Shown here piece after piece: positions 1 to 64,000 of a stretch of 64,000 bases of DNA. Made by a program: the position numbers and the translations under genes. Position 1 is the stretch's first letter. The number at the start of each line of letters is the position of its first letter. Origin of the DNA: Patescibacteria group bacterium UBA2196. GTDB taxonomy: Bacteria; Patescibacteriota; Patescibacteriia; UBA2196. The notes below the pieces were generated by a model. That model ran no database searches, was not told the DNA's origin, and saw only the letters and a list, made by a program, of their open reading frames with translations. The stretch spans positions 69,882 to 133,881 of the forward strand of contig DCVE01000014.1 of NCBI GenBank assembly GCA_002328025.1, in the 5' to 3' direction.

Positions 1-2
1 GT

Positions 3-179
3 ATTACCAGTATGTTTTTTTTACAAATCATTATTAATATTGGTATGTCTTTGGGGTTATTGCCAGTTACTGGCTTACCTCTGCCATTCATTAGTTCGGG
101 CGGTAGCTTTTTAATTATCAGTTTAGTGGCAGTGGGTATTTTAGAAAGTATTTTAATGCGCAATAAGGGCGTAATCTAG
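3..179 (+). CDS. FtsW/RodA/SpoVE (SEDS) family cell-wall polymerase, C-terminal fragment (5' end outside window)
   Basis: Frame 3 reads ...GMSLGLLPVTGLPLPFISSGGSFLIISLVAVGILESILMRNKGVI*. The GLPLPFIS(Y/S)GGSS block is the conserved C-terminal SEDS motif. Stop at 177-179. Confidence 0.6.
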   Translation: MTSMFFLQIIINIGMSLGLLPVTGLPLPFISSGGSFLIISLVAVGILESILMRNKGVI

Positions 180-191
180 AAATTTTGTAAT

Positions 192-220
192 TTGACATTT
201 ATCTAGTTTACGCTTATAAT
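192..220 (+). promoter_or_regulatory. sigma70-like promoter for rplY (TTGACA-N17-TATAAT)
   Basis: TTGACA at 192-197, 17-nt spacer, TATAAT at 215-220, about 28 nt upstream of the rplY start. Confidence 0.5.
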
Positions 221-247
221 ATTTATAATCAGTTATAAATATTTTTT

Positions 248-901
248 ATGCAGAAAAAAATTGAATTACGAGCAGTCGCCAGAGTCGCTTTGGGCAAAGA
301 TAATGGTGGTTTAAGAACTGACAATTTAGTGCCGGCAGTTATTTATGGTCATGATTTTGCCAATCAAAACATTGCGGTGAAATATAGTGATTTAGAAAAA
401 GCTTACGCCGAGGGCGGTGAGTCTGTTTTGCTTGATTTAATAGTGGATGATGGTGTTAGTCATAAGGTTATCATTCATGCTATAGCCCGTGATCCTTTAA
501 AGGAACGTTTTATACACGTGGATTTTTATAAAGTCAAAATGGATGAAAAAATTAAAACCGATGTGGCCTTGGAATTCGTTGGTGAAGCCCCAGCTGTCAA
601 AGAGTTAGGTGGATCTTTGATTAAGGCCATGGATCATATAGAAATAGAATGTTTGCCTGGTGATTTAATACAAACTTTGGTTATTGATTTATCCAAGTTG
701 AAAAATTTTGGTGATTCAATTCGAGTCGCCGATCTTGATATCCCAGCCAACATCACCTTGTTATCAGCTAAAGACGCAACTATTGTTTTAGTTGAAGAAA
801 CCAAAGCAGCCACTCTTGAGGAAACTTCTACACCAACAGCTGCTCCGACAGGGGGTGAAAAAGTTGATGCTGTGGAAGAAGAAAAAAATAAAGAAAATTA
901 A
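248..901 (+). CDS. rplY: 50S ribosomal protein L25 / general stress protein Ctc
   Basis: 217 aa. N-terminal L25 5S-rRNA-binding beta-barrel (IELRAVARVALGK...NLVPAVIYG) plus the long acidic C-terminal tail typical of Ctc-type L25. Confidence 0.8.
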   Translation: MQKKIELRAVARVALGKDNGGLRTDNLVPAVIYGHDFANQNIAVKYSDLEKAYAEGGESVLLDLIVDDGVSHKVIIHAIARDPLKERFIHVDFYKVKMDEKIKTDVALEFVGEAPAVKELGGSLIKAMDHIEIECLPGDLIQTLVIDLSKLKNFGDSIRVADLDIPANITLLSAKDATIVLVEETKAATLEETSTPTAAPTGGEKVDAVEEEKNKEN

Positions 902-934
902 TTTTTATATCTTTTATTTTAGCTCACCCATCTT

Positions 935-1438
935 ATGTTGTTTGACAATAAAAAAAAATCCCGAGGGTTTACTCTAATTGAACTTTTGGTGGTTATTTCT
1001 ATTATGGGCTTGTTGTCTGTATTGGCCATGGCGGCTTTACAAAATGCACGACAAAAAAGTCGTGATGCACGCCGTTTGGGCGACATGAAACAAATTAAAA
1101 CTGCTATTGAGCTTTATTTTGATGCCAATGGTTTTTATCCTCAATGTGCTGGCAACAGTCTCTGCACCAGTACTGGCTATCAGGGAAATATTCAAGCGTT
1201 GGCCATAAGTCCTACCTATATGTTAAACATACCAATTGATCCAAAAAACAGCAGTACTGTTTATGGTTATTATTATGCTCGTGGTTATAAACAAACTGGC
1301 GCCACTTCTTTACAAGCCACAGGTTTAATTACAGATTATGTATTAGCCACTCGTCTGGAAATTCCAAACAGCGCTGCCACATTAATTCCAAATAATATTT
1401 GGGATAATGCTAGTCTAAATTTTTTGTTGGGAAATTAA
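935..1438 (+). CDS. type IV pilin / GspG-like pseudopilin with class III signal peptide
   Basis: Short basic leader then G|FTLIELLVVISIMGLL (prepilin peptidase site with Glu+5). Followed by the GspG/PilA-like block ...IELYFDANGFYP. Confidence 0.7.
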   Translation: MLFDNKKKSRGFTLIELLVVISIMGLLSVLAMAALQNARQKSRDARRLGDMKQIKTAIELYFDANGFYPQCAGNSLCTSTGYQGNIQALAISPTYMLNIPIDPKNSSTVYGYYYARGYKQTGATSLQATGLITDYVLATRLEIPNSAATLIPNNIWDNASLNFLLGN

Positions 1439-1449
1439 AATAAAAATCA

Positions 1450-1965
1450 ATGTCATTACAAGAACAAAACCGGTTAGCCGGTTTTAGGTTGCAGAAAGTT
1501 TTTGTTGCAGTAGTGATTGTCTTCCTAATGGTTTTATCAACCGCTTCTTTTGATGTTATACAAGCCAAAGTTCGAGATCAAAAACGTAAAGCTGATTTAC
1601 AACAAATCAGTCTGGCTTTACAGCTCTATTTTGATAATTATCAAAAATTTCCACCAGTTGAAGATAATGATTGGTCTGGTTGGGACTTAAGTTTTGAGTT
1701 TGATGGCTCCAAACAAACATTTTTAAGCAAACTTTCACAAACTGGTTACATTGATCGTGTTCCTGTTGACCCACTAAATAATTCCAGCTATCTCTATCGT
1801 TATAATTATTATCCGGCTGGTTCTTTTGGGTGTAGTAAAGCTTTTTTTATTTTGCAGGCGCTTAATTTTGAAGGAAGTGAAAAAAAACACGGTTCTGGTT
1901 TTTGTCCCGAGTATAATTTTGTTGACATGGCTTTTAATGGCTATACCATTCAAATCTTTGAATGA
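1450..1965 (+). CDS. pilin-like protein with degenerate prepilin motif (minor pilin/pseudopilin-like)
   Basis: Has ...LAG|FRLQKVFVAVVIVFLMVL plus QLYFDNYQKFPP, parallel to the upstream pilin, but Lys instead of Glu at +5. Ends with a Cys-containing C-terminus. Confidence 0.45.
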   Translation: MSLQEQNRLAGFRLQKVFVAVVIVFLMVLSTASFDVIQAKVRDQKRKADLQQISLALQLYFDNYQKFPPVEDNDWSGWDLSFEFDGSKQTFLSKLSQTGYIDRVPVDPLNNSSYLYRYNYYPAGSFGCSKAFFILQALNFEGSEKKHGSGFCPEYNFVDMAFNGYTIQIFE

Positions 1966-3041
1966 TTTATAAGATAATGAAAAATAATATTTTTAAAAAC
2001 AAAAAAAATATATTTGCCAGTCTTGGGCTGGTTTTTTTAATTTTAATTGGTGGAATTTTATTTTTTTATAATTTAAAACAAAAAACAACAGTCAACTTTG
2101 AAGTTTTAACCACGCAAAATAATGACGCAAAAGACTGTCAGATTAAAAATCAACTTAACGGAGTTTGTTGGTTGGAAGAACAAAAAAATCAATGGCCGGT
2201 GGCCATTATGATCGATAATCATCCTGACGCTTGGCCACAGTTTGGGCTAAGTAAGGCGTCCTTGGTTTACAGCACACTAGTTGAAGGTGGCGCCACTCGC
2301 ATTATGGCGGTTTTTTCTGTCACTGATGCCTTAAAAATTGGACCAGTTAGAAGCGCACGACCTTATTTTTTAACTTGGGCCAAAGAAATTGATGCTCTTT
2401 ACGGTCATTCTGGCGGTTCCTTTGAGGCTATTGAAAAAATAAAAAAATATGAAATTATTAATTTAGAAGAAGTCAGTAGTTATGGCCCTCTTTATTTTTA
2501 TCGAGATAAAAGTAAGACTGCCCCACACAATCTTTTTACAACCGCTAAAAATTTATATCTGGCGCTAAGTGATTTTAGTTTAGCCAGTTCCACACCGAGT
2601 TTTGTGGCCTGGAAATTTTTAACCGACGCCAATATGACTACACAGCCGACGTCAAATATTAATCTTGATTATTCCGCTCTAGATTTGTTTGATGTTGCTT
2701 ATAGTTACAACACCACGACTGATATGTATCTGCGTTTTCAAAATAAAAAACCACACCTTGATGCTTTGAATGACAAACAAATTGCGGCTCAAACAGTTAT
2801 CGTTCAGTTTGTACCAGAAGAAATACACCTGGATGCGGCTGACCGATTACAAATTGATACATTGGGAGAGGGCCGAGCTTTAATTTTTTATCACGGGAAA
2901 CAATTGGTTGCTCGTTGGAATAAAAAAACAGTTATTGATCGTACAATTTTTTATACCGAAAACAATACAGAAGTTGTTTTTCCACCGGGTAATATTTGGG
3001 TGGAAGTTGTACCAGGAAAAAGAGATGTCCGGGTGGATTAA
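1962..3041 (+). CDS. DUF3048-like (YerB family) membrane-anchored secreted protein
   Basis: N-terminal TM helix. The motif AIMIDNHPDAWPQFGLSKASLVY...GGATRIMAVF recalls the DUF3048 N-domain signature (...NxPxARPQSGL...). Recalled from memory, not verified. Confidence 0.4.
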   Translation: MIYKIMKNNIFKNKKNIFASLGLVFLILIGGILFFYNLKQKTTVNFEVLTTQNNDAKDCQIKNQLNGVCWLEEQKNQWPVAIMIDNHPDAWPQFGLSKASLVYSTLVEGGATRIMAVFSVTDALKIGPVRSARPYFLTWAKEIDALYGHSGGSFEAIEKIKKYEIINLEEVSSYGPLYFYRDKSKTAPHNLFTTAKNLYLALSDFSLASSTPSFVAWKFLTDANMTTQPTSNINLDYSALDLFDVAYSYNTTTDMYLRFQNKKPHLDALNDKQIAAQTVIVQFVPEEIHLDAADRLQIDTLGEGRALIFYHGKQLVARWNKKTVIDRTIFYTENNTEVVFPPGNIWVEVVPGKRDVRVD

Positions 3042-3055
3042 AAATCATTTTATTT

Positions 3056-3964
3056 TCACGATAATTCAATCATTGCCAGTCTTGTATGACCGGCCAGGTC
3101 AGGATAAAAGGAAAGTTTGGTTTGGCGAGTAGAAAAATTACGGCGGATAATTTTAAGCAGGCCGTTTTTTTGTTGAAAGCCAATTTCGCACAAAATAGTT
3201 TTTTTGTAGTTAGGAATTTTTTTTAACTGAGCAAATAATTGCTGATAAGCTTTTAACCCATCTTTACCGGCAAATAATGCTGTTTTTGGTTCAAATTTTA
3301 AACCAATTTCTTCTGGTCGCGCAGTTATTTTTTTGTCGGGTAAATAGGGTAAGTTGGCAGTAATTAATAGCTCCTCATTATTTGTCGTGGGGCTGGGGCG
3401 TATATATTTTATATTTTTTATTATCGGCCTTAAAAGATCACCTTTTAAAAATTTTATTTTTTTTTCAACTTTATGCAGTTTAGAATTTTTTTTAGCCACT
3501 TTTAAAGCTTGGTTAGAAATATCAACAGCATAAATTAGTAATCCGAGATCGTTTTTATATTTTTGTATGTTTTTTAAAATAGCAATTGGAATACAACCAG
3601 AGCCAGTTCCCAAATCAATTAAAGTATATTTTTTAGCTGGATTATTTTTAATAATTTCCAAAGTTTTTTCCACTAAAAGTTCTGTTTCGGGGCGGGGGAT
3701 TAAAACATTTTTATTTACCAAAAAATCAAGGCCATAAAATTTTTTATGACCAATCAAATAGGCAACCGGTTCGCCTTTAATTCGACGTCTAAGTAAGGCA
3801 TAAAATTTTTTTATTTGATCGTAAGTGGGTTTATTTTCTGGATGGGTAAAAATAAAAATTTTATCTTTTCTTAGGACAAAAGCTAAAATAACTTCAACAT
3901 CCAGCATTGAAAATTTATAACCAATTTTTTCTTCGATATTCAATAGAACGTCAGCAATCGTCAT
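3056..3964 (-). CDS. prmC: release-factor glutamine N5-methyltransferase PrmC (HemK)
   Basis: SAM-MTase motifs [15 protein letters not shown] and the substrate-binding NPPY-type motif (here NLPY). Overlaps the prfA stop by 4 nt, the classic prfA-prmC operon. Confidence 0.85.
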
Positions 3965-5001
3965 GTCTGGATTTTTTTTAATTCTTCAATTATTTTTTCT
4001 AAATTTCCATCCATAATGGTGGCGATATTGTGCCAGCTTTGCTTAATTCGATGATCAGTGACGCGATCTTGGGGAAAGTTATAGGTACGGATTTTTTCAC
4101 TTCTGTCACCACTACCGACCTGCGTTTTTCTTTCTGCGGATAAGGTTTGATGTTTTTTTTCTTCGTCTGCTGCCAAAATACGGGCGCGCAAAACTTGCAT
4201 GGCTTTATCTTTATTTTGTCCTTGTGAACGTTCGTCTTGACACGAGACAACAATACCGGTTGGAATATGTGTAATGCGCACCGCCGAATGGGTTGTATTG
4301 ACGCTCTGTCCGCCATGTCCGCCGGCGCAAAAAGTATCAATTTTTAAGTCTTTGATTTCAATTTTAACATCCACCTCCTCAGCTTCAGGCATGACCGCGA
4401 CCGTGACAGCTGAAGTATGAATGCGACCGGCTTTTTCTGTTTCCGGCACTCTTTGTACACGGTGAGTGCCACTTTCATATTTTAACCAACCATAAACATT
4501 TTGGCCCTTAACTTCAAATATAACTTCTTTAAAACCGCCAATGCAAATGCGATTGGCGGTTATGATGTCGGTTTTCCAATTCATTTTTTCTGCAAATCTG
4601 GCATACAGGCGAAACATTTCCGCCGCAAACAAAGCTGATTCATCACCACCAGTCCCAGCTCTAATTTCCATAATGACATCTTTTTTGTCGAGTGGATTTT
4701 TAGGATTTAAACACTCTTCAATTGTTTGGCGCAGGCTTTCATTTTCAAGTTCAAATTTTGAGTTTTCTTTTATGGCCAGATCTTTTAATTCAAGTTCATC
4801 ACTATTAATGATGTGGTTGTTTTCTTCTATACTAATAGTATTTTTTTCCAGTTGATTAATTTTTTCTATCACTTCTTTCATCTCAGAAAGTTTTTTTATG
4901 GTGTTAATATAGTTTTTTTGATCAGCTAAAACAGCCAGGTCATTAATGGCTCGTTCTAAATCTGCATATGTATCTCGTATTGGTTGATAGGGAGACAGCA
5001 T
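3961..5001 (-). CDS. prfA: peptide chain release factor 1
   Basis: GGQ motif ([11 protein letters not shown]) and RF1-type tripeptide region [18 protein letters not shown]. Sits upstream of prmC. Confidence 0.85.
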
Positions 5002-5100
5002 AATTTCTAATCTTCAATTTTTAATTTCTAAACAATGTATTAATTATCAAATTTATAAATTTGAAACATTAAAAATTAGGAATTGAGAATTAAATAAAAA
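5002..5100. repeat. ~100-bp AT-rich intergenic repeat, copy A (copy B at 15055-15155)
   Basis: Aligning both plus strands by eye gives about 85% identity over ~95 nt. Shared blocks aatttYtaatYttcaattt...aaacaatgtNttaattat...ttgaaacattaaaaatta. Copy A contains a perfect 16-bp palindrome CAAATTTATAAATTTG (5048-5063). Confidence 0.55.
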
Positions 5101-5149
5101 CCCTGCTTGATATTAATTATAGCAGAATTTTTTGGATAAATTAAAACAG

Positions 5150-5464
5150 TTATTTTTTGGTAGCCTTTTTTGTTGTTTTAATTACTTCGACATCTTTGGC
5201 TTTCTTGGCTTTTAAAGCCTGTCTTTTAGCTGTTTTACCTTTACTTTTACCGACCAGACTTTGAGTTTTAACAGATTTTTCTTTGAATTTTTCTACCCGT
5301 CTGGCTGTGTCAATTAATTTTTGATGACCAGTAAAAAAAGGATGACAAGCCGAACACAGCTCAACTTTAATTTCTTTTTGGGTGGAGCCAGTTTTAAAAG
5401 TATTGCCGCAAGCACAGACCACTACGGCGTCTTTATAATAGGTTGGATGAATGTCTTTTTTCAT
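5150..5464 (-). CDS. rpmE: 50S ribosomal protein L31 (Zn-ribbon type) with Lys-rich C-terminal extension
   Basis: [10 protein letters not shown]...VVCACGNTF...[12 protein letters not shown] matches the L31 CxxC...CxxC fold. Has an extra basic tail. Confidence 0.85.
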
Positions 5465-5665
5465 AAATAAAATAATTTTAACTATTTTTAATTATCATTA
5501 GTTTAACATGCTTTTTTAATCTTGACAAGAGGTGACTTTAAATGTTAGTGTTAATAAGTTAAAAAATTATTAATAAATCACACACTTAAGTTTTTTATCT
5601 TGGTTGTCCTGCCAAAATTAACCCAGATAATTTTTAGGCTTGAGTGGCGGAAAAAGGACACAATT

Positions 5666-6400
5666 ATGAAAAATGTTGAGCTAAAAAGCTTGATGCAAGC
5701 GGGTGTTCATTTTGGACACAAATCTGTTAACTGGAACCCTAAAATGGGCCCGTTTTTATATGGCACCAAAGCTGGCGTCCATATTTTTAATTTGGAAAAA
5801 ACAAAGTCACATTTAGAAGAGGCTTATGAGTTTATAAAAACAACGGTGGCTAATGGTGGTAATGTGTTATTTGTTGGCACCAAACCGCAAGCCAAGGACA
5901 TTGTCAGAAAATATGCCGAAGAGGCCGGCATGCCATTTGTAACTGAGCGTTGGTTAGGTGGTACTTTGACCAATTTTGCGGAAATTAATAAATTGGTTAA
6001 AAAATTAAGCCATCTCATTCAAAACTCAAATCATGAAGATTATGATCAAAAGTACACCAAAAAAGAACGTTTAATTTTTAGCGAAGAAATGATTGCGCTA
6101 GAAAAAACAATTGGTGGCATTGTAACTTTAGTAAAGTTACCAGACGTAATTTTTATTGCCAGTGTAAAGGCGGATAAAATTGCGGTTATTGAAGCCATAA
6201 AAACCAATGTTAAAATTGTAGGTATTTGTGATTCCAATACCAACCCCGACCGAGTTGATTATGTGGTGCCAGCCAATGATGATGCACTTAAATCTATTGA
6301 ACTCTTGGCAGCTTATTTTGCCGCCGCAGTTAAAGAAGGCAAAGAAGAAGCCTCACAAAAAAAACAAGAAGTTCAAATAGAAAACAAGAATGTTGAATAA
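5666..6400 (+). CDS. rpsB: 30S ribosomal protein S2
   Basis: MKNVELKSLMQAGVHFGHKSVNWNPKMGPFLYG is the S2 N-terminus. The ORF-track start at 5600 is probably an artefact. ATG 5666 is preceded by AAGGA. Confidence 0.9.
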   Translation: MKNVELKSLMQAGVHFGHKSVNWNPKMGPFLYGTKAGVHIFNLEKTKSHLEEAYEFIKTTVANGGNVLFVGTKPQAKDIVRKYAEEAGMPFVTERWLGGTLTNFAEINKLVKKLSHLIQNSNHEDYDQKYTKKERLIFSEEMIALEKTIGGIVTLVKLPDVIFIASVKADKIAVIEAIKTNVKIVGICDSNTNPDRVDYVVPANDDALKSIELLAAYFAAAVKEGKEEASQKKQEVQIENKNVE

Positions 6401-6440
6401 AAAAATAGTTTTAAAATTTTAAAATTAACAACAAAAAAAT

Positions 6441-7031
6441 ATGCCGATTGATTCCAAAATTATTCAAAAATTAAGAGCCGATACTGGCGCTGGTATTATG
6501 GATGTAAAAAAGGCCTTGGAAGAAGTGGCCGGTGACGAACAAAAAGCTTTGGAAATTTTAAGAATTAAAGGACAAAGGATTGCTGTTAAAAAACAGGAAG
6601 AGCGTGTAGCAAAAGAAGGGACCATCGCCTCTTATGTACACGCTAACGGTAAGGTGGCTACTTTGATCATGTTGGCCTGTGAAACTGATTTCGTGGCCAG
6701 AAATGAAGAATTTAAAAATTTGGCTCATGATATTGCCATGCAGGTGGCGGCCATGAATCCGCAATTTTTGACGGCCGATAAAGTGCCACAAGATGTCGTG
6801 GAAAAAGAAAAAGAAATTATGCGTGCTAGCTTACAAGATGAAAAGAAGCCCACCGCGGTTTTAGAAAAGATCTTAGCTGGCAAGATGCAGAAATTTTTTG
6901 AGGAAGTTTGTCTTTTGGAACAAAAATTTATCAAAGATGATACTAAAACTATTGCTGATTTAATTAATGAACAAACCGCTAAGTTGGGTGAAAAGATTGA
7001 AGTTAAAAAAATTGCTCGTTTAAGCTTATAA
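6441..7031 (+). CDS. tsf: elongation factor Ts (short form)
   Basis: UBA-like N-terminus IIQKLRADTGAGIMDVKKALEE and dimerisation core. In rpsB-tsf synteny. Confidence 0.9.
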   Translation: MPIDSKIIQKLRADTGAGIMDVKKALEEVAGDEQKALEILRIKGQRIAVKKQEERVAKEGTIASYVHANGKVATLIMLACETDFVARNEEFKNLAHDIAMQVAAMNPQFLTADKVPQDVVEKEKEIMRASLQDEKKPTAVLEKILAGKMQKFFEEVCLLEQKFIKDDTKTIADLINEQTAKLGEKIEVKKIARLSL

Positions 7032-7035
7032 TTTT

Positions 7036-7866
7036 TTGTCTATGTTGGTTGCTGAAGTCCAATTTACACCTTGGGATAAAGTTTATTGGTTTAATCCCGC
7101 TGGTTCTGATTTGTGTGTTGGTGATTATGCTGTTGTAAATACTGATTTGGGTATGGAATTGGGTGCAGTGATCAGTTTAAAAGAATTAACCGAAAGTGAA
7201 ATTGTTACGCGCGAAATTAAAAATATTGTTCGCAAAGCCAATTTATCAGATTTGGATAAGGCTAAAGAAAGAAATACACACAAAAAAGAAGTTTTAGACA
7301 CCTGTCGTCTGGCAGCGCAAAAAAATAATCTGGATATGAAATTAGTAGATGTGCATTTTTCCTTTGATGGCGGTCGCGTTACTTTTGCTTTTATTGCTGG
7401 TTCACGCTTGGATTTTCGTGGCTTAGTCAAGGATTTAACACATACTTTCCAAAAATCAATTCGCATGCAACAATTGGGTGTGCGTGATGAGGCTAAATAT
7501 TTAGGTAGTTGGGGCCCGTGTGGTCGCGGCCTGTGTTGTCAAAATTTTTTAAAAGACTTAGGTCAAGTTTCAGCCGAATACGTAGAGATTCAACAATTAA
7601 TGCATCGTGGTAGTGATCGTCTGTCTGGTATATGTGGACGTTTGCGCTGCTGTTTGCGTTATGAAAAAGAAACCTATGAAAAATTAACTGCCAGTTTACC
7701 AGCTATTGGCACCAAGGTGCGGACGGATCATGGTCGGGGTGTTATTATTGCACATAACATTTTACGTCAAAGTGTTAACGTGCAATTGGAGGGTGAGAGC
7801 GGTGCAAATGTTGAAATTCTAATTAAAGAAAATAACTCAAAAGAAGAAGCAAAAAAAGATGGTTAA
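7036..7866 (+). CDS. ricT: PSP1-domain protein, RicT/YaaT-like
   Basis: PSP1 C-terminal domain with the conserved Cys cluster GPCGRGLCCQNF...CGRLRCCLRYE seen in Bacillus YaaT/RicT. Confidence 0.65.
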   Translation: MSMLVAEVQFTPWDKVYWFNPAGSDLCVGDYAVVNTDLGMELGAVISLKELTESEIVTREIKNIVRKANLSDLDKAKERNTHKKEVLDTCRLAAQKNNLDMKLVDVHFSFDGGRVTFAFIAGSRLDFRGLVKDLTHTFQKSIRMQQLGVRDEAKYLGSWGPCGRGLCCQNFLKDLGQVSAEYVEIQQLMHRGSDRLSGICGRLRCCLRYEKETYEKLTASLPAIGTKVRTDHGRGVIIAHNILRQSVNVQLEGESGANVEILIKENNSKEEAKKDG

Positions 7867-7887
7867 AACCCATCTTCTTGCTTTTTT
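7853..7887 (+). terminator. rho-independent terminator after ricT
   Basis: Stem aaaaagatgg / ccatcttctt (10 bp, 1 mismatch), loop ttaaaac, then gcTTTTTT. The ricT stop codon lies in the loop. Confidence 0.5.
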
Positions 7888-7933
7888 AACAGGCATGGTA
7901 TAATAAAAATAATAAAAATTAAAATTATATTCT

Positions 7934-8977
7934 ATGCTCAATGATAAAAAGTTAGTTAAAAAATATAAGCACATTAAAATCGCTATTAATGGTTTTGGCC
8001 GCATTGGACGTCAATCTTTTAAAATTGCTCTAAAAAATAAAAAAGTTGAAGTTGTGGCAATAAATGATTTAGGCAGTATTGAAAGTTTGGCTTATTTATT
8101 AAAACATGATTCGGTTTATGGTTATTACCAGGAACAAATTTCTTTTGATAGTCAACACTTGATAGTTAATGGCAAAAAAATCATTGTCCTAAATGAAAAG
8201 GAACCCACAAAGCTTCCTTGGAAAAAAATGCAAGTGGATGTGGTTTTAGAATGCACTGGTTTTTTTACTGATGCGGTTGGAGCTGGACAACACCTTAAGG
8301 CTGGTGCTAAAAAGGTAGTTATTTCAGCACCGGGCAAGGATGATGTTGAGCACACTTATGTTTTAGGAACGCTAGAAACGCAGAAAAAAATTAAGCAAGG
8401 TAATATAATTTCCAATGCTTCTTGCACGACCAACTGTGTTGCACCAGTCATTCAGATTTTAGAAGATGTTTTTGGCATAGAAAAAGCCTTATTAAATACC
8501 TCGCATGCCTACACTGCTAGCCAAGGTTTGGTGGATGGTCCCAGTAGAAAAGATTTACGCGAAGGCAGGGCGGCAGCTATAAATCAAGTACCAGCGGCCA
8601 CTGGAGCTGCTAAAGCCACAGCCAAGGTCATTCCTGCTTTGAAGGGACTTTTTGACGGTATCGCTATTCGGGTGCCTGTGCTGTGTGGTTCAATTTCAGA
8701 TATAACTTGTGTGCTTAAAAAAGAGGTCACAGTTGAACAAATTAATAATGCTTTTCGTCAAGCAACAAAAAAACCATTATTTAAAGATATTTTAGCAGTT
8801 TCTGAAGAACCATTGGTTTCAACAGATATTCTTGGTGACACACACTCTGCTATTGTGGATTTGTCTTTAACCCGAGTGGTCGGTGGTAATTTAGTTAAAG
8901 TTATGGCTTGGTACGATAATGAATGGGGTTATTCTTGTCGTTTGGTTGAAATGGCGATTGCGGTGATGGGGAAGTAA
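7934..8977 (+). CDS. gap: glyceraldehyde-3-phosphate dehydrogenase
   Basis: NAD-binding INGFGRIGR and the catalytic SNASCTTNCVAP motif. Confidence 0.9.
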   Translation: MLNDKKLVKKYKHIKIAINGFGRIGRQSFKIALKNKKVEVVAINDLGSIESLAYLLKHDSVYGYYQEQISFDSQHLIVNGKKIIVLNEKEPTKLPWKKMQVDVVLECTGFFTDAVGAGQHLKAGAKKVVISAPGKDDVEHTYVLGTLETQKKIKQGNIISNASCTTNCVAPVIQILEDVFGIEKALLNTSHAYTASQGLVDGPSRKDLREGRAAAINQVPAATGAAKATAKVIPALKGLFDGIAIRVPVLCGSISDITCVLKKEVTVEQINNAFRQATKKPLFKDILAVSEEPLVSTDILGDTHSAIVDLSLTRVVGGNLVKVMAWYDNEWGYSCRLVEMAIAVMGK

Positions 8978-8989
8978 TAAATTAAAAAT

Positions 8990-9040
8990 AAAGCGGCTGG
9001 GATTAAAATACCAGCCGCTTATTAATTTTTTATTTTTTTA
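8990..9040. terminator. bidirectional terminator between gap (+) and the VanZ-like gene (-)
   Basis: Perfect 10-bp stem aagcggctgg / ccagccgctt with a 10-nt loop. A-run upstream and T-run downstream. Confidence 0.6.
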
Positions 9041-9156
9041 AATTAAATTCGCAGCCCCAATAATTTTGTTGGTAGAAGTTATAATTTTTGGCCAATTGGT
9101 TAGCTAAACTTGAGCCGTTATTTTGTTTCTAATCAAAATCATAAAATTTAACCTTT

Positions 9157-9507
9157 TTATTTTTTAAGGTAATAAATCGCTAAACCGGTCACAGTTCCCA
9201 CGCCATCCACTAGCCAGTCTAAAATACTGACCGAACGATTGGGAACAAAAGATTGATGCCATTCATCAGACAGAGCAAACACAAGGCAAAAGGTCAGCAC
9301 CACGAGCATTTTTTTAAAACTGTATTTTCCACCGGCTGCCATCAATAAATAACTTAAAATTAAAAACTCAAAAAAGTGCGCGATTGAGCCGTAGTCAAAC
9401 GCTTCTTTGGGATACTGGTCGCCAGGAATGGTGGACAGTAAAAAAATTATCAGCATCCAAATTATGGCCGGTAGAATTTTGGTAATGAATTTTCCATTTT
9501 TAAACAT
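9157..9507 (-). CDS. VanZ-like family membrane protein
   Basis: Four TM helices and the VanZ signature ...DEWHQSFVPNRS...DWLVDGVG. Confidence 0.65.
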   Translation of the reverse strand: MFKNGKFITKILPAIIWMLIIFLLSTIPGDQYPKEAFDYGSIAHFFEFLILSYLLMAAGGKYSFKKMLVVLTFCLVFALSDEWHQSFVPNRSVSILDWLVDGVGTVTGLAIYYLKK

Positions 9508-9611
9508 AGTGTTTTTAAGGTTAACACGTTTTCTACTCTTTTCAAAGTCTTTTAAAAATGCTATCTTTAATTTAAAGGTTAAAAATATTAATTCAATTTA
9601 ACATAAAATTT

Positions 9612-10385
9612 ATGGAAGAACAAAATTTAAGTTGCTGTGTTGAGTGGAAAAAACCAAAATTTATTCTTATGCTGGTTGGTATTTTGGTTTTAGGTGGGGT
9701 GATCATCGTTTCCATTCTACGCGATCGCATTGTCAATCAAAACATGAACCAAATTACCATTATAGGTCAGGCCAAGGTGGCTTACCAGCCTGATATTGCC
9801 ATGGTTAATTTGGGCGTGCAAATTGATAAGGCAGACAAGGCCGAAAACGCATTGTCGCAATTGAATGAGAAAGTTACCAAAATTATTACTGCCATCAAAG
9901 CAGTTGGTGTTGCCGAAGTCGATATCCAAACGCAAAATTATTCGCTCTATCCGCAGTATGATTATCAGGATAATGTTTCCCGGGTGTCGGGTTACAGTGC
10001 CAATCAACAATTGGTAATTAAGGTGCGTGGCATTGATAAAAATACGCAGCTAGTTAACAAGGTCATTGCCGATGCCAGTAAGGCCGGCGCCAATCAAATC
10101 AACGGCATAACTTTTGATGTTGCCAATGTGGATGATTTAAAACAGCAGGCTCGTTTAAAGGCCATTACTGATGCGCGTGTTAAAAGTGCAGATTTGGCCG
10201 CGGCTGCGGGCGTAACTTTAAAAGAAGTCGTTGGTTGGTATGAAAATATGTTGCAGGCTCCCACCAGTTATGATGCCGCTTATTATGGTGGTAAGGGCGG
10301 TGCCAGCGCTGGTGCCACGCCGCAAGTTACTGTGGGCAATCAGGAAATTATTGTAGAAATCGGGCTGAACTATAAAGTGCGGTAA
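9612..10385 (+). CDS. SIMPL-domain (DUF541/YggE-like) periplasmic/secreted protein
   Basis: N-terminal TM anchor then SIMPL-type segments (...ITIIGQAKVAYQPDIAMVNLGV...NGITFDVANVDDLKQQARLKAITDAR...). Confidence 0.6.
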   Translation: MEEQNLSCCVEWKKPKFILMLVGILVLGGVIIVSILRDRIVNQNMNQITIIGQAKVAYQPDIAMVNLGVQIDKADKAENALSQLNEKVTKIITAIKAVGVAEVDIQTQNYSLYPQYDYQDNVSRVSGYSANQQLVIKVRGIDKNTQLVNKVIADASKAGANQINGITFDVANVDDLKQQARLKAITDARVKSADLAAAAGVTLKEVVGWYENMLQAPTSYDAAYYGGKGGASAGATPQVTVGNQEIIVEIGLNYKVR

Positions 10386-10418
10386 GTTTTAGAATCAAAA
10401 AAAATTAAATAATTTAAA

Positions 10419-10452
10419 TGACTTCAAATCTTTTTGAGGTCATTTTTGTTTT
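10419..10452 (+). terminator. rho-independent terminator after the SIMPL gene
   Basis: Stem tgacttcaa / ttgaggtca (9 bp incl. one G-U), 6-nt loop, then TTTTTGTTTTTG. Confidence 0.5.
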
Positions 10453-10480
10453 TGACTAATTTAAAATAAAAAAGTATAAT
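10452..10480 (+). promoter_or_regulatory. consensus sigma70-like promoter for valS
   Basis: TTGACT (10452-10457), 17-nt spacer, TATAAT (10475-10480), 14 nt before the valS ATG. No room for a T-box leader. Confidence 0.55.
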
Positions 10481-10494
10481 AAATTCATAAAATT

Positions 10495-12993
10495 ATGCTA
10501 AAAGAAGGACCATACAACCCACAAGACCATGAAGAAAAAATTTACCAACTTTGGGAGCAAGGTGGTTTTTTTACACCAAGCATTGATCAAGATAAAAAAT
10601 CTTATAGTATTGTTTTGCCGCCACCTAACGTGACTGGTACTTTGCATATTGGACACGCCTTGATGTTGGCCATTGAAGATATTTTAATTCGTTATCACCG
10701 CATGCAAGGTCTTAGAACTTTGTGGTTACCAGGCACAGATCACGCGGCCATTGCCACCCAAAGCAAAGTGGAAAAAAAGATTTATAAAGAAGAGGGTAAG
10801 TCTCGTTATGATTTAGGTCGCGAAGATTTTTTAAAAAGAGTAGAAAAGTTTGCCCAGGAAAGTCATGATACAATTGTGCAACAAACTAAAAGAATGGGCG
10901 CGTCTTTGGATTGGAGCCGAGAGGCTTATACTTTGGATGAAGCGCGCAACAGAGCGGTGAATATGGCTTTTAAAACCATGCATGATGATGGATTAATTTA
11001 TCAGGGCGACAGAGTAATTAATTGGGATCCTAAAGGACAGACTACAATTTCGGATGATGAAGTTGTGCATGTAGAAAGAGAAGCTGCGCTTTACACTTTT
11101 AAATATAGCTCAGATTTTCCTTTTGCTATTGCCACCACTCGTCCAGAAACAAAATTAGGTGATACAGCAGTGGCAGTGCACCCCAATGATGAAAGGTATA
11201 AAAAATTTATTGGCCAAGAATATGATTTAGAATTTTGCAAAGAAAAATTGCATATAAAAATTATTGCTGATGAATCTGTTGATCCAGAATTTGGTACAGG
11301 AGCTCTTGGGGTTACACCAGCTCATAGTCATATTGATTGGGAAATTGCCCAAAGACATAATTTATCTTTAAAACAAATAATTGATGAGAAGACACGGATA
11401 ATTTCTGTTAATGAAAATCTGCAGGGCAAAAAAGTTGAAGAAGCCAGATCCATTATTGTTGAGTGGTTAAAAGAAAATAATCTTTTAATAAAAGAAGAAC
11501 CAATAAAACAAAATGTGGCCACCGCTGAAAGAACAGGAGCTTTAGTTGAACCATTGCCCAAAAAGCAATGGTTTGTGGCCGTGAATAAAGAATTTGTGAT
11601 GAAAGAATCTAAATTAAAAAATATAAAAACCGGTGAAAAGGTGACTTTAAAAAAGTTAATGCGTTCGGTGGTGGAATCTAGTGAAATAAAAATAATGCCC
11701 GAGCAGTTTGAAAAAATATATTTTCACTGGATTGATAATTTGCGTGACTGGTGTATATCAAGGCAAATTTGGTATGGACACCGGGTACCGGTTTACTATA
11801 AAGATCAAGAAATTTGTGTTGGTGCAGAAGCGCCGGTGGGCGACGGTTGGGAACAAGACCCTGACACTTTGGATACTTGGTTTTCTTCTGGCCTATGGAC
11901 TTTTTCCACTTTGGGCTGGCCGATTAATGAAGTGCGTCATTTTCACGAATCATTGGTTGATTTAATTATTAAAGGTGAAAAAGTAAAAACATATCGCTTT
12001 GATGATGAAAGTTACTGTGTTGGTCAGGTTTGGCAATTAGAAAATTCTCAAACACAAGAAAAGTTTGGCTATGCCAAAATCACTAAAGTCAGCCAAGCTA
12101 GATTTGGAGATATTGGATATGGCGCTGAAGGACATGAAAAATACGCTTCCCAAGAAGATATGTATGAAACTTTTAAAAGATACTACCCTGAGAAAGAAAT
12201 TACGGCCGATTCACTCACCTGGATTTATGAATTTGAGTATCAACAAAAGTCTGATTTAGAAACTTTTCACCCCACTGATGTTTTGGAAACCGGTTATGAT
12301 ATTTTATTTTTCTGGGTGGCCAGGATGATTTTGATGACAACGTATTTATTGGGTGACATTCCTTTTAAAACAGTTTATTTGCATGGCTTAATTCGCGATG
12401 CGGAAAGACAAAAAATGAGTAAATCCAAAGACAATGCCGTGGACCCGCTTAGTGTAATTGATGAGCAGGGCGCGGATGCTTTGCGTATGGCCATGGTTTT
12501 TGGCACTGGTCAAGGCAATGATGTGGTTATGACACCAGATAAAATTGTGGCGCAGAAAAAATTTGCCAATAAAATTTGGAATGCCAGCAAGTTTATTTTA
12601 AACAATTTAGGCCAAGAATTTAAACCCGCAGTGGTGAACATTGATCTGTTTAAAAATAGTGATGATAAAGACATTTTAGAAAAATTAGCAGCCACCGTTA
12701 AACAAACTGCCATCAATCTTGATAATTTTATGTTTCATGAGGCAGCTCAGGATATTTATCAATTTTTCTGGCATGATTTGTGTGATGTTTATTTAGAGTC
12801 GGTCAAATCCAGATTGTATGACGAAGAAGGGGAGAGCCAAGAAAATGCGCGCCAAGTTTTATACCACGTTTTGTTAAACAGTTTAAAACTTTTGCATCCA
12901 TTTATGCCGTTTATAACAGAAGTGGTTTATCAAGAATTACCTTATAAAAATAAACAAAGCTTGATTATTGAAGATTGGCCAGTGAATGTATAA
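10495..12993 (+). CDS. valS: valyl-tRNA synthetase carrying an inserted ASCH-like domain
   Basis: PPPNVTGTLHIGHAL (ValRS-type HIGH) and KMSKSKDN. A ~110-aa insertion lies between the conserved ...WFSSGLWTFSTLGWP and FHPTDVLETGYDILFFWVARM blocks. Confidence 0.9.
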   Translation: MLKEGPYNPQDHEEKIYQLWEQGGFFTPSIDQDKKSYSIVLPPPNVTGTLHIGHALMLAIEDILIRYHRMQGLRTLWLPGTDHAAIATQSKVEKKIYKEEGKSRYDLGREDFLKRVEKFAQESHDTIVQQTKRMGASLDWSREAYTLDEARNRAVNMAFKTMHDDGLIYQGDRVINWDPKGQTTISDDEVVHVEREAALYTFKYSSDFPFAIATTRPETKLGDTAVAVHPNDERYKKFIGQEYDLEFCKEKLHIKIIADESVDPEFGTGALGVTPAHSHIDWEIAQRHNLSLKQIIDEKTRIISVNENLQGKKVEEARSIIVEWLKENNLLIKEEPIKQNVATAERTGALVEPLPKKQWFVAVNKEFVMKESKLKNIKTGEKVTLKKLMRSVVESSEIKIMPEQFEKIYFHWIDNLRDWCISRQIWYGHRVPVYYKDQEICVGAEAPVGDGWEQDPDTLDTWFSSGLWTFSTLGWPINEVRHFHESLVDLIIKGEKVKTYRFDDESYCVGQVWQLENSQTQEKFGYAKITKVSQARFGDIGYGAEGHEKYASQEDMYETFKRYYPEKEITADSLTWIYEFEYQQKSDLETFHPTDVLETGYDILFFWVARMILMTTYLLGDIPFKTVYLHGLIRDAERQKMSKSKDNAVDPLSVIDEQGADALRMAMVFGTGQGNDVVMTPDKIVAQKKFANKIWNASKFILNNLGQEFKPAVVNIDLFKNSDDKDILEKLAATVKQTAINLDNFMFHEAAQDIYQFFWHDLCDVYLESVKSRLYDEEGESQENARQVLYHVLLNSLKLLHPFMPFITEVVYQELPYKNKQSLIIEDWPVNV

Positions 12994-13036
12994 AAAATAA
13001 AAATCCCCGCCCTGAAATAAAACTCAGAAACGGGGA
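12991..13036 (-). terminator. possible terminator for the GC-island gene
   Basis: On the minus strand an imperfect hairpin ccccg[ttt]ctga...tcag[gg]cgggg is followed by TTTTTATTTTTT. Confidence 0.3.
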
Positions 13037-13054
13037 CAAAGCAGGAGCAAATCC

Positions 13055-13597
13055 TCAGCCCTTGCGTCCTGCAATGTTAAGGACGAGGTTTCTGCGCCGC
13101 GATCCCGGTGGCAGAAAAAACTCCAGTACCATCATGCAGAACTCCCAGATCCAGTATTTCTTCTGGTACTGGTCTGGGCTGGAAAAGGTAAAAGTGTACC
13201 AGCCGTCTTTGTTTTCGGCTTTCCACTTTCTCTTTAGACGCAAGACCAAATGTGGCTTTAACGCCACAACGGTTAATTTTTTGAAGCCTCTTTCGCGGCA
13301 TATGCGGTTGGCCTCCGCAATTTCGTCCGCCGAGTCACGGGCGGCCATGTCCGCCCCCACTATAATTTTCACGTCGTAGTCCAGATTCATCATCCGCAGG
13401 GCCTCTTTTTTGTATATTTGGGCCTCAGACCGTGTGTCAGACGGGACAGTCCGCCCCACGGTCATGATAAGCGGACAGTAGCATTTCGTCCGGGCTTTTT
13501 TAATGCCCCAACGAAGCACATCAAGGCCTCTTGCTGGGACAATTGAGTCCTTTGGGCAATAGGTGTGCACCATAACCGCCTCGGTTACTCTCTTCAT
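13055..13597 (-). CDS. DUF218 (YdcF/SanA/ElyC-like) domain protein encoded on a GC-rich island
   Basis: The blocks PLIMTVGRT..., SEAQIYKKEALRMMNLDYDVKII and GADMAARDSADEIAEANRI...LTVVALKPHLVLRLK follow the order of E. coli YdcF motifs. Canonical SD GGAGGAtcacATG. Local GC is much higher than the flanks. Confidence 0.45.
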   Translation of the reverse strand: MKRVTEAVMVHTYCPKDSIVPARGLDVLRWGIKKARTKCYCPLIMTVGRTVPSDTRSEAQIYKKEALRMMNLDYDVKIIVGADMAARDSADEIAEANRICRERGFKKLTVVALKPHLVLRLKRKWKAENKDGWYTFTFSSPDQYQKKYWIWEFCMMVLEFFLPPGSRRRNLVLNIAGRKG

Positions 13598-13747
13598 GTG
13601 ATCCTCCCGGGCTTTTTTGCCTGATTTTCAAAATTCAATGTTCACAATTTATAACGCGATTATAGCTTATTATTATTATTATGTCAATGTTTAATAGGTT
13701 TTTTTTGCTATAATTAGCTTAATTAATCTTTTAGCCTGAAAATATAA

Positions 13748-13774
13748 TTAGCACTCTTGACACGAGAGTGCTAA
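13748..13774 (+). promoter_or_regulatory. CIRCE operator (HrcA binding site) overlapping the hrcA promoter
   Basis: TTAGCACTC-ttgacacga-GAGTGCTAA is a perfect 9-N9-9 CIRCE inverted repeat. The spacer carries TTGACA (13757-13762) and TATAAT follows 18 nt later (13781-13786). Confidence 0.85.
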
Positions 13775-13881
13775 TTTTTGTATAATTAAAACAATAATCT
13801 AAATCTGTATATAAATGGTTCTAAAAATATAAACCTGGTATATAAAATTTAGTTATATTTATTGCTAATATTAGCCAAAAT

Positions 13882-14556
13882 ATGTTATCGCGGCAGGATG
13901 AATTATTAAAAAGTATTGTTGAAGAATATCTAAAAACCGCTCAACCTGTGGGGTCCAAATTAATTGTGGATAAGTATTTAACTGATTTTTCTTCAGCCAC
14001 AGTTAGAAATGATATGGTTGAATTGGAGGAATTGGGCTTAATCTGTCAGCCGCACACTTCAGCCGGCCGTATCCCAACCGCCGAGGGTTATAAAAAATTT
14101 GTGGAAAATTATGTTGATTTTAACCAAGCTTTAAACATCAAAGAACAAGAAAAAATATTTACTTTGCTTTCTGCTAAAGAAGGTGAAGATAAAATTAAAC
14201 TCTTGGCCAAAATTTTGGCGGAAAAATCGGGTTTAGCGGTTTTTGTGGGTTTTAGCGCCAGTGATGTTTATTACACGGGTTTATCAAACATTTTTTCACA
14301 AAGCGAATTTAAAGATTTAAATTTGATTTATCACATTTCAACAGTGGTGGATCACCTTGATGAAGTTCTGCAGAAAATTTATAATAATAAGGGCGCGCCA
14401 GTTGAAATAAAAATTGGACATGAAAATCCCTTTGCGCGCGATTGCTCAACGGTTTTTGCTAAAATAAAAAATATTTTATTAGGTATTGTGGGACCCATGC
14501 GTATGGATTATCAAAAAAATGTCGAACTAATTAATTTTACTAGAAATATAATATAA
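13882..14556 (+). CDS. hrcA: heat-inducible transcription repressor HrcA (short form)
   Basis: N-terminal wHTH LLKSIVEEYLKTAQPVGSKLIVDKY...SSATVRNDMVELEELGL. CIRCE upstream and grpE-dnaK-dnaJ downstream. Confidence 0.85.
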   Translation: MLSRQDELLKSIVEEYLKTAQPVGSKLIVDKYLTDFSSATVRNDMVELEELGLICQPHTSAGRIPTAEGYKKFVENYVDFNQALNIKEQEKIFTLLSAKEGEDKIKLLAKILAEKSGLAVFVGFSASDVYYTGLSNIFSQSEFKDLNLIYHISTVVDHLDEVLQKIYNNKGAPVEIKIGHENPFARDCSTVFAKIKNILLGIVGPMRMDYQKNVELINFTRNII

Positions 14557-14562
14557 TTTTTT

Positions 14563-15054
14563 ATGACGGATAATAAAAAAGAGGAACAAGAAAAAAAAAA
14601 TAAGATTGTTACAGATTTGAAATTACAGGCTGAAGAAAATTTAAATGGTTGGAAAAGAGCTCGCGCTGATTATGACAATCTAAAAAAAGAAACCCAAAAA
14701 GAAAGAGAAGAATTTGTTAAATTTGCCAATTTAAATTTAGTCATTGGCCTAATTCCGGTTTATGATAATTTAAAACTTTCTTTTCAGCACTTGCCAGAAG
14801 AATTAACTGACAATAGTTGGGTCAAAGGCATTTTGCACATTAAAAATCAATTTAAAGAAGTTTTAAATTTTAATGCTGTGGAAGAAATTATACCAAAAAT
14901 AGGTGACGATTTTAACCCAGAGTTGCACGAAGCGGTTGATAAGCAGGTAACTGAAATAACCGAAAAAAATAGCAATAAAATTAAAGAAATTTTAAGCGAT
15001 GGCTACAAGTTAAATGGTCGTGTTTTTAAACCAGCCCGAGTGATAGTAGAATAA
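14563..15054 (+). CDS. grpE: nucleotide exchange factor GrpE
   Basis: Coiled-coil N-terminus then the GrpE core (...RARADYDNLKK...GYKLNGRVFKPARV). Confidence 0.85.
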   Translation: MTDNKKEEQEKKNKIVTDLKLQAEENLNGWKRARADYDNLKKETQKEREEFVKFANLNLVIGLIPVYDNLKLSFQHLPEELTDNSWVKGILHIKNQFKEVLNFNAVEEIIPKIGDDFNPELHEAVDKQVTEITEKNSNKIKEILSDGYKLNGRVFKPARVIVE

Positions 15055-15155
15055 TTTTTAATTTTCAATTTCTAATTCTCAAACAATGTCTTAATTATTC
15101 AATTTTTAATGATTGAAACATTAAAAATTAAGTTATTGGAAATTATTTAGAAATT
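15055..15155. repeat. intergenic repeat, copy B (see copy A at 5002-5100)
   Basis: Same element as copy A in the same plus-strand orientation. Here it lies between grpE and hsp20. Confidence 0.55.
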
Positions 15156-15202
15156 AAAAATTAGAGATTTATAATTAATTAATCTCTCCGAGTGGTCACA
15201 TT

Positions 15203-15655
15203 ATGACATCGGTGAGGTTCAAAGAATATATATATATGTCACTAGTTAAATGGACACCAATTTTACCAGATTCATTTGAAGATATGAATCATTGGTTTGA
15301 CTGGCCAACCTCAAAAATGTCTCTTAATTACGCACCAGCTATTGATATTTGGCAAGATCAAGACAATATCTATGCTGAATGTCCTTTGGTTGGAATTAAT
15401 CCCGCAGATGTATCAATCTCAATTGAAAACGATGTTTTAACCATCGAAGGTCAAAGTGAGAAAAAAAGTGAAGTTGATGAAAGAAATTATTATCGCAAAG
15501 AAGTACGCTATGGTTCTTTTCACCGTGTGGTGTCTTTGCCGGCAGCGGTTAATAGTGAACAGGCCAAGGCCGAGTACGAAAATGGTGTGTTAAAAGTTTC
15601 TATTCCTAAGGAAGCCAAAGCTAAACCCAAGACAGTCAAGGTAGAAGTCAAATGA
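15203..15655 (+). CDS. Hsp20/alpha-crystallin family small heat-shock protein
   Basis: Alpha-crystallin domain PAIDIWQDQDNIY...LTIEGQ...YYRKEVRYGSFHRVVSLP...ENGVLKVSIPK. The true start may be the internal Met (MSLVKW, about 15236). Confidence 0.85.
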   Translation: MTSVRFKEYIYMSLVKWTPILPDSFEDMNHWFDWPTSKMSLNYAPAIDIWQDQDNIYAECPLVGINPADVSISIENDVLTIEGQSEKKSEVDERNYYRKEVRYGSFHRVVSLPAAVNSEQAKAEYENGVLKVSIPKEAKAKPKTVKVEVK

Positions 15656-15727
15656 TAAATTGAAAATAAAATATTTTAATTTTACCATCCCGCAGTGTGA
15701 TTATTTAGTGTGGCTGTGGGATGGTAA

Positions 15728-16075
15728 GTGCCTTTTATGTCTAAAAAAAATATTACTGAATATGCATTAAAGTTAATAAAAAACTGTCCAGCCTGTGGAG
15801 TAGATTATAAAATAGAAAACATTAACACAGTGGAAGAAAATGATGAAGATTTTTTGGTTTGTTTTTCCTGCTCGGCCTGTCAAAGCTCGCTTTTATCCCG
15901 AGTGATGACCATGCCTTTTGGGTTGGTTGGCTCAGCCATTTTGACCGATTTAAAAGCTGAAGAGATTAATAAGTTTAAAGACAGTGAGCCAGTTACAGCT
16001 AATGATGTTTTAAGCATATATGAAAGACTTGAGTTTGGACGCAAAAAAAATAATAATTACAAAATAAACAGTTAA
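15728..16075 (+). CDS. small zinc-ribbon protein of unknown function inside the heat-shock operon
   Basis: CPAC...CFSCSAC four-Cys ribbon. No family recognised. The start may be the MSKKN Met about 9 nt downstream. Confidence 0.35.
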   Translation: MPFMSKKNITEYALKLIKNCPACGVDYKIENINTVEENDEDFLVCFSCSACQSSLLSRVMTMPFGLVGSAILTDLKAEEINKFKDSEPVTANDVLSIYERLEFGRKKNNNYKINS

Positions 16076-16105
16076 TCATATAAATAATTAATTAAAAATA
16101 ACTTT

Positions 16106-18010
16106 ATGTCAAAAATTCTCGGTATTGATCTTGGCACCACTAATTCCTGTATGGCCATTATGGAAGGTGGCGCGCCAAAAATTTTAGAAAATAAAGAAGG
16201 CAATCGCACCACGCCTTCCATTGTGGCCATTAATAAAGCCAATGAAAGACTGGTTGGTTTGTTAGCTAAACGTCAAGCAGTGACTAATCCAACCAACACA
16301 TTATTTTCCATTAAACGTTTAATTGGCCGACGTTTTGAGGATGAAGAAGTGCAAAGAGATTTAAAAAACATGCCTTTTAAAATCAAACAAGCTGGGGCGG
16401 GTGTTAAAATTGAGATGAGCGGCAAAGACTATACTCCACAAGAGATCTCAGCTATGGTTTTAGGAAAACTAAAAGCTGATGCGGAAGAAAAGTTAGGTGA
16501 AAAAATTATTGAAGCAGTGATTACTGTGCCAGCCTATTTTGATGATGCCCAAAGACAAGCCACCAAAGAAGCTGGCGAAATTGCTGGTTTGACTGTCAAG
16601 AGAATTATTAATGAGCCGACAGCTGCGGCATTGGCTTATGGCTTTGATAAAAAGAAAGGTCAGCAAATCGCTGTCTATGATTTGGGTGGTGGAACTTTTG
16701 ATATTTCCATATTAGATATTTCCGCTGATACTGTAGAAGTTAAATCAACCAATGGCGACACGCATTTGGGTGGTGACGATTTTGACCAAAGAATTATGAC
16801 TTGGATTTTGGATGAATTTAAAAAACAAGAGGGCATTGATATTTCTAAAGATCCGATGGCTTTACAAAGAGTTAAAGAAGCAGCAGAAAAAGCCAAGATT
16901 GAGCTGTCCACTGCTGGTGATACTGAAATTAACCAACCATTTATTACTTCTGGTGCCGAAGGGCCAAAACATTTATTATTAAAAATGTCTCGCGCTAAAC
17001 TTGAAGAATTAGTCGGCGATTTGGTGCAGAGTACTTTAGAGCCAACAAAAAAAGCCTTGGCTGACGCAGGTTTGAAAGTTTCAGATATTGAAGAAGTGGT
17101 CATGGTTGGTGGAATGACTAGAATGCCTTTGGTCCAGCAAACAGTAGAAAAGTTTTTTGGCAAAAAACCCAACATGACTGTTAATCCTGATGAAGTGGTG
17201 GCAGCTGGCGCCGCTGTACAAGCCGGTGTTTTACAAGGCGATGTTAAGGACGTTTTACTTTTAGACGTGACGCCCTTAACTTTAGGTATTGAAACTTTGG
17301 GTGGCGTGGCTACACCCTTGATTGATAGAAATACCACCATTCCAACTTCAAAATCGCAAGTCTTTTCCACTGCTGCTGATAATCAACCTAGTGTTGAAAT
17401 TCATATTTTACAAGGTGAGCGTCCTATGGCCACGGATAATAAAACTTTGGGTAGATTTATTTTAGATGGTATTCCACCAGCTCCACGTGGCATTCCACAG
17501 GTGGAAGTTAGTTTTGATATTGATGCTAATGGTATTTTAAATGTCAAAGCTAAAGATAAAGCGACTGGTAAAGAACAAAAAATTACCATCACTGCTTCCA
17601 CTGGACTTTCAAAAGATGAAGTGGAAAGAATGAAAAAGGAAGCTGAGTCACACGCCGAAGAAGACAAAAAAAAGAAAGAACAGATTGAAATTAAAAATAT
17701 GGCGGAAACTCTTTACTACACCACAGAAAAAACACTAAAAGACAATGCAGATAAAATTGATACCAACATCAAAAAAGATGTGGAAGAAAAATTAGAAGTT
17801 TTAAAAAAAATCAAAGATACTGATGATGTAGAAGCAATTAAAAAAGCCACCGAAGAATTATCTACCTCTGCGCAAAAAATTGGGGAAGCCATGTATAAAG
17901 CTTCGCAAGCCGGCTCAAACCCAGAGGGTCAGCCAGCGGGTGATGAAGAACCCGCCTCCTCAGCTGATAAAAAGCCAGAAGAAGCTCAGTATGAAGAAGT
18001 TAAAAAATAA
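16106..18010 (+). CDS. dnaK: molecular chaperone DnaK (Hsp70)
   Basis: [19 protein letters not shown], the substrate-binding domain and a C-terminal ...EEVKK-type tail. Confidence 0.95.
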
Positions 18011-18028
18011 TTTATAATTTGAATTTTA

Positions 18029-18058
18029 GGGACAGGTTTTAAACCTGTCCTTATAATC
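18029..18058 (+). terminator. rho-independent terminator after dnaK
   Basis: ggacagg-ttttaaa-cctgtcc hairpin followed by ttataat. Confidence 0.55.
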
Positions 18059-18075
18059 ATAATAAAATAAAATTT

Positions 18076-18357
18076 ATGTCAAACCCAACCCCACAAGAAA
18101 TCAAAATTCAAGACAATTTTCCTGGTGGCGAATATGCCAATGCTATGCAAGTTTCTCATAACAAAGAGGAATTTATTTTAACGTTTTTAAATATTTTACC
18201 GCCCTCTGGCCGCGTGGCTGGAAAAATTATTACCAATCCAGGCCACATGAAAAGAATGGTCGCCGCTTTAAAAGAAAATTTAGAAAAATATGAAACGCAA
18301 TTTGGAAAAATTGAAGAAGCTCAAGCACCGGAAAAAGAGCTTGGATTTAAGGGATAG
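18076..18357 (+). CDS. DUF3467-like small protein
   Basis: 93 aa. GEYANAMQVSHNKEEFILTFLNI recalls the DUF3467 core (...YAN...SHS..EF.LDF). Recalled from memory only. Confidence 0.35.
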   Translation: MSNPTPQEIKIQDNFPGGEYANAMQVSHNKEEFILTFLNILPPSGRVAGKIITNPGHMKRMVAALKENLEKYETQFGKIEEAQAPEKELGFKG

Positions 18358-18534
18358 GTAAAATTTTAAAATCCAAATTTTAAATTTTAAAATAAATCCA
18401 AAATCAAAATTTTAAAATCCAAGACAATGATATGTAAATAAACGTAGATTAATTAGGTTGTCTTTAAATTTAAAATTGAATATTTAAAATTATTTTAAAA
18501 TTTGAGTTTTAAAATTTAAAATTAAAGCGTTTAT

Positions 18535-19656
18535 ATGCCCAACAAAGACTACTACGAATTACTTGGCGTTTCCAAATCTGCTTCTCAAGAAGAAATCAAA
18601 AAAGCATTTCGTAAGCTGGCCCATGAACATCATCCAGATAAAAAATCTGGCGATGAAGCCAAGTTTAAAGAAATCAACGAAGCTTATCAAGTTATAGGCA
18701 GTGAAGAAAAAAGAAAACAATATGATCAATTTGGTTCGGCTTATAATTCTGCCGGCGGTTTTAATGCTGGCCAAGGTTTTGGCGGAGGATTTAACTGGCA
18801 AGATTTTGCGCGTCAAAATTCTAGTGGAGGATTTTCTTTTAATAGTGAAGATATAGATTTAGGCGATATTTTTGGTGATGTTTTTGGTTTTGGTGGGGGG
18901 CGCAGTCGTGCTGGTCGCGCCAGAACTTCGGTGGGTGAGGATATTGAAATTGTTTTAACCATTGACTTTAAAGAAGCGATTTTTGGCGCGGAAAAATTAA
19001 TTTATTTAGAAAAAAATGATACTTGTGACGGTTGTCAGGGCTCTGGTGCCGAAGCAGGCAGTAAAATTTCCACTTGTCCAGAATGTAAAGGAGCTGGCCA
19101 AATTCGCCAAACGCAAAGAACAATTTTTGGCAATATTGCCACCAATGTGGTTTGTGGAACTTGTCATGGTGCAGGAGAAAAACCAGAAAAATTTTGTTCC
19201 AAATGCCACGGTTCTGGCCGTGTAAAAAATAAAAAAGAAATTAAAATTTCCATTCCAGCTGGTATTGATGAAAATCAACAAATAAAAATTTCCGGCGCCG
19301 GTCACGCAGGTGAGAAAAAAATTAGAGCCGGGGATTTGTATGTTTCTTTTAAAATTAATCCTGATAAGAAATTTGTGCGTCAAGGTCAAAATATTTTAAC
19401 CAAATTAAGTATTGATTTTGTCCAAGCTGCTTTGGGTGATAAAATTGAAATTGAAACTTTAGATGGAGTGGTTAGTTTAAAAATTCCTGAAGGCACGCAA
19501 ACAGGCAAGGTTTTATCTTTAAGTAATAAAGGTGTACCAGAATTAAATCGACCCAATCGTCGTGGAGATATGTTGGTAGAAGTTGTTGTTAAAACTCCAG
19601 AAAGAATTTCTCGTCAGGGTAAAAAATTACTAGAAGAATTAAAAAATGAATTATAA
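18535..19656 (+). CDS. dnaJ: chaperone DnaJ
   Basis: J-domain DYYELLGV...HPDK, G/F-rich linker, four CxxCxGxG zinc-finger repeats and C-terminal domains. Confidence 0.95.
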   Translation: MPNKDYYELLGVSKSASQEEIKKAFRKLAHEHHPDKKSGDEAKFKEINEAYQVIGSEEKRKQYDQFGSAYNSAGGFNAGQGFGGGFNWQDFARQNSSGGFSFNSEDIDLGDIFGDVFGFGGGRSRAGRARTSVGEDIEIVLTIDFKEAIFGAEKLIYLEKNDTCDGCQGSGAEAGSKISTCPECKGAGQIRQTQRTIFGNIATNVVCGTCHGAGEKPEKFCSKCHGSGRVKNKKEIKISIPAGIDENQQIKISGAGHAGEKKIRAGDLYVSFKINPDKKFVRQGQNILTKLSIDFVQAALGDKIEIETLDGVVSLKIPEGTQTGKVLSLSNKGVPELNRPNRRGDMLVEVVVKTPERISRQGKKLLEELKNEL

Positions 19657-19665
19657 AAAAAATAA

Positions 19666-19692
19666 TAGCTGCACATTTGTGCAGTTATTATA
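19666..19692. terminator. bidirectional terminator between dnaJ (+) and corA (-)
   Basis: agctgcac-attt-gtgcagtt hairpin flanked by A-runs and T-runs. Confidence 0.45.
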
Positions 19693-19714
19693 AATTAAAA
19701 ATAAAATTATTTTT

Positions 19715-20698
19715 TTAAATCCATTTTTTGTGTTTAAAATAAGATATCATACCTAGCATGGCCAGGATCATAATAGCTATAATAAACCAAAAGCCGTAAG
19801 GGCTATTAATAAACGGCATGGAATCAATGGTGTTCATTCCAAACACGGAGGCAAAAAGCGTTAATGGAAAAACCACCACCGAAAAAATTGTTAAAGTTTT
19901 AATAATTTGATTTAGGTGTTGTGAAACCAATGACTCGTGCGTTTCGTGCAAAGCATTAATGGTGTCTTTATAATTTTCTAAAAAATCCCAGATATCTTTG
20001 GTGTGATTGACTAAATTATTATAATAAACCTGTAATTTGTGGGTGGCGAAAAGTTTTTCAGAGCGATTGATCAATTTTTGAATAATACTTTTGTGGGCCT
20101 GCATGGCTTTACGAAAATAAACAATATTGTGCTTGATGCGCATAATTTCGCGAATGATGTCAATTTTGTTGTGATCAATATTAAAAATTCGTGTTTCAAC
20201 CGCATCAATGTCTTGATTGATGTGATTAAGTATTGGGAAACAATAATGTAATAAATCGTTAAGTATCTCGTATAAAAGCACAGCTGGGTGTTCGCCTAAG
20301 TGATTGCCCGTTTCTTTTTTCTTTTTGGCGTTGTATTTGCGGAATAATTCATTAATGGGCGGTAGTTGATTATTATGAACTGTAATTAAAAAATTACGTC
20401 CAATAAAGAAATCAATTTCTGAAGCTTCAATTTCGCCCGTTGCACTACTGTAGTGTGGAAATTGTAAGATCATAAAAATGTAATCATCATATTCTGTCAA
20501 TTTTGGCCGTTGACTGGACGGCAAACAATCAGTTAAATCCAATTCATTGAAAGCAAAGTTTTGTTTTAGCCAGTCAATTTGTTTTTGTTCTGTGGCATCA
20601 ATACACACCCACCTTAGGCCGGTGACAAAATCAATATTTTTTATATGTTTTTCTGCTGGCATATTTTTATATTTGTGTGGATAATTATATTGTATCAT
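19715..20698 (-). CDS. corA: CorA-family Mg2+/Co2+ transporter
   Basis: Two C-terminal TM helices with the GMN motif (FGMNTIDSMPF) and a CorA-like cytoplasmic funnel domain. Confidence 0.8.
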   Translation of the reverse strand: MIQYNYPHKYKNMPAEKHIKNIDFVTGLRWVCIDATEQKQIDWLKQNFAFNELDLTDCLPSSQRPKLTEYDDYIFMILQFPHYSSATGEIEASEIDFFIGRNFLITVHNNQLPPINELFRKYNAKKKKETGNHLGEHPAVLLYEILNDLLHYCFPILNHINQDIDAVETRIFNIDHNKIDIIREIMRIKHNIVYFRKAMQAHKSIIQKLINRSEKLFATHKLQVYYNNLVNHTKDIWDFLENYKDTINALHETHESLVSQHLNQIIKTLTIFSVVVFPLTLFASVFGMNTIDSMPFINSPYGFWFIIAIMILAMLGMISYFKHKKWI

Positions 20699-20741
20699 TT
20701 TTTTGTCTTTTCTACAAAAAAATAGTATAATAGTATAAGTT

Positions 20742-21239
20742 ATGTCCTTAACTTTATTTATGCCCCCTTTTATTCAACGCAATCCAACTGAAATTAATCC
20801 TAGTGATAAATTGGAACATGATTTAGCTGGCATCGAAACAACCACCGTTTTAACTCCAGAAACCAATCAATTAGAGCCAACCACGCAAAGTGACCAGGTT
20901 TTAGTATCGGCTGTTTCTGATATAAATGATGTTCAAAATCAATCTGGAGTTAGTTATAATAAAGATCCTTTACATGTGGCGGTGGAAGATATTTTGGAAG
21001 AAAATTTAGCCAACCTGTATGTGTCTTTAAGTCCAGCTGAACAAATTAATTTTAAAAAGAAAGGTGATGAGACGGCTGGTAAAATTATAAATCTTTTAGC
21101 CACCACCCAGGCCACCTTTAAAAAGATTTTTAATTTTATTCTAATGTGGCTTAAAACAATTCCGGGTGTTAATAAATTTTTTTTGGAACAAGAAGCCAAG
21201 ATCAAGGCTGATAAAATTATGCAACTAAAAATAAACTAA
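20742..21239 (+). CDS. hypothetical protein, immediately upstream of the T4CP-like ATPase
   Basis: 165 aa with an amphipathic C-terminus. No recognisable motifs. The 4-nt gap to the next gene suggests co-transcription. Confidence 0.35.
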   Translation: MSLTLFMPPFIQRNPTEINPSDKLEHDLAGIETTTVLTPETNQLEPTTQSDQVLVSAVSDINDVQNQSGVSYNKDPLHVAVEDILEENLANLYVSLSPAEQINFKKKGDETAGKIINLLATTQATFKKIFNFILMWLKTIPGVNKFFLEQEAKIKADKIMQLKIN

Positions 21240-21244
21240 TTTTT

Positions 21245-23815
21245 ATGTCTCCCTATGTTCCAAACTCACCATTAGAATTAGCTGGTCAGAGTTTTTTTAA
21301 TAGTCCATCTTTTTATGTTGGGCTTTTTTTAATGGCTTTTGTTTTTTTAGCTGTGGTTTTTCTTTTTATTTATCGCGCCCATGCAAGACGTAATTATAAA
21401 TTACCAGCCAAGTACCATCAGGTGGTTTTGTTGGTTTCAATGCCCAAGGAAGCGTTGTCTGATAAAGAGGGTGGCAATGTAAATTCTATTGAAAAAATCC
21501 GTGAACAAATTTCTTGGGCAGAAAATTTATGGGCACAGGTGGGTGGTTTAAAAGCAGAAAAGGGATTCAAAGTTTGGTTGTATGGCCGCCATGACCACAT
21601 ATCTTTAGAAATTGTAGCGCATCAAAAAGTAATTTATTTTTATATCGCAGTACCAAAATATTTGCAAGCCTATCTTGAACAGCAACTACAAGCGCAATAC
21701 TCATATGCTCAAGTTGAAGAAGTTCCTGATTACAATATTTTTTCGCCCGCTGCAACCGTTGTCTGTGCCAGTGTTAAACTTGAAAAACAAAACATGCTTC
21801 AAATTAAAACCTATAAGGAATTTGACGCTGATCCATTAAATTCATTAACTAACATTTTAAGTAAACTTGGGTCTGATGACAGTGCTGCCATTCAGTTTGT
21901 GGTGCGTTCGGCCCATAAAAAATGGCGTACAGTCGGACTAAAAATTGCCGCAGCCATGCAGCAGGGTAAATCTTTAAGAGATGCTTTAAAAGCTAATAAT
22001 AAAGATTTATTAACAATTTTAAGTAAGGGATATAATGCGGTGTTTAGTCAAGAAGACGATAAAAAAAAAGATCAGGATAAAAAAGACGGTTTAACCCCAG
22101 GCAGTTATCGTCTTTCGGCCAAAGAAGAAGAGTTAGTCAAAAAAATTCAAGAAAAAAGCTCCAAAGCTGGTTTAGATGTTAACATCCGTGTGGTTATTAC
22201 TGCGCAAAATTTACCACTAGCTGATGCCTACTTAGCCAATGTTTTAAATTCTTTTGCCCAATATAATGTTTATGAATTTGGCAACGCTTTTAAGGTAGCT
22301 AAAAATAGCGGTGATGATAAAAATATTTCCGCCTTTATTCATCGAATTTTTAATGATAAAAATGGTTTTGTTTTAAATACTGAAGAATTGGCCTCGGTTT
22401 TTCATTTTCCATTACCTTCTTGTGAAACACCCAATATTCACTGGTTGGGTGCACGTAAGGCTGCGGCACCGATTAATATTCCGACCGAAGGTATTGTAAT
22501 TGGTAAAAACATTTTTCGTGGTGGTGAAACACTCATCCGCATGAAACAGGAAGATCGTATGCGTCATACATATATCATTGGTATGACCGGTGCTGGCAAA
22601 TCAGTTTTAATGGAAGAAATGGCCAAACAAGACATTGCGGCTGGTCGGGGAGTTTGTTTTATTGATCCGCACGGTACAGCCATCGATCGCATCATGCCTT
22701 GTATTCCCAAAGAAAGGCTTGAGGATGTTATATACCTTGATCCCTCTGATACAGAACGGCCAATCGGTTTAAATATGTTGGAAGCCAAAACTCAGCAGGA
22801 AATGGATTTTGCCACTTCAGAAATGATTAGTATTTTTTACAAACTTTTACCCGATCCGGCCATGGCTGGACCAATGTTTGAACATTATATGCGCAATGCC
22901 TTGTTGGCTTTAATGGCCGATCAAGATGATCCCGGAACTTTGGTGGAATTGGGACGCATTTTTACTGATGAAGATTATCGTAAGAAAAAGTTACATTATG
23001 TGCGGGATATTTTGGTGAAAGATTTTTGGGAAAGAGAATATACAGCTTCTCAGCGCGGCTCTATGGCTTCAGATATGCTTTCGTATGTCATTTCAAAAAC
23101 GGGTCGTTTTGTTGAAAATGAAATGATGCGTAACATTATTGGTCAATCTATTTCCGGTTTTAACTTTCGCCAAGTCATGGATGAGGGTAAAATTTTGCTA
23201 GTCAATTTATCCAAGGGTAAGATTGGTGAAACCAACAGTAGTCTTTTGGGTCTAATCATTGTTTCAAAATTACAGATGGCCGCCATGGCACGAGCTGATT
23301 TACCGGAAGAAAAAAGAAAAGATTTTATGTTATATATTGATGAGTTTCAAAATTATACCACTGATTCCATGGCCATTATTTTGGCTGAAGCCAGAAAATA
23401 CCGTTTGGCGCTGATCATGGCCCACCAGTATATTACGCAATTAGTCAAAGGTCAAGACACTTCCATTCGAGACGCTGTTTTTGGTAATGTTGGCAGCATG
23501 ATTATTTTCCGTATTGGCGTAGAAGATGCGGAAGTGATTGCCAAACAATTTGCGCCAGTCTTTAATCAACAAGATTTAATTAATATTGAAAAACGCAATG
23601 CCTATGTTAGACTCTTGATTGATGGTACGGTCAGTCGTCCGTTTAACATGGAGTCCATGCCTTGGACATTTGGTGATGAAAAAATTGTAACTGCCATACG
23701 CGAACTTTCTCGTCTAAAATATGGTCGTCCCAAAAATGGGGTTGAAGCGGAAATCATCCGACGGTCTAAAATAGGTGCTTTAAGTAAGGCTGCACTACAC
23801 AATAATGCCGAATAA
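21245..23815 (+). CDS. membrane-anchored FtsK/HerA-superfamily ATPase, TrwB/TraD/VirD4-like (T4CP-like), fused N-module + ATPase
   Basis: N-terminal TM segment (FYVGLFLMAFVFLAVVFLFIY) and a ~380-aa N-module ending ...EELASVFHFP. Walker A IIGMTGAGKS followed by GRGVCFIDPHG...DVIYLDPSDTERPIGLNMLE, which parallels the TrwB block RGDRMVIVDPNGD...DIILNPYDQR...FNEI. Walker B LYIDEFQNY. Arginine-finger/Q block AEARKYRLALIMAHQYITQL. Confidence 0.6.
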   Translation: MSPYVPNSPLELAGQSFFNSPSFYVGLFLMAFVFLAVVFLFIYRAHARRNYKLPAKYHQVVLLVSMPKEALSDKEGGNVNSIEKIREQISWAENLWAQVGGLKAEKGFKVWLYGRHDHISLEIVAHQKVIYFYIAVPKYLQAYLEQQLQAQYSYAQVEEVPDYNIFSPAATVVCASVKLEKQNMLQIKTYKEFDADPLNSLTNILSKLGSDDSAAIQFVVRSAHKKWRTVGLKIAAAMQQGKSLRDALKANNKDLLTILSKGYNAVFSQEDDKKKDQDKKDGLTPGSYRLSAKEEELVKKIQEKSSKAGLDVNIRVVITAQNLPLADAYLANVLNSFAQYNVYEFGNAFKVAKNSGDDKNISAFIHRIFNDKNGFVLNTEELASVFHFPLPSCETPNIHWLGARKAAAPINIPTEGIVIGKNIFRGGETLIRMKQEDRMRHTYIIGMTGAGKSVLMEEMAKQDIAAGRGVCFIDPHGTAIDRIMPCIPKERLEDVIYLDPSDTERPIGLNMLEAKTQQEMDFATSEMISIFYKLLPDPAMAGPMFEHYMRNALLALMADQDDPGTLVELGRIFTDEDYRKKKLHYVRDILVKDFWEREYTASQRGSMASDMLSYVISKTGRFVENEMMRNIIGQSISGFNFRQVMDEGKILLVNLSKGKIGETNSSLLGLIIVSKLQMAAMARADLPEEKRKDFMLYIDEFQNYTTDSMAIILAEARKYRLALIMAHQYITQLVKGQDTSIRDAVFGNVGSMIIFRIGVEDAEVIAKQFAPVFNQQDLINIEKRNAYVRLLIDGTVSRPFNMESMPWTFGDEKIVTAIRELSRLKYGRPKNGVEAEIIRRSKIGALSKAALHNNAE

Positions 23816-23829
23816 TAAAATATATTCTT

Positions 23830-24414
23830 ATGTTAGAAAAACTTTTTGGTTCTCGAACTAGAATAAAACTTCTGAAACTTTTTTTAACGGACAAAAATAG
23901 TAAATTTTTTGTACGTGAAATTACACGACTGACTGGTGAAAAAATAAATTCAATTCGTCGAGAATTAGAAAATTTATCAGAACTTGGTTTACTTGAGGTG
24001 GTTGAAGAAATTCCACTTGATAAAAAAGAAGAAAATAAAAAATTTTATCGTGTTAATAATAATTTTCCTTTATTGTCAGCTTTGCAAGAAATTTTGCTTA
24101 AATCTAGACTTTTGGTGGAAAAAGGTTTAGCAGTCAAGATTGATAAAATAGGTTATGTAAAGTTTTTGGCGCTAAGTGGTTTTTTTGTGAACGATCCACA
24201 GGCTCCCACTGATTTTTTAATTGTTGGGCAGGTGGATAAAAAAAAATTAGCACGTCTGATCAATCAAATTTCCAAAGAGTTTGGACAGGAATTACGCTAT
24301 ACCTGTTTTTCAACTCAAGAATTTAATTATCGTAATAAAATAACGGATAAATTTTTATTTGAAGTTTTGGAGGGTAAAAAAATAGTTGTGCTTGATATTT
24401 TGAGTAAAGAGTAG
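23830..24414 (+). CDS. winged-helix DNA-binding protein fused to a nucleotidyltransferase-like domain
   Basis: N-terminal wHTH (RTRIKLLKLFLTD...VREITRLTGEKINSIRRELENLSELGLL). The C-terminal ...LALSGFF...TDFLIVGQVD resembles a degenerate GS...DxD Pol-beta NTase fold. Confidence 0.4.
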   Translation: MLEKLFGSRTRIKLLKLFLTDKNSKFFVREITRLTGEKINSIRRELENLSELGLLEVVEEIPLDKKEENKKFYRVNNNFPLLSALQEILLKSRLLVEKGLAVKIDKIGYVKFLALSGFFVNDPQAPTDFLIVGQVDKKKLARLINQISKEFGQELRYTCFSTQEFNYRNKITDKFLFEVLEGKKIVVLDILSKE

Positions 24415-24421
24415 CAAAATT

Positions 24422-25102
24422 ATGTTGGAAAGGATACAAAAAATTTTATCACGTCACGGTATAGCTTCTCGTCGTCGGGCCGAGGAGCTAATTTTAGCTG
24501 GAGCTGTTTTTGTTAATGGGCAGGTTGTTAAATTGGGTGATAAGGCTGATGAAGAAAGTGATAGTATAGTGGTTAGGGGTAAAAAAATAACAATAGCGGA
24601 AAAAAATAATTTTGTTTACTATCTTTTAAATAAACCCATAGGTTACGAGTGTTCCCTAAAGGGTCACAATAAAAATACTCAACTGGCAGTTGATTTGGTG
24701 CCCAAAAATCCTCGCGTGTGGACCGTGGGACGTTTGGATAAAGACTCTTCTGGACTTCTGGTTTTGACCAACGATGGACAGTTGACCAATCAATTAACTC
24801 ATCCTAAATTTAAACATGAAAAAGAATATCTTGTTAAAGTCAATAAAAAAATAGAGCCAACTTTTTTAATGGGCTTAAAAAAAGGCGTACACTTGACTGA
24901 AGGTTTGGCCAAAGCGGATGAGGTGCGTCAGGTCACTAAAGATTCTTTTAGTATAATTTTACACCAGGGTTGGAAACGACAAATTAGACGCATGTGTTAT
25001 GCTTTGGGTTACAACGTTCTAACTTTAAACAGGATTAGAATTGGACACTGGCAGTTGGGAAATTTAAAAGTGGGGGAGTATAGGATAATTTCAAATTTAT
25101 AA
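24422..25102 (+). CDS. RsuA/RluB-family rRNA pseudouridine synthase (S4 domain + PUS)
   Basis: S4 domain (RIQKILSRHGIASRRRAEELILAGAVFVNGQ) and the catalytic GRLDKDSSGLLVLTNDG. Confidence 0.8.
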   Translation: MLERIQKILSRHGIASRRRAEELILAGAVFVNGQVVKLGDKADEESDSIVVRGKKITIAEKNNFVYYLLNKPIGYECSLKGHNKNTQLAVDLVPKNPRVWTVGRLDKDSSGLLVLTNDGQLTNQLTHPKFKHEKEYLVKVNKKIEPTFLMGLKKGVHLTEGLAKADEVRQVTKDSFSIILHQGWKRQIRRMCYALGYNVLTLNRIRIGHWQLGNLKVGEYRIISNL

Positions 25103-25122
25103 TTTTCTTTTTTTAAAACTAT

Positions 25123-25578
25123 ATGTATCTTTACTTAAACACAGCTGACTATAAATTTATGACTTTAGGTTTGATTAATATTCAGGGCCAGGTTTTATAT
25201 TTAGAAAAAATAAAAGCTGAGTATCAACAAGCAGAAAAATTATTACTCAATTTGGAGAAAATACTTTTAAATCAAGACAAAAAATGGCGTCTAAGTCTTA
25301 AGGGCGTTATTGCGGTTTTGGGTCCGGGTGGTTTTACATCACTCCGAATTGGTATTGCCACTGCCAATGCTCTGGCTTGGTCTTTGCAAATCCCCATCTG
25401 CGGTGTTAAATTAAAATTTAAAGAAGGCATTATGCCAGAGAAATTACAAGACGGACAATTAATAGGTATAGGTGTTACTAAGTTAAAAAAAATAAAAAAG
25501 TTTAAACAAATACTGCCGTTTTATGGCAGTGGGCCGCATATAACCATAAAAAAACGTCTTGACACACAATCGTTATAG
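25123..25578 (+). CDS. tsaB: TsaB (YeaZ)-like tRNA t6A protein, N-terminal domain only
   Basis: ...IAVLGPGGFTSLRIGIATANALAWSLQIPICGV matches the TsaB/Kae1-fold N-lobe. Much shorter than typical TsaB. Confidence 0.5.
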   Translation: MYLYLNTADYKFMTLGLINIQGQVLYLEKIKAEYQQAEKLLLNLEKILLNQDKKWRLSLKGVIAVLGPGGFTSLRIGIATANALAWSLQIPICGVKLKFKEGIMPEKLQDGQLIGIGVTKLKKIKKFKQILPFYGSGPHITIKKRLDTQSL

Positions 25579-25615
25579 CGATAAAATAAGTATAAATTAA
25601 TTTAAAAGTATTTTT

Positions 25616-27283
25616 ATGAGTTTATCAACCAAATCACAGAACCGCTATAAGTTGGCTGGTATTATTGTTTTAGCCATTTTTTGCGCGCTGATTGTTTATC
25701 CAAAAGTTCCCACCAGTACTCCATTGGAAAGTTTTTGGAATAAGTTTAAATTTCGTTTAGGCCTTGACTTGCAGGGCGGAGCGCATTTGGTCTATCAGGC
25801 TGACACCAGCCAGGTTGATGGGCGCGATCAAGCTTCAGCCGTGGCTGGTGTACGCGATGTTATTGAAAGACGTGTGAATGCTTTTGGGGTTTCTGAGCCA
25901 GTGGTGCAAACAAACATGGTTGGTAATGATTACCGTGTAATTGTAGAATTGGCTGGTGTTAAAGATGTTGATCAAGCTATTCAGATGATTGGTGAAACAC
26001 CTCTTTTAGAATTTAAAACTCAAAATCCAAACTATTCCGACGAGTTGACGAATACTCAAAAAACAGAATTAGAAAAATATAATAGTGCACAAAAAAACAA
26101 AGCCGAAGAAGTTTTAAAAGAAGCTCTGGTAAAAAATGTTAACTTTGAAAATTTAGCTAAACAATATTCTGAAGATCCAGGCTCAAAAGATCAGGGCGGT
26201 GATTTGGGTTGGGCCAAAAGAGGCATGTTTGTTAAGGAATTTGAAGATGAAATTTTTGATATTTTACAACCTGGTCAAACCTCACAAATTTTAGTTAAAA
26301 CCAGTTTTGGTTATCATGTTATTAAGAAAATTGCAGTGCGCGGCGAGGGTGCGGATTTAGAAGTTCATGCGCAACATATTTTATTTAAAACACGAAATGA
26401 AGCCGATATTGTTTCTGTTGCTAATCAGTGGCTTAATACTCAACTATCAGGCAAGAACTTAACGCGCGCTCAGGTGCAGTTTGATACGCAATCCGGCGAA
26501 CCTCAGGTAGGCCTAGAATTTAATGATGAGGGTAAAACATTGTTTGCCGAAATTACCGAACAAAATGTTGGCAAACCTGTGGCTATTTTTTTGGATGGCC
26601 AGCCCATTTCTGTGCCCAGAGTTGACGAGCCCATTAAAGAAGGCAAAGCGGTTATTAGTGGCCGTTTTAATATTAAAGAAGCCAAACAATTGGTGGAACG
26701 TTTAAATGCCGGTGCTTTACCAGTCCCAATCACTTTGATTTCGCAAGAAACAGTTGGTGCCTCGCTGGGGCAGGAATCTTTGGATAAAAGCTTATTTGCT
26801 GGTGTTGTTGGTTTAATTGCCGTGGCCTTGTTTATGCTATTTTTTTATCGTCTGCCTGGCTTAATTTCAGTGTTTGCCTTAATTATTTATGCTTTAATTA
26901 ACTTAACGCTTTATAAAACCTTATCTCTAACCCTAACTTTGGCTGGTATCGCTGGCTTTATTCTGTCAGTTGGAATGGCAGTTGATGCTAACGTGTTAAT
27001 TTTTGAACGTCTAAAAGAAGAGTTAAAAGCCGGTCGCGAAGTTGCCTCAGCGGTTGATGAGGGTTTTAAAAGAGCTTGGACTTCCATTCGTGATTCAAAT
27101 ATTTCATCGCTCATAACTTGTGTTATTTTGTATTGGATAGGTACTTCAATGGTTAAGGGTTTTGCTTTAACCTTGGCATTGGGTGTTTTAATTTCTTTAT
27201 TTTCTGCCATTACTGTCACCAGAACCTTTTTAAAACTTTTCTTAATTAAATCTTTTAAAGATAAAAAATGGCTTTTCGGCTAA
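25616..27283 (+). CDS. secD: protein translocase subunit SecD with an inserted parvulin-type PPIase domain
   Basis: TM1, then LGLDLQGGAHLVYQ, ...IGETPLLEFK, and the C-terminal 6-TM SecD core. A PpiC-like segment sits between the P1 blocks (NFENLAKQYSEDPGSKDQGGDLGWAKRGMFVKEFEDEIFDILQPGQTSQILVKTSFGYHVIKK). Confidence 0.85.
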   Translation: MSLSTKSQNRYKLAGIIVLAIFCALIVYPKVPTSTPLESFWNKFKFRLGLDLQGGAHLVYQADTSQVDGRDQASAVAGVRDVIERRVNAFGVSEPVVQTNMVGNDYRVIVELAGVKDVDQAIQMIGETPLLEFKTQNPNYSDELTNTQKTELEKYNSAQKNKAEEVLKEALVKNVNFENLAKQYSEDPGSKDQGGDLGWAKRGMFVKEFEDEIFDILQPGQTSQILVKTSFGYHVIKKIAVRGEGADLEVHAQHILFKTRNEADIVSVANQWLNTQLSGKNLTRAQVQFDTQSGEPQVGLEFNDEGKTLFAEITEQNVGKPVAIFLDGQPISVPRVDEPIKEGKAVISGRFNIKEAKQLVERLNAGALPVPITLISQETVGASLGQESLDKSLFAGVVGLIAVALFMLFFYRLPGLISVFALIIYALINLTLYKTLSLTLTLAGIAGFILSVGMAVDANVLIFERLKEELKAGREVASAVDEGFKRAWTSIRDSNISSLITCVILYWIGTSMVKGFALTLALGVLISLFSAITVTRTFLKLFLIKSFKDKKWLFG

Positions 27284-27315
27284 ATTTTTGTACTAAAGAA
27301 AAAATAAATTAAAAA

Positions 27316-28254
27316 TTGTTTACTATGAATTTACACATCGTTAAAAATCGCAATTATTTTTTCATTTTTTCCGGAATTATTGTATTTGCCAGTTTGTTAA
27401 GTTTATATTTTTGGGGTTTAAAACCAGGTATTGATTTTACGGGTGGTTCTTTTTTAGAAATTAAATTAAACAATCAAAATCAAGTTAATGCTCAAGAAAT
27501 GGCCGCTCAAATTCAGAGTACCCTGCCAGATATTGGTGAGGTGCGTATACAGTCGACCACCAATGGTTTTATCGCGCGTTCTCGTCACCTAACAGAAACC
27601 CAGCATCAAACCATATTAGCCATTGTGGCTAAATTATATCCACCTAACGAGAAAGATAACGTGCAGGTTTGGGAAGAAACAAGATTTGAATCAGTTGGAC
27701 CCATGATTGGGGTTGAATTAAAAAACAAAGCCATCTGGGCATTGGCGTTAGCCATGGTGGCTATAATTTTATACATCGCTTGGTCATTCCGCAAGGTGTC
27801 GCGACCGGTGGCTTCTTGGAAATACGGCGTTGGTGCGGTGATCGCTCTGATGCACGATTTAATAATTGTGGCCGGTGCGTTTGCTATTTTTGGACATTTT
27901 TTTGGCTATGAAATTGATTTATTATTTGTTTCAGCTCTGCTCACCATCCTTGGCTTTTCCGTGCATGATACAATTGTGGTGTATGATCGTACGCGCGAAA
28001 ATTTGATTTATAGTCCACAAAAAACTTTTGATGAAACTTTAAATAAAGCCATAAATGAAACCATACATCGTTCTATTAATACCTCTTTAACCGTGTTTTT
28101 GGTGCTTCTATCCCTTTATATTTTAGGTGGCGTGTCAACACAAAATTTTGTTTTAGCTTTAATGATTGGTGTGATTATTGGTACTTACTCGTCAATTTTT
28201 GTCGCTTCAAATTTATTGATTGTTTGGCAGCGTTTGGGAAGTCAAAAAAATTAA
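27316..28254 (+). CDS. secF: protein translocase subunit SecF
   Basis: N-terminal TM, a small periplasmic domain and a 5-TM SecF core (...IDLLFVSALLTILGFSVHDTIVVYDR...). Confidence 0.85.
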   Translation: MFTMNLHIVKNRNYFFIFSGIIVFASLLSLYFWGLKPGIDFTGGSFLEIKLNNQNQVNAQEMAAQIQSTLPDIGEVRIQSTTNGFIARSRHLTETQHQTILAIVAKLYPPNEKDNVQVWEETRFESVGPMIGVELKNKAIWALALAMVAIILYIAWSFRKVSRPVASWKYGVGAVIALMHDLIIVAGAFAIFGHFFGYEIDLLFVSALLTILGFSVHDTIVVYDRTRENLIYSPQKTFDETLNKAINETIHRSINTSLTVFLVLLSLYILGGVSTQNFVLALMIGVIIGTYSSIFVASNLLIVWQRLGSQKN

Positions 28255-28298
28255 TTATATTAAATTTTTTGAGTTGGGCTTGTTTAAATAAGCTAAGT

Positions 28299-28335
28299 GG
28301 TGGGCAGGTTTTATACCTGCCCACCTTGTTTATTT
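28299..28335 (+). terminator. rho-independent terminator after secF
   Basis: 11-bp stem ggtgggcaggt / acctgcccacc, 5-nt loop, then TTGTTTATTT. Confidence 0.6.
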
Positions 28336-28362
28336 GACATACTAAAATAAATCTGTTATACT
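28334..28362 (+). promoter_or_regulatory. sigma70-like promoter (TTGACA-N17-TATACT)
   Basis: TTGACA 28334-28339 and TATACT 28357-28362, about 50 nt upstream of the 28413 gene. Confidence 0.45.
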
Positions 28363-28412
28363 AATTTTATAATCTTAAATTTTAAATAAAATTAGCTAAA
28401 ATAAGTAAAAAT

Positions 28413-29540
28413 ATGACTGATATTTTGGATAAAGTTATCTCTTCAGCCGATTTTAAAGAGAAAACAGCCATTTCGTGGATAGAGGTTGTAAATTCTTTAT
28501 TGGCTTTAATTAAGGCGCGTGAGGCCGAAATTTTGCGTTTACGTTCTGGGTTATATGAAAACAAAGAACATACATTGGAAGAAATCGGACGTAAAATGAA
28601 TTTGACTCGCGAACGAGTGCGTCAATTGGAGAAAAACGCCAAGGAAGACATTAAAGCGCATAAAAATTTTGATGGTATTATAGCACCGGCTAAAAATGCG
28701 GTAGAACGGGCTTTAAATGAACATGGTGGTCTCTCCACCAAAGAAAGGATTTTACAGACTGTTCTTATTAATTATGAAATAGAGGACAATAAAAAGTTTT
28801 TGCAATTTTTAATTGATAATTTTATTGATAAAGCGCAAGATGTTAAAAATGATCAGTTTGGTGAGGGGTGGCATTTAAATGCACAATATTTAAATTTGGC
28901 AGCCGAAGTTTTGGAGCAGATTAAAATTTTAATCGAAACTAAAAATAATTTAGTGCAAGAAGATGAATTGCTGGAAAATTTTCAAAAAACAGATTTTTAT
29001 AAAAATAATCAAGATAAATTTTTAAATTTTTTAAGCAAAAACGGTAATGATTTAAGAAAGGTTTTAACTTCTTATTTGGATTTATCGCATGAATTTGACA
29101 AGACCCCCTTTAAACAGTGGGGCAAAGCTGATTGGCGTACTATCACTCCACGCAGAATTAATGATAAAATTTATTCAATTTTGGATTGGTATAAACAACC
29201 AATGCATTTTCGTGATATTGCTGACAAAATTAATGCCGCCAAGTTTGATAAAAAAATCGCACATTCGGCCACCATTCATAATGACCTAATTGCTGACGAA
29301 CGTTTTGTTTTAATTGGACGCGGTGTCTATGCGTTAAAAGATTGGGGTTATAAAAGCGGTGTGGTGGCTGATTTAATTGAACAGATTATTGAAAATGCTG
29401 AACAGCCTTTAAATAAAGAAGAAATTGTTGCTGAGGTTTTAAAACAAAGAGACGTTAAAGCTAACACTGTTTTATTAGCGCTTAATAAAGACGGTCGTTT
29501 TGAAAAGACTATTACTGGCGGATTTAAGATAAAGGCATAA
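28413..29540 (+). CDS. sigma-70 region-4-like HTH domain protein (not a complete sigma factor)
   Basis: ...AREAEILRLRSGLYENKEHTLEEIGRKMNLTRERVRQLEKNA is a textbook sigma70 region 4.2 HTH. No regions 2 or 3 are detectable. A long C-terminal region of unknown function follows. Confidence 0.5.
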   Translation: MTDILDKVISSADFKEKTAISWIEVVNSLLALIKAREAEILRLRSGLYENKEHTLEEIGRKMNLTRERVRQLEKNAKEDIKAHKNFDGIIAPAKNAVERALNEHGGLSTKERILQTVLINYEIEDNKKFLQFLIDNFIDKAQDVKNDQFGEGWHLNAQYLNLAAEVLEQIKILIETKNNLVQEDELLENFQKTDFYKNNQDKFLNFLSKNGNDLRKVLTSYLDLSHEFDKTPFKQWGKADWRTITPRRINDKIYSILDWYKQPMHFRDIADKINAAKFDKKIAHSATIHNDLIADERFVLIGRGVYALKDWGYKSGVVADLIEQIIENAEQPLNKEEIVAEVLKQRDVKANTVLLALNKDGRFEKTITGGFKIKA

Positions 29541-29548
29541 TTTTTTAA

Positions 29549-29592
29549 AAACACCCACTCCAATAATTATTGGGGTAGGTGTTTTTATTTTG
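29549..29592 (+). terminator. rho-independent terminator
   Basis: Hairpin acacccactcc-aataatt-attggggtaggtgt (inner perfect palindrome ccaataattattgg) followed by TTTTTATTTT. Confidence 0.5.
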
Positions 29593-29658
29593 TATATTTT
29601 ATGATATTATGTATTATATATATTCTTTATCCAATTTATAATATAATTCATATTATAT

Positions 29659-31071
29659 ATGGAATTTATTTTGAGTTTATTTAATTTAGACATTGTTAGC
29701 CTATCTGCTTTGGGTGCGCATAATCCTTTTTATCTAATTTGGTTTTTCTTTATTCACGGCGGTTGGGTGCTTTTTATTATCACTTTTATATTTCTTAGCC
29801 CAGTTCTATGGATGGACTGGCGTCAGGGATTGTATGCCAAGACCATTAAGTGGGTTTTTTTAGCCATTGATGTTCCAAGAAATAACGAACAATCACCCAA
29901 GGCAATAGAACAAATTTTTAATCAAATTTGGGGCTCTATAACCGATTATACACTTTGGGCTAAGTTATGGCAGGGTAAATTTATGCCAAGTTTCAGTCTG
30001 GAATTAGTTTCTATTGATGGTTATATACAATATATTATTCGTACACCCAAACAGTGGCGTGATTTAATTGAGTCAGCTGTCTATGCGCAATATCCAGACG
30101 CTGAAATAGCCGAAATTGAAGATTATACCAAAGACTTTACACCAAATAATTTTATAGAAAAAGGTTATGATTTGTGGGGTACGCAATTGCAATTGACCAA
30201 TCTGGAATACTATCCCATTCGAACCTATCCTTTTTTTGAACATTCCATTGCCAAAAAAATAGTTGATCCTATGTCGGCTTTACTCGAAATGATGAGCAAA
30301 TTAGGTCGCGGCGAACAATTGTGGTACCAGATTATAATTAAACCGGTTGGTGATGATGTCTGGAAAATCAATGCTGAAAAATTAGTTAAGAAATTAATTG
30401 GTGCCGAAACCAAAGAAGAAGCCCAGACTATTCTGGATAATATTTTTAGCCGGCTTTATAATACCACTAATTTTTTATTACCCTTGCAAAGCACCGAACA
30501 AAAAAAAGAACAAAAATTACCTTCCAAAGTTCTTTACATGTCGAAGGGTGAGTTGGAAACGGTGGCGGCCATTGAGATGAAAGCTTCCAAGACCGGTTTT
30601 AAGACCAAAATGCGCATGATTTATATTGGCAAAAAAGACGCATTTTTTAAACCACGTGGTTTGTCACCGTTTTTTGGTGCTTTGCGACAATATGCCGGAA
30701 CTAACGGTTTTAAACCAGCCGGTAAAACAGCCACCAAAGCTGAGTATTTTTTTATTAAACCGCGCCTGTTGTATAAACAAAAGAGAATTTTGAAGCACTA
30801 TAAATCACGAGCATTAGATGCGGGGGTCAAAGAAGACGGTTATCTCTTAAATGTGGAAGAATTAGCTTCTGTCTACCACTTTCCTAGTATTGAAGTACCA
30901 ACCAAGATGGTGCACACTTCTTTAAGTAAAAAGGTTCAAGCACCCATGAACATTCCTTTTGATGATTTTTCCGAACCAGAAATTTTTATTAAAAAAGAAC
31001 CCCAGTCTCCAGAGAATGATACAAATAATACTGGATCAACCATGGCTCCGCCTCCAAATTTACCCATTTAA
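29659..31071 (+). CDS. membrane N-module homologous to the N-terminal half of the 21245-23815 ATPase (split-gene partner)
   Basis: TM helices (YLIWFFFIHGGWVLFIITFIFLSPVLW). A soluble domain ends ...VEELASVYHFPSIEVPT...APMNIPFDDF, colinear with ...TEELASVFHFPLPSCETP...APINIPTEG of the fused paralog. Confidence 0.5.
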   Translation: MEFILSLFNLDIVSLSALGAHNPFYLIWFFFIHGGWVLFIITFIFLSPVLWMDWRQGLYAKTIKWVFLAIDVPRNNEQSPKAIEQIFNQIWGSITDYTLWAKLWQGKFMPSFSLELVSIDGYIQYIIRTPKQWRDLIESAVYAQYPDAEIAEIEDYTKDFTPNNFIEKGYDLWGTQLQLTNLEYYPIRTYPFFEHSIAKKIVDPMSALLEMMSKLGRGEQLWYQIIIKPVGDDVWKINAEKLVKKLIGAETKEEAQTILDNIFSRLYNTTNFLLPLQSTEQKKEQKLPSKVLYMSKGELETVAAIEMKASKTGFKTKMRMIYIGKKDAFFKPRGLSPFFGALRQYAGTNGFKPAGKTATKAEYFFIKPRLLYKQKRILKHYKSRALDAGVKEDGYLLNVEELASVYHFPSIEVPTKMVHTSLSKKVQAPMNIPFDDFSEPEIFIKKEPQSPENDTNNTGSTMAPPPNLPI

Positions 31072-31080
31072 TTTTTTTGT

Positions 31081-33036
31081 ATGATTGTCTACGACCACGA
31101 TCATGATCGTGAAATAACATATTTCGCTGCCACAAATTTCCGCAATCAAATGCTAAAATTTGGCATAAAAACCGAAGATCGTCGGAGGCATGTTTATATT
31201 CTTGGTAAAACCGGCAGTGGTAAAACGACTCTGGAAGCCAATATGGCTCTGCAAGATATTGAGCGCGGTCATGGCATGTGTTTGGTGGATCCACATGGTG
31301 ATGTTTTAAATTCTGTTTTGGATTACATTCCATCTCATCGTGTTAATGATGTAATCTATTTTAATCCATCCGATACTGCTTACCCCATTGCTTTTAATAT
31401 TTTAGAAAACATCAATCCTGAACATAAGCATTTGGTGGCTTCTGGTTTAATGAGCGTCTTTAAAAAGATTTGGGCCAATCTGTGGTCGGCGCGTATGGAA
31501 TATATTTTAAATAATTGTATTTTGGCTCTTTTAGATTCACCCGGCAATACATTATTAGGCATTATGCGCATACTTACAGATAAAGATTTCCGTCGTAAAA
31601 TTGTGGATAACATTAAAGATCCAGTGGTTAAATCTTTTTGGGTCAATGAATATGCTAATTATCAGGATCGATTTCGTCAGGAAGCTATTGCGCCAATTCA
31701 AAATAAAGTTGGACAATTTTTATCTTCGGCTGTCATTCGTAACATTGTTGGCCAAACCAAATCTACCATTGAACCCAGAAAAATAATTGATGAGGGAAAA
31801 ATTTTACTGCTTGACTTAGCTAAGGGTAAGATTGGTGAAGACAATTCTTCTTTGTTAGGAGCCATGATGATTACTAAGATTTGGTTGGCTGCCATGTCAC
31901 GTGTGGATGTGCCGGAAAGTGAACGGCTTGATTTTTATTTATACGTGGATGAATTTCAGAATTTTGCCACTGAATCTTTTGCTGACATTTTGTCTGAAGC
32001 CAGAAAATATCGTTTAAATTTAACTGTGGCGCATCAATATATTGCTCAACTTGTTTCGCCAGATTCCACCCGTGTTAAAGATGCGGTTTTTGGCAACGTG
32101 GGTACTATAATTTGTTTTCGTGTTGGCGGCGGCGACGCTAAAGAGTTAATTAAAGAATTTGAACCGACTTTTTTGGAAGAAGATCTAGTTAATATTGGTA
32201 AACACGAAATATTTTTAAAACTAATGATTGATGGTATGGCCTCGGCGCCTTTTAGCGCCAAAACTTTACCGCCACTTTCCACTGGTCGTGAAAATAAAAA
32301 TCGTGAAAAAATTGTTCGTATTTCGCGTGAACGTTATTCTAACACCAAAGAAGAAGTTGAAGAAAAAATTATGCGTTGGTCGGGTGTAGAAGAAATGTTT
32401 AAAGAAACTGCCAAAGCCGAATATGTGGATGAAGAAAAGATGGTCTATAAAGAAGCTGAAATTAAAACCAATAATTCAAGTAATATAAAAAAAATAGCTG
32501 AAACAAAATCTGCGGCAGTACGGGAAGTTCAGACAGATGACAAAAAATATTTGGATGCTTTTTGTGACAATTGCGGTCAACCAACTCGCATTAACTTTTT
32601 ACCAGATTTAAGTAAAGCAATTTTTTGCCGCAATTGCTTGAAAGAATTTAAAAAAGGCAGTATTGATCCACATAAATTAAAATCTAAGAACAGTCATCTT
32701 TTGGACACCGTTAAACAACAACAGATGGGTGCAGCGACAACCTTAATACCCCCAGAAGTGACTATTTTATCCACTCAAAACACAAAAGTCTTGGAAAAAA
32801 GTTTGGTATCTGCTAAAGTTATAACATCCATATCACCTGATCAGGTTTTAACAGCTAAAACCAAAAAGGCAAAAATAAACTTTTTGGACAGTCTAAAATA
32901 TAAGCCGGAAGAAAAAAGTCAACCAACCGTTGACTTAGATGCTTTAAAAGATATAAATCAAGTGGTGCCTTTTAATAAATTTGGAACAAAAAAGGAACCT
33001 CAAAAGATTAATCCCGGGCAGGTGATAAGGTTTTAA
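31081..33036 (+). CDS. TrwB/TraD/VirD4-like (T4CP-like) ATPase, stand-alone, with a C-terminal zinc-ribbon extension
   Basis: Walker A ILGKTGSGKT, then GHGMCLVDPHGD...DVIYFNPSDTAYPIAFNILE. Walker B LYVDEFQNF. SEARKYRLNLTVAHQYIAQL. GNVGTIICFRVGG. The extra ~250-aa tail contains CDNCGQPTRINF...IFCRNCL. Confidence 0.6.
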   Translation: MIVYDHDHDREITYFAATNFRNQMLKFGIKTEDRRRHVYILGKTGSGKTTLEANMALQDIERGHGMCLVDPHGDVLNSVLDYIPSHRVNDVIYFNPSDTAYPIAFNILENINPEHKHLVASGLMSVFKKIWANLWSARMEYILNNCILALLDSPGNTLLGIMRILTDKDFRRKIVDNIKDPVVKSFWVNEYANYQDRFRQEAIAPIQNKVGQFLSSAVIRNIVGQTKSTIEPRKIIDEGKILLLDLAKGKIGEDNSSLLGAMMITKIWLAAMSRVDVPESERLDFYLYVDEFQNFATESFADILSEARKYRLNLTVAHQYIAQLVSPDSTRVKDAVFGNVGTIICFRVGGGDAKELIKEFEPTFLEEDLVNIGKHEIFLKLMIDGMASAPFSAKTLPPLSTGRENKNREKIVRISRERYSNTKEEVEEKIMRWSGVEEMFKETAKAEYVDEEKMVYKEAEIKTNNSSNIKKIAETKSAAVREVQTDDKKYLDAFCDNCGQPTRINFLPDLSKAIFCRNCLKEFKKGSIDPHKLKSKNSHLLDTVKQQQMGAATTLIPPEVTILSTQNTKVLEKSLVSAKVITSISPDQVLTAKTKKAKINFLDSLKYKPEEKSQPTVDLDALKDINQVVPFNKFGTKKEPQKINPGQVIRF

Positions 33037-33044
33037 ATCGTAGT

Positions 33045-34970
33045 ATGCCCAACCTTTTTGTCATTGAAGAAAAACCGCAAAAAATTAAAAATAACAAACT
33101 TGGTTTTTATAATCAGCAAATAAGCAGTGAATCTTTTGATTTTGATTCAAAAAAAGAAGCACTTAAAGTAACCATTAATCAGACCAGAGTGGTTATTTTT
33201 TTTGTTTTTATTATTTTGTTTTTATTAATTTTTATTTATAGAGCTTTTTATTTACAGATTTTAAAAGGGGATTATTGGTATGGTGTCGCCGAGGGTAATA
33301 GAATAAGAATTGAAAAACAAGTGCCGCCGCGGGGTGTAATTTTTGATCGCAATTTAAAATCCCTAGTTAATAATTCGCCAGATTTTATTTTATCTTTCGT
33401 GCCTTTTGATTTGGTTAATGATGCGACAGAAATTAGTCGGATAGTGACTTTTTTACAACAAGAAAAAATAATTTTTTCTGTTGACGAGTTGTATGAAAAG
33501 ATAAAAAAAACTGACCACCAATCCATTGAGCCAGTTGAAATTATTGATCAGATTAGTTACGAACAAGCCTTAAAATTAATGATGCAAATAGAAAATTTTC
33601 CAGCTTTACGTTTGAATTATATTAATAAACGTAATTATATTGATGCACGTTATGGCCTGGCGCACGTTTTGGGTTATATGGGTAAAATGGATGAAAACTC
33701 TTGGCGAAGCATGCAAAAAAAAGATTATCTTTTAATTGATTGGATTGGTAAAAGCGGTTTGGAAAAAGTTTACGAAGAAAAATTACGTGGTGTGGTTGGA
33801 AGAAAAGAAGTTGAAGTTAACGCACGCGGCGAAATCAAAAAAAACATTAGCAATAAAAAAATAGTCAAGGGTAGTAGTTTAATTTTAGGTGTTGATGCAG
33901 ATTTTAATGCTTTTTTGGCTGATAAACTGTGTACAGCGGCCAATTTTTACAGTGCTAAGGCCGCTGCTTTGGCCACTAATCCACAAAATGGCGAGATATT
34001 GGCTCTGGTGTCCTGTCCTATATATAATAATAATTATTTTAATAATACATTACTTTACAAAGCAGAAATTGAAAATTTATTAGGAGATAAAAAACAGCCG
34101 CTTTTTAATCGCGCAGTACAGGGCAAATATCCAGCTGGTTCAATTTTTAAATTAGCGATGGCTGCGGCTGGTTTACAAGAAAAAATAATTACTAAAGACA
34201 CAAAAATAAATTCTACGGGTGGTCTTAGTATTGGACAGTGGTTTTTTCCAGACTGGAAAGCCGGTGGTCACGGCCCAACAAATGTTACCAAGGCTATTGC
34301 TGAATCTGTAAATACCTTTTTTTATTATGTGGGTGGAGGCTTTGGTGACGAATTTGCTGGTTTGGGGTTAGAAAGAATAGTTAGTTATGCCAATAAATTT
34401 TATTTTAATCATACATTAGGCATCGATTTGCCGGCTGAAGCCAGTGGTTTTTTACCCAGCCAAGAGTGGAAAAAGAAAAATACTGGTGAAGATTGGTATA
34501 TTGGCGATACCTACCATCTTTCTATTGGTCAAGGTGATTTAACCGTTACGCCTTTACAAATTTTGGCATTGACCAGTTATTTTGCCAACGGCGGTACATT
34601 GTACCAACCACACCTTTTAAAAGGTTTGATCGATGGTAAAAACATTACCACCTATGTGGAAGCAAAAGTTTTAGCAAAAAATATTATTGATAGCAATAAT
34701 ATTGAACTTGTGCGTCAGGGTATGCGCCAGGCAGTCTTATCCGGTTCGGCCAGCTCATTACAAGATTTACCCGTGACCTCCGCTGCTAAAACTGGGACTG
34801 CTCAATCTGGTAATAACCAACAACCGCATGCTTGGTTTACTGTTTTTGCACCTTTTGAAAATCCAGAAATAGCCATTACAATTTTGATTGAAAATGGCGT
34901 GGAGGGTAGTACCACGGCTTTACCAATCGCCAAAGATGCCTTAAGCTGGTATTTTACGCGACCAAAATAA
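33045..34970 (+). CDS. mrdA: penicillin-binding protein 2 (peptidoglycan D,D-transpeptidase, MrdA/FtsI family)
   Basis: N-terminal TM, dimerisation domain and transpeptidase motifs SIFK (SxxK), SVN and KTGTA. Lies near mreBCD. The symbol is tentative: it could be FtsI-like. Confidence 0.8.
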   Translation: MPNLFVIEEKPQKIKNNKLGFYNQQISSESFDFDSKKEALKVTINQTRVVIFFVFIILFLLIFIYRAFYLQILKGDYWYGVAEGNRIRIEKQVPPRGVIFDRNLKSLVNNSPDFILSFVPFDLVNDATEISRIVTFLQQEKIIFSVDELYEKIKKTDHQSIEPVEIIDQISYEQALKLMMQIENFPALRLNYINKRNYIDARYGLAHVLGYMGKMDENSWRSMQKKDYLLIDWIGKSGLEKVYEEKLRGVVGRKEVEVNARGEIKKNISNKKIVKGSSLILGVDADFNAFLADKLCTAANFYSAKAAALATNPQNGEILALVSCPIYNNNYFNNTLLYKAEIENLLGDKKQPLFNRAVQGKYPAGSIFKLAMAAAGLQEKIITKDTKINSTGGLSIGQWFFPDWKAGGHGPTNVTKAIAESVNTFFYYVGGGFGDEFAGLGLERIVSYANKFYFNHTLGIDLPAEASGFLPSQEWKKKNTGEDWYIGDTYHLSIGQGDLTVTPLQILALTSYFANGGTLYQPHLLKGLIDGKNITTYVEAKVLAKNIIDSNNIELVRQGMRQAVLSGSASSLQDLPVTSAAKTGTAQSGNNQQPHAWFTVFAPFENPEIAITILIENGVEGSTTALPIAKDALSWYFTRPK

Positions 34971-34999
34971 ATTTTTATATTTAATTTCACAAATAAAAA

Positions 35000-35029
35000 T
35001 TGCGATTTTTTAAGTTGGTGTGCTATAAT
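35000..35029 (+). promoter_or_regulatory. promoter with extended -10 (TGcTATAAT)
   Basis: TTGCGA-N18-TATAAT with TGn upstream of the -10, 25 nt before the GH1 gene. Confidence 0.4.
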
Positions 35030-35053
35030 AAAAGCAAATAATGGTTATTTTTT

Positions 35054-36304
35054 ATGTCAAAATTAAAACAAGAACCAAAAAATAAAACTTTAAAATTTCC
35101 CAAAGAGTTTTTATGGGGTACAGCCACCGCCGCTCATCAAATTGAGGGCATTAATATCAATTCTGACTGGTGGCACTGGGAAGAAATTGGCGTCATAAAA
35201 CACAAATCTGGTCAGGCTTGTGATAGTTATCAACGCTACCTAGATGATCACGAAATAATTGAGAAAATAAATAACAACGCATATCGTTTTTCCATTGAGT
35301 GGGCGCGTATAGAACCAGTTTGTGGGCACTTTGATCGTGAGGTTATGCAACATTATTTAGCGGTTGTAGCGGATCTAAAAAAAAGAGGTATTAAAATAAT
35401 GCTGACCTTGCATCATTTTACCAATCCCGAGTGGTTTGCAAATAAGGGAGGGTGGACAAGTATAAAAAGTGCTTGGTATTTTAAACGTTATGTTACCTTT
35501 GTGGCTGAAAATCTTGGTGGTTTGGTTGATTTTTGGGTTACCATTAACGAGCCAGAGGTTTATGCCGACATGTGTTATCATAAAGCCGTTTGGCCGCCAC
35601 AAGAAAAAAATAATAAAAAAGCCTTACGAACTTATTTGAATATGGCTTTGGCCCATCGGTTGGTGTATAATTTTTTACATAAAAAATTAAAAAATCCCCA
35701 GGTGGGTTTTGCTATGAATGTCATATCATTTGCTTCTTATCGTAAGCATCGTCTTTTGGAACTTCTTTATGTGCATTTGGCGGATCGTTTTTTTAATCAT
35801 TCTTTTTATGATTTGACAAAAAATAAACATGACTTTTTAGGTATTAATTATTATTTTCGTGTCCGTTTAAAACAAAGAGATGATAGTTGGTTGCCGGAAA
35901 CTGAAGGCATTACGGAAGGTGAGCGCGATAAATCTGATGTGGGTTGGGTTATTTATCCGCACGGTATTTTTGATGTCTTGATGGATCTATCAGATTTTAA
36001 TCTTCCAATTTATATCACTGAAAACGGCGTGGCTGCCCAAGACGATCGCAAACGTGAAAAATTTATCGTCGACCACTTGGTTGAAATTTACCATGCTCTA
36101 AAAGCCGGAGTGGATGTCAGGGGTTATTTTCACTGGTCACTTTTGGATAATTTTGAATGGGAAAAGGGCTTTGAAGCAAAATTTGGATTGGTTGATGTCG
36201 ATTTAAAAAATTTTAAAAGAACAATTAAACCCAGTGGTGAGCTGTATGCTAAAATTGCCAAAAACAATGCCGTCCTGGGTGAAATGAGAGAGCTGTTTGA
36301 GTAG
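35054..36304 (+). CDS. glycoside hydrolase family 1 beta-glucosidase
   Basis: FLWGTATAAHQIEG N-terminal signature, TINEP (acid/base Glu) and ITENG (nucleophile Glu). Confidence 0.85.
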   Translation: MSKLKQEPKNKTLKFPKEFLWGTATAAHQIEGININSDWWHWEEIGVIKHKSGQACDSYQRYLDDHEIIEKINNNAYRFSIEWARIEPVCGHFDREVMQHYLAVVADLKKRGIKIMLTLHHFTNPEWFANKGGWTSIKSAWYFKRYVTFVAENLGGLVDFWVTINEPEVYADMCYHKAVWPPQEKNNKKALRTYLNMALAHRLVYNFLHKKLKNPQVGFAMNVISFASYRKHRLLELLYVHLADRFFNHSFYDLTKNKHDFLGINYYFRVRLKQRDDSWLPETEGITEGERDKSDVGWVIYPHGIFDVLMDLSDFNLPIYITENGVAAQDDRKREKFIVDHLVEIYHALKAGVDVRGYFHWSLLDNFEWEKGFEAKFGLVDVDLKNFKRTIKPSGELYAKIAKNNAVLGEMRELFE

Positions 36305-36331
36305 AAATTGAAAATTAGAAATTAAATTTTT

Positions 36332-37300
36332 ATGACTTGGCTAATAGTTGCTTTGGTGGCTTATTTTTTAAATGCCATCGCCATGGTTATTGATAAGACT
36401 TTGTTAAAAAAAGGCGGGATTGAAAGTCCGGTTGTCTATACTTTTTATATTGCCGCGCTAGGCTCAGTGTTAATGCTGTTTGTTATTCCTTTTGGTTTTA
36501 GCGTGCCTGCGCCTTTCGTGGTATTAGTTTCTTTAATTGCCGGCGCGGTTTTTGTGTGGGCGCTTATTTTACAGTTTAAAGCTTTAGCTAAGGATGATGC
36601 TACGCGTGTCATTTCTTCTATCGGTGGTCTGGTGCCAGTGTTTGTTTTTATCTTAGCTTGGTTTGTTTTGGAAGAAAATTTTTCTAGGTATGAATTTTGT
36701 GGTGGCATTCTTTTGGTCGCCGGTTCATTTCTAATCTCTTTGGATTTTCACGAACGTGGTGGTGCCTGGACCTGGTTAAAGAAAAAAATGGGCTATACAA
36801 AATTTGCTCTCCCACACATTCGTCAGACTTTATGGCTAGCTTTGCCTTCCGCATTGCTTTATGCCATTTCCAGCATCTTGACGAAATTTGTTTATAACAA
36901 TACAACTTTTTTGAATGGTTTTATTTGGACGCGGCTAGGTTCTTTATTGGCAGTTTTATCACTTTTGTTAATTGCTAAAAATCGTCACGACATCAAAAGC
37001 AGCTTGCAGAAAGGTAAGCAAAACAATAGCAATCAAAAAAATCAACGTTTTCGTTTTCTATTCGGTCAAGCCTGTGGTGGATCTTCGGCGCTTCTGCAAC
37101 AGTATGCCATTTTTTTGGGCTCGGTAGTTTTAGTCAATGCTTTGCAAGGCACTCAGTATGCTTTTGTTTTTGTGTTAGTTATTATCTTAACTTTATTCGC
37201 GCCAAAATTGCTAAAAGAAAAAATTACCCAAGAAATTGTTATCCAAAAAATTATTTCTATTATTTTAATTGCAGTTGGTTTGTATTTAGTGACAGTCTAG
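36332..37300 (+). CDS. polytopic membrane protein, DMT/EamA-like
   Basis: About 10 predicted TM helices in two halves. No catalytic motifs. The family call is weak. Confidence 0.35.
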   Translation: MTWLIVALVAYFLNAIAMVIDKTLLKKGGIESPVVYTFYIAALGSVLMLFVIPFGFSVPAPFVVLVSLIAGAVFVWALILQFKALAKDDATRVISSIGGLVPVFVFILAWFVLEENFSRYEFCGGILLVAGSFLISLDFHERGGAWTWLKKKMGYTKFALPHIRQTLWLALPSALLYAISSILTKFVYNNTTFLNGFIWTRLGSLLAVLSLLLIAKNRHDIKSSLQKGKQNNSNQKNQRFRFLFGQACGGSSALLQQYAIFLGSVVLVNALQGTQYAFVFVLVIILTLFAPKLLKEKITQEIVIQKIISIILIAVGLYLVTV

Positions 37301-37312
37301 GTTTTATTTCTT

Positions 37313-38044
37313 ATGAACTATCAAAATCCAAAGACCTCAATTATTATTAGAACTAGAAATGAAGATAATACTTTTGAAGAAGTTTTGTCTTGTATAGAAA
37401 AACAAACGTATCAAGATTTTGAAATTATTGTTGTAGATGATAATTCAACGGATAAAACACAGCAAATTGCTAAAGAACACGACTGTAAAATTGTGCTGAT
37501 ACCAGAAGGAAAATTTTCACACCCATACTCATGCAACTTGGGCGCTCAAAATGCACAAGGTAAATATCTGGTGTATCTTAATGGTCACGCACTGCCAATT
37601 TCTGACACCTGGTTGGCTGATGGTTTAAAAAATTTTAAAGATAAAAAAATAGCTGGCATCTATGCTTTTGTTATAGCCAGAAAAAATAGTACTTTAGCTG
37701 ATAAGATACTTTATGATGTTGTGGGTAGAACCATTGGTGCATTAAAATTTAAAGCCAATAAAAAAATGACTGGTGTTCTAGGCACAACCAACGCCATTAT
37801 TAGGAAAGATTTATGGAATCAATATCATTTCAATGAAAAATTTAATAGCGGTTGGGGCGGTGAAGACACAAATTGGGCCCGATATTTTATGGAACGTGGA
37901 TATTGTATAGTTCACGAACCAAAGTTTAGAGTTAGGCATTCACACAATTTAAGCTGGAAAGATTTTTTTTGGCAATTAAAAAATTGGCTAAAAATGGCTT
38001 ATCCGGTTCTTGGTATTCCTGAGAAACAAAGAAAGAATGTATAA
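37313..38044 (+). CDS. family 2 glycosyltransferase
   Basis: ...IIIRTRNE...FEIIVVDDNSTDKT (GT-A fold DxD region). Confidence 0.7.
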   Translation: MNYQNPKTSIIIRTRNEDNTFEEVLSCIEKQTYQDFEIIVVDDNSTDKTQQIAKEHDCKIVLIPEGKFSHPYSCNLGAQNAQGKYLVYLNGHALPISDTWLADGLKNFKDKKIAGIYAFVIARKNSTLADKILYDVVGRTIGALKFKANKKMTGVLGTTNAIIRKDLWNQYHFNEKFNSGWGGEDTNWARYFMERGYCIVHEPKFRVRHSHNLSWKDFFWQLKNWLKMAYPVLGIPEKQRKNV

Positions 38045-38050
38045 AAAGCA

Positions 38051-39049
38051 ATGAAAATTCACTACAAAATTTTTATTGGTGTGCTAATTATTTTTACTAT
38101 TTTTTTAATAATAGCCAATTTTAATTTTGGTTCTGATAATAAAATAATTTGGGGTGCTACATTTTCTAAACTGCAAGCCGAAGAATTGGGCATAAACTGG
38201 GTAATTGCCTATGGCGCCATGATTGATGAATTAAATTTAAAAACTGTCCGTTTGCCAGTCTATTGGCCGGATGTAGAAAAAAGCCCAGGAGTTTTTGATT
38301 TTTCAGCCTATGATTGGATGATTGAAAAGGCTTTAAAAAATGATGTTGAAATAGTGCCGGTATTGGGTCGGCGCGTGCCGCGTTGGCCAGAATGTCATAC
38401 GCCAGAGATGTATAAAAATCTAACCGCAGATGAAATAAAAATAAAAATTTTCGCTTTGCTTAAAGCTGAGGTGGAACATTTTAAAAAATATTCCAATATC
38501 AAAAAATGGCAGCTTGATAATGAACCGTTTGCCGATTTTTTTGGTCAGTGTCCTTTGGGCGAAGAAAGCTTGGTACGCGAAGAAGTGGCCTTGGTGCGTT
38601 CGCTTGATAAGCGTCCAGTTATGATTACCGAATCTGGTGAACTTTCCTTATGGTTTAAAGGTGCAAAAATTGGTGATTTTTTAGGTGTTTCCATGTATCG
38701 ACAAACTTGGAATAAAAGGTGGGGCTGGTTTAACTATCCTTTGCCACCAGCTTTTTATTATTTTAAAGCCAAAATAGTAAAACTTTTTACACCCGTTAAA
38801 AAAATTATCAACACTGAGCTGCAAGTGGAGCCCTGGGCCATTGATAATAATTTAACAAAGATGGACTTATTTGATCAATTTTATTCCATGGATTTAGCTC
38901 AAGTAAAAAGCAATGTCAAGTTTGCCCGCTCTGCTGGATTGGATGAAATTTATCTTTGGGGTGTGGAATGGTGGTGGTGGTTGGGTGAAAAAAAGGGGGA
39001 TTGGAGTTTTTGGGAATATGGTAAAACAATAAGTTCAGATAATTTTTAA
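38051..39049 (+). CDS. clan GH-A (GH5/cellulase-like TIM-barrel) glycoside hydrolase, membrane-anchored
   Basis: N-terminal TM, ...WQLDNEP (the NEP acid/base motif of GH-A enzymes) and ...VMITESG (candidate nucleophile Glu). Confidence 0.45.
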   Translation: MKIHYKIFIGVLIIFTIFLIIANFNFGSDNKIIWGATFSKLQAEELGINWVIAYGAMIDELNLKTVRLPVYWPDVEKSPGVFDFSAYDWMIEKALKNDVEIVPVLGRRVPRWPECHTPEMYKNLTADEIKIKIFALLKAEVEHFKKYSNIKKWQLDNEPFADFFGQCPLGEESLVREEVALVRSLDKRPVMITESGELSLWFKGAKIGDFLGVSMYRQTWNKRWGWFNYPLPPAFYYFKAKIVKLFTPVKKIINTELQVEPWAIDNNLTKMDLFDQFYSMDLAQVKSNVKFARSAGLDEIYLWGVEWWWWLGEKKGDWSFWEYGKTISSDNF

Positions 39050-39079
39050 TTAAATAGATAAAATAATTACATAATACGG

Positions 39080-39120
39080 GACAAAAATAAAACACCCCCG
39101 AAAAGATTGATGGGGGTGTC
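39080..39120 (-). terminator. terminator for the minus-strand GC-island gene
   Basis: Stem acaccccc / gggggtgt (8 bp). On the minus strand it is followed by TTTTATTTTTGT. Confidence 0.5.
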
Positions 39121-39156
39121 GTTGTTTTATGGTTAGAACGGAACGGGTAGTTGTAG

Positions 39157-39552
39157 CTACATCATTGGGTTTGCCCAGCCAGTGATTTCAACCTTCCAGC
39201 CGTGTAGTTCTATAACGACTGGAAACTTCTTTTGAAAACCCTCGGGCGTGGTGTAAGCAAAGTAATTGCTATACACCTCCAATATCACCAGACTCTCTGT
39301 GAGCCGGTGGACGTTGGCATAGTCACGGGCCACCAGATGCCCGTTTTTCAAAATATTCACCATACCGCTGCCGTCACAACAGGCGGTGACTGGCACAGGG
39401 ACCTCCATGGTGATGTACCACCCTATATTAACGTGGAGACTGAGCTCATTGAACCCAGCCTTAGTAATCGGGGTGGTGGCAGTGGTTTGGGCATTGGGGG
39501 CGGCCACGAATAGAGCCAGCAGCAGAACACACAACAATGCGAATTTTTTCAT
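39157..39552 (-). CDS. small secreted protein of unknown function on a GC-rich island next to tRNA-Pro
   Basis: Signal peptide MKKFALLCVLLLALFVAAPNAQ. 131 aa with vicinal Cys (TACCDG). Canonical SD GGAGGatgtcATG. Local GC is far above the flanks. Confidence 0.45.
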   Translation of the reverse strand: MKKFALLCVLLLALFVAAPNAQTTATTPITKAGFNELSLHVNIGWYITMEVPVPVTACCDGSGMVNILKNGHLVARDYANVHRLTESLVILEVYSNYFAYTTPEGFQKKFPVVIELHGWKVEITGWANPMM

Positions 39553-39766
39553 GACATCCTCCGAACAAATAGATTATGCAACGATTCCACGAATTATCTT
39601 TAGAATAACAGAGAGAGAGATTTGTCAAGAGTAGTTGGTAATGTGCACACACAATTGAGATTTTGTGTAAAATTAGATAAATTTTGGATATTGGTGATGT
39701 TTTAAAAACACATAAAACTAGTTTGTTTTTTTTAATAAATTAAGGTAAAATTTAAAGGTAAATTAA

Positions 39767-39840
39767 CGGGATATAGCGCAGTTGGCTAGCGCGCGTCGTT
39801 CGGGACGACGAGGTCGCCGGTTCGAGTCCGGCTATCCCGA
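39767..39840 (+). tRNA. tRNA-Pro (anticodon CGG)
   Basis: Manual cloverleaf: acceptor CGGGATA/TATCCCG, D-arm GCGC-AGTTGGCTA-GCGC, anticodon arm CGTCG-TTCGGGA-CGACG (CGG at 34-36), variable loop AGGTC, T-arm GCCGG-TTCGAGT-CCGGC, discriminator A. 74 nt, no encoded CCA. Confidence 0.85.
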
Positions 39841-39910
39841 TAAAACTGTTTAATATAATTAATCTTGCTAAAAATATTTTTTAAATTTTTTGGCAAGAAC
39901 AAAGATACAT

Positions 39911-40048
39911 ATGGAAGATGAACAAAAAAAATGCACAGCCTGTGGTACCATAATTACTGACGAAACAAAATGCACCTGTAGTGAAAACTTGTGCGCTGGT
40001 TGTTGCACTTGTGACCCAGATTGCGCTTGTGGTTGTCAGGATAAATAG
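39911..40048 (+). CDS. 45-aa cysteine-rich (metallothionein-like) small protein
   Basis: MEDEQKKCTACGTIITDETKCTCSENLCAGCCTCDPDCACGCQDK: 11 Cys in 45 aa as CxxC, CxC, CxxCCxC and CxCxC clusters. Ends 7 nt before rarA. Not in the ORF track (<60 aa). Overlaps an antisense track ORF. Confidence 0.4.
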   Translation: MEDEQKKCTACGTIITDETKCTCSENLCAGCCTCDPDCACGCQDK

Positions 40049-40054
40049 ATTTCT

Positions 40055-41311
40055 ATGGATCTTTTTGACGAACACTATCAAAAAGACTTAGCCGCAAAAG
40101 CGCCGCTGGCCGATCGTCTTCGTCCAGCGGCGCTAGTTGATTATGTGGGTCAAGAGGAAATTGTCGGTCCAGGTTCTTTGTTGCGGCAAGCCATAGAAAA
40201 CGACGAATTACCATCCATGATTTTGTGGGGCCCGCCCGGCAGCGGCAAAACCACCCTGGCGCGTATCATTGCTCAATTTACCAACTCTTTTTTTGTAGAA
40301 ATTTCTGCTGTTACTTCTGGTGTTAAAGATTTGCGCGAAATAATTACTCAAGCAACTAATAAACGTAAACTTAATAATCAACGCACCATTCTTTTTGTTG
40401 ATGAAATCCATCGCTGGAACAAGGCTCAGCAAGATGGGCTTTTGCCCTTGGTAGAGAAGGGAATTATTACTTTAATTGGCGCCACCACTGAAAACCCATC
40501 TTTTGAAGTCATTGCACCTTTATTATCACGCTCACGAGTATATGTATTAAAGCCACTATCAATACCCAATCTGCAAACAATTATTAAACGGGCTTTAAGT
40601 AATTCAGAAAAAGGATTGGCCGAGTATCAAGCACAGTTGGATCCGCAAGCTGAAGTATTTTTATTGCAATCCAGTAATGGTGATGCGCGTGTTATTTTAA
40701 ATGCTTTAGAAATTGCTGTTAAAAATACCAACCCCAATTCTCAAGGAAAAAGACTAGTTAATAAAAAAATAATCGCTGAAGCATTACAGCAGCAAACCAT
40801 GCTCTATGACCGTGCGGGCGAAGAACACTACAATATTATTTCTGCTTTACATAAATCCATGCGCGGCAATAATCCGCACGCAGCTGTTTATTGGTTAGCT
40901 AGAATGTTAGAAGCTGGGGAAGATCCATTATATATCGCACGGCGTTTGGTGCGTTTTGCTGCCGAAGATGTGGGATTGGCTGACAATTTTGCTGTCGTTT
41001 TAGCCAACGCTATTTTTGATGCTTGTCATAAACTGGGTATGCCAGAATGTAATGTTCATCTCACTCAGTTGGTTATTTATTTAGCACAAGCTAAAAAAAG
41101 CATCACAACTTATCAAGCTTATGGCGCTGCACAAAAGGACGTCAAAGAATTAGGCTATTTGCCCGTGCCACTGCATTTGCGCAATGCTCCAACCAAACTA
41201 ATGAAAGACCTAAATTACGGTAAAGATTATAAATATACCCCCCTGGAAAATTCACCAGACCAAGAGTATTTCCCAGAAGAATTAAAGGGTAGAAAATATT
41301 ACAGTGAATAA
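40055..41311 (+). CDS. rarA: replication-associated recombination protein A (AAA+ ATPase RarA/MgsA)
   Basis: ILWGPPGSGKTTLARIIA Walker A, LFVDEIHRWNKAQQD Walker B/sensor, and the MgsA C-terminal domains. Confidence 0.9.
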   Translation: MDLFDEHYQKDLAAKAPLADRLRPAALVDYVGQEEIVGPGSLLRQAIENDELPSMILWGPPGSGKTTLARIIAQFTNSFFVEISAVTSGVKDLREIITQATNKRKLNNQRTILFVDEIHRWNKAQQDGLLPLVEKGIITLIGATTENPSFEVIAPLLSRSRVYVLKPLSIPNLQTIIKRALSNSEKGLAEYQAQLDPQAEVFLLQSSNGDARVILNALEIAVKNTNPNSQGKRLVNKKIIAEALQQQTMLYDRAGEEHYNIISALHKSMRGNNPHAAVYWLARMLEAGEDPLYIARRLVRFAAEDVGLADNFAVVLANAIFDACHKLGMPECNVHLTQLVIYLAQAKKSITTYQAYGAAQKDVKELGYLPVPLHLRNAPTKLMKDLNYGKDYKYTPLENSPDQEYFPEELKGRKYYSE

Positions 41312-41397
41312 TTTTTGAATTAAAAGGACAATATTAAGGGATAAAATGGCTTTAAAAGGCTGTTTTTTGTTTCTACAACCCATGTGGATAAGTATCA

Positions 41398-41426
41398 TTG
41401 ACATAATTAGCTATATGTGATATTAT
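41398..41426 (+). promoter_or_regulatory. sigma70-like promoter (TTGACA-N17-TATTAT) for the GT4 gene
   Basis: TTGACA 41398-41403 and TATTAT 41421-41426. Confidence 0.4.
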
Positions 41427-41466
41427 TTTATATTACTAATTATAAATAATAATAATTCATTAGCAT

Positions 41467-42675
41467 ATGTTAAAAATCGCTTATATTGGTCAAAAAGGTA
41501 TTCTTAACCCTTCTGGTGGAGGTGTAGAAACTCATGTGGAAGAACTTAGCGTACGTATGGCTAAGAAGGGTTTTGATGTCTTTTTATATACTCGACCGCA
41601 CTACACACCCAAAGAATACAAAAAATATGAAGGCGTTAATTTAATTAGCTTACCTTCTATATACACCAAACACCTGGACGCTGGTTCGCATACTTTTTTA
41701 GCTATTTTGCATGCTATAAAAAATAAAGTTGATATAATTCATATTCACGGTATTGGACCGGCTTGGCTTTGTTTTATTCCCAGAATAATTGCTCCCAAAA
41801 TTAAAGTTATAGTCACTGCTCACAGTGAAGATTGGGAACATAAAAAATGGGGTGTTTTTGCTCAGTTTATGCTTAAGTTTGGCGCGCTGATGTCGGCTGT
41901 TTTTGCCCACGAAGTTATTACTGTTTCCAAAAAATTGCAAAAAAGATATCTAACATTATATAAACGTTCCATAACTTTAATTCCCAACGGTGTGACTACG
42001 CGTCAAAACAGCGATATAGATGATCGTTTAATTAAACAATTCAATTTAACCAGAGAAAAATATATTTTGACAGTTTCGCGTCTGGTGAGACACAAGGGTA
42101 TCCACTATTTAGTTGAGGCTTTTAAAAAAGTTAAACTTAATCCCGAATTTGCTGATTTTAAATTAGTCATTGTTGGTCAAACCTCTTTTACAGATGATTA
42201 TTACGAATTTTTAAAAAGTTTAGTTAATGGTCGCAATGACATAATTTTTACCGGTGGCCAACGTGGTGAAATGTTGGAACAATTGTATACTCATAGCTAC
42301 ATGTATGTTTCTCCATCTCAATCTGAGGGCCTTTCCATCTCTCTTTTGGAAGCTATGGCTTATGCTAAACCAGTTTTAGTATCTGATATCTCAGCCAATG
42401 CTGATTTGGTGGCTGGTGATGCTAGTTTGGGTGGGGTGGGTTTTATTTTTCGCAACACGGATATTAATGATTTAACTTATAAAATGGTTTTACTTTTAAC
42501 GCACGCACAGGTGGCTAGAAAGGTTGGCAAGAAAGCTAGAAGTTATGTTAAAACTTATTATAATTGGGAAGATGTTGTGGATAGAATTACCAAGATTTAC
42601 AAAAGCTTGGTTTTAATTAAAGATAAAACCAAAAAGATAAAATCCGTCAGTTCTGAAAAGGTAGCCTGGGCTTAA
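41467..42675 (+). CDS. family 4 (GT-B) glycosyltransferase
   Basis: The N-terminus ...IGQKGILNPSGGGVETHVEEL and the C-terminal EX7E-type region (SQSEGLSISLLEAMAY) fit the GT4 fold. Confidence 0.75.
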   Translation: MLKIAYIGQKGILNPSGGGVETHVEELSVRMAKKGFDVFLYTRPHYTPKEYKKYEGVNLISLPSIYTKHLDAGSHTFLAILHAIKNKVDIIHIHGIGPAWLCFIPRIIAPKIKVIVTAHSEDWEHKKWGVFAQFMLKFGALMSAVFAHEVITVSKKLQKRYLTLYKRSITLIPNGVTTRQNSDIDDRLIKQFNLTREKYILTVSRLVRHKGIHYLVEAFKKVKLNPEFADFKLVIVGQTSFTDDYYEFLKSLVNGRNDIIFTGGQRGEMLEQLYTHSYMYVSPSQSEGLSISLLEAMAYAKPVLVSDISANADLVAGDASLGGVGFIFRNTDINDLTYKMVLLLTHAQVARKVGKKARSYVKTYYNWEDVVDRITKIYKSLVLIKDKTKKIKSVSSEKVAWA

Positions 42676-42702
42676 TGTATTAATTTGTATTTTTTCTAAA
42701 AA

Positions 42703-42740
42703 ATAACCACTTATTTTATGTGGTTATTTTTTTATTTTAT
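42703..42740 (+). terminator. rho-independent terminator after the GT4 gene
   Basis: Stem ataaccac / gtggttat, 9-nt loop, then TTTTTTTATTTT. Confidence 0.5.
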
Positions 42741-42798
42741 ATTAGACAAAAAAGTATCTTAGTGCTAAACTTTAGGTACTAAAATAGTCATTATTATT

Positions 42799-43839
42799 AT
42801 GTTTAAAGCTGTTTTTGTTAAGTTTTCACACGATCTAGGAATTGATTTAGGCACTACTAATACCCTGGTTTATGTGCGTGGTAAAGGCATTATTATTAAT
42901 CAACCCTCAGTGGTTGCCATTAACACTAAAACAGATAGAATTTTAGCGGTTGGTGATGAGGCTAGAAAAATGTTAGGTAAAACCCCACCGCACATCATTG
43001 TTTCCAAACCCCTGGTTAATGGAATTATTTCTGATTTTGAAGTAACAGAAAAGATGCTCAAATATTTTATTGATCAGGTGCATCGCCAAGCCTATAGTGT
43101 TTTATCACGCCCCCGTGTAGTAATAGGTATTCCGCTTGAAATTACCGAAGTTGAAAAAAAAGCTGTTGAAGATGCGGCACTTTCAGCTGGAGCCAGAGAG
43201 GTTTTTTTAGTCGAAGAGCCAATGGCGGCTGCCATTGGCGCTCGTTTGCCCATTCAAGAGGCCGTGGGGAATATGGTGGTTGATATTGGTGGCGGCACCA
43301 CACAAATTGCCGTCATGTCTTTGGGTGGGGTAGTCGCCAGCAAGTCTTTACCCATTGGTGGTGATGAGTTTAATGTTGATATTATTCAATATGTGCGCGA
43401 TAAGTTTAATTTATACATCGGTGAGATGACGGCTGAAGAAATAAAAATTAAAATTGGCTCGGTAATTTATGAAGATCGTGGTTTAGAAATGGAAGTTCGG
43501 GGTCGCGACGTACTTTCTGGCTTGCCACGTATCAATAAAATTTCCAGTGCTCATATTCGTGAAGCTATTTTTAAACCCATTCGTACAATTATTGAAAACA
43601 TCAAATACACAGTCGAAAACACACCCCCAGAATTGGTTTCGGAAATCTATGAGCGGGGTATTCTTTTAACTGGCGGTGGAGCTCTTTTTCGCGGGTTACC
43701 AGATTTAATTAAAGAAGAAACAAAAATTCCAACCCAAGTTTTGGATGATCCCCTAACTTCAGTGGTGCGTGGCGCTGGAATTATTTTGGAAGATCTTGAG
43801 GGTTTATCCAATATTTTGGTACCCACAATGAAGGATTAA
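42799..43839 (+). CDS. mreB: rod shape-determining protein MreB
   Basis: Actin-fold motifs [14 protein letters not shown], ...VDIGGGTTQIAV and LTGGGALFRGL. Confidence 0.9.
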   Translation: MFKAVFVKFSHDLGIDLGTTNTLVYVRGKGIIINQPSVVAINTKTDRILAVGDEARKMLGKTPPHIIVSKPLVNGIISDFEVTEKMLKYFIDQVHRQAYSVLSRPRVVIGIPLEITEVEKKAVEDAALSAGAREVFLVEEPMAAAIGARLPIQEAVGNMVVDIGGGTTQIAVMSLGGVVASKSLPIGGDEFNVDIIQYVRDKFNLYIGEMTAEEIKIKIGSVIYEDRGLEMEVRGRDVLSGLPRINKISSAHIREAIFKPIRTIIENIKYTVENTPPELVSEIYERGILLTGGGALFRGLPDLIKEETKIPTQVLDDPLTSVVRGAGIILEDLEGLSNILVPTMKD

Positions 43840-43842
43840 AAT

Positions 43843-44640
43843 ATGGCTCAAAAGTTTTATAAAAAAAGTTTTTTCTTTTTGGTGGTAATATTTTTTTTTA
43901 TCCTGTTGTATTATATTGGGTTATTTAAACCGCTCAGAACCACCACTGGTCAAATTTTAAAACATCCTTTAAGTTGGTCCTATTCGGTTGGTCGGCGAGT
44001 TTCTTCTTTTTTTGATATTTTTAAGAATAATTCCTCTTTAATTAAAAACAACCAAGCATTGAGTGATAAGTTGGTTATTTTAGAACAAGAAAATATTGAC
44101 TTAAAAAAAATTATTGAGCAAAAATACGTTAGTGATGAGGAGTTGGCATATTTGAGTCAACAAAATATTAAAGCTGTGACTGCCAAAATTATTTCTCGGG
44201 GTATATCTGGTAATATTAACACCATAATTATAAACAGAGGCCAAGCTGATGGTTTGCAAGCGGGGATGGTAATCACAGCAAAAAATGGCTTGGTTTTAGG
44301 TAAAATAATAAAAGTTGAAGATAAGCTGGCACATGTATTACTTCTAACCGATTCAAATTCGCGTCTCAGCGCGGCCAGTAATAGTGATAAAACATTGGTT
44401 GGTATAATCCGTGGTAATTTTGATTTAAGTTTAAAATTAGAATACATTTTAAGGGATAAAAACATTGCAGTCAATGATTTAATCATCACTTCTGGCCAAG
44501 AAGAATTGGTTCCATCTGGTCTTATTATTGGTACTGTGGATGAGATTTTTGAAGATTCTCGTGAACTTTTTAAAACAGCACGTATTGTGCAACCGGAAAC
44601 TATTTCTAATATTGATATTGTGAATGTAATTGTGCCTTAA
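43843..44640 (+). CDS. mreC: rod shape-determining protein MreC
   Basis: N-terminal TM, a coiled coil (LVILEQENIDLKKIIE) and a beta-rich core (...GMVITAKNGLVLGKIIKV...). Confidence 0.75.
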   Translation: MAQKFYKKSFFFLVVIFFFILLYYIGLFKPLRTTTGQILKHPLSWSYSVGRRVSSFFDIFKNNSSLIKNNQALSDKLVILEQENIDLKKIIEQKYVSDEELAYLSQQNIKAVTAKIISRGISGNINTIIINRGQADGLQAGMVITAKNGLVLGKIIKVEDKLAHVLLLTDSNSRLSAASNSDKTLVGIIRGNFDLSLKLEYILRDKNIAVNDLIITSGQEELVPSGLIIGTVDEIFEDSRELFKTARIVQPETISNIDIVNVIVP

Positions 44641-44645
44641 AAACT

Positions 44646-45152
44646 ATGTTTAAAAAAATATTTATTAACATTATTTTAATTTTAATTGTTTATTTTTTTT
44701 GTGTTTCTTTTTTATCATCTTTTTGGCCGTTCACTAACTTGTTTTTACCGCTATTGGTTTTTGTGTTAATGTTTTTTGAAAATCGTTTAGCCATACTGTG
44801 GTCATGCGGAGCTGGATTTTTATTAGACGTGATTTCACCCCTTCCGTTTGGTTCATATTTGTTATTTTTTTGTTTAATTTATTTAATTTTAAAATATCTA
44901 AATCAAAATTTTTTTACCAATCAGTCTCTGAATACTTTTTTTGTCCTTACTCTAGTGGGTAATACTTTTTTATTATTTTTTTTATTTTTAGAAAAAAATA
45001 TTTTAGCGCTTTTCGATAATAATTTTTTTATTGTTTTTTATTTTTGGCAAATAGCCATGCAACTAGTTTTAAATTTTTTAGTTTGTATCATCTTATTTTT
45101 TACTCTTCGTTTTTTTACCAATCGCTTACGTCTCGATTTATTACCGCGTTAA
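44646..45152 (+). CDS. mreD: probable MreD (polytopic membrane protein following mreBC)
   Basis: 168 aa and very hydrophobic. The call rests on position after mreC rather than on motifs. Confidence 0.45.
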   Translation: MFKKIFINIILILIVYFFCVSFLSSFWPFTNLFLPLLVFVLMFFENRLAILWSCGAGFLLDVISPLPFGSYLLFFCLIYLILKYLNQNFFTNQSLNTFFVLTLVGNTFLLFFLFLEKNILALFDNNFFIVFYFWQIAMQLVLNFLVCIILFFTLRFFTNRLRLDLLPR

Positions 45153-45155
45153 TCT

Positions 45156-46253
45156 ATGTTGAATAAACAACAAAAAATTTTAGTTGCTATGTCTGGCGGA
45201 GTTGATTCGGCTGTTGCTGCCGCACTACTAAAACAACAAGGCTTTGACGTTACGGGTGTTTTTATGATTAATTGGCATGAAAAAAACGAATTAATACCAA
45301 TCGGCACTTGCGCATGGGAACAAGATCAGGCTGATGTCCGTCGAGTGGCTGAAATTTTGGGTATCAAGATTTATACCTGGGATTTTAGTGTGGCCTATCA
45401 AAAATATATTTTCTCATATTTCTTGCAGGCTTATGAGCAAGGATTAACTCCCAATCCAGATACTTTATGCAATAAATATATTAAATTTGGTTTATTTTTA
45501 GAACAAGCCAAACAATTGGGTTTTGATAAAATTGCCACCGGACATTATGCCAAAATAATTAAAAAAAACGACTACAAACTAATAACTGCTAAAGACAAAA
45601 ATAAAGATCAAACCTATTTTCTTTATGAATTGGGCCAAAAAGAATTAGCCCAAGTTATGTTTCCACTAGCTGATTTAAAAAAAGAAAAAGTTCGTCGCTT
45701 AGCACGGAATTTAAATTTGCCGGTGTGTTATAAAAAAGATAGTTATGGTATTTGTTATATTGGTGAAAAAAAAATGAAAGATTTTTTAGCCCCATTTATT
45801 AAAGAAAATCCAGGTGAGATTGTCGATGAAAACAACCATCTTTTAGGCCAGCATACTGGTTTGTTTAATTATACTCTGGGCCAACGGCAGGGCATCGGTG
45901 TTGGTGGTGGTAGGGGTCCATTTTTTGTCTTAAAAAAGGACCAACTAAATAATCGTTTGATAGTTACTAATAATACTCACCACCCCGATTTTTATACTTG
46001 TCATATTAAACTTAAGCAGGTAAACTGGATAATCGGTTTTCAACCAACTTTACCTTTAAGGTGTTGGGGACGTTTTCGTCATTTACAGAGCTTGTTCCCC
46101 TTAACTATAGAGGAAAATAAAAACGCAAACTTGGTGGTTAAATTCAAACAACCACAAAAGGCTGTCGCAAGTGGGCAGGTTTTGGTTTTTTATCAACCAC
46201 TCAATCTGTGGCGCAGAAATTATCAGGTTATGGGTGGTGGCATAATAGCCTGA
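45156..46253 (+). CDS. mnmA: tRNA-specific 2-thiouridylase MnmA
   Basis: PP-loop VAMSGGVDSAV and the catalytic Cys regions (CNKYIKFG, ...GICYIGE). Confidence 0.9.
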   Translation: MLNKQQKILVAMSGGVDSAVAAALLKQQGFDVTGVFMINWHEKNELIPIGTCAWEQDQADVRRVAEILGIKIYTWDFSVAYQKYIFSYFLQAYEQGLTPNPDTLCNKYIKFGLFLEQAKQLGFDKIATGHYAKIIKKNDYKLITAKDKNKDQTYFLYELGQKELAQVMFPLADLKKEKVRRLARNLNLPVCYKKDSYGICYIGEKKMKDFLAPFIKENPGEIVDENNHLLGQHTGLFNYTLGQRQGIGVGGGRGPFFVLKKDQLNNRLIVTNNTHHPDFYTCHIKLKQVNWIIGFQPTLPLRCWGRFRHLQSLFPLTIEENKNANLVVKFKQPQKAVASGQVLVFYQPLNLWRRNYQVMGGGIIA

Positions 46254-46283
46254 CCGTGTGATTGATATTATAAATTTATTACT

Positions 46284-47789
46284 ATGTTAACAACGACAAA
46301 ATATCGTCTCTTAGAGATTATTCCTGGCGCAACATTGTGGCTAAGTTTTTTATTAGTTATTAGTTTGTCTTTTGTCAAGCCTTTGTGGATTATCTATTTT
46401 ATCTTGGTTTATGATTTGTATTGGTTTATTAGGATTGCCTATTTTGTGCTCTATTTGTTTATTTCTCTAAGACGTTATCGCGCGGTTAATAAAATTAACT
46501 GGCTGGATGAAGTAAAAAAAATTGGTAATTATGAAAAATATTATCATGTAGTTATTATGGCTACTTACAGAGAAAATTATAAAGTTTTACATACCACCAT
46601 GCAGGGTTTGGTTAATTCAAATTATGATACCAAAAAATTAATAATTATTTTTACTAGAGAATGTGGGCAACGTGCCGGGCAGGCTTTTGAAGAAGAATTT
46701 CATCAATCAATGCGCAAGATAAAACAAGAATTTGATGGCAAATTTTATAATATTTTAGGCTATATTCATCCTTTACCTCCTCCAGATGAATTACAAGGAA
46801 AGGGTTCTAACTGCACTTGGGCTATGAAAAAATTTAAAGCAGAAGTGGTTGATGCAGAAAATATTCCTGTAGAAGATATCGTTGTTTCCAATTTTGATTC
46901 AGATACTTATATTTATCCACAATATTTTGCCAGATTAACCTATCTTTGGCTAACCGCGGATAATCCCCATAAACATTCCTATCAACCATTAACTTTATAC
47001 AATAATAATATTTGGGATGCGCCGTCTTTTGCCAGGGTTGTGGCTAGCTCTACCACCTTTTGGCTTATGGCTGATAAAGCCAGGCCTGAAAGGTTGTTTA
47101 CATTTTCTTCCCACTCCATGAGTTTTAAAACTTTAATAGAGGTTGGCTATTGGGAAACAAATATTGTAACAGAAGATTCACGGATTTTTTTACAGTGTTT
47201 TGTGCATTTTAATGGTGATTATTCCACCATTCCTATGCACGTGCCAATTTCTATGGATACAGTTATGGGCGAAACTTTGTGGCAGACAATAAAGGGACAA
47301 TATAAACAAATGCGCCGTTGGGCTTGGTCAGTAGAACATTTTCCTTGGATGATCACTAGATTTTTTAATAATAAAAACATTCCTTGGTTAAAAAAATTTA
47401 GATATTTATTTAATCAAACTGAGGGGCAATTTTCTTGGGCGACCGGTCCAATATTTATGTTAGTTTTGGGACGCCTGCCTTTGTATGTTGCTTCATATAG
47501 ACACATGGAAAGTGCTTTAGTACAAAACGCGCCTTTTATTATGGAATTTATTATGGTCCTAGCTATGGCGGGCGTGGTTTTTTCCGCGGTTATTAATGTT
47601 TTTTTTCTACCAGACAGACCGGCAAAATATAAAAAAATAAAATGGCTAGCCATGATTTTGCAATGGTTCCTTCTACCTATAACCATGATTGCTTTTGGCT
47701 CTATTCCAGCCACCGATGCTCAAACTCGTTTAATGTTGGGTGGTAAATTTAGATTGGGGTTTGATGTTACTCAAAAACACAGAAGATAA
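46284..47789 (+). CDS. membrane-embedded processive family-2 glycosyltransferase (CesA/chitin-synthase-like)
   Basis: N-terminal TMs. A GT-A core with ...NFDSDTYI (DxD) and the processive-GT2 Q(Q/R)xRW motif (GQYKQMRRWAWS). C-terminal TMs. Confidence 0.6.
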   Translation: MLTTTKYRLLEIIPGATLWLSFLLVISLSFVKPLWIIYFILVYDLYWFIRIAYFVLYLFISLRRYRAVNKINWLDEVKKIGNYEKYYHVVIMATYRENYKVLHTTMQGLVNSNYDTKKLIIIFTRECGQRAGQAFEEEFHQSMRKIKQEFDGKFYNILGYIHPLPPPDELQGKGSNCTWAMKKFKAEVVDAENIPVEDIVVSNFDSDTYIYPQYFARLTYLWLTADNPHKHSYQPLTLYNNNIWDAPSFARVVASSTTFWLMADKARPERLFTFSSHSMSFKTLIEVGYWETNIVTEDSRIFLQCFVHFNGDYSTIPMHVPISMDTVMGETLWQTIKGQYKQMRRWAWSVEHFPWMITRFFNNKNIPWLKKFRYLFNQTEGQFSWATGPIFMLVLGRLPLYVASYRHMESALVQNAPFIMEFIMVLAMAGVVFSAVINVFFLPDRPAKYKKIKWLAMILQWFLLPITMIAFGSIPATDAQTRLMLGGKFRLGFDVTQKHRR

Positions 47790-47864
47790 AAAATAAAACT
47801 TGAATTTAAAGTAAAAAAGAGCTAGAATTATAATTAATAAAACAAAAAGTAAAACGGGTATTAT

Positions 47865-48035
47865 GTGGGCCCAATTTGTTTTGATGGATTGGTTTATTTA
47901 ATCCTAGCCATTGGCGCTGAACTTGGTGGTTGGCTAGTAAAATGGTACGGTTTTAATATGGTTTTCTTAATTATGGCCATCCTTTCTTTTTTAGCCGGAT
48001 TTTTTATTTTATTTTTACCTAGAAAGGTACTTTAA
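47865..48035 (+). pseudogene. relic of an MFS transporter C-terminus (last ~2 TM helices only)
   Basis: Reads (V)GPICFDGLVYLILAIGAELGGWLVKWYGFNMVFLIMAILSFLAGFFILFLPRKVL*, resembling MFS TM11-12. An in-frame stop lies immediately upstream (47850-47852). No N-terminal part is present. Confidence 0.35.
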
Positions 48036-48040
48036 TATAT

Positions 48041-50779
48041 ATGTCAATTTTAACTAAAATTTTTGGTGATGCCAATGAGCGCGTTATTAAAAATTTAAAA
48101 AATACAGTTTTAGTGGTTAATGATTTAGAGTCCAAGGTCAAACTTTTTAGTATTGATGATTTTAAAAATAAAACCATTCTTTACAAAAAAAAGCTAGCCG
48201 ATAAAACTTTTGCAGAACAACAAATAATTTTAAATGAAATTTTACCAGAAGCTTTTGCTTTGGTGCGTGAGGCAGCGCACAGAACTTTGGGACAACGCCA
48301 TTATGATGTCCAGCTTTTGGCCAGCATGGTTTTACACCAAGGTAATATAGCTGAAATGCGGACTGGTGAAGGTAAAACTTTGGCTGCTACGTCTGCGGTT
48401 TATTTAAATGCCTTAACTGGTCGTGGAGTGCATGTCATTACAGTTAATGACTATTTATCTCGTCGTGATGCTATCTGGATGGGACAAGTCTATAATTATT
48501 TAGGTCTGTCAACTGGGTGTTTAAACCATGAGACGGCTTTTTTATATGACAGCAATTATCATGAATTGGGTAATCTTGATAATGAACGTGATAATGTTGG
48601 TTCTTTTAAAATATTAGATAAATTTTTACGACCGGTGTCACGCCAAGAAGCCTATTTGGCTGATATAACTTATGGCACCAATAATGAATTTGGTTTTGAT
48701 TATTTGCGTGATAATATGGTGCAAAGTTTAAATGAAAAGGTGCAGCGCGAATTGCATTATGCCGTGGTGGATGAAGTGGATTCAATTTTAATTGATGAAG
48801 CGCGTACGCCTCTCATTATTTCCGCGCCCGACATGGAATCCACCGACAAATATCGTCAATTTGCTGAATTGGTTGAACGATTGCGGGAAAACGAAGATTA
48901 CAATATTGATGAAAAAATGAAGGCCTCAACCTTAACCGAAGCTGGAATTGCTAAAATGGAAAAATGGTTAAATGTTGAAAATATTTATACCGATCGTGGT
49001 GTGCGTGATGTACATCACATTGAGCAAGCATTGCGTGCTAAAGTTTTATTTAAAAAAGACAAAGATTATGTAATTAAAGATGGAGAAATTCTCATTGTTG
49101 ATGAATTTACTGGTCGACTTATGGTTGGACGTCGTTATTCAGATGGTTTGCATCAAGCCATTGAGGCCAAAGAAAACGTGGCAGTTAAACAAGAATCAGT
49201 TACCATGGCCACCATCACTTTTCAAAATTATTTTCGCATGTATCAAAAACTAGCCGGCATGACTGGTACGGCCGCGACCGAAGCTGAAGAGTTGTCCAAA
49301 ATTTATCAACTAGATGTGGTTGTGGTGCCAACCAATAAAAACATGATTCGTCATGATTTATCCGATGTTATTTTTAAAACTGAACAGGAAAAATACACAG
49401 CCATTGTTAAAGAAATTAAAACCCGACACAAGCTTGGTCAACCGCTTTTAGTAGGCACCATATCTATTCAAAATAATGAACATTTATCGCAACTTTTATC
49501 TTTGCAGGGCATTGAACATAAAGTTTTAAATGCCAAATTTCACGAACAAGAAGCTGAAATAATTGCTCAGGCTGGTCGCGAAAACGCAGTGACTATTGCC
49601 ACCAATATGGCTGGTCGTGGCGTGGATATTATTTTGGGTGGCAATCCGCCAGATACTGCTAGCCAGGAAGCTGTTAAAAAAACCGGCGGTTTACATGTTA
49701 TTGGTACTGAACGCCACGAATCACGTCGTATTGATAATCAATTACGTGGTCGTGCTGGACGCCAAGGTGATCCTGGTTCATCACAATTTTTTGTTTCCAT
49801 GGAAGATGATTTAATGCGTATTTTTGGTGGTGAAAAAATGAAAAATATGTTAAACACGCTGGGTTTACCAGATAATGAACCCATTGAAACAAAAATTATT
49901 TCCAGTGCTATTGAAAAAGCCCAAAGAAAAGTTGAAGGTCATAATTTTGATATCAGAAAACACCTAGTTGAATATGACGACGTAATCAACAAACACCGTG
50001 AAGTTATTTACAAAAAAAGAAATGAGATTTTGGCTGCCAACAACAGCGGTCAAGACATGCAAAACGTCATCTTAGATTTTTTACAAGCAGAGTTAGAAAC
50101 TGTGGTTAATTTTCATACACAAAACGAGGATGAAAATCAATGGAATCTTGATGAAATTTATGAAGTCGTGGATACTATTTTTCCAGCGCCACTCCCGGTG
50201 CGTATTAAAATTGAAGATATCAAAGACACGGCCGGTGACATAAAACAAGATTTTTTGGCTCGAGAGCAACTCGTTAACTATCTCTTTACTTTGGGTAAAG
50301 CTGCCTACCAAGACTTAGAAGAAAAAATAAATTCTGACGAAAAAATAAAAGCCCAGCTAGCCAGCGAACTGGAACCCATGCGCGCCGTGGAACGTGCTAT
50401 GTTATTACGTTCCATTGACACTTTGTGGGTTGAACACATTGACGCCATGGATCACATGCGTGAGGGTATTGGTTTAACCGGTTATGGCCAAAAAGATCCA
50501 TTGGTAGAATATAAAAAAGAAGCTCATCGTATGTTTTCTGAACTTATGGCTAATATCCGTAAACAGGTTGTTTATACAATTTTTAAAATTGGTTTTGTAA
50601 ATACTGGCAGTCAAACAACCTCTCAGACCAACCCCAGTTTAATAATTAAAAACCAGTCAGAAAGTACCTACATCGGTTCTGAAAAAGATAAATCCACTTA
50701 TAATAAAGAAAAAATTGGCCGCAATGATTTTTGTCCCTGCGGTAGTGGTTTAAAATTTAAAAAATGTCACGGGAAATAA
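48041..50779 (+). CDS. secA: preprotein translocase ATPase SecA
   Basis: DEAD-like motor motifs (MRTGEGKTL, ...VDEVDSILIDEART...), a preprotein cross-linking domain and the C-terminal zinc motif CPCGSGLKFKKCHG. Confidence 0.95.
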   Translation: MSILTKIFGDANERVIKNLKNTVLVVNDLESKVKLFSIDDFKNKTILYKKKLADKTFAEQQIILNEILPEAFALVREAAHRTLGQRHYDVQLLASMVLHQGNIAEMRTGEGKTLAATSAVYLNALTGRGVHVITVNDYLSRRDAIWMGQVYNYLGLSTGCLNHETAFLYDSNYHELGNLDNERDNVGSFKILDKFLRPVSRQEAYLADITYGTNNEFGFDYLRDNMVQSLNEKVQRELHYAVVDEVDSILIDEARTPLIISAPDMESTDKYRQFAELVERLRENEDYNIDEKMKASTLTEAGIAKMEKWLNVENIYTDRGVRDVHHIEQALRAKVLFKKDKDYVIKDGEILIVDEFTGRLMVGRRYSDGLHQAIEAKENVAVKQESVTMATITFQNYFRMYQKLAGMTGTAATEAEELSKIYQLDVVVVPTNKNMIRHDLSDVIFKTEQEKYTAIVKEIKTRHKLGQPLLVGTISIQNNEHLSQLLSLQGIEHKVLNAKFHEQEAEIIAQAGRENAVTIATNMAGRGVDIILGGNPPDTASQEAVKKTGGLHVIGTERHESRRIDNQLRGRAGRQGDPGSSQFFVSMEDDLMRIFGGEKMKNMLNTLGLPDNEPIETKIISSAIEKAQRKVEGHNFDIRKHLVEYDDVINKHREVIYKKRNEILAANNSGQDMQNVILDFLQAELETVVNFHTQNEDENQWNLDEIYEVVDTIFPAPLPVRIKIEDIKDTAGDIKQDFLAREQLVNYLFTLGKAAYQDLEEKINSDEKIKAQLASELEPMRAVERAMLLRSIDTLWVEHIDAMDHMREGIGLTGYGQKDPLVEYKKEAHRMFSELMANIRKQVVYTIFKIGFVNTGSQTTSQTNPSLIIKNQSESTYIGSEKDKSTYNKEKIGRNDFCPCGSGLKFKKCHGK

Positions 50780-50792
50780 ATATATAAATATT

Positions 50793-51212
50793 ATGACTAA
50801 GAATGATTTTTTTCAACAAGTCAGAGATTTGAATTTACCATTAGGCAAGTATGCAATATTTGGCAGTGCGCCAATGGTGGTTAGAGGATTAAAAGAATAT
50901 CGTGACATAGATATGGTTGTTTCTGAAGATATTTGGGAAGAACTTAGTAAAAAAGGCTGGCCTATTAAATATTCTGAATTTGGCAATCCATTTCTTTGTT
51001 ATAAAGAAATGGAAATAGGCAAAGATTTTTGGCAGCCTGGCGTCTGGAATATGAGAGAATTAATTAATGAGGCAGATGTTATTGAAGGCTTGCCATTTGT
51101 TAAATTAGAGAGAGTGTTGGAATATAAAAAAATGCTTGGCAGAGAAAAAGATTTGGAAGATGTAAAAAAAATAGAAAATTTTTTACAAGCGCAGAATTTA
51201 ATTAATAAATAA
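50793..51212 (+). CDS. small Pol-beta-superfamily nucleotidyltransferase (Lnu/ANT-like)
   Basis: hG[GS]x(9-13)DhDh signature: AIFGSAPMVVRGLKEYRDIDMVV. Size and motif recall lincosamide/aminoglycoside nucleotidyltransferases. Confidence 0.4.
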   Translation: MTKNDFFQQVRDLNLPLGKYAIFGSAPMVVRGLKEYRDIDMVVSEDIWEELSKKGWPIKYSEFGNPFLCYKEMEIGKDFWQPGVWNMRELINEADVIEGLPFVKLERVLEYKKMLGREKDLEDVKKIENFLQAQNLINK

Positions 51213-51232
51213 AAAGCCTGCTAGGCAGGCTT
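51203..51232 (-). terminator. hairpin terminator oriented for the minus strand
   Basis: Stem aagcctgc / gcaggctt (8 bp, 3-nt loop). The T-run (TTTTTATTTATT) is on the minus strand only. Confidence 0.4.
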
Positions 51233-51340
51233 AAGCGGGTGGTGGAACATTTTAAATCAATCCCAACCTTTGGGCAGCGACTTCCCATTCCCGCGGTGTC
51301 GGTTTAGACTTTTTTGCCATAATTCCTCCACATTAATGGG

Positions 51341-51469
51341 ATGGAATTTAGAGTAATCTCAATTGATACTCCAATTGCAAAAAGCCTGCTTGGAAAAAAA
51401 GTTTATGAGGACGTAGAAATTAAAATTCCGAGCAGTAATTATTTTGTTAAAATTATTGAAATTAATTAA
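51341..51469 (+). pseudogene. GreA/GreB C-terminal (FKBP-like) domain fragment
   Basis: MEFRVISIDTPIAKSLLGKKVYEDVEIKIPSSNYFVKIIEIN parallels the intact greA C-terminus in this window (ESPLGKAFLGHKVGETITVSLPKGVIEYEIVEIK). There is no N-terminal coiled-coil region. Confidence 0.35.
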
Positions 51470-51473
51470 TTTT

Positions 51474-52252
51474 ATGATGAATATTGTTTTATTAGGTACT
51501 GGTGCGGCTTATCCAGACGCAGATAGAAATGCGCCGGCTTTTGTATTACAGCATGAAAATGAAAATTATTTAATTGATTGTGGGGGGGTGTTGTTCATCA
51601 GTTAATGAAATATGGTATTCATCCATCAAAACTAAAGTATATTTTTTTAACCCATATCCACATTGATCACTGTGTTGAATTACCCGCATTGATTTTTGGA
51701 GCATATCTTACAGGTAAGGAGGGTGAATTTTGTGTCTTCGGTCCGCAAGGGATAAAACACCTTACCGATAGTATTTTTGATACAACTTATGATTTTGCGA
51801 GAGAAATGATGTTTAAATTAAGAAAAAAGACAATTGACATCAACGCAACAACAATTGACAAGGGCGAGATATTAAAAAATAATGGTTTGGTGATTGAGAC
51901 AATTCCCGTAGAACATGGTTTTCCAACCAATGCCTTTGTTTTTAAAGCTGATGGAAAGAAGATTGTTTTTAGTGGAGACACGGCACCTTGTAAGAATATA
52001 ATTGATATTTCTACTGACGCTGATTTGCTAGTTATTGAGTGTTCTTTTCCAGAAGAATTTGGTCCAATACCAGGACACTTAATTCCCTCACAGGTGGCTC
52101 AAATAGCGCAAGAAGCGCAGGCTAAAAAGATTATTTTAGTTCACTTATTTCCAATGTGTAAGGGGAAGGAGATTGAAATTTTAGAAGAAATTAAAAAAAT
52201 ATATTCTGGTGATGTTCAAATAGAATATGATCTACAAGAAATTAAAGTATAA
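51474..52252 (+). pseudogene. MBL-fold metallo-hydrolase (RNase Z/beta-lactamase-like) disrupted by a frameshift in a G7 run
   Basis: Frame 0 gives MMNIVLLGTGAAYPDADRNAPAFVLQHENENYLIDCGG then stops at 51603-51605. The other frame continues from the G-run: GVVHQLMKYGIHPSKLKYIFLTHIHIDHC... (HxHxDH metal motif). G7 is at 51582-51588. Five or eight Gs would restore one ORF. Confidence 0.6.
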
Positions 52253-52305
52253 CCGCTAACTATTGTATATTAGCCAAGCTTTAAAAAAACAGGTAAAATA
52301 AAGGC

Positions 52306-52848
52306 ATGAATAATAATAAAAAAATTCTAGTTTTTCCCGGTGCGTTTCAGGTAGCGAATAAATACGGAGACTATGAAGGTGTAGACATTTGGTTAAAAGC
52401 AAACTCTGAACAAGAAATTCCCGCCGGTGATTATTTGATTGGGCATAGTTTAGGCGCCAGTTTTGCCCTTGCGCATTATAATTCTAATCAAAATTGTAAA
52501 TTTATTTTAATCAATCCTTTGGTTAAAAAAAGAAGTGCTCTAATTTTTTGGCGCTGGCTTAAATTTATTATTTTTGAAAGAATAAAGACAGAAAAAATAA
52601 TTCCGAAAAGTGATTGGTTATATGCATTCAAAAAAGCAATTAAATTACTTAATGTTGATATATTAAATGTTATTCAAAAAATACCTAAAGAAAATTTAAT
52701 TATTATTAGAGGCAAGCAAGATATTTTTTTCTGCGATAGCGAAGCAGTAAAAGTTATTCAAGAAAATAATATTGCCTTAGTTGAAGTAGAAGCAGGGCAC
52801 GATTGGAATGATAAAATTGCCAACACCGTTAAAGAAATAATAAAATAA
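52306..52848 (+). CDS. alpha/beta-fold serine hydrolase (esterase-like)
   Basis: GxSxG nucleophile elbow LIGHSLGASFAL. A late His (GHDW) is a candidate triad residue. Confidence 0.5.
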   Translation: MNNNKKILVFPGAFQVANKYGDYEGVDIWLKANSEQEIPAGDYLIGHSLGASFALAHYNSNQNCKFILINPLVKKRSALIFWRWLKFIIFERIKTEKIIPKSDWLYAFKKAIKLLNVDILNVIQKIPKENLIIIRGKQDIFFCDSEAVKVIQENNIALVEVEAGHDWNDKIANTVKEIIK

Positions 52849-52859
52849 AAAATAATATT

Positions 52860-53435
52860 ATGAAAAAGATAAAAATTCCAGTTGAAGTTTCTGCGCGTCA
52901 CATACACTTGAGTCAAAAAGATTTGGATAAACTTTTTGGTAAAAATTATACTTTACATAAATTAAAAGATTTATCGCAGGTGGGGGATTTTGCTGCTAAA
53001 GAAAAAGTTGCCTTGGTTAAAACAAACACATGCGTGCATGGTTTAAGAATTGTTGGGCCAACGCGGACTGAAAGCCAAATTGAACTATCTTTTACCGATG
53101 CTGTGCATTTAGGAATAGATGCTCCAGTGGTGTTATCTGGCAAACTGGAAAATGTAAAAACTTTTTTGGAAGTTAAGGGACCCAAAGGAAAAACCAAAGT
53201 TAAGGTTATCGTGCCTGAACGTCATTTGCATTGTTCACCACAAGAAGCTAAAAAATATAATCTTAAAAATGGACAAAAGGTTGGTGTAGAAATTATTGGT
53301 AATAGGGGATTGATTTTTAATAATATAAATGTACGAATTGGTGCCGATTTTAAAATGGCTTGTCATCTTGATACCGACGAAGCCAATGCCTGCGGATTAA
53401 ATAAAGTTTGTGGTGTGGGGATGTTAATTTTATAA
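52860..53435 (+). CDS. pduL: PduL-type phosphate acyltransferase (phosphotransacetylase)
   Basis: Two PduL repeats, each with the RH(I/L)H signature (VSARHIHLS..., PERHLHCS...). Directly upstream of acetate kinase. Confidence 0.7.
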   Translation: MKKIKIPVEVSARHIHLSQKDLDKLFGKNYTLHKLKDLSQVGDFAAKEKVALVKTNTCVHGLRIVGPTRTESQIELSFTDAVHLGIDAPVVLSGKLENVKTFLEVKGPKGKTKVKVIVPERHLHCSPQEAKKYNLKNGQKVGVEIIGNRGLIFNNINVRIGADFKMACHLDTDEANACGLNKVCGVGMLIL

Positions 53436-53453
53436 AATAAAATTATAAATTTT

Positions 53454-54536
53454 ATGTCCACAATTTTAATTTTAAATATCGGTTCCACTTCATTTAAATA
53501 CGAATTTTTTAATACAAAAAATTTAGACTCCCTTCACAAAGGCGAGTTTAAAATTTTAGAACACAAAAAAGATGACTTAGAAGAAAACATTAAACATCTT
53601 TTTCGTAATATGGTTAGAGAAATTGGTAATCTTGATGAATTAGTCGCCATTGGACACCGTGTCGTACACGGTGGTGAAAAATTTAAAGCTACCCGTCAAA
53701 TAACAGCTCAGGAGATTTTTGAATTAGAACAATCCAACGGTTTGGCTCCTCTACATAATCCATACAATTTGGCTGGTATCAAGGCGGCTTTAGAATATTT
53801 TCCAGCCGTTGCTAATTATGCTGTTTTTGATACAGCTTTCTTTAGTGCTCTACCAACTGCGGCTAAAACCTATCCCATTCCATATCAATATTATGAAGAA
53901 TTTGGCATCAAAAAATATGGCTTTCACGGAATTTCGCATCGCTATGCTTTAGAAGAAACAGCGCGTTTAATTAAAAAACCAATCACAGAGATTAACGTTA
54001 TTACCGTGCATTTGGGTGGTGGCTGTTCCGTAACTGCCGTGCGCCAAGGTCAACCCATTGATACTTCCATGGGCTACACTCCGCTTGAAGGTTTGATGAT
54101 GCAAACCAGAAGTGGAGATCTTGATCCTGGTGTCATAATGCAAATACTTACCAACTTATCGGTTACACACACCACCACACCTTCGCTATTAGAAAAATTA
54201 AACCAAATTTTAAATTTTGAATCAGGCTTAAAAGGCATCGCTGGAAAAAGTGATTATTTAGAACTTTTACAGGCCATGGAATGGGGTGAAGAAAAAGCAG
54301 TTCTGGCTTTTGAAATGTTTACTAATCGTATTAAAAAATATATTGGTGCCTATTTATTTTTGCTTGATCGTGTCGACGCCATAACCTTTACAGGAAAAAT
54401 TGGAGCTGGTAATCCTGTGACGCGCAAGAAAATTTGTGCTAAAATGAATTTGTTAAAAAACATTCCTATTTTGAGCGTTGAAACACACGAAGAGTTAGCC
54501 ATAGCTAGGGAAGTAAAAACGGTTTTAAATTTTTAA
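53454..54536 (+). CDS. ackA: acetate (propionate) kinase
   Basis: ASKHA N-terminus ILILNIGSTSFKYEFF, ...GHRVVHGGEKF and ...YGFHGISHRY. Confidence 0.85.
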   Translation: MSTILILNIGSTSFKYEFFNTKNLDSLHKGEFKILEHKKDDLEENIKHLFRNMVREIGNLDELVAIGHRVVHGGEKFKATRQITAQEIFELEQSNGLAPLHNPYNLAGIKAALEYFPAVANYAVFDTAFFSALPTAAKTYPIPYQYYEEFGIKKYGFHGISHRYALEETARLIKKPITEINVITVHLGGGCSVTAVRQGQPIDTSMGYTPLEGLMMQTRSGDLDPGVIMQILTNLSVTHTTTPSLLEKLNQILNFESGLKGIAGKSDYLELLQAMEWGEEKAVLAFEMFTNRIKKYIGAYLFLLDRVDAITFTGKIGAGNPVTRKKICAKMNLLKNIPILSVETHEELAIAREVKTVLNF

Positions 54537-54539
54537 TTT

Positions 54540-56279
54540 ATGGATAAATTGACTATAAAAATAGTTGGTCCGGCCGGCTTTGGTATAAAAGTCACTGGCA
54601 TGATGTTGGCCAAATACTTTTTAAGAAGTGACTGTTTTGTATTTGCCTATACCGAATATCCATCTTTAATTCGTGGTGGTCACAACACCTTTCAAGTTGA
54701 TATAGCAAAAAAAGAAATCAATTCCGCGGCTGAAAAATGCAATGTCTTAATTGCTTTAAACAAAGACAGTTTAATTCAAGAATTAAAAAATATTAATACC
54801 AATGCTTTGGTTATTTATGATGAACAAATAGAAAATAATTTTTCTTTACCAAAAAATATAAATCTTTTACCAGCCCCTTTAATGGAAATTGCCAAAAACA
54901 ATGGCGGCGATTTAATGAAAAACACAGTTGCTTTAGGAGTTCTATTAGGAGCTTTGGATTTATCTTTGGAGGTTTTGAATAAAATTTTAGCCGAAACATT
55001 TGGACACAAGGGTTCAATGGCAGAACAAAACAAAAAAGCTCTTCAGACTGGTTTTGAGTGGATAAAAAATAAGCAAATTAGTTCAAAAAACATTATACAA
55101 TTTACAGGGCTAATAAATAGCCAAGGTCCCAAACAAGATAATATGTTTATCTCTGGCAATCAAGCCTGTGCTTTGGGGGCCATAGCCGCTGATTGTCAGC
55201 TTTATTCAGCCTATCCCATGACCCCAGCCAGTGAAATTTTGCATTATTTGGTCTCTAAACAGCAGGAAAGCGGTATGTTGGTCCATCAGCCAGAAGATGA
55301 AATTGCAGCCGTCCACGTGGCTCTGGGAGCCTCATTTGCGGGTATTAGGGCTGCCTGTGGCACTTCTGGCGGCGGTTTTGCTCTTATGAACGAAGGTTTA
55401 TCACTTTCTGGTATGTTAGAGTTGCCACTGGTAATTTTTGAAGTCATGCGTCCAGCTCCAGCGACTGGTTTGCCTACCTGGACTGAACAGGGCGATTTAA
55501 TGTATGTGGTTCATGGTGGTCATGGCGATTTTCCGCGTCTTGTATTGGCGCCCGGAAATCCATCCGAGTGTTTTTCATTAACTCAGCAAGCTTTTAATCT
55601 GGCTGATAAATATCAAATTCCAGCCATTGTTTTGTTTGATAAATTTTTAGCCGAATCAACTTATACAGTTGAAAAAAATATATTTTCTAAAATAAAAAAG
55701 AAATCGCGCGGAAAAATTTTAATGCTAAATCAAAAACAACTAACTGAAAATAAAACTTTATTTGCGCGTTATAAAAACGAAAAAGACGGGGTTTCGTTGC
55801 GTCCTATCCCCGGAATTTTAAATGGAGAATACGTTGCCAATTCTGATGAGCATGATGAGTTTGGTCTAACTAATGAATCAGCCATTAGCCGAACTGAGCA
55901 GATGAAAAAAAGAATGTGTAAGATGACTAATTTAAAAAAAGAAATTCCTTTACCAAAAATTTATGGCCCTAAAAAAGCCCCTGTCACTCTGGTTTGTTGG
56001 GGTTCAACGTTAGGCCCGGCTTTGGATGCTATGTATGAAATTAATAAAGCCAAAACACAAATAAATTTAATTCATTTTAGTTATCTTTGGCCACTGCCTT
56101 TGGGTTTGGATAAATTTTTAAAACAATTTAAAAAATTAATTTTAGTAGAAAATAATTTTTCTGCCCAACTTGGTAATCTTATTCGTCAAGAAACCGGCAT
56201 TGAAATAAAAGATAAAATTTTAAAATACGACGGTCGTCCCTTTTGGCAAGAAGAAATAATAAAAGCCATAAAAAAATAA
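54540..56279 (+). CDS. 2-oxoacid:ferredoxin oxidoreductase, fused gamma-alpha subunit (pyruvate/2-oxoglutarate type)
   Basis: N-terminal gamma-like domain (IKIVGPAGFGIKVTGMML) fused to the alpha subunit core (...SAYPMTPASEI..., domains I-II). Confidence 0.75.
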   Translation: MDKLTIKIVGPAGFGIKVTGMMLAKYFLRSDCFVFAYTEYPSLIRGGHNTFQVDIAKKEINSAAEKCNVLIALNKDSLIQELKNINTNALVIYDEQIENNFSLPKNINLLPAPLMEIAKNNGGDLMKNTVALGVLLGALDLSLEVLNKILAETFGHKGSMAEQNKKALQTGFEWIKNKQISSKNIIQFTGLINSQGPKQDNMFISGNQACALGAIAADCQLYSAYPMTPASEILHYLVSKQQESGMLVHQPEDEIAAVHVALGASFAGIRAACGTSGGGFALMNEGLSLSGMLELPLVIFEVMRPAPATGLPTWTEQGDLMYVVHGGHGDFPRLVLAPGNPSECFSLTQQAFNLADKYQIPAIVLFDKFLAESTYTVEKNIFSKIKKKSRGKILMLNQKQLTENKTLFARYKNEKDGVSLRPIPGILNGEYVANSDEHDEFGLTNESAISRTEQMKKRMCKMTNLKKEIPLPKIYGPKKAPVTLVCWGSTLGPALDAMYEINKAKTQINLIHFSYLWPLPLGLDKFLKQFKKLILVENNFSAQLGNLIRQETGIEIKDKILKYDGRPFWQEEIIKAIKK

Positions 56280-56282
56280 ATT

Positions 56283-57125
56283 ATGTCAGATTCAAATAAA
56301 ATTACTCTCGCATCTTTTAATACCAACTACCAACCCACTTGGTGCCCGGGTTGTGGTGATTTTGGTATTTGGACAGCTTTAAAAATGGCTTTGGTTGATT
56401 TACAAATTCCAACTCACCAGTTAGCCATTGTCTATGGCATCGGCTGTGGTGGTAATATGGCTTCAACTATAAAATGTTATGGTTTTCATTCTTTGCACGG
56501 TCGAACACTGCCGGTTGCTTTGGGAATCAAATTGGCTAATAAAAATTTAACAGTCATCGCCATTACTGGTGATGGAGATCAATACAGTGAAGGCACCAAT
56601 CACTTAATTCATTTGGCGCGTTATAATGCCAATCTAACTTTAATTGTTTGCAATAATCAACTTTTTTCTTTAACCACCGGTCAAACCTCGCCAACCTCTG
56701 ATCAAGGAATTATTTCCAAAACAACCCCCAAAGGCGAGGTAAAACAACCCCTCAATCCTTTGGCCTTATCATTAATTTCTGGCGCCACTTTTGTGGCACG
56801 TGGTGCGGCTTTTGAAATTCAACAATTAAAAGAATTGATTAAAAAAGCCATCATGCATCAGGGTTTTGCTCATCTTGACGTTCTACAACAGTGTGTAACT
56901 TTTAATAAAATTAATACTGTTGATTGGTATAAAGAAAAAATATATTCTTTGGAACAAGCCAAACACCCAACAAGTGATTTTAAAATGGCTATAGAAAAAA
57001 GCCAAGAACACGCAAAGTTACCACTTGGAATTTTTTATCAAACACAAAAGCCAACTTACGAAAAAGAGATAACTAACGTACCAATAGTTTTTGATTTTAA
57101 AAAAGCACTGGCTGAATTTATTTAA
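56283..57125 (+). CDS. 2-oxoacid:ferredoxin oxidoreductase beta subunit (TPP-binding)
   Basis: The N-terminal Cys (TWCPGCGDFGI) and TPP motif (GDGD...N) are typical of KorB/PorB-like subunits. Confidence 0.75.
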   Translation: MSDSNKITLASFNTNYQPTWCPGCGDFGIWTALKMALVDLQIPTHQLAIVYGIGCGGNMASTIKCYGFHSLHGRTLPVALGIKLANKNLTVIAITGDGDQYSEGTNHLIHLARYNANLTLIVCNNQLFSLTTGQTSPTSDQGIISKTTPKGEVKQPLNPLALSLISGATFVARGAAFEIQQLKELIKKAIMHQGFAHLDVLQQCVTFNKINTVDWYKEKIYSLEQAKHPTSDFKMAIEKSQEHAKLPLGIFYQTQKPTYEKEITNVPIVFDFKKALAEFI

Positions 57126-58908
57126 TTTTTATAAAGTGAAAGATAAATCTTTAGTTCATCAAAAAAAATGGCGTCTAAAGTCGCCATGCCCAAAAGAATT
57201 TATTGAAAATTTTCCCGCCTACAGTGGGATTGTTTTGCAATTACTTTACGATCGTGGTTTAGATACACAAGAAAAGATTGATGAGTTTTTTAATCCGGAT
57301 TATAGTCAAGGCATTCATGACCCGTTTTTATTTTTGGACATGCAAAAAGCCGTAACTCGTATTGAGGCTGCTATAAAAAATAAAGAAAAAATTTTAATTC
57401 ACGGCGATTATGACGCAGACGGCGTAACCGCCACTGTGGTTTTAGAAAAAACTTTAAAAAAGTTAGGTGCCAAAAATGTTTATTTTTTCATTCCACATCG
57501 CGACATTGATGGTTATGGATTAAGTATAAAAAACGCGGAAAACTTTATCGCTCAAGGAATAAATTTAGTCATTACTGTTGATTGTGGTATTACAAATTTT
57601 GAACCCATAAAATTCTTAAAAGAAAAAAATATTGATACCATAATTGTCGATCATCATTTGGAGCTGGAAAATTTACCAGACGCCTATGCAATTTTAAATT
57701 GTTCCCTAAAAAGAGAAATTTACCCTTATAAAAAATTAGCTGGTGTGGGGATGGTGTTTAAATTAGCTCAGGCACTATTTTTACAGCAAAAAGACCCCGA
57801 GCAGTACGCGGCTTTTGAAAAATGGCTCTTGGACTTAGTGACCATTGGTACCATTGGTGATGTTTCGCCAATTTTGGGTGAAAACAGAACTTTGGTCAAA
57901 TACGGTTTAATGGTTCTAAACAAAACACCACGCAGAGGTTTACAAGAATTAATTAGTGTTGCCAGTCTTTCAAGTGGTGAAGAATTAAAAGGCCTGCCTT
58001 TGGGTAGTGATTTATATAATTTAAATGTCCGTAATATCAGTTTTCAAATTGTGCCGCGTTTAAATGCTGCTGGCCGTATTGACCACGCCAGCTTGGCGTA
58101 TAATCTTTTAACCACCGAAGATGAGATGACTGCCATTGCCTTAGCTCAAGATATTCAAAATAAAAATCTTAAACGACAAAAAATTGCTGAACAGATGCTA
58201 ACAGAAGCTAAGCAACAGTTTGATAAAGTAAACGATAAAAATAAAATATTGATTGCTTGTCAAGAAAATTGGACGCCTGGTTTGGTTGGTTTGGTGGCCG
58301 GTAAACTTAAAGATGAATTTTTTCGACCAGTAATCTTGTTTGCTCGTCAAAAAGATGGTTATGTTGGTTCTGGACGCAGTATCAGTGAATTTAACATTAC
58401 TGAAGCCCTGCAAACCACCAGCGCTTTTTTAGAGCGTTTTGGAGGGCATTCGCAGGCCTGTGGGCTATCAATTAAAGGTGAAAAAAATTATCAAAATTTT
58501 TTAAAAAAAATAATTTTAGAAGCCAATAAAAAATTAGAAAACATTGATTTAAAACCAGCCATTGATGTTGATGTCGAAGTAAAACTGGCTGATCTAAACT
58601 GGGAACTTTATGATCAACTCGAGCAGTTTGAACCTTTTGCTGAAGCTAATCCTATGCCATTATTTTTAATTAAAAAACTAAAGATAGAGCAGGTAGAATT
58701 AGTTGGAAAAGATAATAAACATTTACGTTTTTATTTATCACAGAATAATTTGAGTCGCAAAGCCATTTCTTTTGGTATGGCTGAAGAATGGGGAGGTGTG
58801 TTAAAAATTGGCGATTTTATTGATGCAGTGGTAGAATTTGGAATTAATGAATGGAATGGTAATCGCGAGCTGCAACTAAAAATCATAGATATAAGAACAA
58901 ACTCTTAA
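57091..58908 (+). CDS. recJ: single-stranded-DNA-specific exonuclease RecJ
   Basis: DHH motifs (IHGDYDADGVTAT, ...VDHH) and DHHA1 (GGHSQACG). The track start overlaps the previous gene; the true start is probably an internal Met (e.g. near 57168). Confidence 0.8.
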   Translation: MILKKHWLNLFNFYKVKDKSLVHQKKWRLKSPCPKEFIENFPAYSGIVLQLLYDRGLDTQEKIDEFFNPDYSQGIHDPFLFLDMQKAVTRIEAAIKNKEKILIHGDYDADGVTATVVLEKTLKKLGAKNVYFFIPHRDIDGYGLSIKNAENFIAQGINLVITVDCGITNFEPIKFLKEKNIDTIIVDHHLELENLPDAYAILNCSLKREIYPYKKLAGVGMVFKLAQALFLQQKDPEQYAAFEKWLLDLVTIGTIGDVSPILGENRTLVKYGLMVLNKTPRRGLQELISVASLSSGEELKGLPLGSDLYNLNVRNISFQIVPRLNAAGRIDHASLAYNLLTTEDEMTAIALAQDIQNKNLKRQKIAEQMLTEAKQQFDKVNDKNKILIACQENWTPGLVGLVAGKLKDEFFRPVILFARQKDGYVGSGRSISEFNITEALQTTSAFLERFGGHSQACGLSIKGEKNYQNFLKKIILEANKKLENIDLKPAIDVDVEVKLADLNWELYDQLEQFEPFAEANPMPLFLIKKLKIEQVELVGKDNKHLRFYLSQNNLSRKAISFGMAEEWGGVLKIGDFIDAVVEFGINEWNGNRELQLKIIDIRTNS

Positions 58909-58913
58909 TCTTT

Positions 58914-59336
58914 ATGTACAAAAAAATAATAATTTTTACCGATGGGGGAGCCAGAAACAATCCAGGTCCAGCCGGGATTGGAGTGGTATTTTTTATTGCC
59001 GAAAATTTAACTAAACCCTTGGCAACTCATAAAAAATATATTGGTTTAACCACCAATAATCAAGCTGAATATAAAGCTGTGGTGTTGGCCTTAGAGGAAG
59101 CTAAAAAAATAAAAGCTCAGGAAATCGAAGTAAGACTTGATTCGGAATTGGTTTGCAATCAAATTAATGGTCAATTTAAATTAAAAAATAAAGATTTCCA
59201 GGATAGTTTTATTAAAATATGGAATTTAAGACAAGGCTTTAAAAAATCAATTTTTAAACATATTCCACGTGAACAAAATAAGTTAGCTGATAAACTGGTC
59301 AACCAAGCCATTGATGAAGCTAATATAAATTATTGA
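58914..59336 (+). CDS. rnhA: ribonuclease HI
   Basis: IIIFTDGGARNNPGPAGIGVV... DSELVCNQI matches the RNase H DEDD core. Confidence 0.85.
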   Translation: MYKKIIIFTDGGARNNPGPAGIGVVFFIAENLTKPLATHKKYIGLTTNNQAEYKAVVLALEEAKKIKAQEIEVRLDSELVCNQINGQFKLKNKDFQDSFIKIWNLRQGFKKSIFKHIPREQNKLADKLVNQAIDEANINY

Positions 59337-59388
59337 CAAAAAAATATATTCACTGTATTCTATACAATATTAATTTTTATTTATTTAT

Positions 59389-59859
59389 ATGTCTGGTAAA
59401 CAAACCTACATCACTCTTGAGGGTTTAGAAAGACTTAAACAAGAACTTATAACCCTAAAAAATACCAAGCGCAAAGACGTTCTTGAGCGTATTCAAATTG
59501 CCAAAGAATATGGCGATTTATCAGAAAATGCCGAATATACTGATGCTAGAGACGAACAAGCTTTTGTTGAGGGTCGTATTGCCGAACTGGAAGAATTCAT
59601 GAAAAATGCCATTATTATCAAAGAACAAAATAAAAATATTGGTGTTAATATTGGTAATATTGTAAAAATAAAGGACAAGAGTAATAAGACAGTCAAAGAA
59701 TATGAAATTGTTGGTTCACAAGAGTCCGATCCAATGTCTGGAAAAATATCAAACGAATCACCTTTAGGTAAGGCTTTTTTAGGCCACAAAGTTGGAGAAA
59801 CCATAACAGTTAGTTTGCCTAAAGGCGTGATAGAATATGAAATAGTTGAAATAAAATAA
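59389..59859 (+). CDS. greA: transcription elongation factor GreA
   Basis: N-terminal coiled coil with acidic tip (ITLEGLERLKQEL...DLSENAEY) and the C-terminal FKBP-like domain. Confidence 0.9.
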   Translation: MSGKQTYITLEGLERLKQELITLKNTKRKDVLERIQIAKEYGDLSENAEYTDARDEQAFVEGRIAELEEFMKNAIIIKEQNKNIGVNIGNIVKIKDKSNKTVKEYEIVGSQESDPMSGKISNESPLGKAFLGHKVGETITVSLPKGVIEYEIVEIK

Positions 59860-59873
59860 AATTTTAAACATAA

Positions 59874-59907
59874 AAATACAGGGACTTCCAACCTGTATTT
59901 TTATTTG
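59874..59907 (+). terminator. rho-independent terminator after greA
   Basis: Stem aaatacagg / cctgtattt (9 bp), 9-nt loop, then TTTTATTTG. Confidence 0.55.
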
Positions 59908-60017
59908 CCGTCTTTATCAAATAATATTATAATTTAGAGACGAAAAAAAAATTTAAATATTTTTTAAAAAGGTGGTATAATATATTTATCCACAGATTAA
60001 AATTAATTTAAAAAAAT

Positions 60018-61310
60018 ATGTCTAAAAAACTCTTTCTTTTCTCATTTGTGCTGGCCATAATATTTGCTGGCGCTCTACTTATCTCGAATGTTCACGCCGC
60101 TACTACTGTGGGCGCTAATATAAATACCGGTGGCACCCTGACCGTAACTGGCAATATTCTGCAAGGCGCCAATAGTGCTATTTATCAAAATGATTTGCAA
60201 GTCTTTGTGGCTAGTTCGACCAATTATTCTGTCTTAGTCGGGACAGAAGCAGGTAAGAATTTAACTAATACAGGCACGTACAATGTTTTTATGGGTTATC
60301 AGGCTGGTTATACTGCAACCAGTAGTGTGAATTCTAATGTGGCAATTGGTTATCAGTCCATGTATGACGCCGGCAGCAATGGTGGGTGGGATTATGCTTT
60401 AAGTAATGTAGCGATTGGTTACAAAAGTCTTCATTCTGGGGTGTATCCTTTTTCTAATGTTGCTATTGGATATGAATCAATGTATTCTAATACAACTGGT
60501 TATGAAAACACAGCGGTGGGCAGTTATTCATTGCATAGTAATATCACTGGTAATTATAATACAGTTGTTGGGGATTATGCTGGCCAAGGTATTACTACCG
60601 GCGAATATAATGTTGCTTTGGGTTATCAGAGTAATTATTATAATACCTCGGGTTCTGAAAATACAACGGTTGGTAGCGGTTCGTTTGGATATTCAACAGA
60701 AGGATCTTGGAATTCAATATTAGGTTCGTCCGCTTATAATAAAGCCGTTAGATCGTTTGCCAACACAGCGGTTGGTTATCAAGCTGGTTATGGTGGCTCT
60801 AGTCCTAGTAATGCTTCCAGTACCTGGATTGGTTACCAAGCTGGCAAAGCCGTGACCTCGGGTAGTAGTAATATTGGCGTTGGTTATAAAGCAGGTGATA
60901 ATCTTACTACTGGCTCAAATAATATTGTGATTGGCTATGATATTGACGCTCCTTCAGCTACTGGCTCGAACAACATGACCATTGGTAATATTTTATTTGG
61001 TCGAAATATTGATGGCACAGGCACTTCAATTTCGAGTGGGGCGATTGGTATTGCCACCACCACACCTGGCGGTTGGTACGGTGAAAGATTGACAGTTGTT
61101 GGTAATACCTATATCCGCGGTACAGCCACCACCACTGGTAATTTTATCATTGGTGATGGCAATCCTACGGCCACTTCGACATTAGAAATTGGTGATATAG
61201 ATACAGCCGGTTGTTTAAAAATTCGTGATGCTGACGCTGATGCTTGGACATACTGTTATACAGATGATGGCACACTGGTCTGCACCGCTACTGATGTTTG
61301 CGGCAAATAG
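60018..61310 (+). CDS. secreted beta-solenoid repeat protein with YadA-head (Hep_Hag)-like 17-residue repeats and a Cys-rich C-terminus
   Basis: Signal peptide, then at least 11 tandem units N-x-[AV]-[IVL]-G-Y-x-[AS]-x-x-x-x-x-[TS]-G-x-x (NVAIGYQSMY..., NVAIGYKSLH..., NTAVGSYSLH..., NTVVGDYAGQ..., NVALGYQSNY..., ...). Ends ...CLKIRDADADAWTYCYTDDGTLVCTATDVCGK. Confidence 0.55.
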   Translation: MSKKLFLFSFVLAIIFAGALLISNVHAATTVGANINTGGTLTVTGNILQGANSAIYQNDLQVFVASSTNYSVLVGTEAGKNLTNTGTYNVFMGYQAGYTATSSVNSNVAIGYQSMYDAGSNGGWDYALSNVAIGYKSLHSGVYPFSNVAIGYESMYSNTTGYENTAVGSYSLHSNITGNYNTVVGDYAGQGITTGEYNVALGYQSNYYNTSGSENTTVGSGSFGYSTEGSWNSILGSSAYNKAVRSFANTAVGYQAGYGGSSPSNASSTWIGYQAGKAVTSGSSNIGVGYKAGDNLTTGSNNIVIGYDIDAPSATGSNNMTIGNILFGRNIDGTGTSISSGAIGIATTTPGGWYGERLTVVGNTYIRGTATTTGNFIIGDGNPTATSTLEIGDIDTAGCLKIRDADADAWTYCYTDDGTLVCTATDVCGK

Positions 61311-61334
61311 TTAAAACAAATTATATTTTTAATT

Positions 61335-61370
61335 CCCCTTGTCTTGTTTGCAAGATAGGGGGTTTTGTTT
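61335..61370 (+). terminator. rho-independent terminator after the repeat-protein gene
   Basis: ccccttgtcttg-tttg-caagataggggg imperfect hairpin followed by TTTTGTTTT. Confidence 0.5.
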
Positions 61371-61384
61371 TATAATAACTGTAT

Positions 61385-62863
61385 ATGGAATACCAAAACG
61401 AATATCAAACAAGACAACAAAAATTAGCTAAAATTAAAGAGCTGGGCATTAATCCTTATCCAGCTAGGTTTGCTAAAAAAAATCAAGTTTCTGATATAAA
61501 AAATTTGACTGATGGAGGGAAAATAGTTACGGCTGGCCGGATTTTAACCATTCGTATCATGGGTAAATTAGCTTTTGCACATCTGCAAGATTGGTCTGGC
61601 AAGGCACAAGTGGCTATTAAATCTGATGAAGTTGGCGAAGAACAATTTAAATTATTTCAAGATTTGTTTGATATGGGGGATTTTATTGGGGTGACAGGCG
61701 AAGTTTTTACCACGCATAAAGGTGAAAAAACATTATTAGTTAAAAAATTTGAATTTTTAGGTAAAGCTTTAAGGCCTTTACCAGAAAAATGGCATGGACT
61801 TAAAGATGAAGAAGCTTGTTATCGCCAAAGATATTTAGATTTGATTGCCAGTGAGGAAACTCGCCAAAGATTTAAATTTAGAAGTAATTTTATCAAAGCA
61901 CTGCGGGAATTTTATTGGCAGGAAGGTTTTACTGAAGTGGAAACACAAACCTTGATGCATTCTCCCACAGGGGCTTCAGCCAAACCCTATAAAACTCATA
62001 ATAATGGGCTGGATATTGATGTCTTTTTGCGCATTTCTCTCGAGTTGCCCTTAAAAGAGTTAATCGTCGGCGGGTATGAAAAAGTTTTTGAATTGGGCAA
62101 AGTTTTTCGCAATGAAGGTTTTGATCCGTCACATTTGCCAGAACATATGAGTTTGGAGCATTACAGCGCCTATTGGAATTTTGAAGATAATATGACTTTT
62201 GCTGAAAAAATGTTTGATTATTTGTTTGCCACATTAAAATTAAATAAAAAAATAAATATTATTGGTAAAGATGGTAAAGAGAGAGAGGTCAATTTTCAGA
62301 CACCCTGGAAAAGAGTAGATTTTGTGGAAATGATCAAAAAAGATGCGGGTATTGATATTGAAAAAATAAAAGAAGTGAAGGAGCTAAAAAAAGAAATCAA
62401 GAATAAAAAAATAGAAATTGAAGAAATAGAACATATGGGTTATGGCAGTTTGGTGGATGCGCTTTTTAAGAAAATTTCTCGGTCAAATATTGTTGGGCCA
62501 GTATTTTTGTATAATTATCCAGTGGAACTGCAACCGCTGGCGAGGAGAAGTGATGTTGACCAAAGCAAAGTAGAACAGTTTCAATTACTAATAAATGGTT
62601 GGGAAATCGTCAAGGCGTATTCAGAGCTTGTTGATCCGGCCGATCAAGCGGAAAGATTTAAAGAACAAGCTGAAGCGGCCAAAAAAGGCGATGAAGAAGC
62701 CCAAGCTGGCGATGATGACTATATTTTGGCTATGGAATATGGTATGCCACCAATTTCCGGCTTTGGGTTGGGTGTGGAAAGATTAATTACGCTTTTGACT
62801 GGGCAGACCAATTTGCGGAATGTGGTTTTGTTTCCGTTGATGAGACCGCAAGAAAAAGTATAA
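61385..62863 (+). CDS. lysS: lysyl-tRNA synthetase (class II)
   Basis: N-terminal OB anticodon-binding domain (...RIMGKLAFAHLQD...) and class II motifs (motif 2 ...FRNEGFDPSHLPEH, motif 3 GFGLGVERL). Confidence 0.9.
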   Translation: MEYQNEYQTRQQKLAKIKELGINPYPARFAKKNQVSDIKNLTDGGKIVTAGRILTIRIMGKLAFAHLQDWSGKAQVAIKSDEVGEEQFKLFQDLFDMGDFIGVTGEVFTTHKGEKTLLVKKFEFLGKALRPLPEKWHGLKDEEACYRQRYLDLIASEETRQRFKFRSNFIKALREFYWQEGFTEVETQTLMHSPTGASAKPYKTHNNGLDIDVFLRISLELPLKELIVGGYEKVFELGKVFRNEGFDPSHLPEHMSLEHYSAYWNFEDNMTFAEKMFDYLFATLKLNKKINIIGKDGKEREVNFQTPWKRVDFVEMIKKDAGIDIEKIKEVKELKKEIKNKKIEIEEIEHMGYGSLVDALFKKISRSNIVGPVFLYNYPVELQPLARRSDVDQSKVEQFQLLINGWEIVKAYSELVDPADQAERFKEQAEAAKKGDEEAQAGDDDYILAMEYGMPPISGFGLGVERLITLLTGQTNLRNVVLFPLMRPQEKV

Positions 62864-62902
62864 CAAACAACAAATAACAAAGTATTTAAATAAATATTTT
62901 TT

Positions 62903-63385
62903 ATGTCACTTAATAAAGAAGAAATTAAAAAAAGAACTTTTATTTATTTTTTTATTTTTGGTTTAATACTTTTTTTAATCACCGTTTTTAACAATACGTT
63001 GTTTACTGAGCATGGCCCCAGACAAGGCGAGGTTGTAAGTACCTTTTTAACACCGATAGCTTTTTTTTTACTTAAAACCAATTTACCAGTTGTAGTAATT
63101 TTTTTAATATTACTTTTATCGTCTTTTATTATAGCTTCTGCACTGTGTTTAGTTCTTTTTATGATTTTTAAAGTTAAGATTGGTGAATTTTTTAAATTAA
63201 TTTTTATCGATTTTAAATCATTGTCTTTAATTAAAAAAATTAAAATAATAATTTTTGTATTATGCGGTTCTTACTTGGCATGGCTAATGTTTAACCTTTT
63301 TTTATACGATAGTTCCCCAAAATATTTAAACTCAATGAGTAATGGTTTTATAACCAGCTTAGAAAATATGGGCGTATTAAGATAG
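62903..63385 (+). CDS. hypothetical polytopic membrane protein
   Basis: 160 aa with about 4 hydrophobic helices. Extremely AT-rich. No motifs. Confidence 0.3.
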   Translation: MSLNKEEIKKRTFIYFFIFGLILFLITVFNNTLFTEHGPRQGEVVSTFLTPIAFFLLKTNLPVVVIFLILLLSSFIIASALCLVLFMIFKVKIGEFFKLIFIDFKSLSLIKKIKIIIFVLCGSYLAWLMFNLFLYDSSPKYLNSMSNGFITSLENMGVLR

Positions 63386-63390
63386 TTTTT

Positions 63391-63984
63391 ATGTTTTTAT
63401 CTGTTTTAAATATTTCTCGTGAGACGTGTTTGAAGCTAGTAGAAAAATATGTCAGTCCGGAAGGGCAGAAGCATTTGTTTAACGTGGAGGTGGCGATGAG
63501 GGCGCTGGCCAAATATTTTAATGAGATAAAGCCGGGAAGCGAAGACGAGCACACTTGGGCGATGTGTGGATTGTTACACGATATTGATTATGAACAAATT
63601 ACTGGTAAAGAAAATATGGAGGCACACATGCAAGAACATAGTGGACCGCTAACGCAAAAATTTTTGAAAGAAATAGATTTTCCAGATGATTTGATTCGCG
63701 CCATTCAATCGCACAATGAAGTGCAAAATATTCCGAGGGATTCACAATTGGCCAAAGCGTTATTTGCAGTTGATGGCTTGACGGGTTTTATTGTGGCCGT
63801 GTCTAAGGTCATGCCGGATAAAAAAGTGGCTTCAGTAAAAATTGAATCAGTTTTAAAAAGATTTAAAGAAGCGCGCTTTGCCGCGGCAGTGAATCGAGAA
63901 AACATTTTTACCTGCGAGAGTGAACTTGGGATTTCGAGGGAGAAGTTTGTGGAGATCGTTTTAGAGAGCATGAAGAAGATTTAA
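63391..63984 (+). CDS. HD-domain phosphohydrolase
   Basis: H...HD metal motif (...HTWAMCGLLHDIDYE...). GC and codon usage are noticeably higher than in the upstream neighbour. Confidence 0.55.
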   Translation: MFLSVLNISRETCLKLVEKYVSPEGQKHLFNVEVAMRALAKYFNEIKPGSEDEHTWAMCGLLHDIDYEQITGKENMEAHMQEHSGPLTQKFLKEIDFPDDLIRAIQSHNEVQNIPRDSQLAKALFAVDGLTGFIVAVSKVMPDKKVASVKIESVLKRFKEARFAAAVNRENIFTCESELGISREKFVEIVLESMKKI

Positions 63985-64000
63985 GATCTAAGAATTATTT

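Follow-up and report, generated by a model that had tools for sequence, protein, structure and literature searches.

An ASCH domain of the YqfB kind lies within the valyl-tRNA synthetase of a Patescibacteria-type bacterium

We describe a valyl-tRNA synthetase (ValRS) whose catalytic domain is interrupted by an entire YqfB-like (Thr-type) ASCH domain. The gene lies in a 64-kb stretch of DNA (hereafter the window) of a Patescibacteria-type bacterium with a small genome. The identity of the domain was established by Pfam, a profile search against PDB sequences, the predicted fold and the conservation of the catalytic motif. Comparison with related proteins showed that ASCH domains of several subtypes repeatedly entered class Ia synthetases. 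This pattern is apparently undescribed, as we found no description of ASCH within a synthetase in the literature.

Results

The host gene encodes a valyl-tRNA synthetase

From its sequence, the gene was assigned to the class Ia valine--tRNA ligases on the basis of equivalog HMMs, the HIGH and KMSKS signatures, a CP1 editing domain and an anticodon-binding domain (Table 1). The whole 832-aa protein scored 889.7 bits against NCBIfam valS NF004349 (cut-off 704) and 853.2 bits against TIGR00422 (cut-off 612.1). Pfam searches detected tRNA-synt_1 (E 1.7e-123), tRNA-synt_1_2 (26.4, cut-off 25) and Anticodon_1 (E 1.2e-33), the last of which placed the anticodon-binding domain at aa 724–830. According to the secondary structure of the model, the part before the insert comprises the first Rossmann half, the CP1 editing domain, CP2, a reduced CP3 without the Zn knuckle, the DTWFSS strand and a helix that leads to TLGWP. 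The part behind the insert consists of the retained ancestral linker DLETFHPTD, the ETGYD strand, KMSKS, the SC fold and the anticodon-binding domain. The full-length AF2 model had a pLDDT of 86.2, and its top PDB match was the ValRS–tRNA structure 1GAX (TM 0.74).

A C-terminal coiled-coil tRNA-binding arm (PF10458, Val_tRNA-synt_C) is typical of bacterial ValRS. This arm was absent from the window ValRS, which gave no PF10458 match, aligned to 1GAX only as far as residue 706 of 862 and ends right behind the anticodon-binding domain. The insert-free relatives (about 720–750 aa) also lack the arm, indicating that its absence is a lineage trait unlinked to the insert. The only RNA gene in the window was that of tRNA-Pro. 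A second domain-in-domain insertion, a rotamase within SecD, was observed in the same genome.

Table 1. Positions in the window of the ValRS gene, its parts and the motifs of the inserted domain
Feature	Position	Strand	Basis
valS, 832 aa + stop, ValRS with insert	10495..12993	+	ORF list
ValRS aa 1–476	10495..11922	+	aligns to 1GAX 6–471
HIGH signature, aa 51–54	10645..10656	+	translation
Inserted ASCH domain, aa 477–586, 110 aa (INEVRHFHES...YEFEYQQKS)	11923..12252	+	Pfam, AF2, indel boundaries versus L004
ASCH octapeptide G494-E-K496-V-K-T499-Y-R501 (GxKxxTxR, Thr/YqfB type)	11974..11997	+	translation, homologue alignment
G546-H-E548-K-Y-A-S-Q-E554-D-M, equivalent to the YqfB H70...E74 region	12130..12162	+	HMMER, BLASTP
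Y563-Y564-P565, equivalent to YqfB Y89-P90	12181..12189	+	profile and homologue alignments
ValRS aa 587–832	12253..12990	+	aligns to 1GAX 472–706 of 862
KMSKS signature, aa 640–644	12412..12426	+	translation

The insert is a genuine, in-frame addition to the Rossmann catalytic domain

The insert lies in frame between TLGWP476 and the ancestral linker. In a phmmer comparison with Thermus thermophilus ValRS (1GAX), query residues 6–477 matched chain residues 6–471 and query residues 584–829 matched chain residues 472–706, with nothing extra in 1GAX. Among 123 related ValRS, the stretch from GWP to HPT measured 8–10 residues in 106, 16–20 in 12 and at least 100 in 5. DNA alignment with an insert-free gene that is 86% identical (L004) revealed a clean in-frame indel, in which the insert stands for four codons (DKTE). 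These three comparisons bore out a preliminary description of the same DNA, which had noted about 110 extra residues inside ValRS between TLGWP and FHPT; the span that it gave, 11921–12267, was essentially exact when set beside the measured 11923–12252.

Several trivial origins of the insert were ruled out. The identical 832-aa protein was found on six contigs, and the three loci shown came from three datasets (ERZ27315072, 281 kb; SRR943332; SRR943329), which excludes misassembly. The GC content was 0.339 in the insert versus 0.375 in the rest of the gene, and GC3 was 0.237 versus 0.317; there is thus no sharp compositional break, ruling out recent foreign DNA. A lineage-typical expansion segment was also rejected, the insert being present in only 5 of the 123 related ValRS.

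The insert occupies a surface loop of the second Rossmann half, some 50 residues ahead of KMSKS. Two details of the preliminary description did not hold. It had the insert adjoining the tRNA-binding region, whereas the insert is in the Rossmann catalytic domain, apart from the anticodon-binding domain. It had also read an FH..FH repeat at the flanks as a duplication, which proved to be a coincidence: F483 corresponds to a Phe that is invariant in the first ASCH strand (found in 126 of 139 free homologues), and H592-P593-T594 belong to the ValRS core, where they are invariant or near-invariant and are found at empty sites too. Other carriers have DFD...YHPT or FFD...YHPT at these positions, without the repeat. 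A target-site duplication left by a mobile insertion was ruled out, since both halves of the repeat are native to ASCH and ValRS, respectively, and the repeat is missing from the other carriers.

The insert is an ASCH domain with the fold of YqfB

When searched alone, the insert matched Pfam PF04266 (ASCH) with 44.6 bits (E 2.4e-11, cut-off 21.2) over profile positions 2–100 of 103; the PF04266 score in the whole-protein search was 40.1 bits. A profile of the insert and its homologues was compared with PDB sequences, and the best match was E. coli YqfB (9KYF, E 3.9e-8). In BLASTP, 78 aa of the insert aligned with YqfB (27% identical, E 0.001), KYASQEDM being paired with KHAEQENM. The AF2 model of aa 477–590 (the insert plus four linker residues) had a pLDDT of 93.3, and its best Foldseek match was again 9KYF (TM 0.73/0.82, rmsd 2.6 Å). 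All of the top 17 PDB matches (E ≤ 0.001) were ASCH-family or closely related PUA-like structures, among them YqfB, EF3133/DUF984, 3S9X, ZmASCH, PH0355 and PF0455. The ASCH/YqfB-like identity, the block-for-block likeness to YqfB and the Pfam match that the preliminary description had led us to expect were therefore all confirmed. In the full-length model, the ASCH fold was kept, with a pLDDT of 76–91 in 10-residue blocks, and the junction blocks had values of 58 and 67–69. The models suggest that the insert is probably an autonomous YqfB-like beta-barrel held on two low-confidence, flexible junctions.

Against the NCBIfam YqfB equivalog NF003443, the insert reached 18.3 bits (E 0.002), below the cut-off of 93. 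It is YqfB-like by motif and fold and, as judged by sequence comparison, is no YqfB orthologue but a member of a distinct subfamily whose consensus reads MKxLKF..GEKTxTWRLFDDK..GHExY..YY. With a net charge of -5 and a pI of 5.2, the domain is acidic, as is YqfB.

The putative catalytic residues are kept and the insert is under selection

The octapeptide of the ASCH family is GxKxx[E/T/S]xR (bioRxiv 10.64898/2026.02.27.708502). In the insert, K496, T499 and R501 aligned with YqfB K21, T24 and R26 in the profile and BLASTP alignments alike. In YqfB, each of the changes K21A, T24A and R26A abolishes activity, and E74A slows the enzyme 100–1000 fold (PMC6972931). By analogy, we propose that K496 would serve as the base, T499 as the nucleophile and R501 as the oxyanion hole. 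The counterpart of YqfB E74 was E548 in the HMMER profile alignment and E554 in BLASTP, a Glu either way, and that of His70 shifted with the alignment between H547 and Y550. Among 139 free (non-synthetase) homologues, the catalytic K, T and R were found in 134, 132 and 134, respectively, the H and E of the GHE motif in 118 and 112, and Y564, which matches YqfB Y89, in 127. As aligned, the insert retains Lys496, Thr499 and Arg501 of the YqfB catalytic set, along with Tyr564 and a putative Glu74 counterpart.

On comparing the carriers P0009 and P0028, the insert had a pN of 0.20, with pS saturated at 0.80, and the core had a pN of 0.11. Between P0001 and P0009, pN was 0.37 in the insert and 0.30 in the core. 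The amino acid identity of the insert was 64% in the former pair and 48% in the latter. These substitution patterns indicate that the insert evolved under purifying selection.

ASCH domains recur in class Ia synthetases

The site of the window insert (site B) was occupied in P0001, P0009, P0028, P0105 and P0065, and a second site in CP3 of ValRS (site A) had 10 carriers. In two LeuRS (P0263 and P0251), ASCH interrupts the first hairpin of the CP1 editing domain, adjacent to the TTRPDT motif. Each of the 10 ValRS whose insert at site A or B reached at least 100 aa contained ASCH. The ValRS inserts include one tandem ASCH pair, and the ValRS of P0065 holds a His_Phos_1 domain together with ASCH. 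At least three ASCH subtypes were distinguished across the two ValRS loops and the LeuRS editing domain; in the ASCH tree, the type-2 clade had a bootstrap value of 99 and the LeuRS group 83. Carriers were scattered among insert-free ValRS in the core tree. The recurrence at a second ValRS loop and in LeuRS lay outside the preliminary description. Of 16 type-1 and type-2 domains embedded in synthetases, 15 kept the K, T and R residues, which equals the rate in free enzymes. In the ASCH domain of P0105, the catalytic Lys is replaced by Ile and about 18 residues are lost. Some site-A domains are basic (P0184, +9; P0023, +6).

A scan of 185,579 species-representative genomes with three site-B sequences returned the P0028 contig only. 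This single locus, together with the 5 carriers among 123 relatives, agrees with the early impression that the insertion is unusual. The sole match in a metagenome scan was a free ASCH gene, unrelated and set in another genomic context without a neighbouring ValRS. When a profile of the synthetase-embedded ASCH domains was used in a protein search, short free ASCH proteins alone were found. The window contained no second ASCH gene.

Discussion

We consider it quite possible, though short of probable, that the insert works as an N4-acylcytidine (ac4C-type) amidohydrolase, with the synthetase serving as its tRNA-binding scaffold. The ASCH insert would hydrolyse N4-acyl groups on cytidine by YqfB-type chemistry and the synthetase body would supply tRNA binding, so that the groups would be taken off cytidines of tRNA held on, or let go by, ValRS. 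Such a scheme would be a natural counterpart of the archaeal fusions of ASCH with a tRNA-binding HTH domain. Every tested ASCH protein took ac4C off tRNA in vitro; no nucleic-acid binding was detected for YqfB-type enzymes, and in archaeal ASCH proteins tRNA binding comes from the appended HTH domain (bioRxiv 10.64898/2026.02.27.708502). It is because a YqfB-type ASCH lacks RNA affinity of its own that the synthetase is proposed as the tRNA-binding partner. Aminoacylation by ValRS should be unaffected, since close relatives work without the insert: relatives that are 86%, 78% and 71% identical in the core are free of it, suggesting that it is dispensable for charging.

Several observations count against an eraser acting on tRNA. 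Loss of yqfB left tRNA ac4C unchanged in E. coli (preprint, bioRxiv 10.64898/2026.02.27.708502). The score of 18 bits against the YqfB equivalog is far from its cut-off of 93, and the copy in P0105 has lost its catalytic Lys. Judged by Rossmann topology, the insertion point would adjoin the N-terminus of a strand and face away from the active-site cleft. The literature on IleRS and ValRS structures, which gives the domain names CP2 and CP3, contained no statement either way on this loop facing tRNA. The nearest free relatives are fused to, or neighbours of, enzymes that handle small-molecule nucleotides (NUDIX, HAD, His_Phos_1 and nucleoside deoxyribosyltransferase-like genes), which points to nucleoside or nucleotide substrates. 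We found no literature on ac4C writers in Patescibacteria. The wider proposal that class Ia synthetases (ValRS at two loops, LeuRS in CP1) repeatedly gained a built-in enzyme for RNA de-modification or repair, an N4-acylcytidine eraser working on the tRNA bound by its host, by which charging would be physically coupled to tRNA cytidine acylation, is unlikely in our estimation.

The main rival explanation, which we judge somewhat unlikely, is that the domain is a passenger salvage enzyme, uncoupled from tRNA and active on free nucleosides or nucleotides that the bacterium, unable to make its own, would scavenge. Its location in ValRS would then follow from loops that tolerate insertions and from a fusion that guarantees expression. 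Free members of the subfamily are fused to NUDIX (P0125, P0130), His_Phos_1 (P0123), HAD (P0160) and Peptidase_S51 (P0148), stand-alone genes adjoin NUDIX and nucleoside-deoxyribosyltransferase-like genes, and the ValRS of P0065 with His_Phos_1 and ASCH matches the free His_Phos_1–ASCH fusion. YqfB itself is highly specific for free N4-acylated cytosines and cytidines, with a kcat/Km of up to 2.8e6 M-1 s-1, and has been proposed to act in ac4C catabolism (PMC6972931). The rotamase in SecD would be a comparable case in the same genome. However, the fusions with metabolic enzymes join domains in series, whereas the internal insertions found of this ASCH family are all in class Ia synthetases (15 ValRS and 2 LeuRS clusters). 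A passenger would also have to account for the entry of at least three ASCH subtypes into ValRS at two loops, the tandem pair included, and for the inserts of at least 100 aa at these loops in the 123 ValRS, in which one His_Phos_1 was the only other domain type. We attach a low probability to a non-catalytic module, that is, an ASCH barrel whose hydrolase chemistry is irrelevant and whose role is that of a PUA-like appendage, either structural or for binding RNA or protein; for instance, it might make up for the lack of the C-terminal coiled coil and CP3 zinc knuckle. The placement of ASCH within the PUA-like RNA-binding superfold, YTH and PUA structures among the weak Foldseek matches, the lack of the coiled-coil arm in this ValRS lineage, the basic site-A domains and the shortened, apparently dead ASCH retained by P0105 are consistent with such a role. 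Insert-free relatives also lack the coiled coil, leaving no specific deficit to compensate, and the conservation of K, T and R in the embedded type-1 and type-2 domains speaks for catalysis. The preliminary description had put forward tRNA recognition, modification sensing or editing as possible roles; the acidity of the window domain, shared with YqfB, in which nucleic-acid binding was not detected, argues against a simple RNA-binding add-on.

A hydrolase linked to the synthetase in another way appears very improbable. Here, the Thr-Lys-Glu triad would clear acyl products other than ac4C near class Ia active sites, such as mis-acylated or N-acylated species or acylated CCA-end cytidines, as an auxiliary proofreading or repair domain. 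The hosts are exactly editing class Ia enzymes (ValRS and LeuRS), the LeuRS copy is inside CP1 by TTRPDT, and each of the three insertion sites belongs to the catalytic/CP module, which handles the acceptor end, and not to the anticodon-binding domain; YqfB takes structurally diverse N4-acyl groups (PMC6972931). This proposal is purely inferential, with no such substrate known, and numerous free homologues exist outside any synthetase context. The CP1 editing motifs are equally conserved in carriers and non-carriers, and there is thus nothing missing to replace. We regard as highly improbable a neutral or decaying insertion, which would have landed by accident in a permissive loop and be functionless and on its way to loss. 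The patchy distribution, the clean absence from relatives with 86% core identity and the degenerate copy in P0105 would suit this explanation. However, with synonymous sites saturated between carriers, the insert has retained 64% and 48% amino acid identity with its frame and catalytic residues intact, its fold is predicted with high confidence, and acquisitions were repeated and independent.

ASCH proteins were only recently shown to erase ac4C from tRNA, and the recurrence of the ASCH graft suggests that tRNA charging and RNA de-modification are linked in a way not described before. Were the domain to act on bound tRNA, it would exemplify in nature an eraser that a synthetase carries to its substrate and would raise the issue of how N4-acyl-cytidine is turned over in ultra-small bacteria; the window ValRS would then be the first synthetase known with an RNA-demodifying activity. 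If it is only a salvage enzyme, the case would still show domain insertion into essential enzymes as a means by which reduced genomes recurrently retain accessory activities.

Synthetases are known to gather extra domains. The CP1 editing domain and the entry NF040702 ('isoleucine--tRNA ligase, N-acetyltransferase domain-containing', one of the NCBIfam matches, compared by its library name alone) resemble the present case in that an autonomous enzyme domain is held within a class Ia synthetase. They differ from it in fold, site and chemistry, and the ASCH inserts, unlike the universal and ancient CP1, are sporadic and confined to particular lineages. T. thermophilus ValRS (1GAX/1IVS) shares an orthologous core with the window enzyme (E 2e-155, TM 0.74), including HIGH, KMSKS, CP1 and the anticodon-binding domain. 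It is uninterrupted at 471/472, where the window enzyme has 106 extra residues, and has its own CP3 zinc knuckle and C-terminal coiled coil, both of which are missing here. E. coli YqfB (9KYF, 9KYH, 1TE7) is similar in predicted fold, in the GxKxxTxR motif, in the Lys, Thr and Arg residues, probably in the Glu and Tyr residues, and in acidity; however, it is a free protein of 103 aa, whereas the window domain is embedded in a synthetase and only 19–27% identical to it. A parallel in architecture is provided by the archaeal proteins Afu3ASCH and Pku4ASCH, which pair a catalytic ASCH domain lacking intrinsic tRNA affinity with a tRNA-binding module, the C-terminal AAAD_HTH, and which take ac4C off tRNA (bioRxiv 10.64898/2026.02.27.708502). 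There, a small HTH is attached end-to-end, whereas the ASCH domain of the window, known from sequence, is internal to the catalytic domain of an essential synthetase.

An inserted domain in valyl-tRNA synthetase

The whole finding lies within a single ORF, valS, whose product is a valyl-tRNA synthetase (ValRS). The ORF scored 889.7 and 853.2 bits against the NCBIfam valS equivalogs (cut-offs 704 and 612), and Pfam assigned tRNA-synt_1 (E 1.7e-123), the editing-domain model, and Anticodon_1 to it. The HIGH (aa 51-54) and KMSKS (aa 640-644) signatures were unbroken, and the full-length model (pLDDT 86.2) had T. thermophilus ValRS (1GAX) as its top PDB match (TM 0.74). The nearest ValRS relatives were labelled Patescibacteria, Parcubacteria, Paceibacterota, and Yanofskybacteria, and the GC content of the window is 31-39%. 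Some ValRS relatives (P0007, P0023, and P0065) still keep the CxxC...CxxC knuckle of CP3, a name taken over from the IleRS literature.

Features of the window
Feature	Coordinates	Strand	Remark
valS	10495..12993	+	single ORF, 832 aa
CP3 of ValRS	11786-11860		aa 431-455; minimal in this lineage (18 residues), without zinc knuckle
inserted ASCH domain	11923-12252	+	aa 477-586
3' end of valS			C-terminal coiled-coil arm absent in this lineage
180-aa ORF	13055-13597	-	between valS and hrcA; Pfam scan without match; gene also called here (172 aa) in independent assemblies
hrcA-grpE-hsp20-dnaK	13882-18010		ASCH-bearing valS just upstream
TrwB/VirD4-like ATPase	21245-23815	+	large coupling protein, type IV secretion type
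SecD homologue	25616-27283	+	555 aa; PPIC-type rotamase (aa 146-239) between SecD_1st and P1 head subdomain; a further case, in this genome, of a housekeeping protein with a domain inserted into it
TrwB/VirD4-like ATPase	31081-33036	+	as the first, about 7 kb apart

The preliminary description had reported about 110 extra residues after TLGWP, and these are real. In the 1GAX alignment, query residues 6-477 matched chain residues 6-471 and the next block started at query 584 = chain 472, with no counterpart of the insert in the solved enzyme. The GWP-to-HPT spacing of 123 related ValRS was 8-10 residues in 106, 16-20 in 12, and at least 100 in just 5. The closest relative, P0002 (core identity 86%), is without the segment, and DNA alignment with its gene revealed a clean in-frame difference, DKTE being replaced by aa 477-586, while the linker 3' of the insert was kept at both loci (DLETFHPTD in the window, DLKTFHPTN in P0002). 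Because the identical ValRS protein was read on six contigs, and the three places shown came from three datasets, a chimeric assembly was excluded. With a GC of 0.339 against 0.375 for the remainder of valS, the insert is compositionally at home in the gene. The short FH..FH repeat, previously taken as a flanking duplication, turned out to be fortuitous: F483 is the Phe found invariantly in the first strand of ASCH, and HPT belongs to the ValRS core, where it is invariant or nearly so even at empty sites, and the repeat is absent from other insert carriers.

The insert is an ASCH domain with YqfB likeness, as first proposed. Pfam placed ASCH (PF04266) at aa 482-581 with 40.1 bits within the whole protein; the excised insert scored 44.6 bits (E 2.4e-11; gathering score 21.2) and covered model positions 2-100 of 103. 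With phmmer, 1.84 billion representatives were searched exhaustively; 198 matched, the top ones being free proteins of about 110 aa with 33-42% identity. The insert aligned with free homologues from end to end; in this alignment F483, K496, and R501 are invariant and T499 is almost invariant. A profile of the alignment, insert included, matched the E. coli ac4C amidohydrolase YqfB (9KYF) at E 3.9e-8. Modeled alone with AlphaFold (pLDDT 93.3), it had YqfB as its best solved fold match (TM 0.73/0.82, rmsd 2.6 Å), followed by other ASCH structures. YqfB cannot do without Lys21, Thr24, or Arg26; the contribution of Glu74 is 100-1000 fold, and those of His70 and Tyr89 are smaller (PMC6972931). The octapeptide of the insert, GEKVKTYR (G494 to R501), is of the Thr (YqfB) type, and the equivalents of the YqfB Lys, Thr, and Arg are retained. 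The Glu74 position is Glu in either alignment (E548 or E554), and Y564 corresponds to Tyr89.

The ASCH secondary structure was preserved in the full-length model (10-residue block pLDDT 76-91), and the junctions were of low confidence (pLDDT 58 for aa 471-480, 67-69 for aa 581-600). The domain is preceded by a helix (aa 460-473) and followed by a strand (aa 595-599), both part of the second Rossmann half, and is thus in the catalytic domain. This position, about 50 residues before KMSKS and outside the anticodon-binding domain, contradicts the earlier placement next to the tRNA-binding region.

ASCH domains in other class Ia synthetases

Class Ia synthetases accounted for 10 of the best 150 representatives matched by the insert. 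At the insertion point of the window (site B), five ValRS clusters carry ASCH; in P0065 the domain is of a different subtype at an identical position. P0065, a ValRS of 1049 aa assembled from a public read set, has acquired two enzyme domains as inserts: His_Phos_1 (aa 469-642) within the CP3 zinc knuckle, and ASCH (aa 689-796) between GWP and DLTIYHPT. A free His_Phos_1-ASCH fusion is also known (P0123). Ten further ValRS clusters carry ASCH in CP3, between WCISR..PVWY and DTWFSS (site A). One of them, P0006, has a Glu-type domain barely over the cut-off (21.4 bits), and another, the 1062-aa P0144, has two different ASCH-type domains in tandem, in the order Glu-type ASCH-like (GSKTVELR; Pfam 21.4 bits), then Thr-type. 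By Rossmann topology, sites A and B would each precede the N-terminal end of neighbouring parallel strands, so both may put ASCH at about the same spot. In LeuRS, two clusters, P0251 and P0263 (246 sequences, many contigs), carry ASCH at T. thermophilus LeuRS residue 239/243, in the first CP1 editing-domain hairpin just before TTRPDT. The P0263 LeuRS is without the leucine-specific domain (the alignment skips from chain residue 579 to 637).

The site-A subtype formed one clade (bootstrap 99), which it shares with free proteins and with ASCH domains fused to NUDIX, His_Phos_1, S4, or an FtsY-like protein. The P0263 domain clustered with other free proteins (bootstrap 83). Three or four separate insertion events are therefore the minimum required. 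Among the fusions, P0167 joins an S4 RNA-binding domain to ASCH, and P0132 (620 aa) is an FtsY/SRP54-type GTPase with ASCH (aa 170-280) before its N and G domains. Lys, Thr, and Arg were kept in all synthetase-embedded domains of the type-1 and type-2 subtypes except P0105, a fourth site-B carrier, in which the catalytic Lys is replaced by Ile and about 18 residues are lost.

Between the insert carriers P0009 and P0028, synonymous sites were saturated (pS 0.76-0.80), and pN was 0.20 in the insert and 0.11 in the core; between the window protein and P0009, pN was 0.37 and 0.30, respectively. The insert is therefore clearly constrained, yet evolves 1.3-2 times faster than the core. Neighbour joining grouped the three site-B inserts that are intact, but weakly (bootstrap 53), and insert-free relatives separate their host ValRS. 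This implies one of two histories: an insertion long ago that was later lost precisely several times, or spread by recombination.

Discussion

We favour the view that ValRS provides a tRNA-binding scaffold for ASCH. The analysis establishes which domain the insert is, that its catalytic set is intact, that it is constrained, and that such insertions recur; its activity as an N4-acylcytidine amidohydrolase is inferred, and the synthetase would supply its tRNA binding. In a 2026 preprint, all 19 ASCH proteins assayed in vitro stripped ac4C from tRNA, YqfB-type enzymes by themselves bound no nucleic acid, and archaeal members obtained tRNA binding from an appended HTH domain (bioRxiv 10.64898/2026.02.27.708502); like YqfB, the window domain is acidic (net -5, pI 5.2). 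The confinement of the internal ASCH insertions found here to class Ia synthetases supports such a coupling of ASCH to the synthetase. The chief evidence against the scaffold comes from free relatives, which are fused to small-molecule nucleotide enzymes (NUDIX, HAD, and His_Phos_1) or adjoin NUDIX and nucleoside deoxyribosyltransferase-like genes; this fits nucleoside salvage by ASCH in a scavenging-dependent bacterium. At two loci, L016 (2200-3330) and L018 (2385-4199), the window's ASCH subtype occurs as free genes that overlap or lie beside NUDIX genes and a nucleoside 2-deoxyribosyltransferase-like gene, a setting suggestive of nucleotide salvage or sanitising. Also against the scaffold stand the unchanged tRNA ac4C of an E. 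coli yqfB deletion (bioRxiv 10.64898/2026.02.27.708502) and our literature search, which found nothing on ac4C in Patescibacteria.

Around P0309 and P0301 (L008-L015), free ASCH genes of the site-A type follow GNAT acetyltransferase genes at a distance of 8-95 bp downstream, and the two may form an acetyl writer/eraser pair. The ASCH gene is located between grpE and dnaK in the P0309 loci, and downstream of grpE in the P0301 loci.

Our literature searches found no account of a synthetase with an internal ASCH domain, and some carriers are public as plain valine--tRNA ligase, such as OGY59268.1 of Candidatus Colwellbacteria. Domain and enzyme are each known; their architecture appears to be new and is recurrent. 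Compared with YqfB, the insert scores just 18 bits against an equivalog cut-off of 93 and is thus not its orthologue; the window ASCH is a member of a separate subfamily.

Follow-up and report, generated by a model that had tools for sequence, protein, structure and literature searches.

A GC-rich, DUF218-like single-gene cassette of probable foreign origin between valS and hrcA in a Patescibacteria genome

Between the end of valS and the promoter of hrcA in an AT-rich Patescibacteria genome lies a short GC-rich stretch of DNA, raising the question of where it came from and what its gene may encode. An initial annotation of the window (the whole stretch of 64 kb analysed here) had described it as a GC-rich island carrying a DUF218/YdcF-like gene with a canonical Shine-Dalgarno (SD) sequence, and had read it as a recent horizontal acquisition. 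Taken together, our analysis points to horizontal gene transfer, in a clean but unremarkable form.

Composition and expression signals of the segment

On its left, the segment is flanked by valS (10495-12993, plus strand), defined by its open reading frame and by comparison with the closest relative, L024, with the stop codon ending at 12993. On its right lies the intact CIRCE operator overlapping the hrcA promoter (13748-13786, plus strand), with 96% identity to L024; the operator itself, TTAGCACTC-N9-GAGTGCTAA, occupies 13748-13774 and the promoter, TTGACA-18-TATAAT, 13757-13786. With the segment ending at about 13744 and CIRCE starting at 13748, the island does adjoin this regulatory region, as had been proposed.

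The segment (12994-13744) consists of a GC-rich core at about 13004-13620 and an AT-rich leader and promoter part from 13621 to about 13744. The GC-rich island noticed after valS was borne out by calculation: at positions 13001-13600 the GC content reaches 0.513, the maximum of all 600-nt intervals in the 64 kb (mean 0.355, SD 0.037; about +4.3 SD). The 180-aa reading frame claimed for the minus strand was found at 13055-13597, showing a GC content of 0.516 (z +4.4 against 57 native genes), a GC3 of 0.630 compared with 0.29 in the native genes (z +7.2) and a CAI-like codon adaptation z of -7.6, so that in codon usage, too, it is an extreme outlier. The segment is compositionally alien to its AT-rich host.

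The gene appears to carry a complete set of expression signals. Its start codon (ATG at 13595-13597) stands in the context GGGAGGA-tcac-ATG, placing the SD sequence GGGAGGA (13602-13608, minus strand) 4 nt upstream, and the predicted duplex of this sequence with the anti-SD is the strongest among 59 genes (-10.3 kcal/mol; median of all genes +0.6). A 5-base core, AGGAG or GGAGG, occurs in two of the 59 genes examined, namely the island gene and a GC-rich minus-strand gene at 39157-39552, and in none of the 57 native genes, in agreement with the earlier view of a canonical SD among genes that have essentially none. A perfect sigma-70 consensus promoter (TTGACA-17-TATAAT, 12/12 match; 13659-13687, minus strand) precedes the start codon by about 60 nt and points away from the hrcA promoter; it is one of three exact matches in the 64 kb, compared with 0.14 expected by chance. 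Downstream of the gene, a predicted intrinsic terminator (12994-13037, minus strand) comprises a hairpin at 13003-13037, having a minimum free energy of -21.1 kcal/mol (z -3.7; 0 of 200 shuffles equally stable), followed by UUUUUAUUUUUU, a U-run reaching the valS stop codon. Bearing its own sigma-70 promoter, a donor-type SD, the 180-aa reading frame and a terminator, the gene is predicted to be expressed independently of its neighbours, and judging from these signals the cassette seems self-contained, all of them lying within the segment.

The gene at 39157-39552 forms a second GC-rich island, with an anti-SD duplex of -9.5 kcal/mol and a GC3 of 0.62. A homologue with 61% identity lies at the same syntenic site in another relative, L032, where its GC3 is 0.53 and the flanking proteins are about 90% identical; sequence and synteny suggest that this second island is older than the split between the window and its closest relative. 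The only tRNA gene of the window found by ARAGORN, a tRNA-Pro, is located at 39767-39840.

Comparison with the closest relative and origin of the segment

L024 shows about 87% nucleotide identity to the window (HrcA 92% and DnaK 95% identical) and shares with it the gene order gap-VanZ-SIMPL-valS-hrcA-grpE-hsp20-dnaK. In L024, however, the valS stop codon and CIRCE are separated by 28 nt containing no DUF218 gene, and the distance between valS and hrcA is 163 bp as opposed to 888 bp in the window. In blastn and MAFFT comparisons, homology ends at window positions 12982-12993 and restarts at 13745, the flanks being 85-96% identical right up to both junctions; about 750 bp therefore stand here in place of 28 nt, and the empty site in L024 points to an insertion of that length in the window. 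A close relative with adjacent valS and hrcA and without the insert, the check set beforehand, was thus found, L024 being the one syntenic relative that covers the junction (n=1); with a single relative and no outgroup, insertion and deletion are weighed by parsimony and composition.

Our favoured reading, which we consider likely, is that the 28-nt spacer separating the end of valS from the CIRCE/hrcA promoter took up a foreign expression cassette of one gene. The recipient genome, a member of the Patescibacteria (CPR) with affinity to Falkowbacteria, is AT-rich and makes no use of SD sequences, and the event would fall into the lineage of the window after its split from that of L024. A search for junction repeats yielded no target-site duplication or terminal repeat, just short AT-rich chance matches, and no integrase or other mobility gene and no tRNA target was found for the cassette; because repeats and mobility genes are absent, illegitimate recombination is the probable route. 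The donor presumably had a GC content of about 45-55% and SD-led initiation. Searching phage and plasmid collections with tblastn gave no match, pattern scans of IMG/VR and of the GTDB representative genomes found no members of the protein family, and a metagenome scan added three more loci.

In its atypical GC content and codon usage, its absence from a sister genome and its intergenic position, the cassette resembles the single-gene islets described for Patescibacteria and other reduced genomes. It differs from them in having no integrase, tRNA target or repeats, in keeping a donor-type SD in a host without SDs, and in its perfect host-type sigma-70 promoter.

Among the alternatives, an unlikely one holds that the cassette was acquired before the split between the window and L024 and later cleanly deleted in L024, being foreign, then, but neither lineage-specific nor recent. 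The second island, which bears the same signature and persists at its syntenic site in L032, speaks for such a history, as does the coverage of the valS-hrcA junction by just one relative: its presence in both genomes means that unameliorated GC survives that time span, and high GC alone does not date a transfer. On the other hand, no remnant is left in the 28 nt of L024, a deletion would have had to excise the whole cassette, from promoter to terminator, with precision and leave both valS and CIRCE untouched, and the GC3 of the island gene is no lower than that of the second island in the window and above that of its copy in L032. Returning to the favoured insertion, the horizontal acquisition put forward in the initial annotation is upheld by the foreign composition, by the SD contrast with native genes and by the empty site in L024; "recent" is a relative term here and would place the event later than the divergence from a species with about 87% identity.

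The valS gene itself offers another possibility, as its body (about 10560-12750) is just 60-73% identical to L024, compared with a baseline of 85-90%, so that recombination has evidently acted at this locus. The cassette could have come from a Patescibacteria lineage already carrying it after valS, by homologous recombination in the same exchange as the valS body, and the nearest homologue of the island protein, P0002, is likewise encoded in a cassette of promoter, SD and terminator within an AT-rich, SD-poor contig. However, the final 240 bp or so of valS, lying between the divergent tract and the island, show the baseline identity of 85-89%, which marks the two as separate tracts and rules out a single one, and P0002 is found in a different context, adjoining a ribonucleotide reductase gene; we regard this explanation as improbable.

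An assembly chimera or contamination from an organism of higher GC in the same metagenome is very improbable. Although the GC content changes abruptly within a metagenome-assembled contig, the insert has host sequence on both sides within one contig and includes an AT-rich, host-like promoter region, and its junctions are 100% identical in four independent assemblies, one from ENA (a 281-kb contig) and three from Logan that stem from different runs; an artefact of this kind is rejected on these grounds.

Protein family, predicted fold and putative function

In an AT-rich genome, a GC-rich island often proves to be an RNA gene, and long reading frames can arise by chance where stop codons are rare, as they are in GC-rich DNA. 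The chance that the stretch is a structured RNA or a fortuitous reading frame is nevertheless negligible: the protein does lack a match of its own in Pfam and NCBIfam, but Rfam gave no credible family, neither for the whole window at gathering thresholds nor for 12800-13900 at a permissive E-value (best match a sub-threshold archaeal snoRNA, scoring 20.7 bits where the cut-off is 45), and full-length homologues with 25-58% identity, conserved motifs and an AF2 model of known fold with a pLDDT of 92.9 rule it out.

The island gene (13055-13597, minus strand) thus encodes a protein of 180 aa, for which homologues, AF2 and BFVD point to an anchor-less DUF218/YdcF fold with the putative catalytic residues S89, H116 and E152. 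Its family is small, comprising 43 cluster representatives among 1.84 billion (HMMER), with members matching the island protein at E-values from 1e-10 to 1e-43; P0002 aligns along its entire length with 58% identity. The assignment made in the initial annotation held for the family and for the predicted fold, while the protein's own sequence did not match Pfam DUF218 (PF02698; gathering score 27.6 bits) even at E<=1, nor any entry of NCBIfam, PHROGs or PADLOC. Of 39 family members, 29 matched PF02698 with E<=1, the lowest E-value being 4.5e-8; P0004 (28.6 bits) and P0045 (29.4 bits) lay above the cut-off, and P0002 reached an E-value of 3.8e-4. A Foldseek search of BFVD with the AF2 model placed YdcF/DUF218 proteins at ranks 1, 2, 3 and 6, led by an Edafosvirus YdcF family protein (E 1.4e-5, TM 0.71/0.73, rmsd 2.9 Å). 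Against the PDB, the same model yielded nothing below an E-value of 1e-3, just weak matches of the HUP class, and E. coli YdcF (3CA8), the top PDB match of an earlier low-confidence model alone (E 7.6e-3), was not among its best 50 matches; the profile of the 39-member family gave nothing below E 0.2 against PDB sequences. The DUF218 assignment accordingly draws on relatives and on a predicted fold, which together indicate membership in a rare, divergent DUF218 clade.

With E. coli YdcF and other small anchor-less DUF218 proteins, such as the YdcF proteins of giant viruses and cyanophages, the island protein shares a length of about 170-180 aa, the absence of an anchor, the Rossmann-like (adenine-nucleotide alpha-hydrolase-like) three-layer fold of its model and, judged by motif, a conserved Thr/Ser...His...Glu arrangement. 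Sequence identity to these proteins is about 15% or less, and the island protein, unlike them, has no Pfam match; its clade has motifs of its own that YdcF does not share, namely a C-terminal LPPGSxRR...GRKG and an N-terminal HTYxPK.

The second comparison concerns SanA and ElyC, inner-membrane DUF218 proteins of E. coli that balance the synthesis of peptidoglycan against that of enterobacterial common antigen (ECA). To our knowledge, a Patescibacteria host has neither an outer membrane nor ECA. Hardly any variation is seen across the family at T/S89, H116 and E152, residue 89 being Ser in the island protein and in P0002. By motif, these three residues map onto the DUF218-domain triad of SanA, T125/H149/E182, in the same order and with spacings of 27/36 compared with 24/33, the local motif pairs being RDT/RT, PHLxR/FHCER and WEF/REF. 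Alanine substitution of these SanA residues abolishes function (PMC12176290). Alignments of the family by hhalign were too weak to carry weight, both with a set of four DUF218 proteins from E. coli (E 0.018, with the His motif alone aligned) and with SanA by itself (E 0.23).

Whereas SanA and ElyC are anchored with a periplasmic domain, the N-terminus of the island protein is not hydrophobic (hydropathy of the best 19-residue stretch 0.45), and the protein therefore has no N-terminal anchor of their type. An N-terminal transmembrane helix is present in 33 of 39 family members, with a mean of 0.15 Lys and Arg residues before the helix, compared with 2.06 over the 15 positions that follow; by the positive-inside rule of thumb, the domain of these anchored members is predicted to face the cytoplasm, so an anchor-less form could work in the same compartment. 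Homologues in L026, L027 and L029/L030 are surrounded by genes for GT2/GT4 glycosyltransferases, Wzx, Wzy_C, YfhO and NDP-sugar enzymes, a setting in glycan assembly that recalls SanA and ElyC. The 64-kb window offers no glycan-biosynthesis context, and the function of its protein is accordingly read by analogy. We infer a putative cytoplasmic enzyme with a Ser/Thr-His-Glu set equivalent to the essential residues of SanA, whose substrate may be a precursor used in assembling peptidoglycan or envelope glycan, given that membrane-anchored clade members sit in polysaccharide-biosynthesis clusters. The link to envelope and peptidoglycan homeostasis suggested at the outset would likewise follow from family analogy and from the gene context of homologues.

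Meaning for the genome and the DUF218 family

The locus represents a tidy, well-bounded example of how a streamlined Patescibacteria genome gains a gene, and it poses no challenge to current understanding. It illustrates that SD and codon usage of the donor can persist in a foreign gene even where the host's own genes have neither, behind a perfect host-type promoter. For DUF218, the finding adds a rare, anchor-less and probably cytoplasmic branch. Although SanA and ElyC have clear envelope phenotypes, we know of no biochemical activity established for DUF218 so far, and a member that is small, soluble and confidently modelled could make a convenient target for finding a substrate.

A wider reading, which we regard as unlikely, would see here an undescribed and very rare DUF218 clade, cytoplasm-facing and devoted to glycan assembly, whose anchor-less form circulates as an autonomous cassette of promoter, SD and terminator. 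At least two AT-rich genomes without SDs, that of the window and L001, the latter CPR-like in look, would have captured it independently. If the donor were the bacterial host of a presumed episymbiont, both GC-rich cassettes with an SD in the window would serve as molecular markers of the pairing of symbiont and host.

Composition and coding status of the island gene

The segment of 600 nt starting at position 13001 displayed 51.3% GC, the top value in the 64 kb, in comparison with a window mean of 35.5% (SD 3.7%). It adjoins the valS stop codon (12993) and carries a single ORF of 180 amino acids on the minus strand (13055-13597), with a GC content of 0.516 and a GC3 of 0.630, while the native genes of the window have a mean GC3 of 0.290 (SD 0.047, n=57; z = +7.2). 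Trained on the same 57 genes, the codon-adaptation index was 0.430 for the island ORF and 0.684 +/- 0.033 for the native genes (z = -7.6). The ORF is led by GGGAGGA-tcac-ATG, and an upstream AGGAG/GGAGG core was present in only 2 of 59 genes, the second one being a GC-rich gene at 39157-39552 (minus strand). Computed against the canonical anti-SD, predicted duplex energies were -10.3 kcal/mol for the island ORF and -9.5 kcal/mol for the 39157-39552 gene, with a median of +0.6 kcal/mol for all genes. Immediately to the right of the island lies the CIRCE operator (13748-13774), which is overlapped by the hrcA promoter. The initial annotation had described a GC-rich island directly upstream of the CIRCE/hrcA promoter, and native genes with essentially no SD, and was correct in these three respects.

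An RNA gene or a chance ORF was rejected for this stretch, as neither Rfam nor ARAGORN gave a match, a full-length homologue (P0002, 58% identity) exists, and an exhaustive HMMER search of 1.84 billion cluster representatives recovered a family of 43 (38 at E<=1e-10). It is a genuine family, but a very rare one. In public gene calls the protein begins at Met9, an internal Met (P0001, 172 aa), which affects 13571-13597 (minus strand). The 180-aa reading from Met1 is preferred because homology to P0002 starts upstream of Met9, P0002 itself starts a few residues ahead of the MVHTYCPK motif with its own AGGAGG, and Met1 is preceded by a strong SD.

Probable insertion at the valS-hrcA junction

The host is a Patescibacterium, whose closest named HrcA relatives belong to Falkowbacteria and other Patescibacteria MAGs. 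The closest representative genome, isolate AMR_MDS_2570 (locus L024), shares the order gap, VanZ, SIMPL, valS, hrcA, grpE, hsp20, dnaK with the window, its proteins being 89-95% and its nucleotides about 85-90% identical. There, CIRCE follows the valS stop by 28 nt, and valS and hrcA are 163 bp apart versus 888 bp in the window; nucleotide identity stays at 85-89% as far as the valS stop and picks up again, with 96%, at window position 13745. Adjacency of valS and hrcA without the insert, which had been proposed as a check, was thus found in this one relative, and among 20 hrcA loci of related genomes there was no gene for a relative of the island protein. With one relative to compare, a precise loss of the island in the L024 lineage is an alternative of low probability. 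A chimeric assembly is excluded, both junctions being 100% identical in an ENA contig (281 kb) and in three Logan assemblies of other runs.

Further differences from L024 were seen nearby. In a pairwise alignment, L024 is about 411 bp longer near the VanZ-like gene (gap block at window 9151-9300). The valS gene is a mosaic, in which ~22 residues at the N-terminus and ~100 at the C-terminus of the protein are about 90% identical, but the body (10560-12750) drops to 55-65% amino acid and 60-73% nucleotide identity, below the baseline of 85-90%. The ValS of the window also differs from the 744-aa ValS of L024 by an additional stretch of about 100 residues (~487-586; ~11953-12252) that is annotated as an ASCH domain.

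The island is a self-contained cassette. Within the inserted segment, a TTGACA-17-TATAAT promoter (13687-13659, minus strand) precedes the gene, and downstream of it a -21.1 kcal/mol hairpin is followed by a U-run reaching the valS stop. Exact TTGACA-N16-18-TATAAT promoters occur three times in the 64 kb versus 0.14 expected by chance, namely at 192-220 (+), at 13659-13687 (-) for the island gene and at 13757-13786 (+) for the CIRCE-controlled hrcA. The P0002 gene is arranged alike, with TTGACA-17-TATATT, AGGAGG and a terminator of -17 kcal/mol, and its contig L001 is rich in AT, with no SD on the remaining genes. A search for repeats, an integrase and phage or plasmid relatives yielded nothing.

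A second islet and the timing of insertion

The second islet (39157-39552, minus strand; flanks ~39075-39640), located between a 332-aa gene and tRNA-Pro(CGG), repeats the signature of the first, with a GC content of 0.505, a GC3 of 0.62, the SD-start cGGAGGAtgtcATG (GGAGGA-tgtc-ATG) and a hairpin terminator. Its product of 131 aa bears a signal peptide and lacks any known domain, and a single homologue (61% identity) exists among 5.8 billion proteins. As this homologue occupies the same syntenic site in the relative L032, where flanking proteins are ~90% identical, the second islet is older than the species split. Since it keeps a GC3 of 0.62 in the window and 0.53 in L032, foreign composition persists across such a split; a later insertion of the valS-hrcA island is therefore argued from its absence from L024, not from its GC.

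Close to this islet, the EamA-family gene at 36332-37300 is 60% identical to its L032 counterpart, with neighbours at ~90%, and tblastn gave no match in L032 for the 243-aa gene at 37313-38044, although the gene calls of L032 put a 211-aa methyltransferase-domain gene in the equivalent position; 36332-38044 is another segment locally replaced or fast-evolving. Right after tRNA-Pro, a 45-codon ORF (39911-40048, plus strand) encodes a very cysteine-rich peptide, MEDEQKKCTACGTIITDETKCTCSENLCAGCCTCDPDCACGCQDK, which from its sequence looks metallothionein-like or RiPP-like.

Contigs with relatives of the window protein have 41-48% GC, the genes themselves 45-52%, consistent with a higher-GC donor, but none of these relatives, at 58% identity at most, is close enough to point to it.

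Fold, orientation and context of the encoded protein

The window protein itself matched neither Pfam DUF218 nor any NCBIfam model. Of the 39 family members, 29 matched PF02698 at E<=1, with 4.5e-8 as the best value and 3.8e-4 for the nearest relative, and two members examined exceeded the gathering score of the model. An AlphaFold2 model from the 39-sequence alignment was confident (pLDDT 92.9, pTM 0.88), and among predicted viral structures ranks 1, 2, 3 and 6 were annotated YdcF/DUF218 proteins, the best being an Edafosvirus YdcF-family protein (E 1.4e-5, TM 0.71/0.73, rmsd 2.9 A, 170 columns). A PDB search with this model gave no significant match; the top entries were adenine-nucleotide alpha-hydrolase-like folds (argininosuccinate synthase, LarE, USP, PPAT), a class of folds to which YdcF is reported to belong (PMC12176290), and YdcF (3CA8) ranked first only with an earlier low-confidence model. 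The DUF218/YdcF label given initially thus holds through relatives and fold, not through a Pfam match of the protein's own.

Near-invariant family residues include T89, H116 and E152, position 89 being Ser in the window protein and P0002. By motif only, they correspond in order, spacing and local motif to SanA T125, H149 and E182, whose substitution by alanine abolishes SanA function (PMC12176290); profile-profile alignment of the family with E. coli DUF218 proteins was weak (E 0.018) and covered the His motif only.

An N-terminal transmembrane helix of ~20 residues is present in 33 of 39 members and missing from the window protein, P0002 and a few others. Anchored members have a mean of 0.15 Lys/Arg ahead of the helix and about 2 within 15 residues after it, and by the positive-inside rule their domain is predicted to face the cytoplasm, opposite to the orientation of SanA/ElyC. 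Cytoplasmic work of the anchor-less forms would be compatible with this.

Gene contexts cover the retrievable loci L001, L026, L027, L028, L029 and L030. Neighbours comprise Wzx-type flippase, Wzy_C, glycosyltransferase, methyltransferase and carbamoyltransferase genes in L026 and L027; GT2, GT4, YfhO-like, NDP-sugar pyrophosphorylase, epimerase/dehydratase and C-methyltransferase genes in L029 and L030; and housekeeping genes in L028, while P0002 on L001 adjoins a ribonucleotide reductase gene. The recurrent glycan-assembly context fits the known envelope roles of ElyC and SanA, and we infer that the window protein may be an enzyme whose substrate is a precursor of envelope glycan or peptidoglycan at the cytoplasmic side. 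On L029, a metagenome contig with an anchored member, two genes next to each other, 3970-4629 and 4663-5472 (minus strand), have a GC of 0.57-0.58 versus 0.48 and, unlike their neighbours, AGGAGG/GGGAGGA motifs, so that the pattern of an SD-bearing GC-rich islet recurs there.

Taken together, GC3, codon adaptation, the SD and the absence from L024 support the acquisition proposed at the outset: an anchor-less DUF218/YdcF-fold gene, equipped for independent expression, was horizontally acquired by a Patescibacteria genome. The island is of an already known kind and its interest modest; it is notable for an SD kept in an SD-less host, for a rare clade with a probable cytoplasmic orientation, and for a cassette layout that recurs in another AT-rich genome.

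Follow-up and report, generated by a model that had tools for sequence, protein, structure and literature searches.

Why a patescibacterial chromosome should carry two coupling-protein-like ATPase modules, one on either side of secDF, and what these proteins might do, was analyzed in a stretch of 64,000 nucleotides, here called the window. The Patescibacteria form a very large group of mostly uncultured, host-dependent bacteria, and apart from theirs no type IV secretion system (T4SS) is known on which its carrier depends for viability. A survey of 2025 counted 5,713 homologs of VirD4-type coupling proteins (T4CPs) in 2,918 of 3,035 patescibacterial genomes, approximately two per genome; 148 of these genes are located near virB4, and the Patescibacteria possess a VirB4 clade of their own with about one member per genome (PMC12102498). 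In S. epibionticum, a T4CP homolog, of the DUF8128 type discussed below or another, was dispensable for epibiotic growth, whereas further genes of the T4SS were essential; the authors raised the exaptation of T4CPs and, since comEC is dispensable, reasoned that an "alternative system to acquire nucleotides" must exist (PMC12102498). As the Tn-seq paper itself (Cell 2023) nowhere uses the terms VirD4, T4CP, VirB4 or "type IV secretion", essentiality is given here after PMC12102498.

The two modules had been recognized from the sequence as colinear paralogs, one copy fused (paralog F, 856 aa) and the other split into two genes (paralog S). All ORF coordinates of the original prediction were correct in the window according to the ORF translations (Table 1), the fused and split arrangement was as described, and every quoted motif was recovered. 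Aligned by BLASTP, the N-modules (residues 27-413 of the fused and 38-433 of the 470-aa protein) share 24% identity (E=1e-23), the ATPases (residues 424-848 of the fused and 20-441 of the 651-aa protein) 44% (E=1e-120). The homology of the N-modules, on which the prediction depended, was thereby borne out and, judged by sequence, the 856-aa protein and the gene pair are colinear paralogs, far beyond chance. Their N-modules end with EELASVFHFP...APINIP and EELASVYHFP...APMNIP, respectively (here and below, paralog F before paralog S). The ATPases have in common Walker A (GMTGAGKS, GKTGSGKT), a DPHG block (GRGVCFIDPHG, GHGMCLVDPHG), a PSD block (DVIYLDPSD, DVIYFNPSD), a Walker B block (LYIDEFQNY, LYVDEFQNF) and a further paired motif (ARKYRLALIMAHQYITQL, ARKYRLNLTVAHQYIAQL). 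The catalytic and Walker residues are invariant in 77 and 81 orthologs, orthologs are 52-68% identical across candidate phyla, and the family comprises at least 584 species and at least 3,464 clusters at 50% identity.

Table 1. Features of the locus (positions in the window)
Feature	Position (nt)	Strand	Basis or remark
p165, 165 aa	20742-21239	+	conserved upstream neighbour of paralog F orthologs
Paralog F, 856 aa, single-chain DUF8128 + T4CP-type ATPase	21245-23815	+	BLASTP, Pfam
Paralog F predicted N-terminal TM helix, residues 24-42	21314-21370	+	hydropathy scan
Paralog F DUF8128 domain, ~residues 55-415	21407-22489	+	BLASTP, precomputed PF26449, AlphaFold2
Paralog F T4CP-type P-loop ATPase, ~residues 417-850	22493-23794	+	
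HTH protein, 194 aa	23830-24414		just 3' of paralog F
secD	25616-27283		between both modules
secF	27316-28254		between both modules
Terminator-like hairpin (28299-28325), then promoter-like site (28334-28362)	28299-28362	+	consensus scan only
Sigma-70 region 4 + HARE-HTH protein, 375 aa	28413-29540	+	Pfam
Paralog S N-module gene, 470 aa: TM helix, DUF8128 domain, disordered tail	29659-31071	+	
Paralog S predicted TM helix, residues 26-44	29734-29790		
Paralog S ATPase gene, 651 aa: T4CP-type ATPase, zinc finger, low-complexity tail	31081-33036	+	
Paralog S ATPase domain, residues 20-441	31138-32403		
Paralog S treble-clef zinc finger, residues 489-521	32545-32643		zf_Tbcl_2, 32.4 bits (Pfam)

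The assignment of the ATPases to the TrwB/VirD4 type was upheld by profile searches. In Pfam, both reached the cutoffs of TrwB_AAD_bind (cutoff 20.5, reached with 38.0 and 41.5 bits; the match runs from position 9 to 335 of a profile of 387), T4SS-DNA_transf (27.7 and 24.2 bits, cutoff 20.1) and TraG-D_C (22.0 and 26.3 bits, cutoff 22), and the best sequence-profile matches in the PDB were TrwB and DotL, VirB4 not being listed. The NCBIfam model TIGR04272 matched the ATPase of paralog S, protein P0121 (100% identical to paralog F) carries precomputed PF26449, PF10412 and PF02534, and both ATPases are annotated at NCBI as T4SS DNA-binding-domain proteins. An AlphaFold2 model of paralog F (pLDDT 86.7, pTM 0.74) predicts an all-alpha insertion at approximately residues 515-635, with seven helices placed between core strands from residue 517 to 632. 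Named T4CP equivalogs (TraD, VirD4 CD1115, MobC, CedD) all scored far under their NCBIfam cutoffs, with 42-49 vs 366 bits for SXT_TraD, 25-45 vs 250 for conju_CD1115 and 23-36 vs 600 for CedD. The VirB4 models considered (TIGR00929, AAA_10, P-loop_TraG) did not identify the C-terminal ATPases as VirB4. TIGR00929 yielded 26.9 and 16 bits vs a cutoff of 643, covering about 20 residues at the P-loop only, and the Pfam families AAA_10 and CagE_TrbE_VirB gave zero matches in the window ATPases; AAA_10 recognized the true VirB4s of plasmids bearing homologs with 8e-85. Neither FtsK_SpoIIIE (Pfam) nor a gamma domain was detected in the window proteins, which thus do not have the make-up of FtsK/SpoIIIE, where the motor domain is combined with an N-domain of several TM helices and a gamma winged helix. 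Nor do they have that of HerA, in which an N-terminal HAS barrel precedes the central domain and NurA is the partner. A comparison of the fused-family profile with single TrsE (VirB4) and TrsK (VirD4) sequences resulted in probabilities of about 84% for both and is therefore uninformative on VirB4 vs VirD4. Within the FtsK-HerA superfamily, the profile evidence places the ATPases on the TrwB/VirD4 (T4CP) side and not with VirB4, FtsK or HerA. The PADLOC model mad8 also matched them (1e-19 and 3.5e-16), but a function in anti-phage defence (MADS mad8, PDC-M05A) was rejected, since no other MADS component was present and the score reflects the shared ATPase fold; a defence island is disfavoured because the order of core genes is conserved.

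Besides P0121, a second database protein, P0001, with 94% identity to the 470-aa protein, carries a precomputed PF26449 (DUF8128) match. A single TM helix is predicted for either N-module. In paralog F, this helix (mean KD 2.86) is directly followed by a net charge of +4, so the remainder of the protein is predicted to be cytoplasmic by the positive-inside rule. No TM or other hydrophobic segment was revealed by the hydropathy scan in the ATPase of paralog S, and the disordered tail of the 470-aa protein ends with PPPNLPI. The modeled DUF8128 domain of paralog F is a mixed alpha/beta structure with high pLDDT. The structure prediction that had been proposed for the N-module pointed to a fold like the N-terminal domain of VirB4: the best 14 Foldseek matches were all TrwK chains (probability 1.0, global TM-scores of about 0.3), a comparison of confident, template-free models with one solved VirB4. 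At the sequence level, the N-module profile matched nothing among all PDB sequences and reached a probability of 0.4% (hhalign) with TrsD of pSK41, and no tie of DUF8128 to VirB4 or TrsD was detected. A DUF8128 consisting of one TM helix and a cytoplasmic domain of about 360 residues, which may fold like the VirB4 N-terminal domain, is suggested by the models. In VirB4, the latter domain serves membrane embedding, the linking of protomers and contacts to VirB3 and VirB8 (PMC12857230). A literature search found no mention of PF26449 or DUF8128.

On plasmids of Bacillus, actinobacteria and haloarchaea, proteins of this two-module architecture, some fused and some split, are encoded beside relaxases. 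On the B. subtilis plasmid NZ_OX419581, a homolog of 913 aa, for which PF26449 is a precomputed match, is encoded directly 5' of a relaxase-family gene, and a separate VirB4-like TcpF is present. The Embleya plasmid NZ_CP108778 has the order PrgI/VirB3, VirB4, homolog (812 aa), relaxase and hydrolase, while the haloarchaeal Halomontanus plasmid NZ_CP119798 harbors a split homolog (391 aa + 1026 aa). The N-module profile recognized plasmid homologs with hhalign probabilities of 96% and 92%. By gene position, this architecture fills the place of the coupling protein on conjugative plasmids of monoderm bacteria and archaea.

The setting of the two window copies is core chromosome. None of the 52 ORFs of the 64-kb window encodes a relaxase, a VirB-type protein or an integrase (Pfam scan), as had been noted for the VirB-type channel genes, and where related chromosomal loci were inspected, their flanks of 8-10 kb contained neither relaxase nor T4SS channel. 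Island marks (tRNA border, att repeats, GC shift) were not found, the GC content of the window is uniform, and the gene order is kept across 80 species. The contention that this is not a plasmid relic was thus substantiated, and the idea that the window copies stem from a mobile element or a phage was rejected in view of the missing island marks and a trivial viral-contig match. Loci titled "uncultured Gammaproteobacteria" were counted with the Patescibacteria, their titles being taken as submitter labels because the gene content fits patescibacterial loci. The secDF genes do lie between the two modules as described, but a relationship beyond conserved gene order was not corroborated. Between secF and the paralog S unit, the consensus scan predicted a strong terminator (a hairpin with an 11 bp stem and 8 GC pairs) and a promoter (TTGACA-17-TATACT with TG), and because these elements intervene, co-transcription of paralog S with secDF was rejected. 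The gene for PBP2 starts 8 nt 3' of the paralog S unit; mreBCD are located in the window as well.

Related genomes, whose comparison had been suggested, revealed fused as well as split forms and conserved neighbours for each paralog. In 65 of 73 loci, the paralog S ATPase gene follows the N-module gene, usually with a gap of 2-12 nt, and all real ABY1 cases (69/69) are split; an apparent shared ORF in locus L017 was discarded as an artefact of a masked N-run. A simple NJ tree of 32 sequences, from which TrsK was left out as the Walker A pattern missed its P-loop, supported a CPR clade and the paralog clades F and S with 100% each. Since the WS5 and WWE3 relatives are unsplit and sit, together with P0395, within clade S, what had been left as fusion or fission settles as fission: the split form of paralog S evidently arose in the ABY1 lineage. 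Its zinc finger (CxxC...CxxC) is present in 45 of 70 orthologs of the paralog S ATPase and in none of 77 paralog F proteins; in WWE3, an S1 domain occupies the tail, seen in a single cluster.

Two putative partners had been named, of which one was confirmed. The gene of the sigma-4/HARE-HTH protein (Sigma70_r4 1.5e-11, HARE-HTH 6.9e-8; Pfam) is situated directly 5' of paralog S in 49 of 73 loci. In WS5, the unsplit protein is directly preceded by an ortholog that aligns over its full length (371 aa, 34% identity, E=4e-53), with dprA, topA and the dcw cluster in the neighbourhood. The protein is a conserved partner of paralog S, across classes and across the fission. Its gene does not co-vary with the zinc finger (Fisher p=1.0). 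The 194-aa HTH protein, on the other hand, which had been addressed as an HTH/NTase partner, was dismissed, as it is not conserved beside the fused gene in relatives. Paralog F has a different conserved partner, the small protein p165, whose stop codon lies 5 nt before the start of paralog F. Over its residues 74-165, p165 shares 48-50% identity with the product of the gene immediately 5' of fused orthologs (L037, L081, L082, L083), and the order corA(-), small protein, fused gene recurs in related loci. No family match was obtained for p165 in Pfam, NCBIfam or PADLOC.

Taken together, the locus very probably contains two anciently duplicated, vertically inherited T4CPs of a distinct subfamily, in which DUF8128 replaces the short N-terminal membrane domain. 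That both act as T4SS-linked nucleic-acid motors is a tentative proposal with somewhat more against it than for it; for the explanation as a whole, subfamily identity together with such a motor, the balance is about even. Each paralog would form a hexameric ATPase ring tethered to the cytoplasmic face of the membrane, the ring of paralog S assembling once the ATPase docks in trans onto the N-module. DUF8128 could serve as a membrane-proximal scaffold like the VirB4 N-terminal domain, linking protomers and docking the ring to membrane partners, for which VirB3/VirB6/VirB8-like proteins of the patescibacterial T4SS encoded elsewhere and, for paralog F, p165 are candidates. ATP hydrolysis would push a polymer through or to a conduit. 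This polymer would most probably be nucleic acid, toward which the zinc finger (ABY1), the S1 domain (WWE3), the sigma-4/HARE-HTH partner and the dprA and topA genes beside the WS5 locus were counted. Substrate choice might lie with the C-terminal tail together with the sigma-4/HARE-HTH protein, and the two paralogs might differ in substrate or direction. Against this explanation stand the lack of a T4SS channel gene in the 64-kb window, the mere 148 of 5,713 T4CP genes near virB4, the dispensable T4CP homolog of S. epibionticum (PMC12102498), the low global TM-scores to one solved VirB4, the missing sequence-level tie of DUF8128 to VirB4 or TrsD, the zinc finger that does not co-vary with the sigma-4/HARE gene and the restriction of the S1 fusion to a single cluster.

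It is also conceivable, with a clearly lower probability, that the proteins are DNA translocases independent of a T4SS, which act alone or with another channel on double- or single-stranded DNA, be it in an FtsK-like clearance or segregation of the chromosome during division or in DNA import or export. The sigma-4/HARE-HTH protein may then load the motor on DNA, by analogy with the FtsK gamma domain. T4CPs are akin to the dsDNA pumps FtsK and SpoIIIE (PMC12857230), and the scarcity of patescibacterial T4CP genes near virB4, the dispensability of the S. epibionticum homolog where the T4SS is essential and the exaptation raised by the authors (PMC12102498) are in line with such a role, as are the conserved DNA-binding partner, tail domains of nucleic-acid type and the neighbourhood of paralog S, with genes for the cell wall and for division (PBP2, mreBCD; the dcw cluster in WS5). 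However, the window proteins lack FtsK_SpoIIIE and gamma-domain matches, and FtsK is named, by term counts, in papers on the Saccharibacterium TM7x, so that a general lack of FtsK in the Patescibacteria is improbable. Moreover, the plasmid relatives occupy the coupling-protein slot beside a VirB4, and the modeled VirB4-like N-domain would suggest docking on membrane partners of the T4SS type. A more far-reaching and rather improbable scenario is that DUF8128-type proteins have preserved the two domains of the VirB4/VirD4 ancestor, of which the classical proteobacterial VirD4/TrwB lost the N-domain, and that they were fixed early on the chromosome of the Patescibacteria as two housekeeping nucleic-acid translocases, one of them guided by an RNA-polymerase-like sigma-4/HARE-HTH adaptor. 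They would together be the alternative system, postulated in PMC12102498, that acquires nucleotides from the host. If true, these proteins would be an evolutionary link between both signature ATPases of T4SS.

A motor that, in the manner of DotL, delivers proteins and not nucleic acid, in connection with effector export or the Sec pathway, is improbable; the conserved place beside secDF would then express a functional link. Some T4CPs do recruit protein effectors, such as DotL (PMC12857230), epibionts are expected to inject into or extract from their hosts, and in 35 of 57 loci the split pair has secD-secF no more than 2.5 kb upstream, while in L091 secDF adjoins the tandem paralogs. Yet the predicted terminator and promoter separate secF from paralog S, secDF is missing from the WS5 and WWE3 contexts while WS5 retains the sigma-4/HARE partner, no DotM/N/IcmSW-like chaperone or adaptor genes were seen, and the tails carry domains of the kind that binds nucleic acid. 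Even less probable are divergent VirB4-type assembly ATPases (about 850 aa, VirB4-like N-domain plus ATPase) that drive T4SS or pilus assembly. The N-module fold matches only the VirB4 N-terminal domain and the split TrsD + TrsE of pSK41 resembles the split pair, but the low TIGR00929 scores at the P-loop, the lack of AAA_10 and CagE_TrbE_VirB matches, the separate canonical VirB4 on homolog-bearing plasmids, the separation from VirB4s in the ATPase tree (98% support), the VirB4 clade that Patescibacteria already possess (PMC12102498) and the failure of the N-module profile to match TrsD speak against this assumption. That the genes are the functionless, decaying leftovers of a plasmid or of an integrated conjugative element, as relatives on conjugative-type plasmids and the lack of nearby T4SS genes might suggest, is very hard to reconcile with invariant catalytic residues in both ortholog sets, the 52-68% identity and conserved core-gene order across candidate phyla, the absence of integrase, relaxase and island marks, and a single trivial 38-residue match in 2.9 million viral contigs.

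The expectation of an undescribed system was not sustained, as the ATPases carry a T4SS annotation at NCBI, DUF8128 is already in Pfam and T4CP homologs have been surveyed (PMC12102498). The analysis adds a probable T4CP subfamily with a putatively VirB4-like N-domain, hitherto merely a DUF, whose two paralogs are ancient and catalytically intact, each with its own conserved partner, and the natural separation of anchor and motor of one paralog in ABY1. This bears on the divergence of VirB4 and VirD4. For the approximately two orphan coupling-protein genes that almost every patescibacterial genome keeps, DUF8128, the tails and the sigma-4/HARE-HTH protein offer experimental handles.

Among known systems, EccE with the FtsK-like EccC of T7SS is by far the weaker likeness and belongs to another system in other taxa. 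TrsD and TrsE of pSK41/pGO1 are a VirB4-N-like protein and an ATPase encoded by adjacent genes, and TrsD is homologous to the N-terminal part of VirB4 (PMC12102498). However, TrsD comprises 227 aa vs 470 aa, and TrsE is a VirB4 and not a T4CP. VirB4 itself (TrwK of R388; Thermoanaerobacter pseudethanolicus) is laid out alike, with an N-domain that associates with the membrane and, after it, an ATPase from the same clade, but neither domain of the window proteins matches VirB4 models at the sequence level, VirB3 does not adjoin, and the VirB4s of homolog-bearing plasmids form a clade separate from the window ATPases. With VirD4, TrwB and TraD, the window proteins share a P-loop ATPase that belongs to the FtsK-HerA superfamily and has a predicted all-alpha insertion and, as in TraD, an N-terminal membrane anchor and a C-terminal extension. 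By contrast, TrwB of R388 possesses two TM helices but lacks a large N-domain, where the window proteins have one TM helix and a DUF8128 of about 360 residues. Unlike VirD4/TrwB, the window genes are chromosomal and duplicated, with no relaxase or T4SS near and with one anchor and motor in separate genes. What comes closest are the DUF8128 coupling proteins of plasmids, which have the same two-module layout including the EELA..H.P junction motif and cluster with the window proteins (98% bootstrap), separate from the VirB4s. Their ATPases are just 23-31% identical to those of the window, and they are encoded on plasmids, close to a canonical VirB4/VirB3 cluster as well as a replication-relaxation gene, whereas the patescibacterial copies stand without these and form a clade of their own (100%).

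The colinear paralogy foreseen in the original prediction was confirmed. Translation of the window placed all open reading frames at the expected positions, and the fused 856-aa protein (paralog F) aligned in order with two adjacent proteins that together make up the split paralog S: residues 27-413 matched the 470-aa N-module protein (24% identity, E=1e-23) and residues 424-848 the 651-aa ATPase (44% identity, E=1e-120). All quoted shared motifs were recovered in the translated frames of both modules. As claimed, secD and secF lie between the paralogs and the neighbours are core genes; the window carries hrcA-grpE-dnaK-dnaJ, mreBCD, secA, tRNA synthetase genes, greA and recJ. GC content is flat (0.31-0.39) across the window, in which no VirB channel gene, as had been predicted, and no relaxase or integrase gene was found; flanking repeats were not detected around the locus, and the sole tRNA gene is distant. 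The window is core chromosome.

Features of the window and of related loci
Sequence	Feature	Coordinates	Length (aa)	Observation
Window	Pilin-like protein	935-1438	167	Type IV pilin-like prokaryotic N-terminal methylation motif (Pfam N_methyl, 3e-9)
Window	Unannotated ORF	1450-1965	171	Follows the pilin-like gene; both between ribosomal protein L25 and DUF3048 genes
Window	Class I aminoacyl-tRNA synthetase	10495-12993	832	Residues 482-581 are an inserted ASCH domain (Pfam ASCH, 6.4e-10), unusual for this enzyme
Window	AT-rich tandem-like repeats	18369-18526		Intergenic, upstream of dnaJ: AAATCCAAATTTTAAATTTTAAAAT and variants; a possible regulatory element for the heat-shock genes
Window	p165	20742-21239	165	Small protein preceding paralog F
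Window	Paralog F	21245-23815	856	Fused N-module and ATPase
Window	HTH protein	23830-24414	194	Matches PDC-M05A, a candidate defence family in PADLOC (E=5.5e-21), and HTH_20 weakly
Window	Sigma-region-4/HARE-HTH protein	28413-29540		Precedes paralog S
Window	Paralog S, N-module	29659-31071	470	
Window	Paralog S, ATPase	31081-33036	651	
Window	RNase H / RVT_3 domain protein	58914-59336	140	Between recJ and greA
L087, haloarchaeal plasmid	TraM-recognition-domain ATPase	4327-7656	1109	Nearer VirB4s in the neighbour-joining tree
L087, haloarchaeal plasmid	TraM-recognition-domain ATPase	8818-11898	1026	With the preceding ATPase, flanks the 391-aa DUF8128-like gene
L090, WS5 genome	topA and the competence gene dprA (DNA processing protein A)	2947-6161		Just upstream of sigma-4/HARE and unsplit gene
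L091, CPR lineage	DUF8128 protein	4798-7227	809	Walker A present; no Walker B by simple pattern, no ATPase Pfam match recorded; may be degenerate
L091, CPR lineage	DUF8128 protein	8001-10910	969	In tandem with the preceding protein, a 245-aa gene between; secDF ~1.6 kb away on the opposite strand

The placement of the ATPases on the TrwB/VirD4 side held as well. Both scored above the gathering thresholds set in Pfam for TrwB_AAD_bind (38.0 and 41.5 bits, threshold 20.5), T4SS-DNA_transf and TraG-D_C. VirB4 models matched them only over about 20 residues around the P-loop. When a profile built from 77 orthologs was searched against all PDB sequences, TrwB (8e-6) and then DotL (7e-5) were the best matches, and VirB4 was absent. 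The NCBIfam equivalogs for type IV coupling proteins (T4CPs), TraD, VirD4-CD1115 and CedD, were matched far below their cutoffs only. The orthologs show no variation at Walker A, Walker B or further catalytic positions. Judged by these sequence comparisons, both ATPases are coupling-protein-like.

For the N-modules, profile searches with Pfam (in a set without the PF26449 model), NCBIfam and PADLOC gave no match; PF26449 (DUF8128) is precomputed on nearly every homolog, one of them a database protein with 100% identity to the fused one. Each N-module is predicted to possess one transmembrane helix followed by positive charge and thus, by the positive-inside rule, the DUF8128 domain and the ATPase are predicted to face the cytoplasm. 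As modelled, the DUF8128 module resembles the N-terminal domain of VirB4 in fold. Since profile searches revealed no sequence-level signal between the two, this likeness is graded as a fold resemblance, and homology is only probable. The VirB4 domain is embedded in the inner membrane, joins the protomers and touches VirB3 and VirB8 (PMC12857230). At its C-terminus, the split N-module carries a conserved PPxNLP motif (52 of 81 orthologs), which may be a docking peptide.

Plasmid relatives reveal the context of the family. The fused protein matched 697 PLSDB records by tblastn, mostly of Bacillus (373) and Streptomyces (102), but also of Staphylococcus, Clostridium, haloarchaea and Sulfolobus, and the alignments start at residues ~116-170, so that the N-module is covered. 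With hhalign, the N-module profile matched the Bacillus protein at 96.3% and the haloarchaeal protein at 91.7% probability, the EELA..H.P motif being aligned in both; the match to the Embleya protein was weaker (30%). Pfam's own annotation assigns PF26449 to the Bacillus plasmid protein. On a B. subtilis plasmid, the gene of the 913-aa homolog is immediately followed by a replication-relaxation gene, and a Tcp-type cluster with its own VirB4-like ATPase lies ~4.5 kb away from it; on an Embleya linear plasmid the order is PrgI/VirB3, VirB4, homolog, relaxase and NlpC/P60. The haloarchaeal homolog is split, the match covering a 391-aa hypothetical gene and a 1026-aa TraM-recognition ATPase. On these data, the DUF8128 family represents a subtype of coupling proteins that belongs to monoderm and archaeal elements.

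Within Patescibacteria, when each species was represented by one genome, relatives were detected in at least 584 species; among the best 80 of these, the informatively named ones are Kuenen-, Kerfeld-, Buchanan-, Falkow-, Komeili-, Uhr- and Magasanikbacteria, and fused orthologs share 52-68% identity across these lineages. An exhaustive HMMER search yielded 3,464 clusters at 50% identity. Many loci (L001, L005, L007 and others) are titled "uncultured Gammaproteobacteria bacterium"; they show the secDF, sigma-4/HARE, DUF8128, ATPase order of named Patescibacteria, and the titles of these MAG loci look like mislabels. In a simple bootstrapped neighbour-joining distance tree of 32 ATPase domains, the DUF8128 T4CPs were set apart from VirB4s (98%), and all CPR sequences formed one clade (100%) with two subclades (100% each). 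The patescibacterial DUF8128 T4CPs are chromosomal, ancient and duplicated.

The original prediction had allowed for gene fusion or fission, of which only fission stood. Clade S unites the split ABY1 ATPases with single-chain proteins of WS5 (1107 aa), WWE3 (942 aa) and one further lineage (969 aa), each of which has DUF8128. As the unsplit WS5 and WWE3 proteins fall inside this clade, the sequences indicate that the split form arose by fission, not fusion. The split N-module has diverged faster, for the two N-modules of the window match the unsplit S proteins with roughly equal scores. In ABY1, the two genes are adjacent in the order N-module, ATPase at 65 of 73 loci, usually with 2-12 nt between them; the one apparent single-ORF locus was rejected as an artefact of masked bases.

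Of the proposed partners, the sigma region-4 protein was borne out. Its gene lies immediately upstream of paralog S in 49 of 73 loci, and the unsplit WS5 gene likewise has a full-length ortholog (E=4e-53) in front of it. Being kept there although all other neighbours differ, it is the best-supported functional partner. At 35 of 57 loci secDF lies upstream of paralog S, and the tandem paralogs of L091 also have it nearby, but the WS5 and WWE3 neighbourhoods lack it; in the window, a strong terminator and a promoter are predicted between secDF and the paralog S unit. A treble-clef zinc finger occurs in the split ATPase tail of 45 of 70 orthologs versus 0 of 77 for paralog F, and does not co-vary with the sigma-4/HARE gene; at its position the WWE3 protein has an S1 domain. 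By contrast, the second proposed partner had to be abandoned: the 194-aa HTH protein is not conserved downstream of the fused gene, where dnaX is usually located. A nucleotidyltransferase signal was not found in it. Upstream of the fused gene, independent genomes repeat the order corA (minus strand), small protein, fused gene, and the small proteins at those loci share 48-50% identity with p165 over its C-terminal 90 residues. Elsewhere in the window, a pilin-like gene is present; such genes matter for the epibiotic lifestyle.

The suggestion of an undescribed system was not upheld, as publications and annotations already cover the ATPases and their odd distribution, and the N-module is listed as a DUF. 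In the literature searched, PF26449/DUF8128 was not mentioned, and no description was found of its VirB4-like fold, of a coupling-protein subtype common to monoderm and archaeal plasmids, of the two-paralog structure with lineage-specific fission or of specific partners. While domain content, predicted topology, fold relations, ancestral coupling-protein context, domestication, duplication, fission and partners are shown by the analysis, the mechanism can be proposed only conditionally. The ATPases would form hexameric rings tethered under the membrane, with DUF8128 as a VirB4-like scaffold docking the ring to membrane partners. Powered by ATP, the rings would deliver a polymer, most probably nucleic acid, and each of the two paralogs might have its own substrate or direction.

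The chief competing explanation is a DNA translocase acting independently of a type IV secretion system (T4SS), favoured by the distance of the genes from virB4, by a report that a T4CP homolog is dispensable in S. epibionticum and by PBP2, mreBCD and dcw genes in the neighbourhood. Coupling of the paralogs to a T4SS is a candidate function. Among Patescibacteria, 5,713 VirD4-type T4CPs were independently counted in 2,918 of 3,035 genomes, only 148 of them near virB4, and the authors left room for exaptation (PMC12102498). They derived the patescibacterial T4SS from the MPF_FATA class (PMC12102498), which agrees with placing the DUF8128 family among the coupling proteins of monoderm and archaeal elements.
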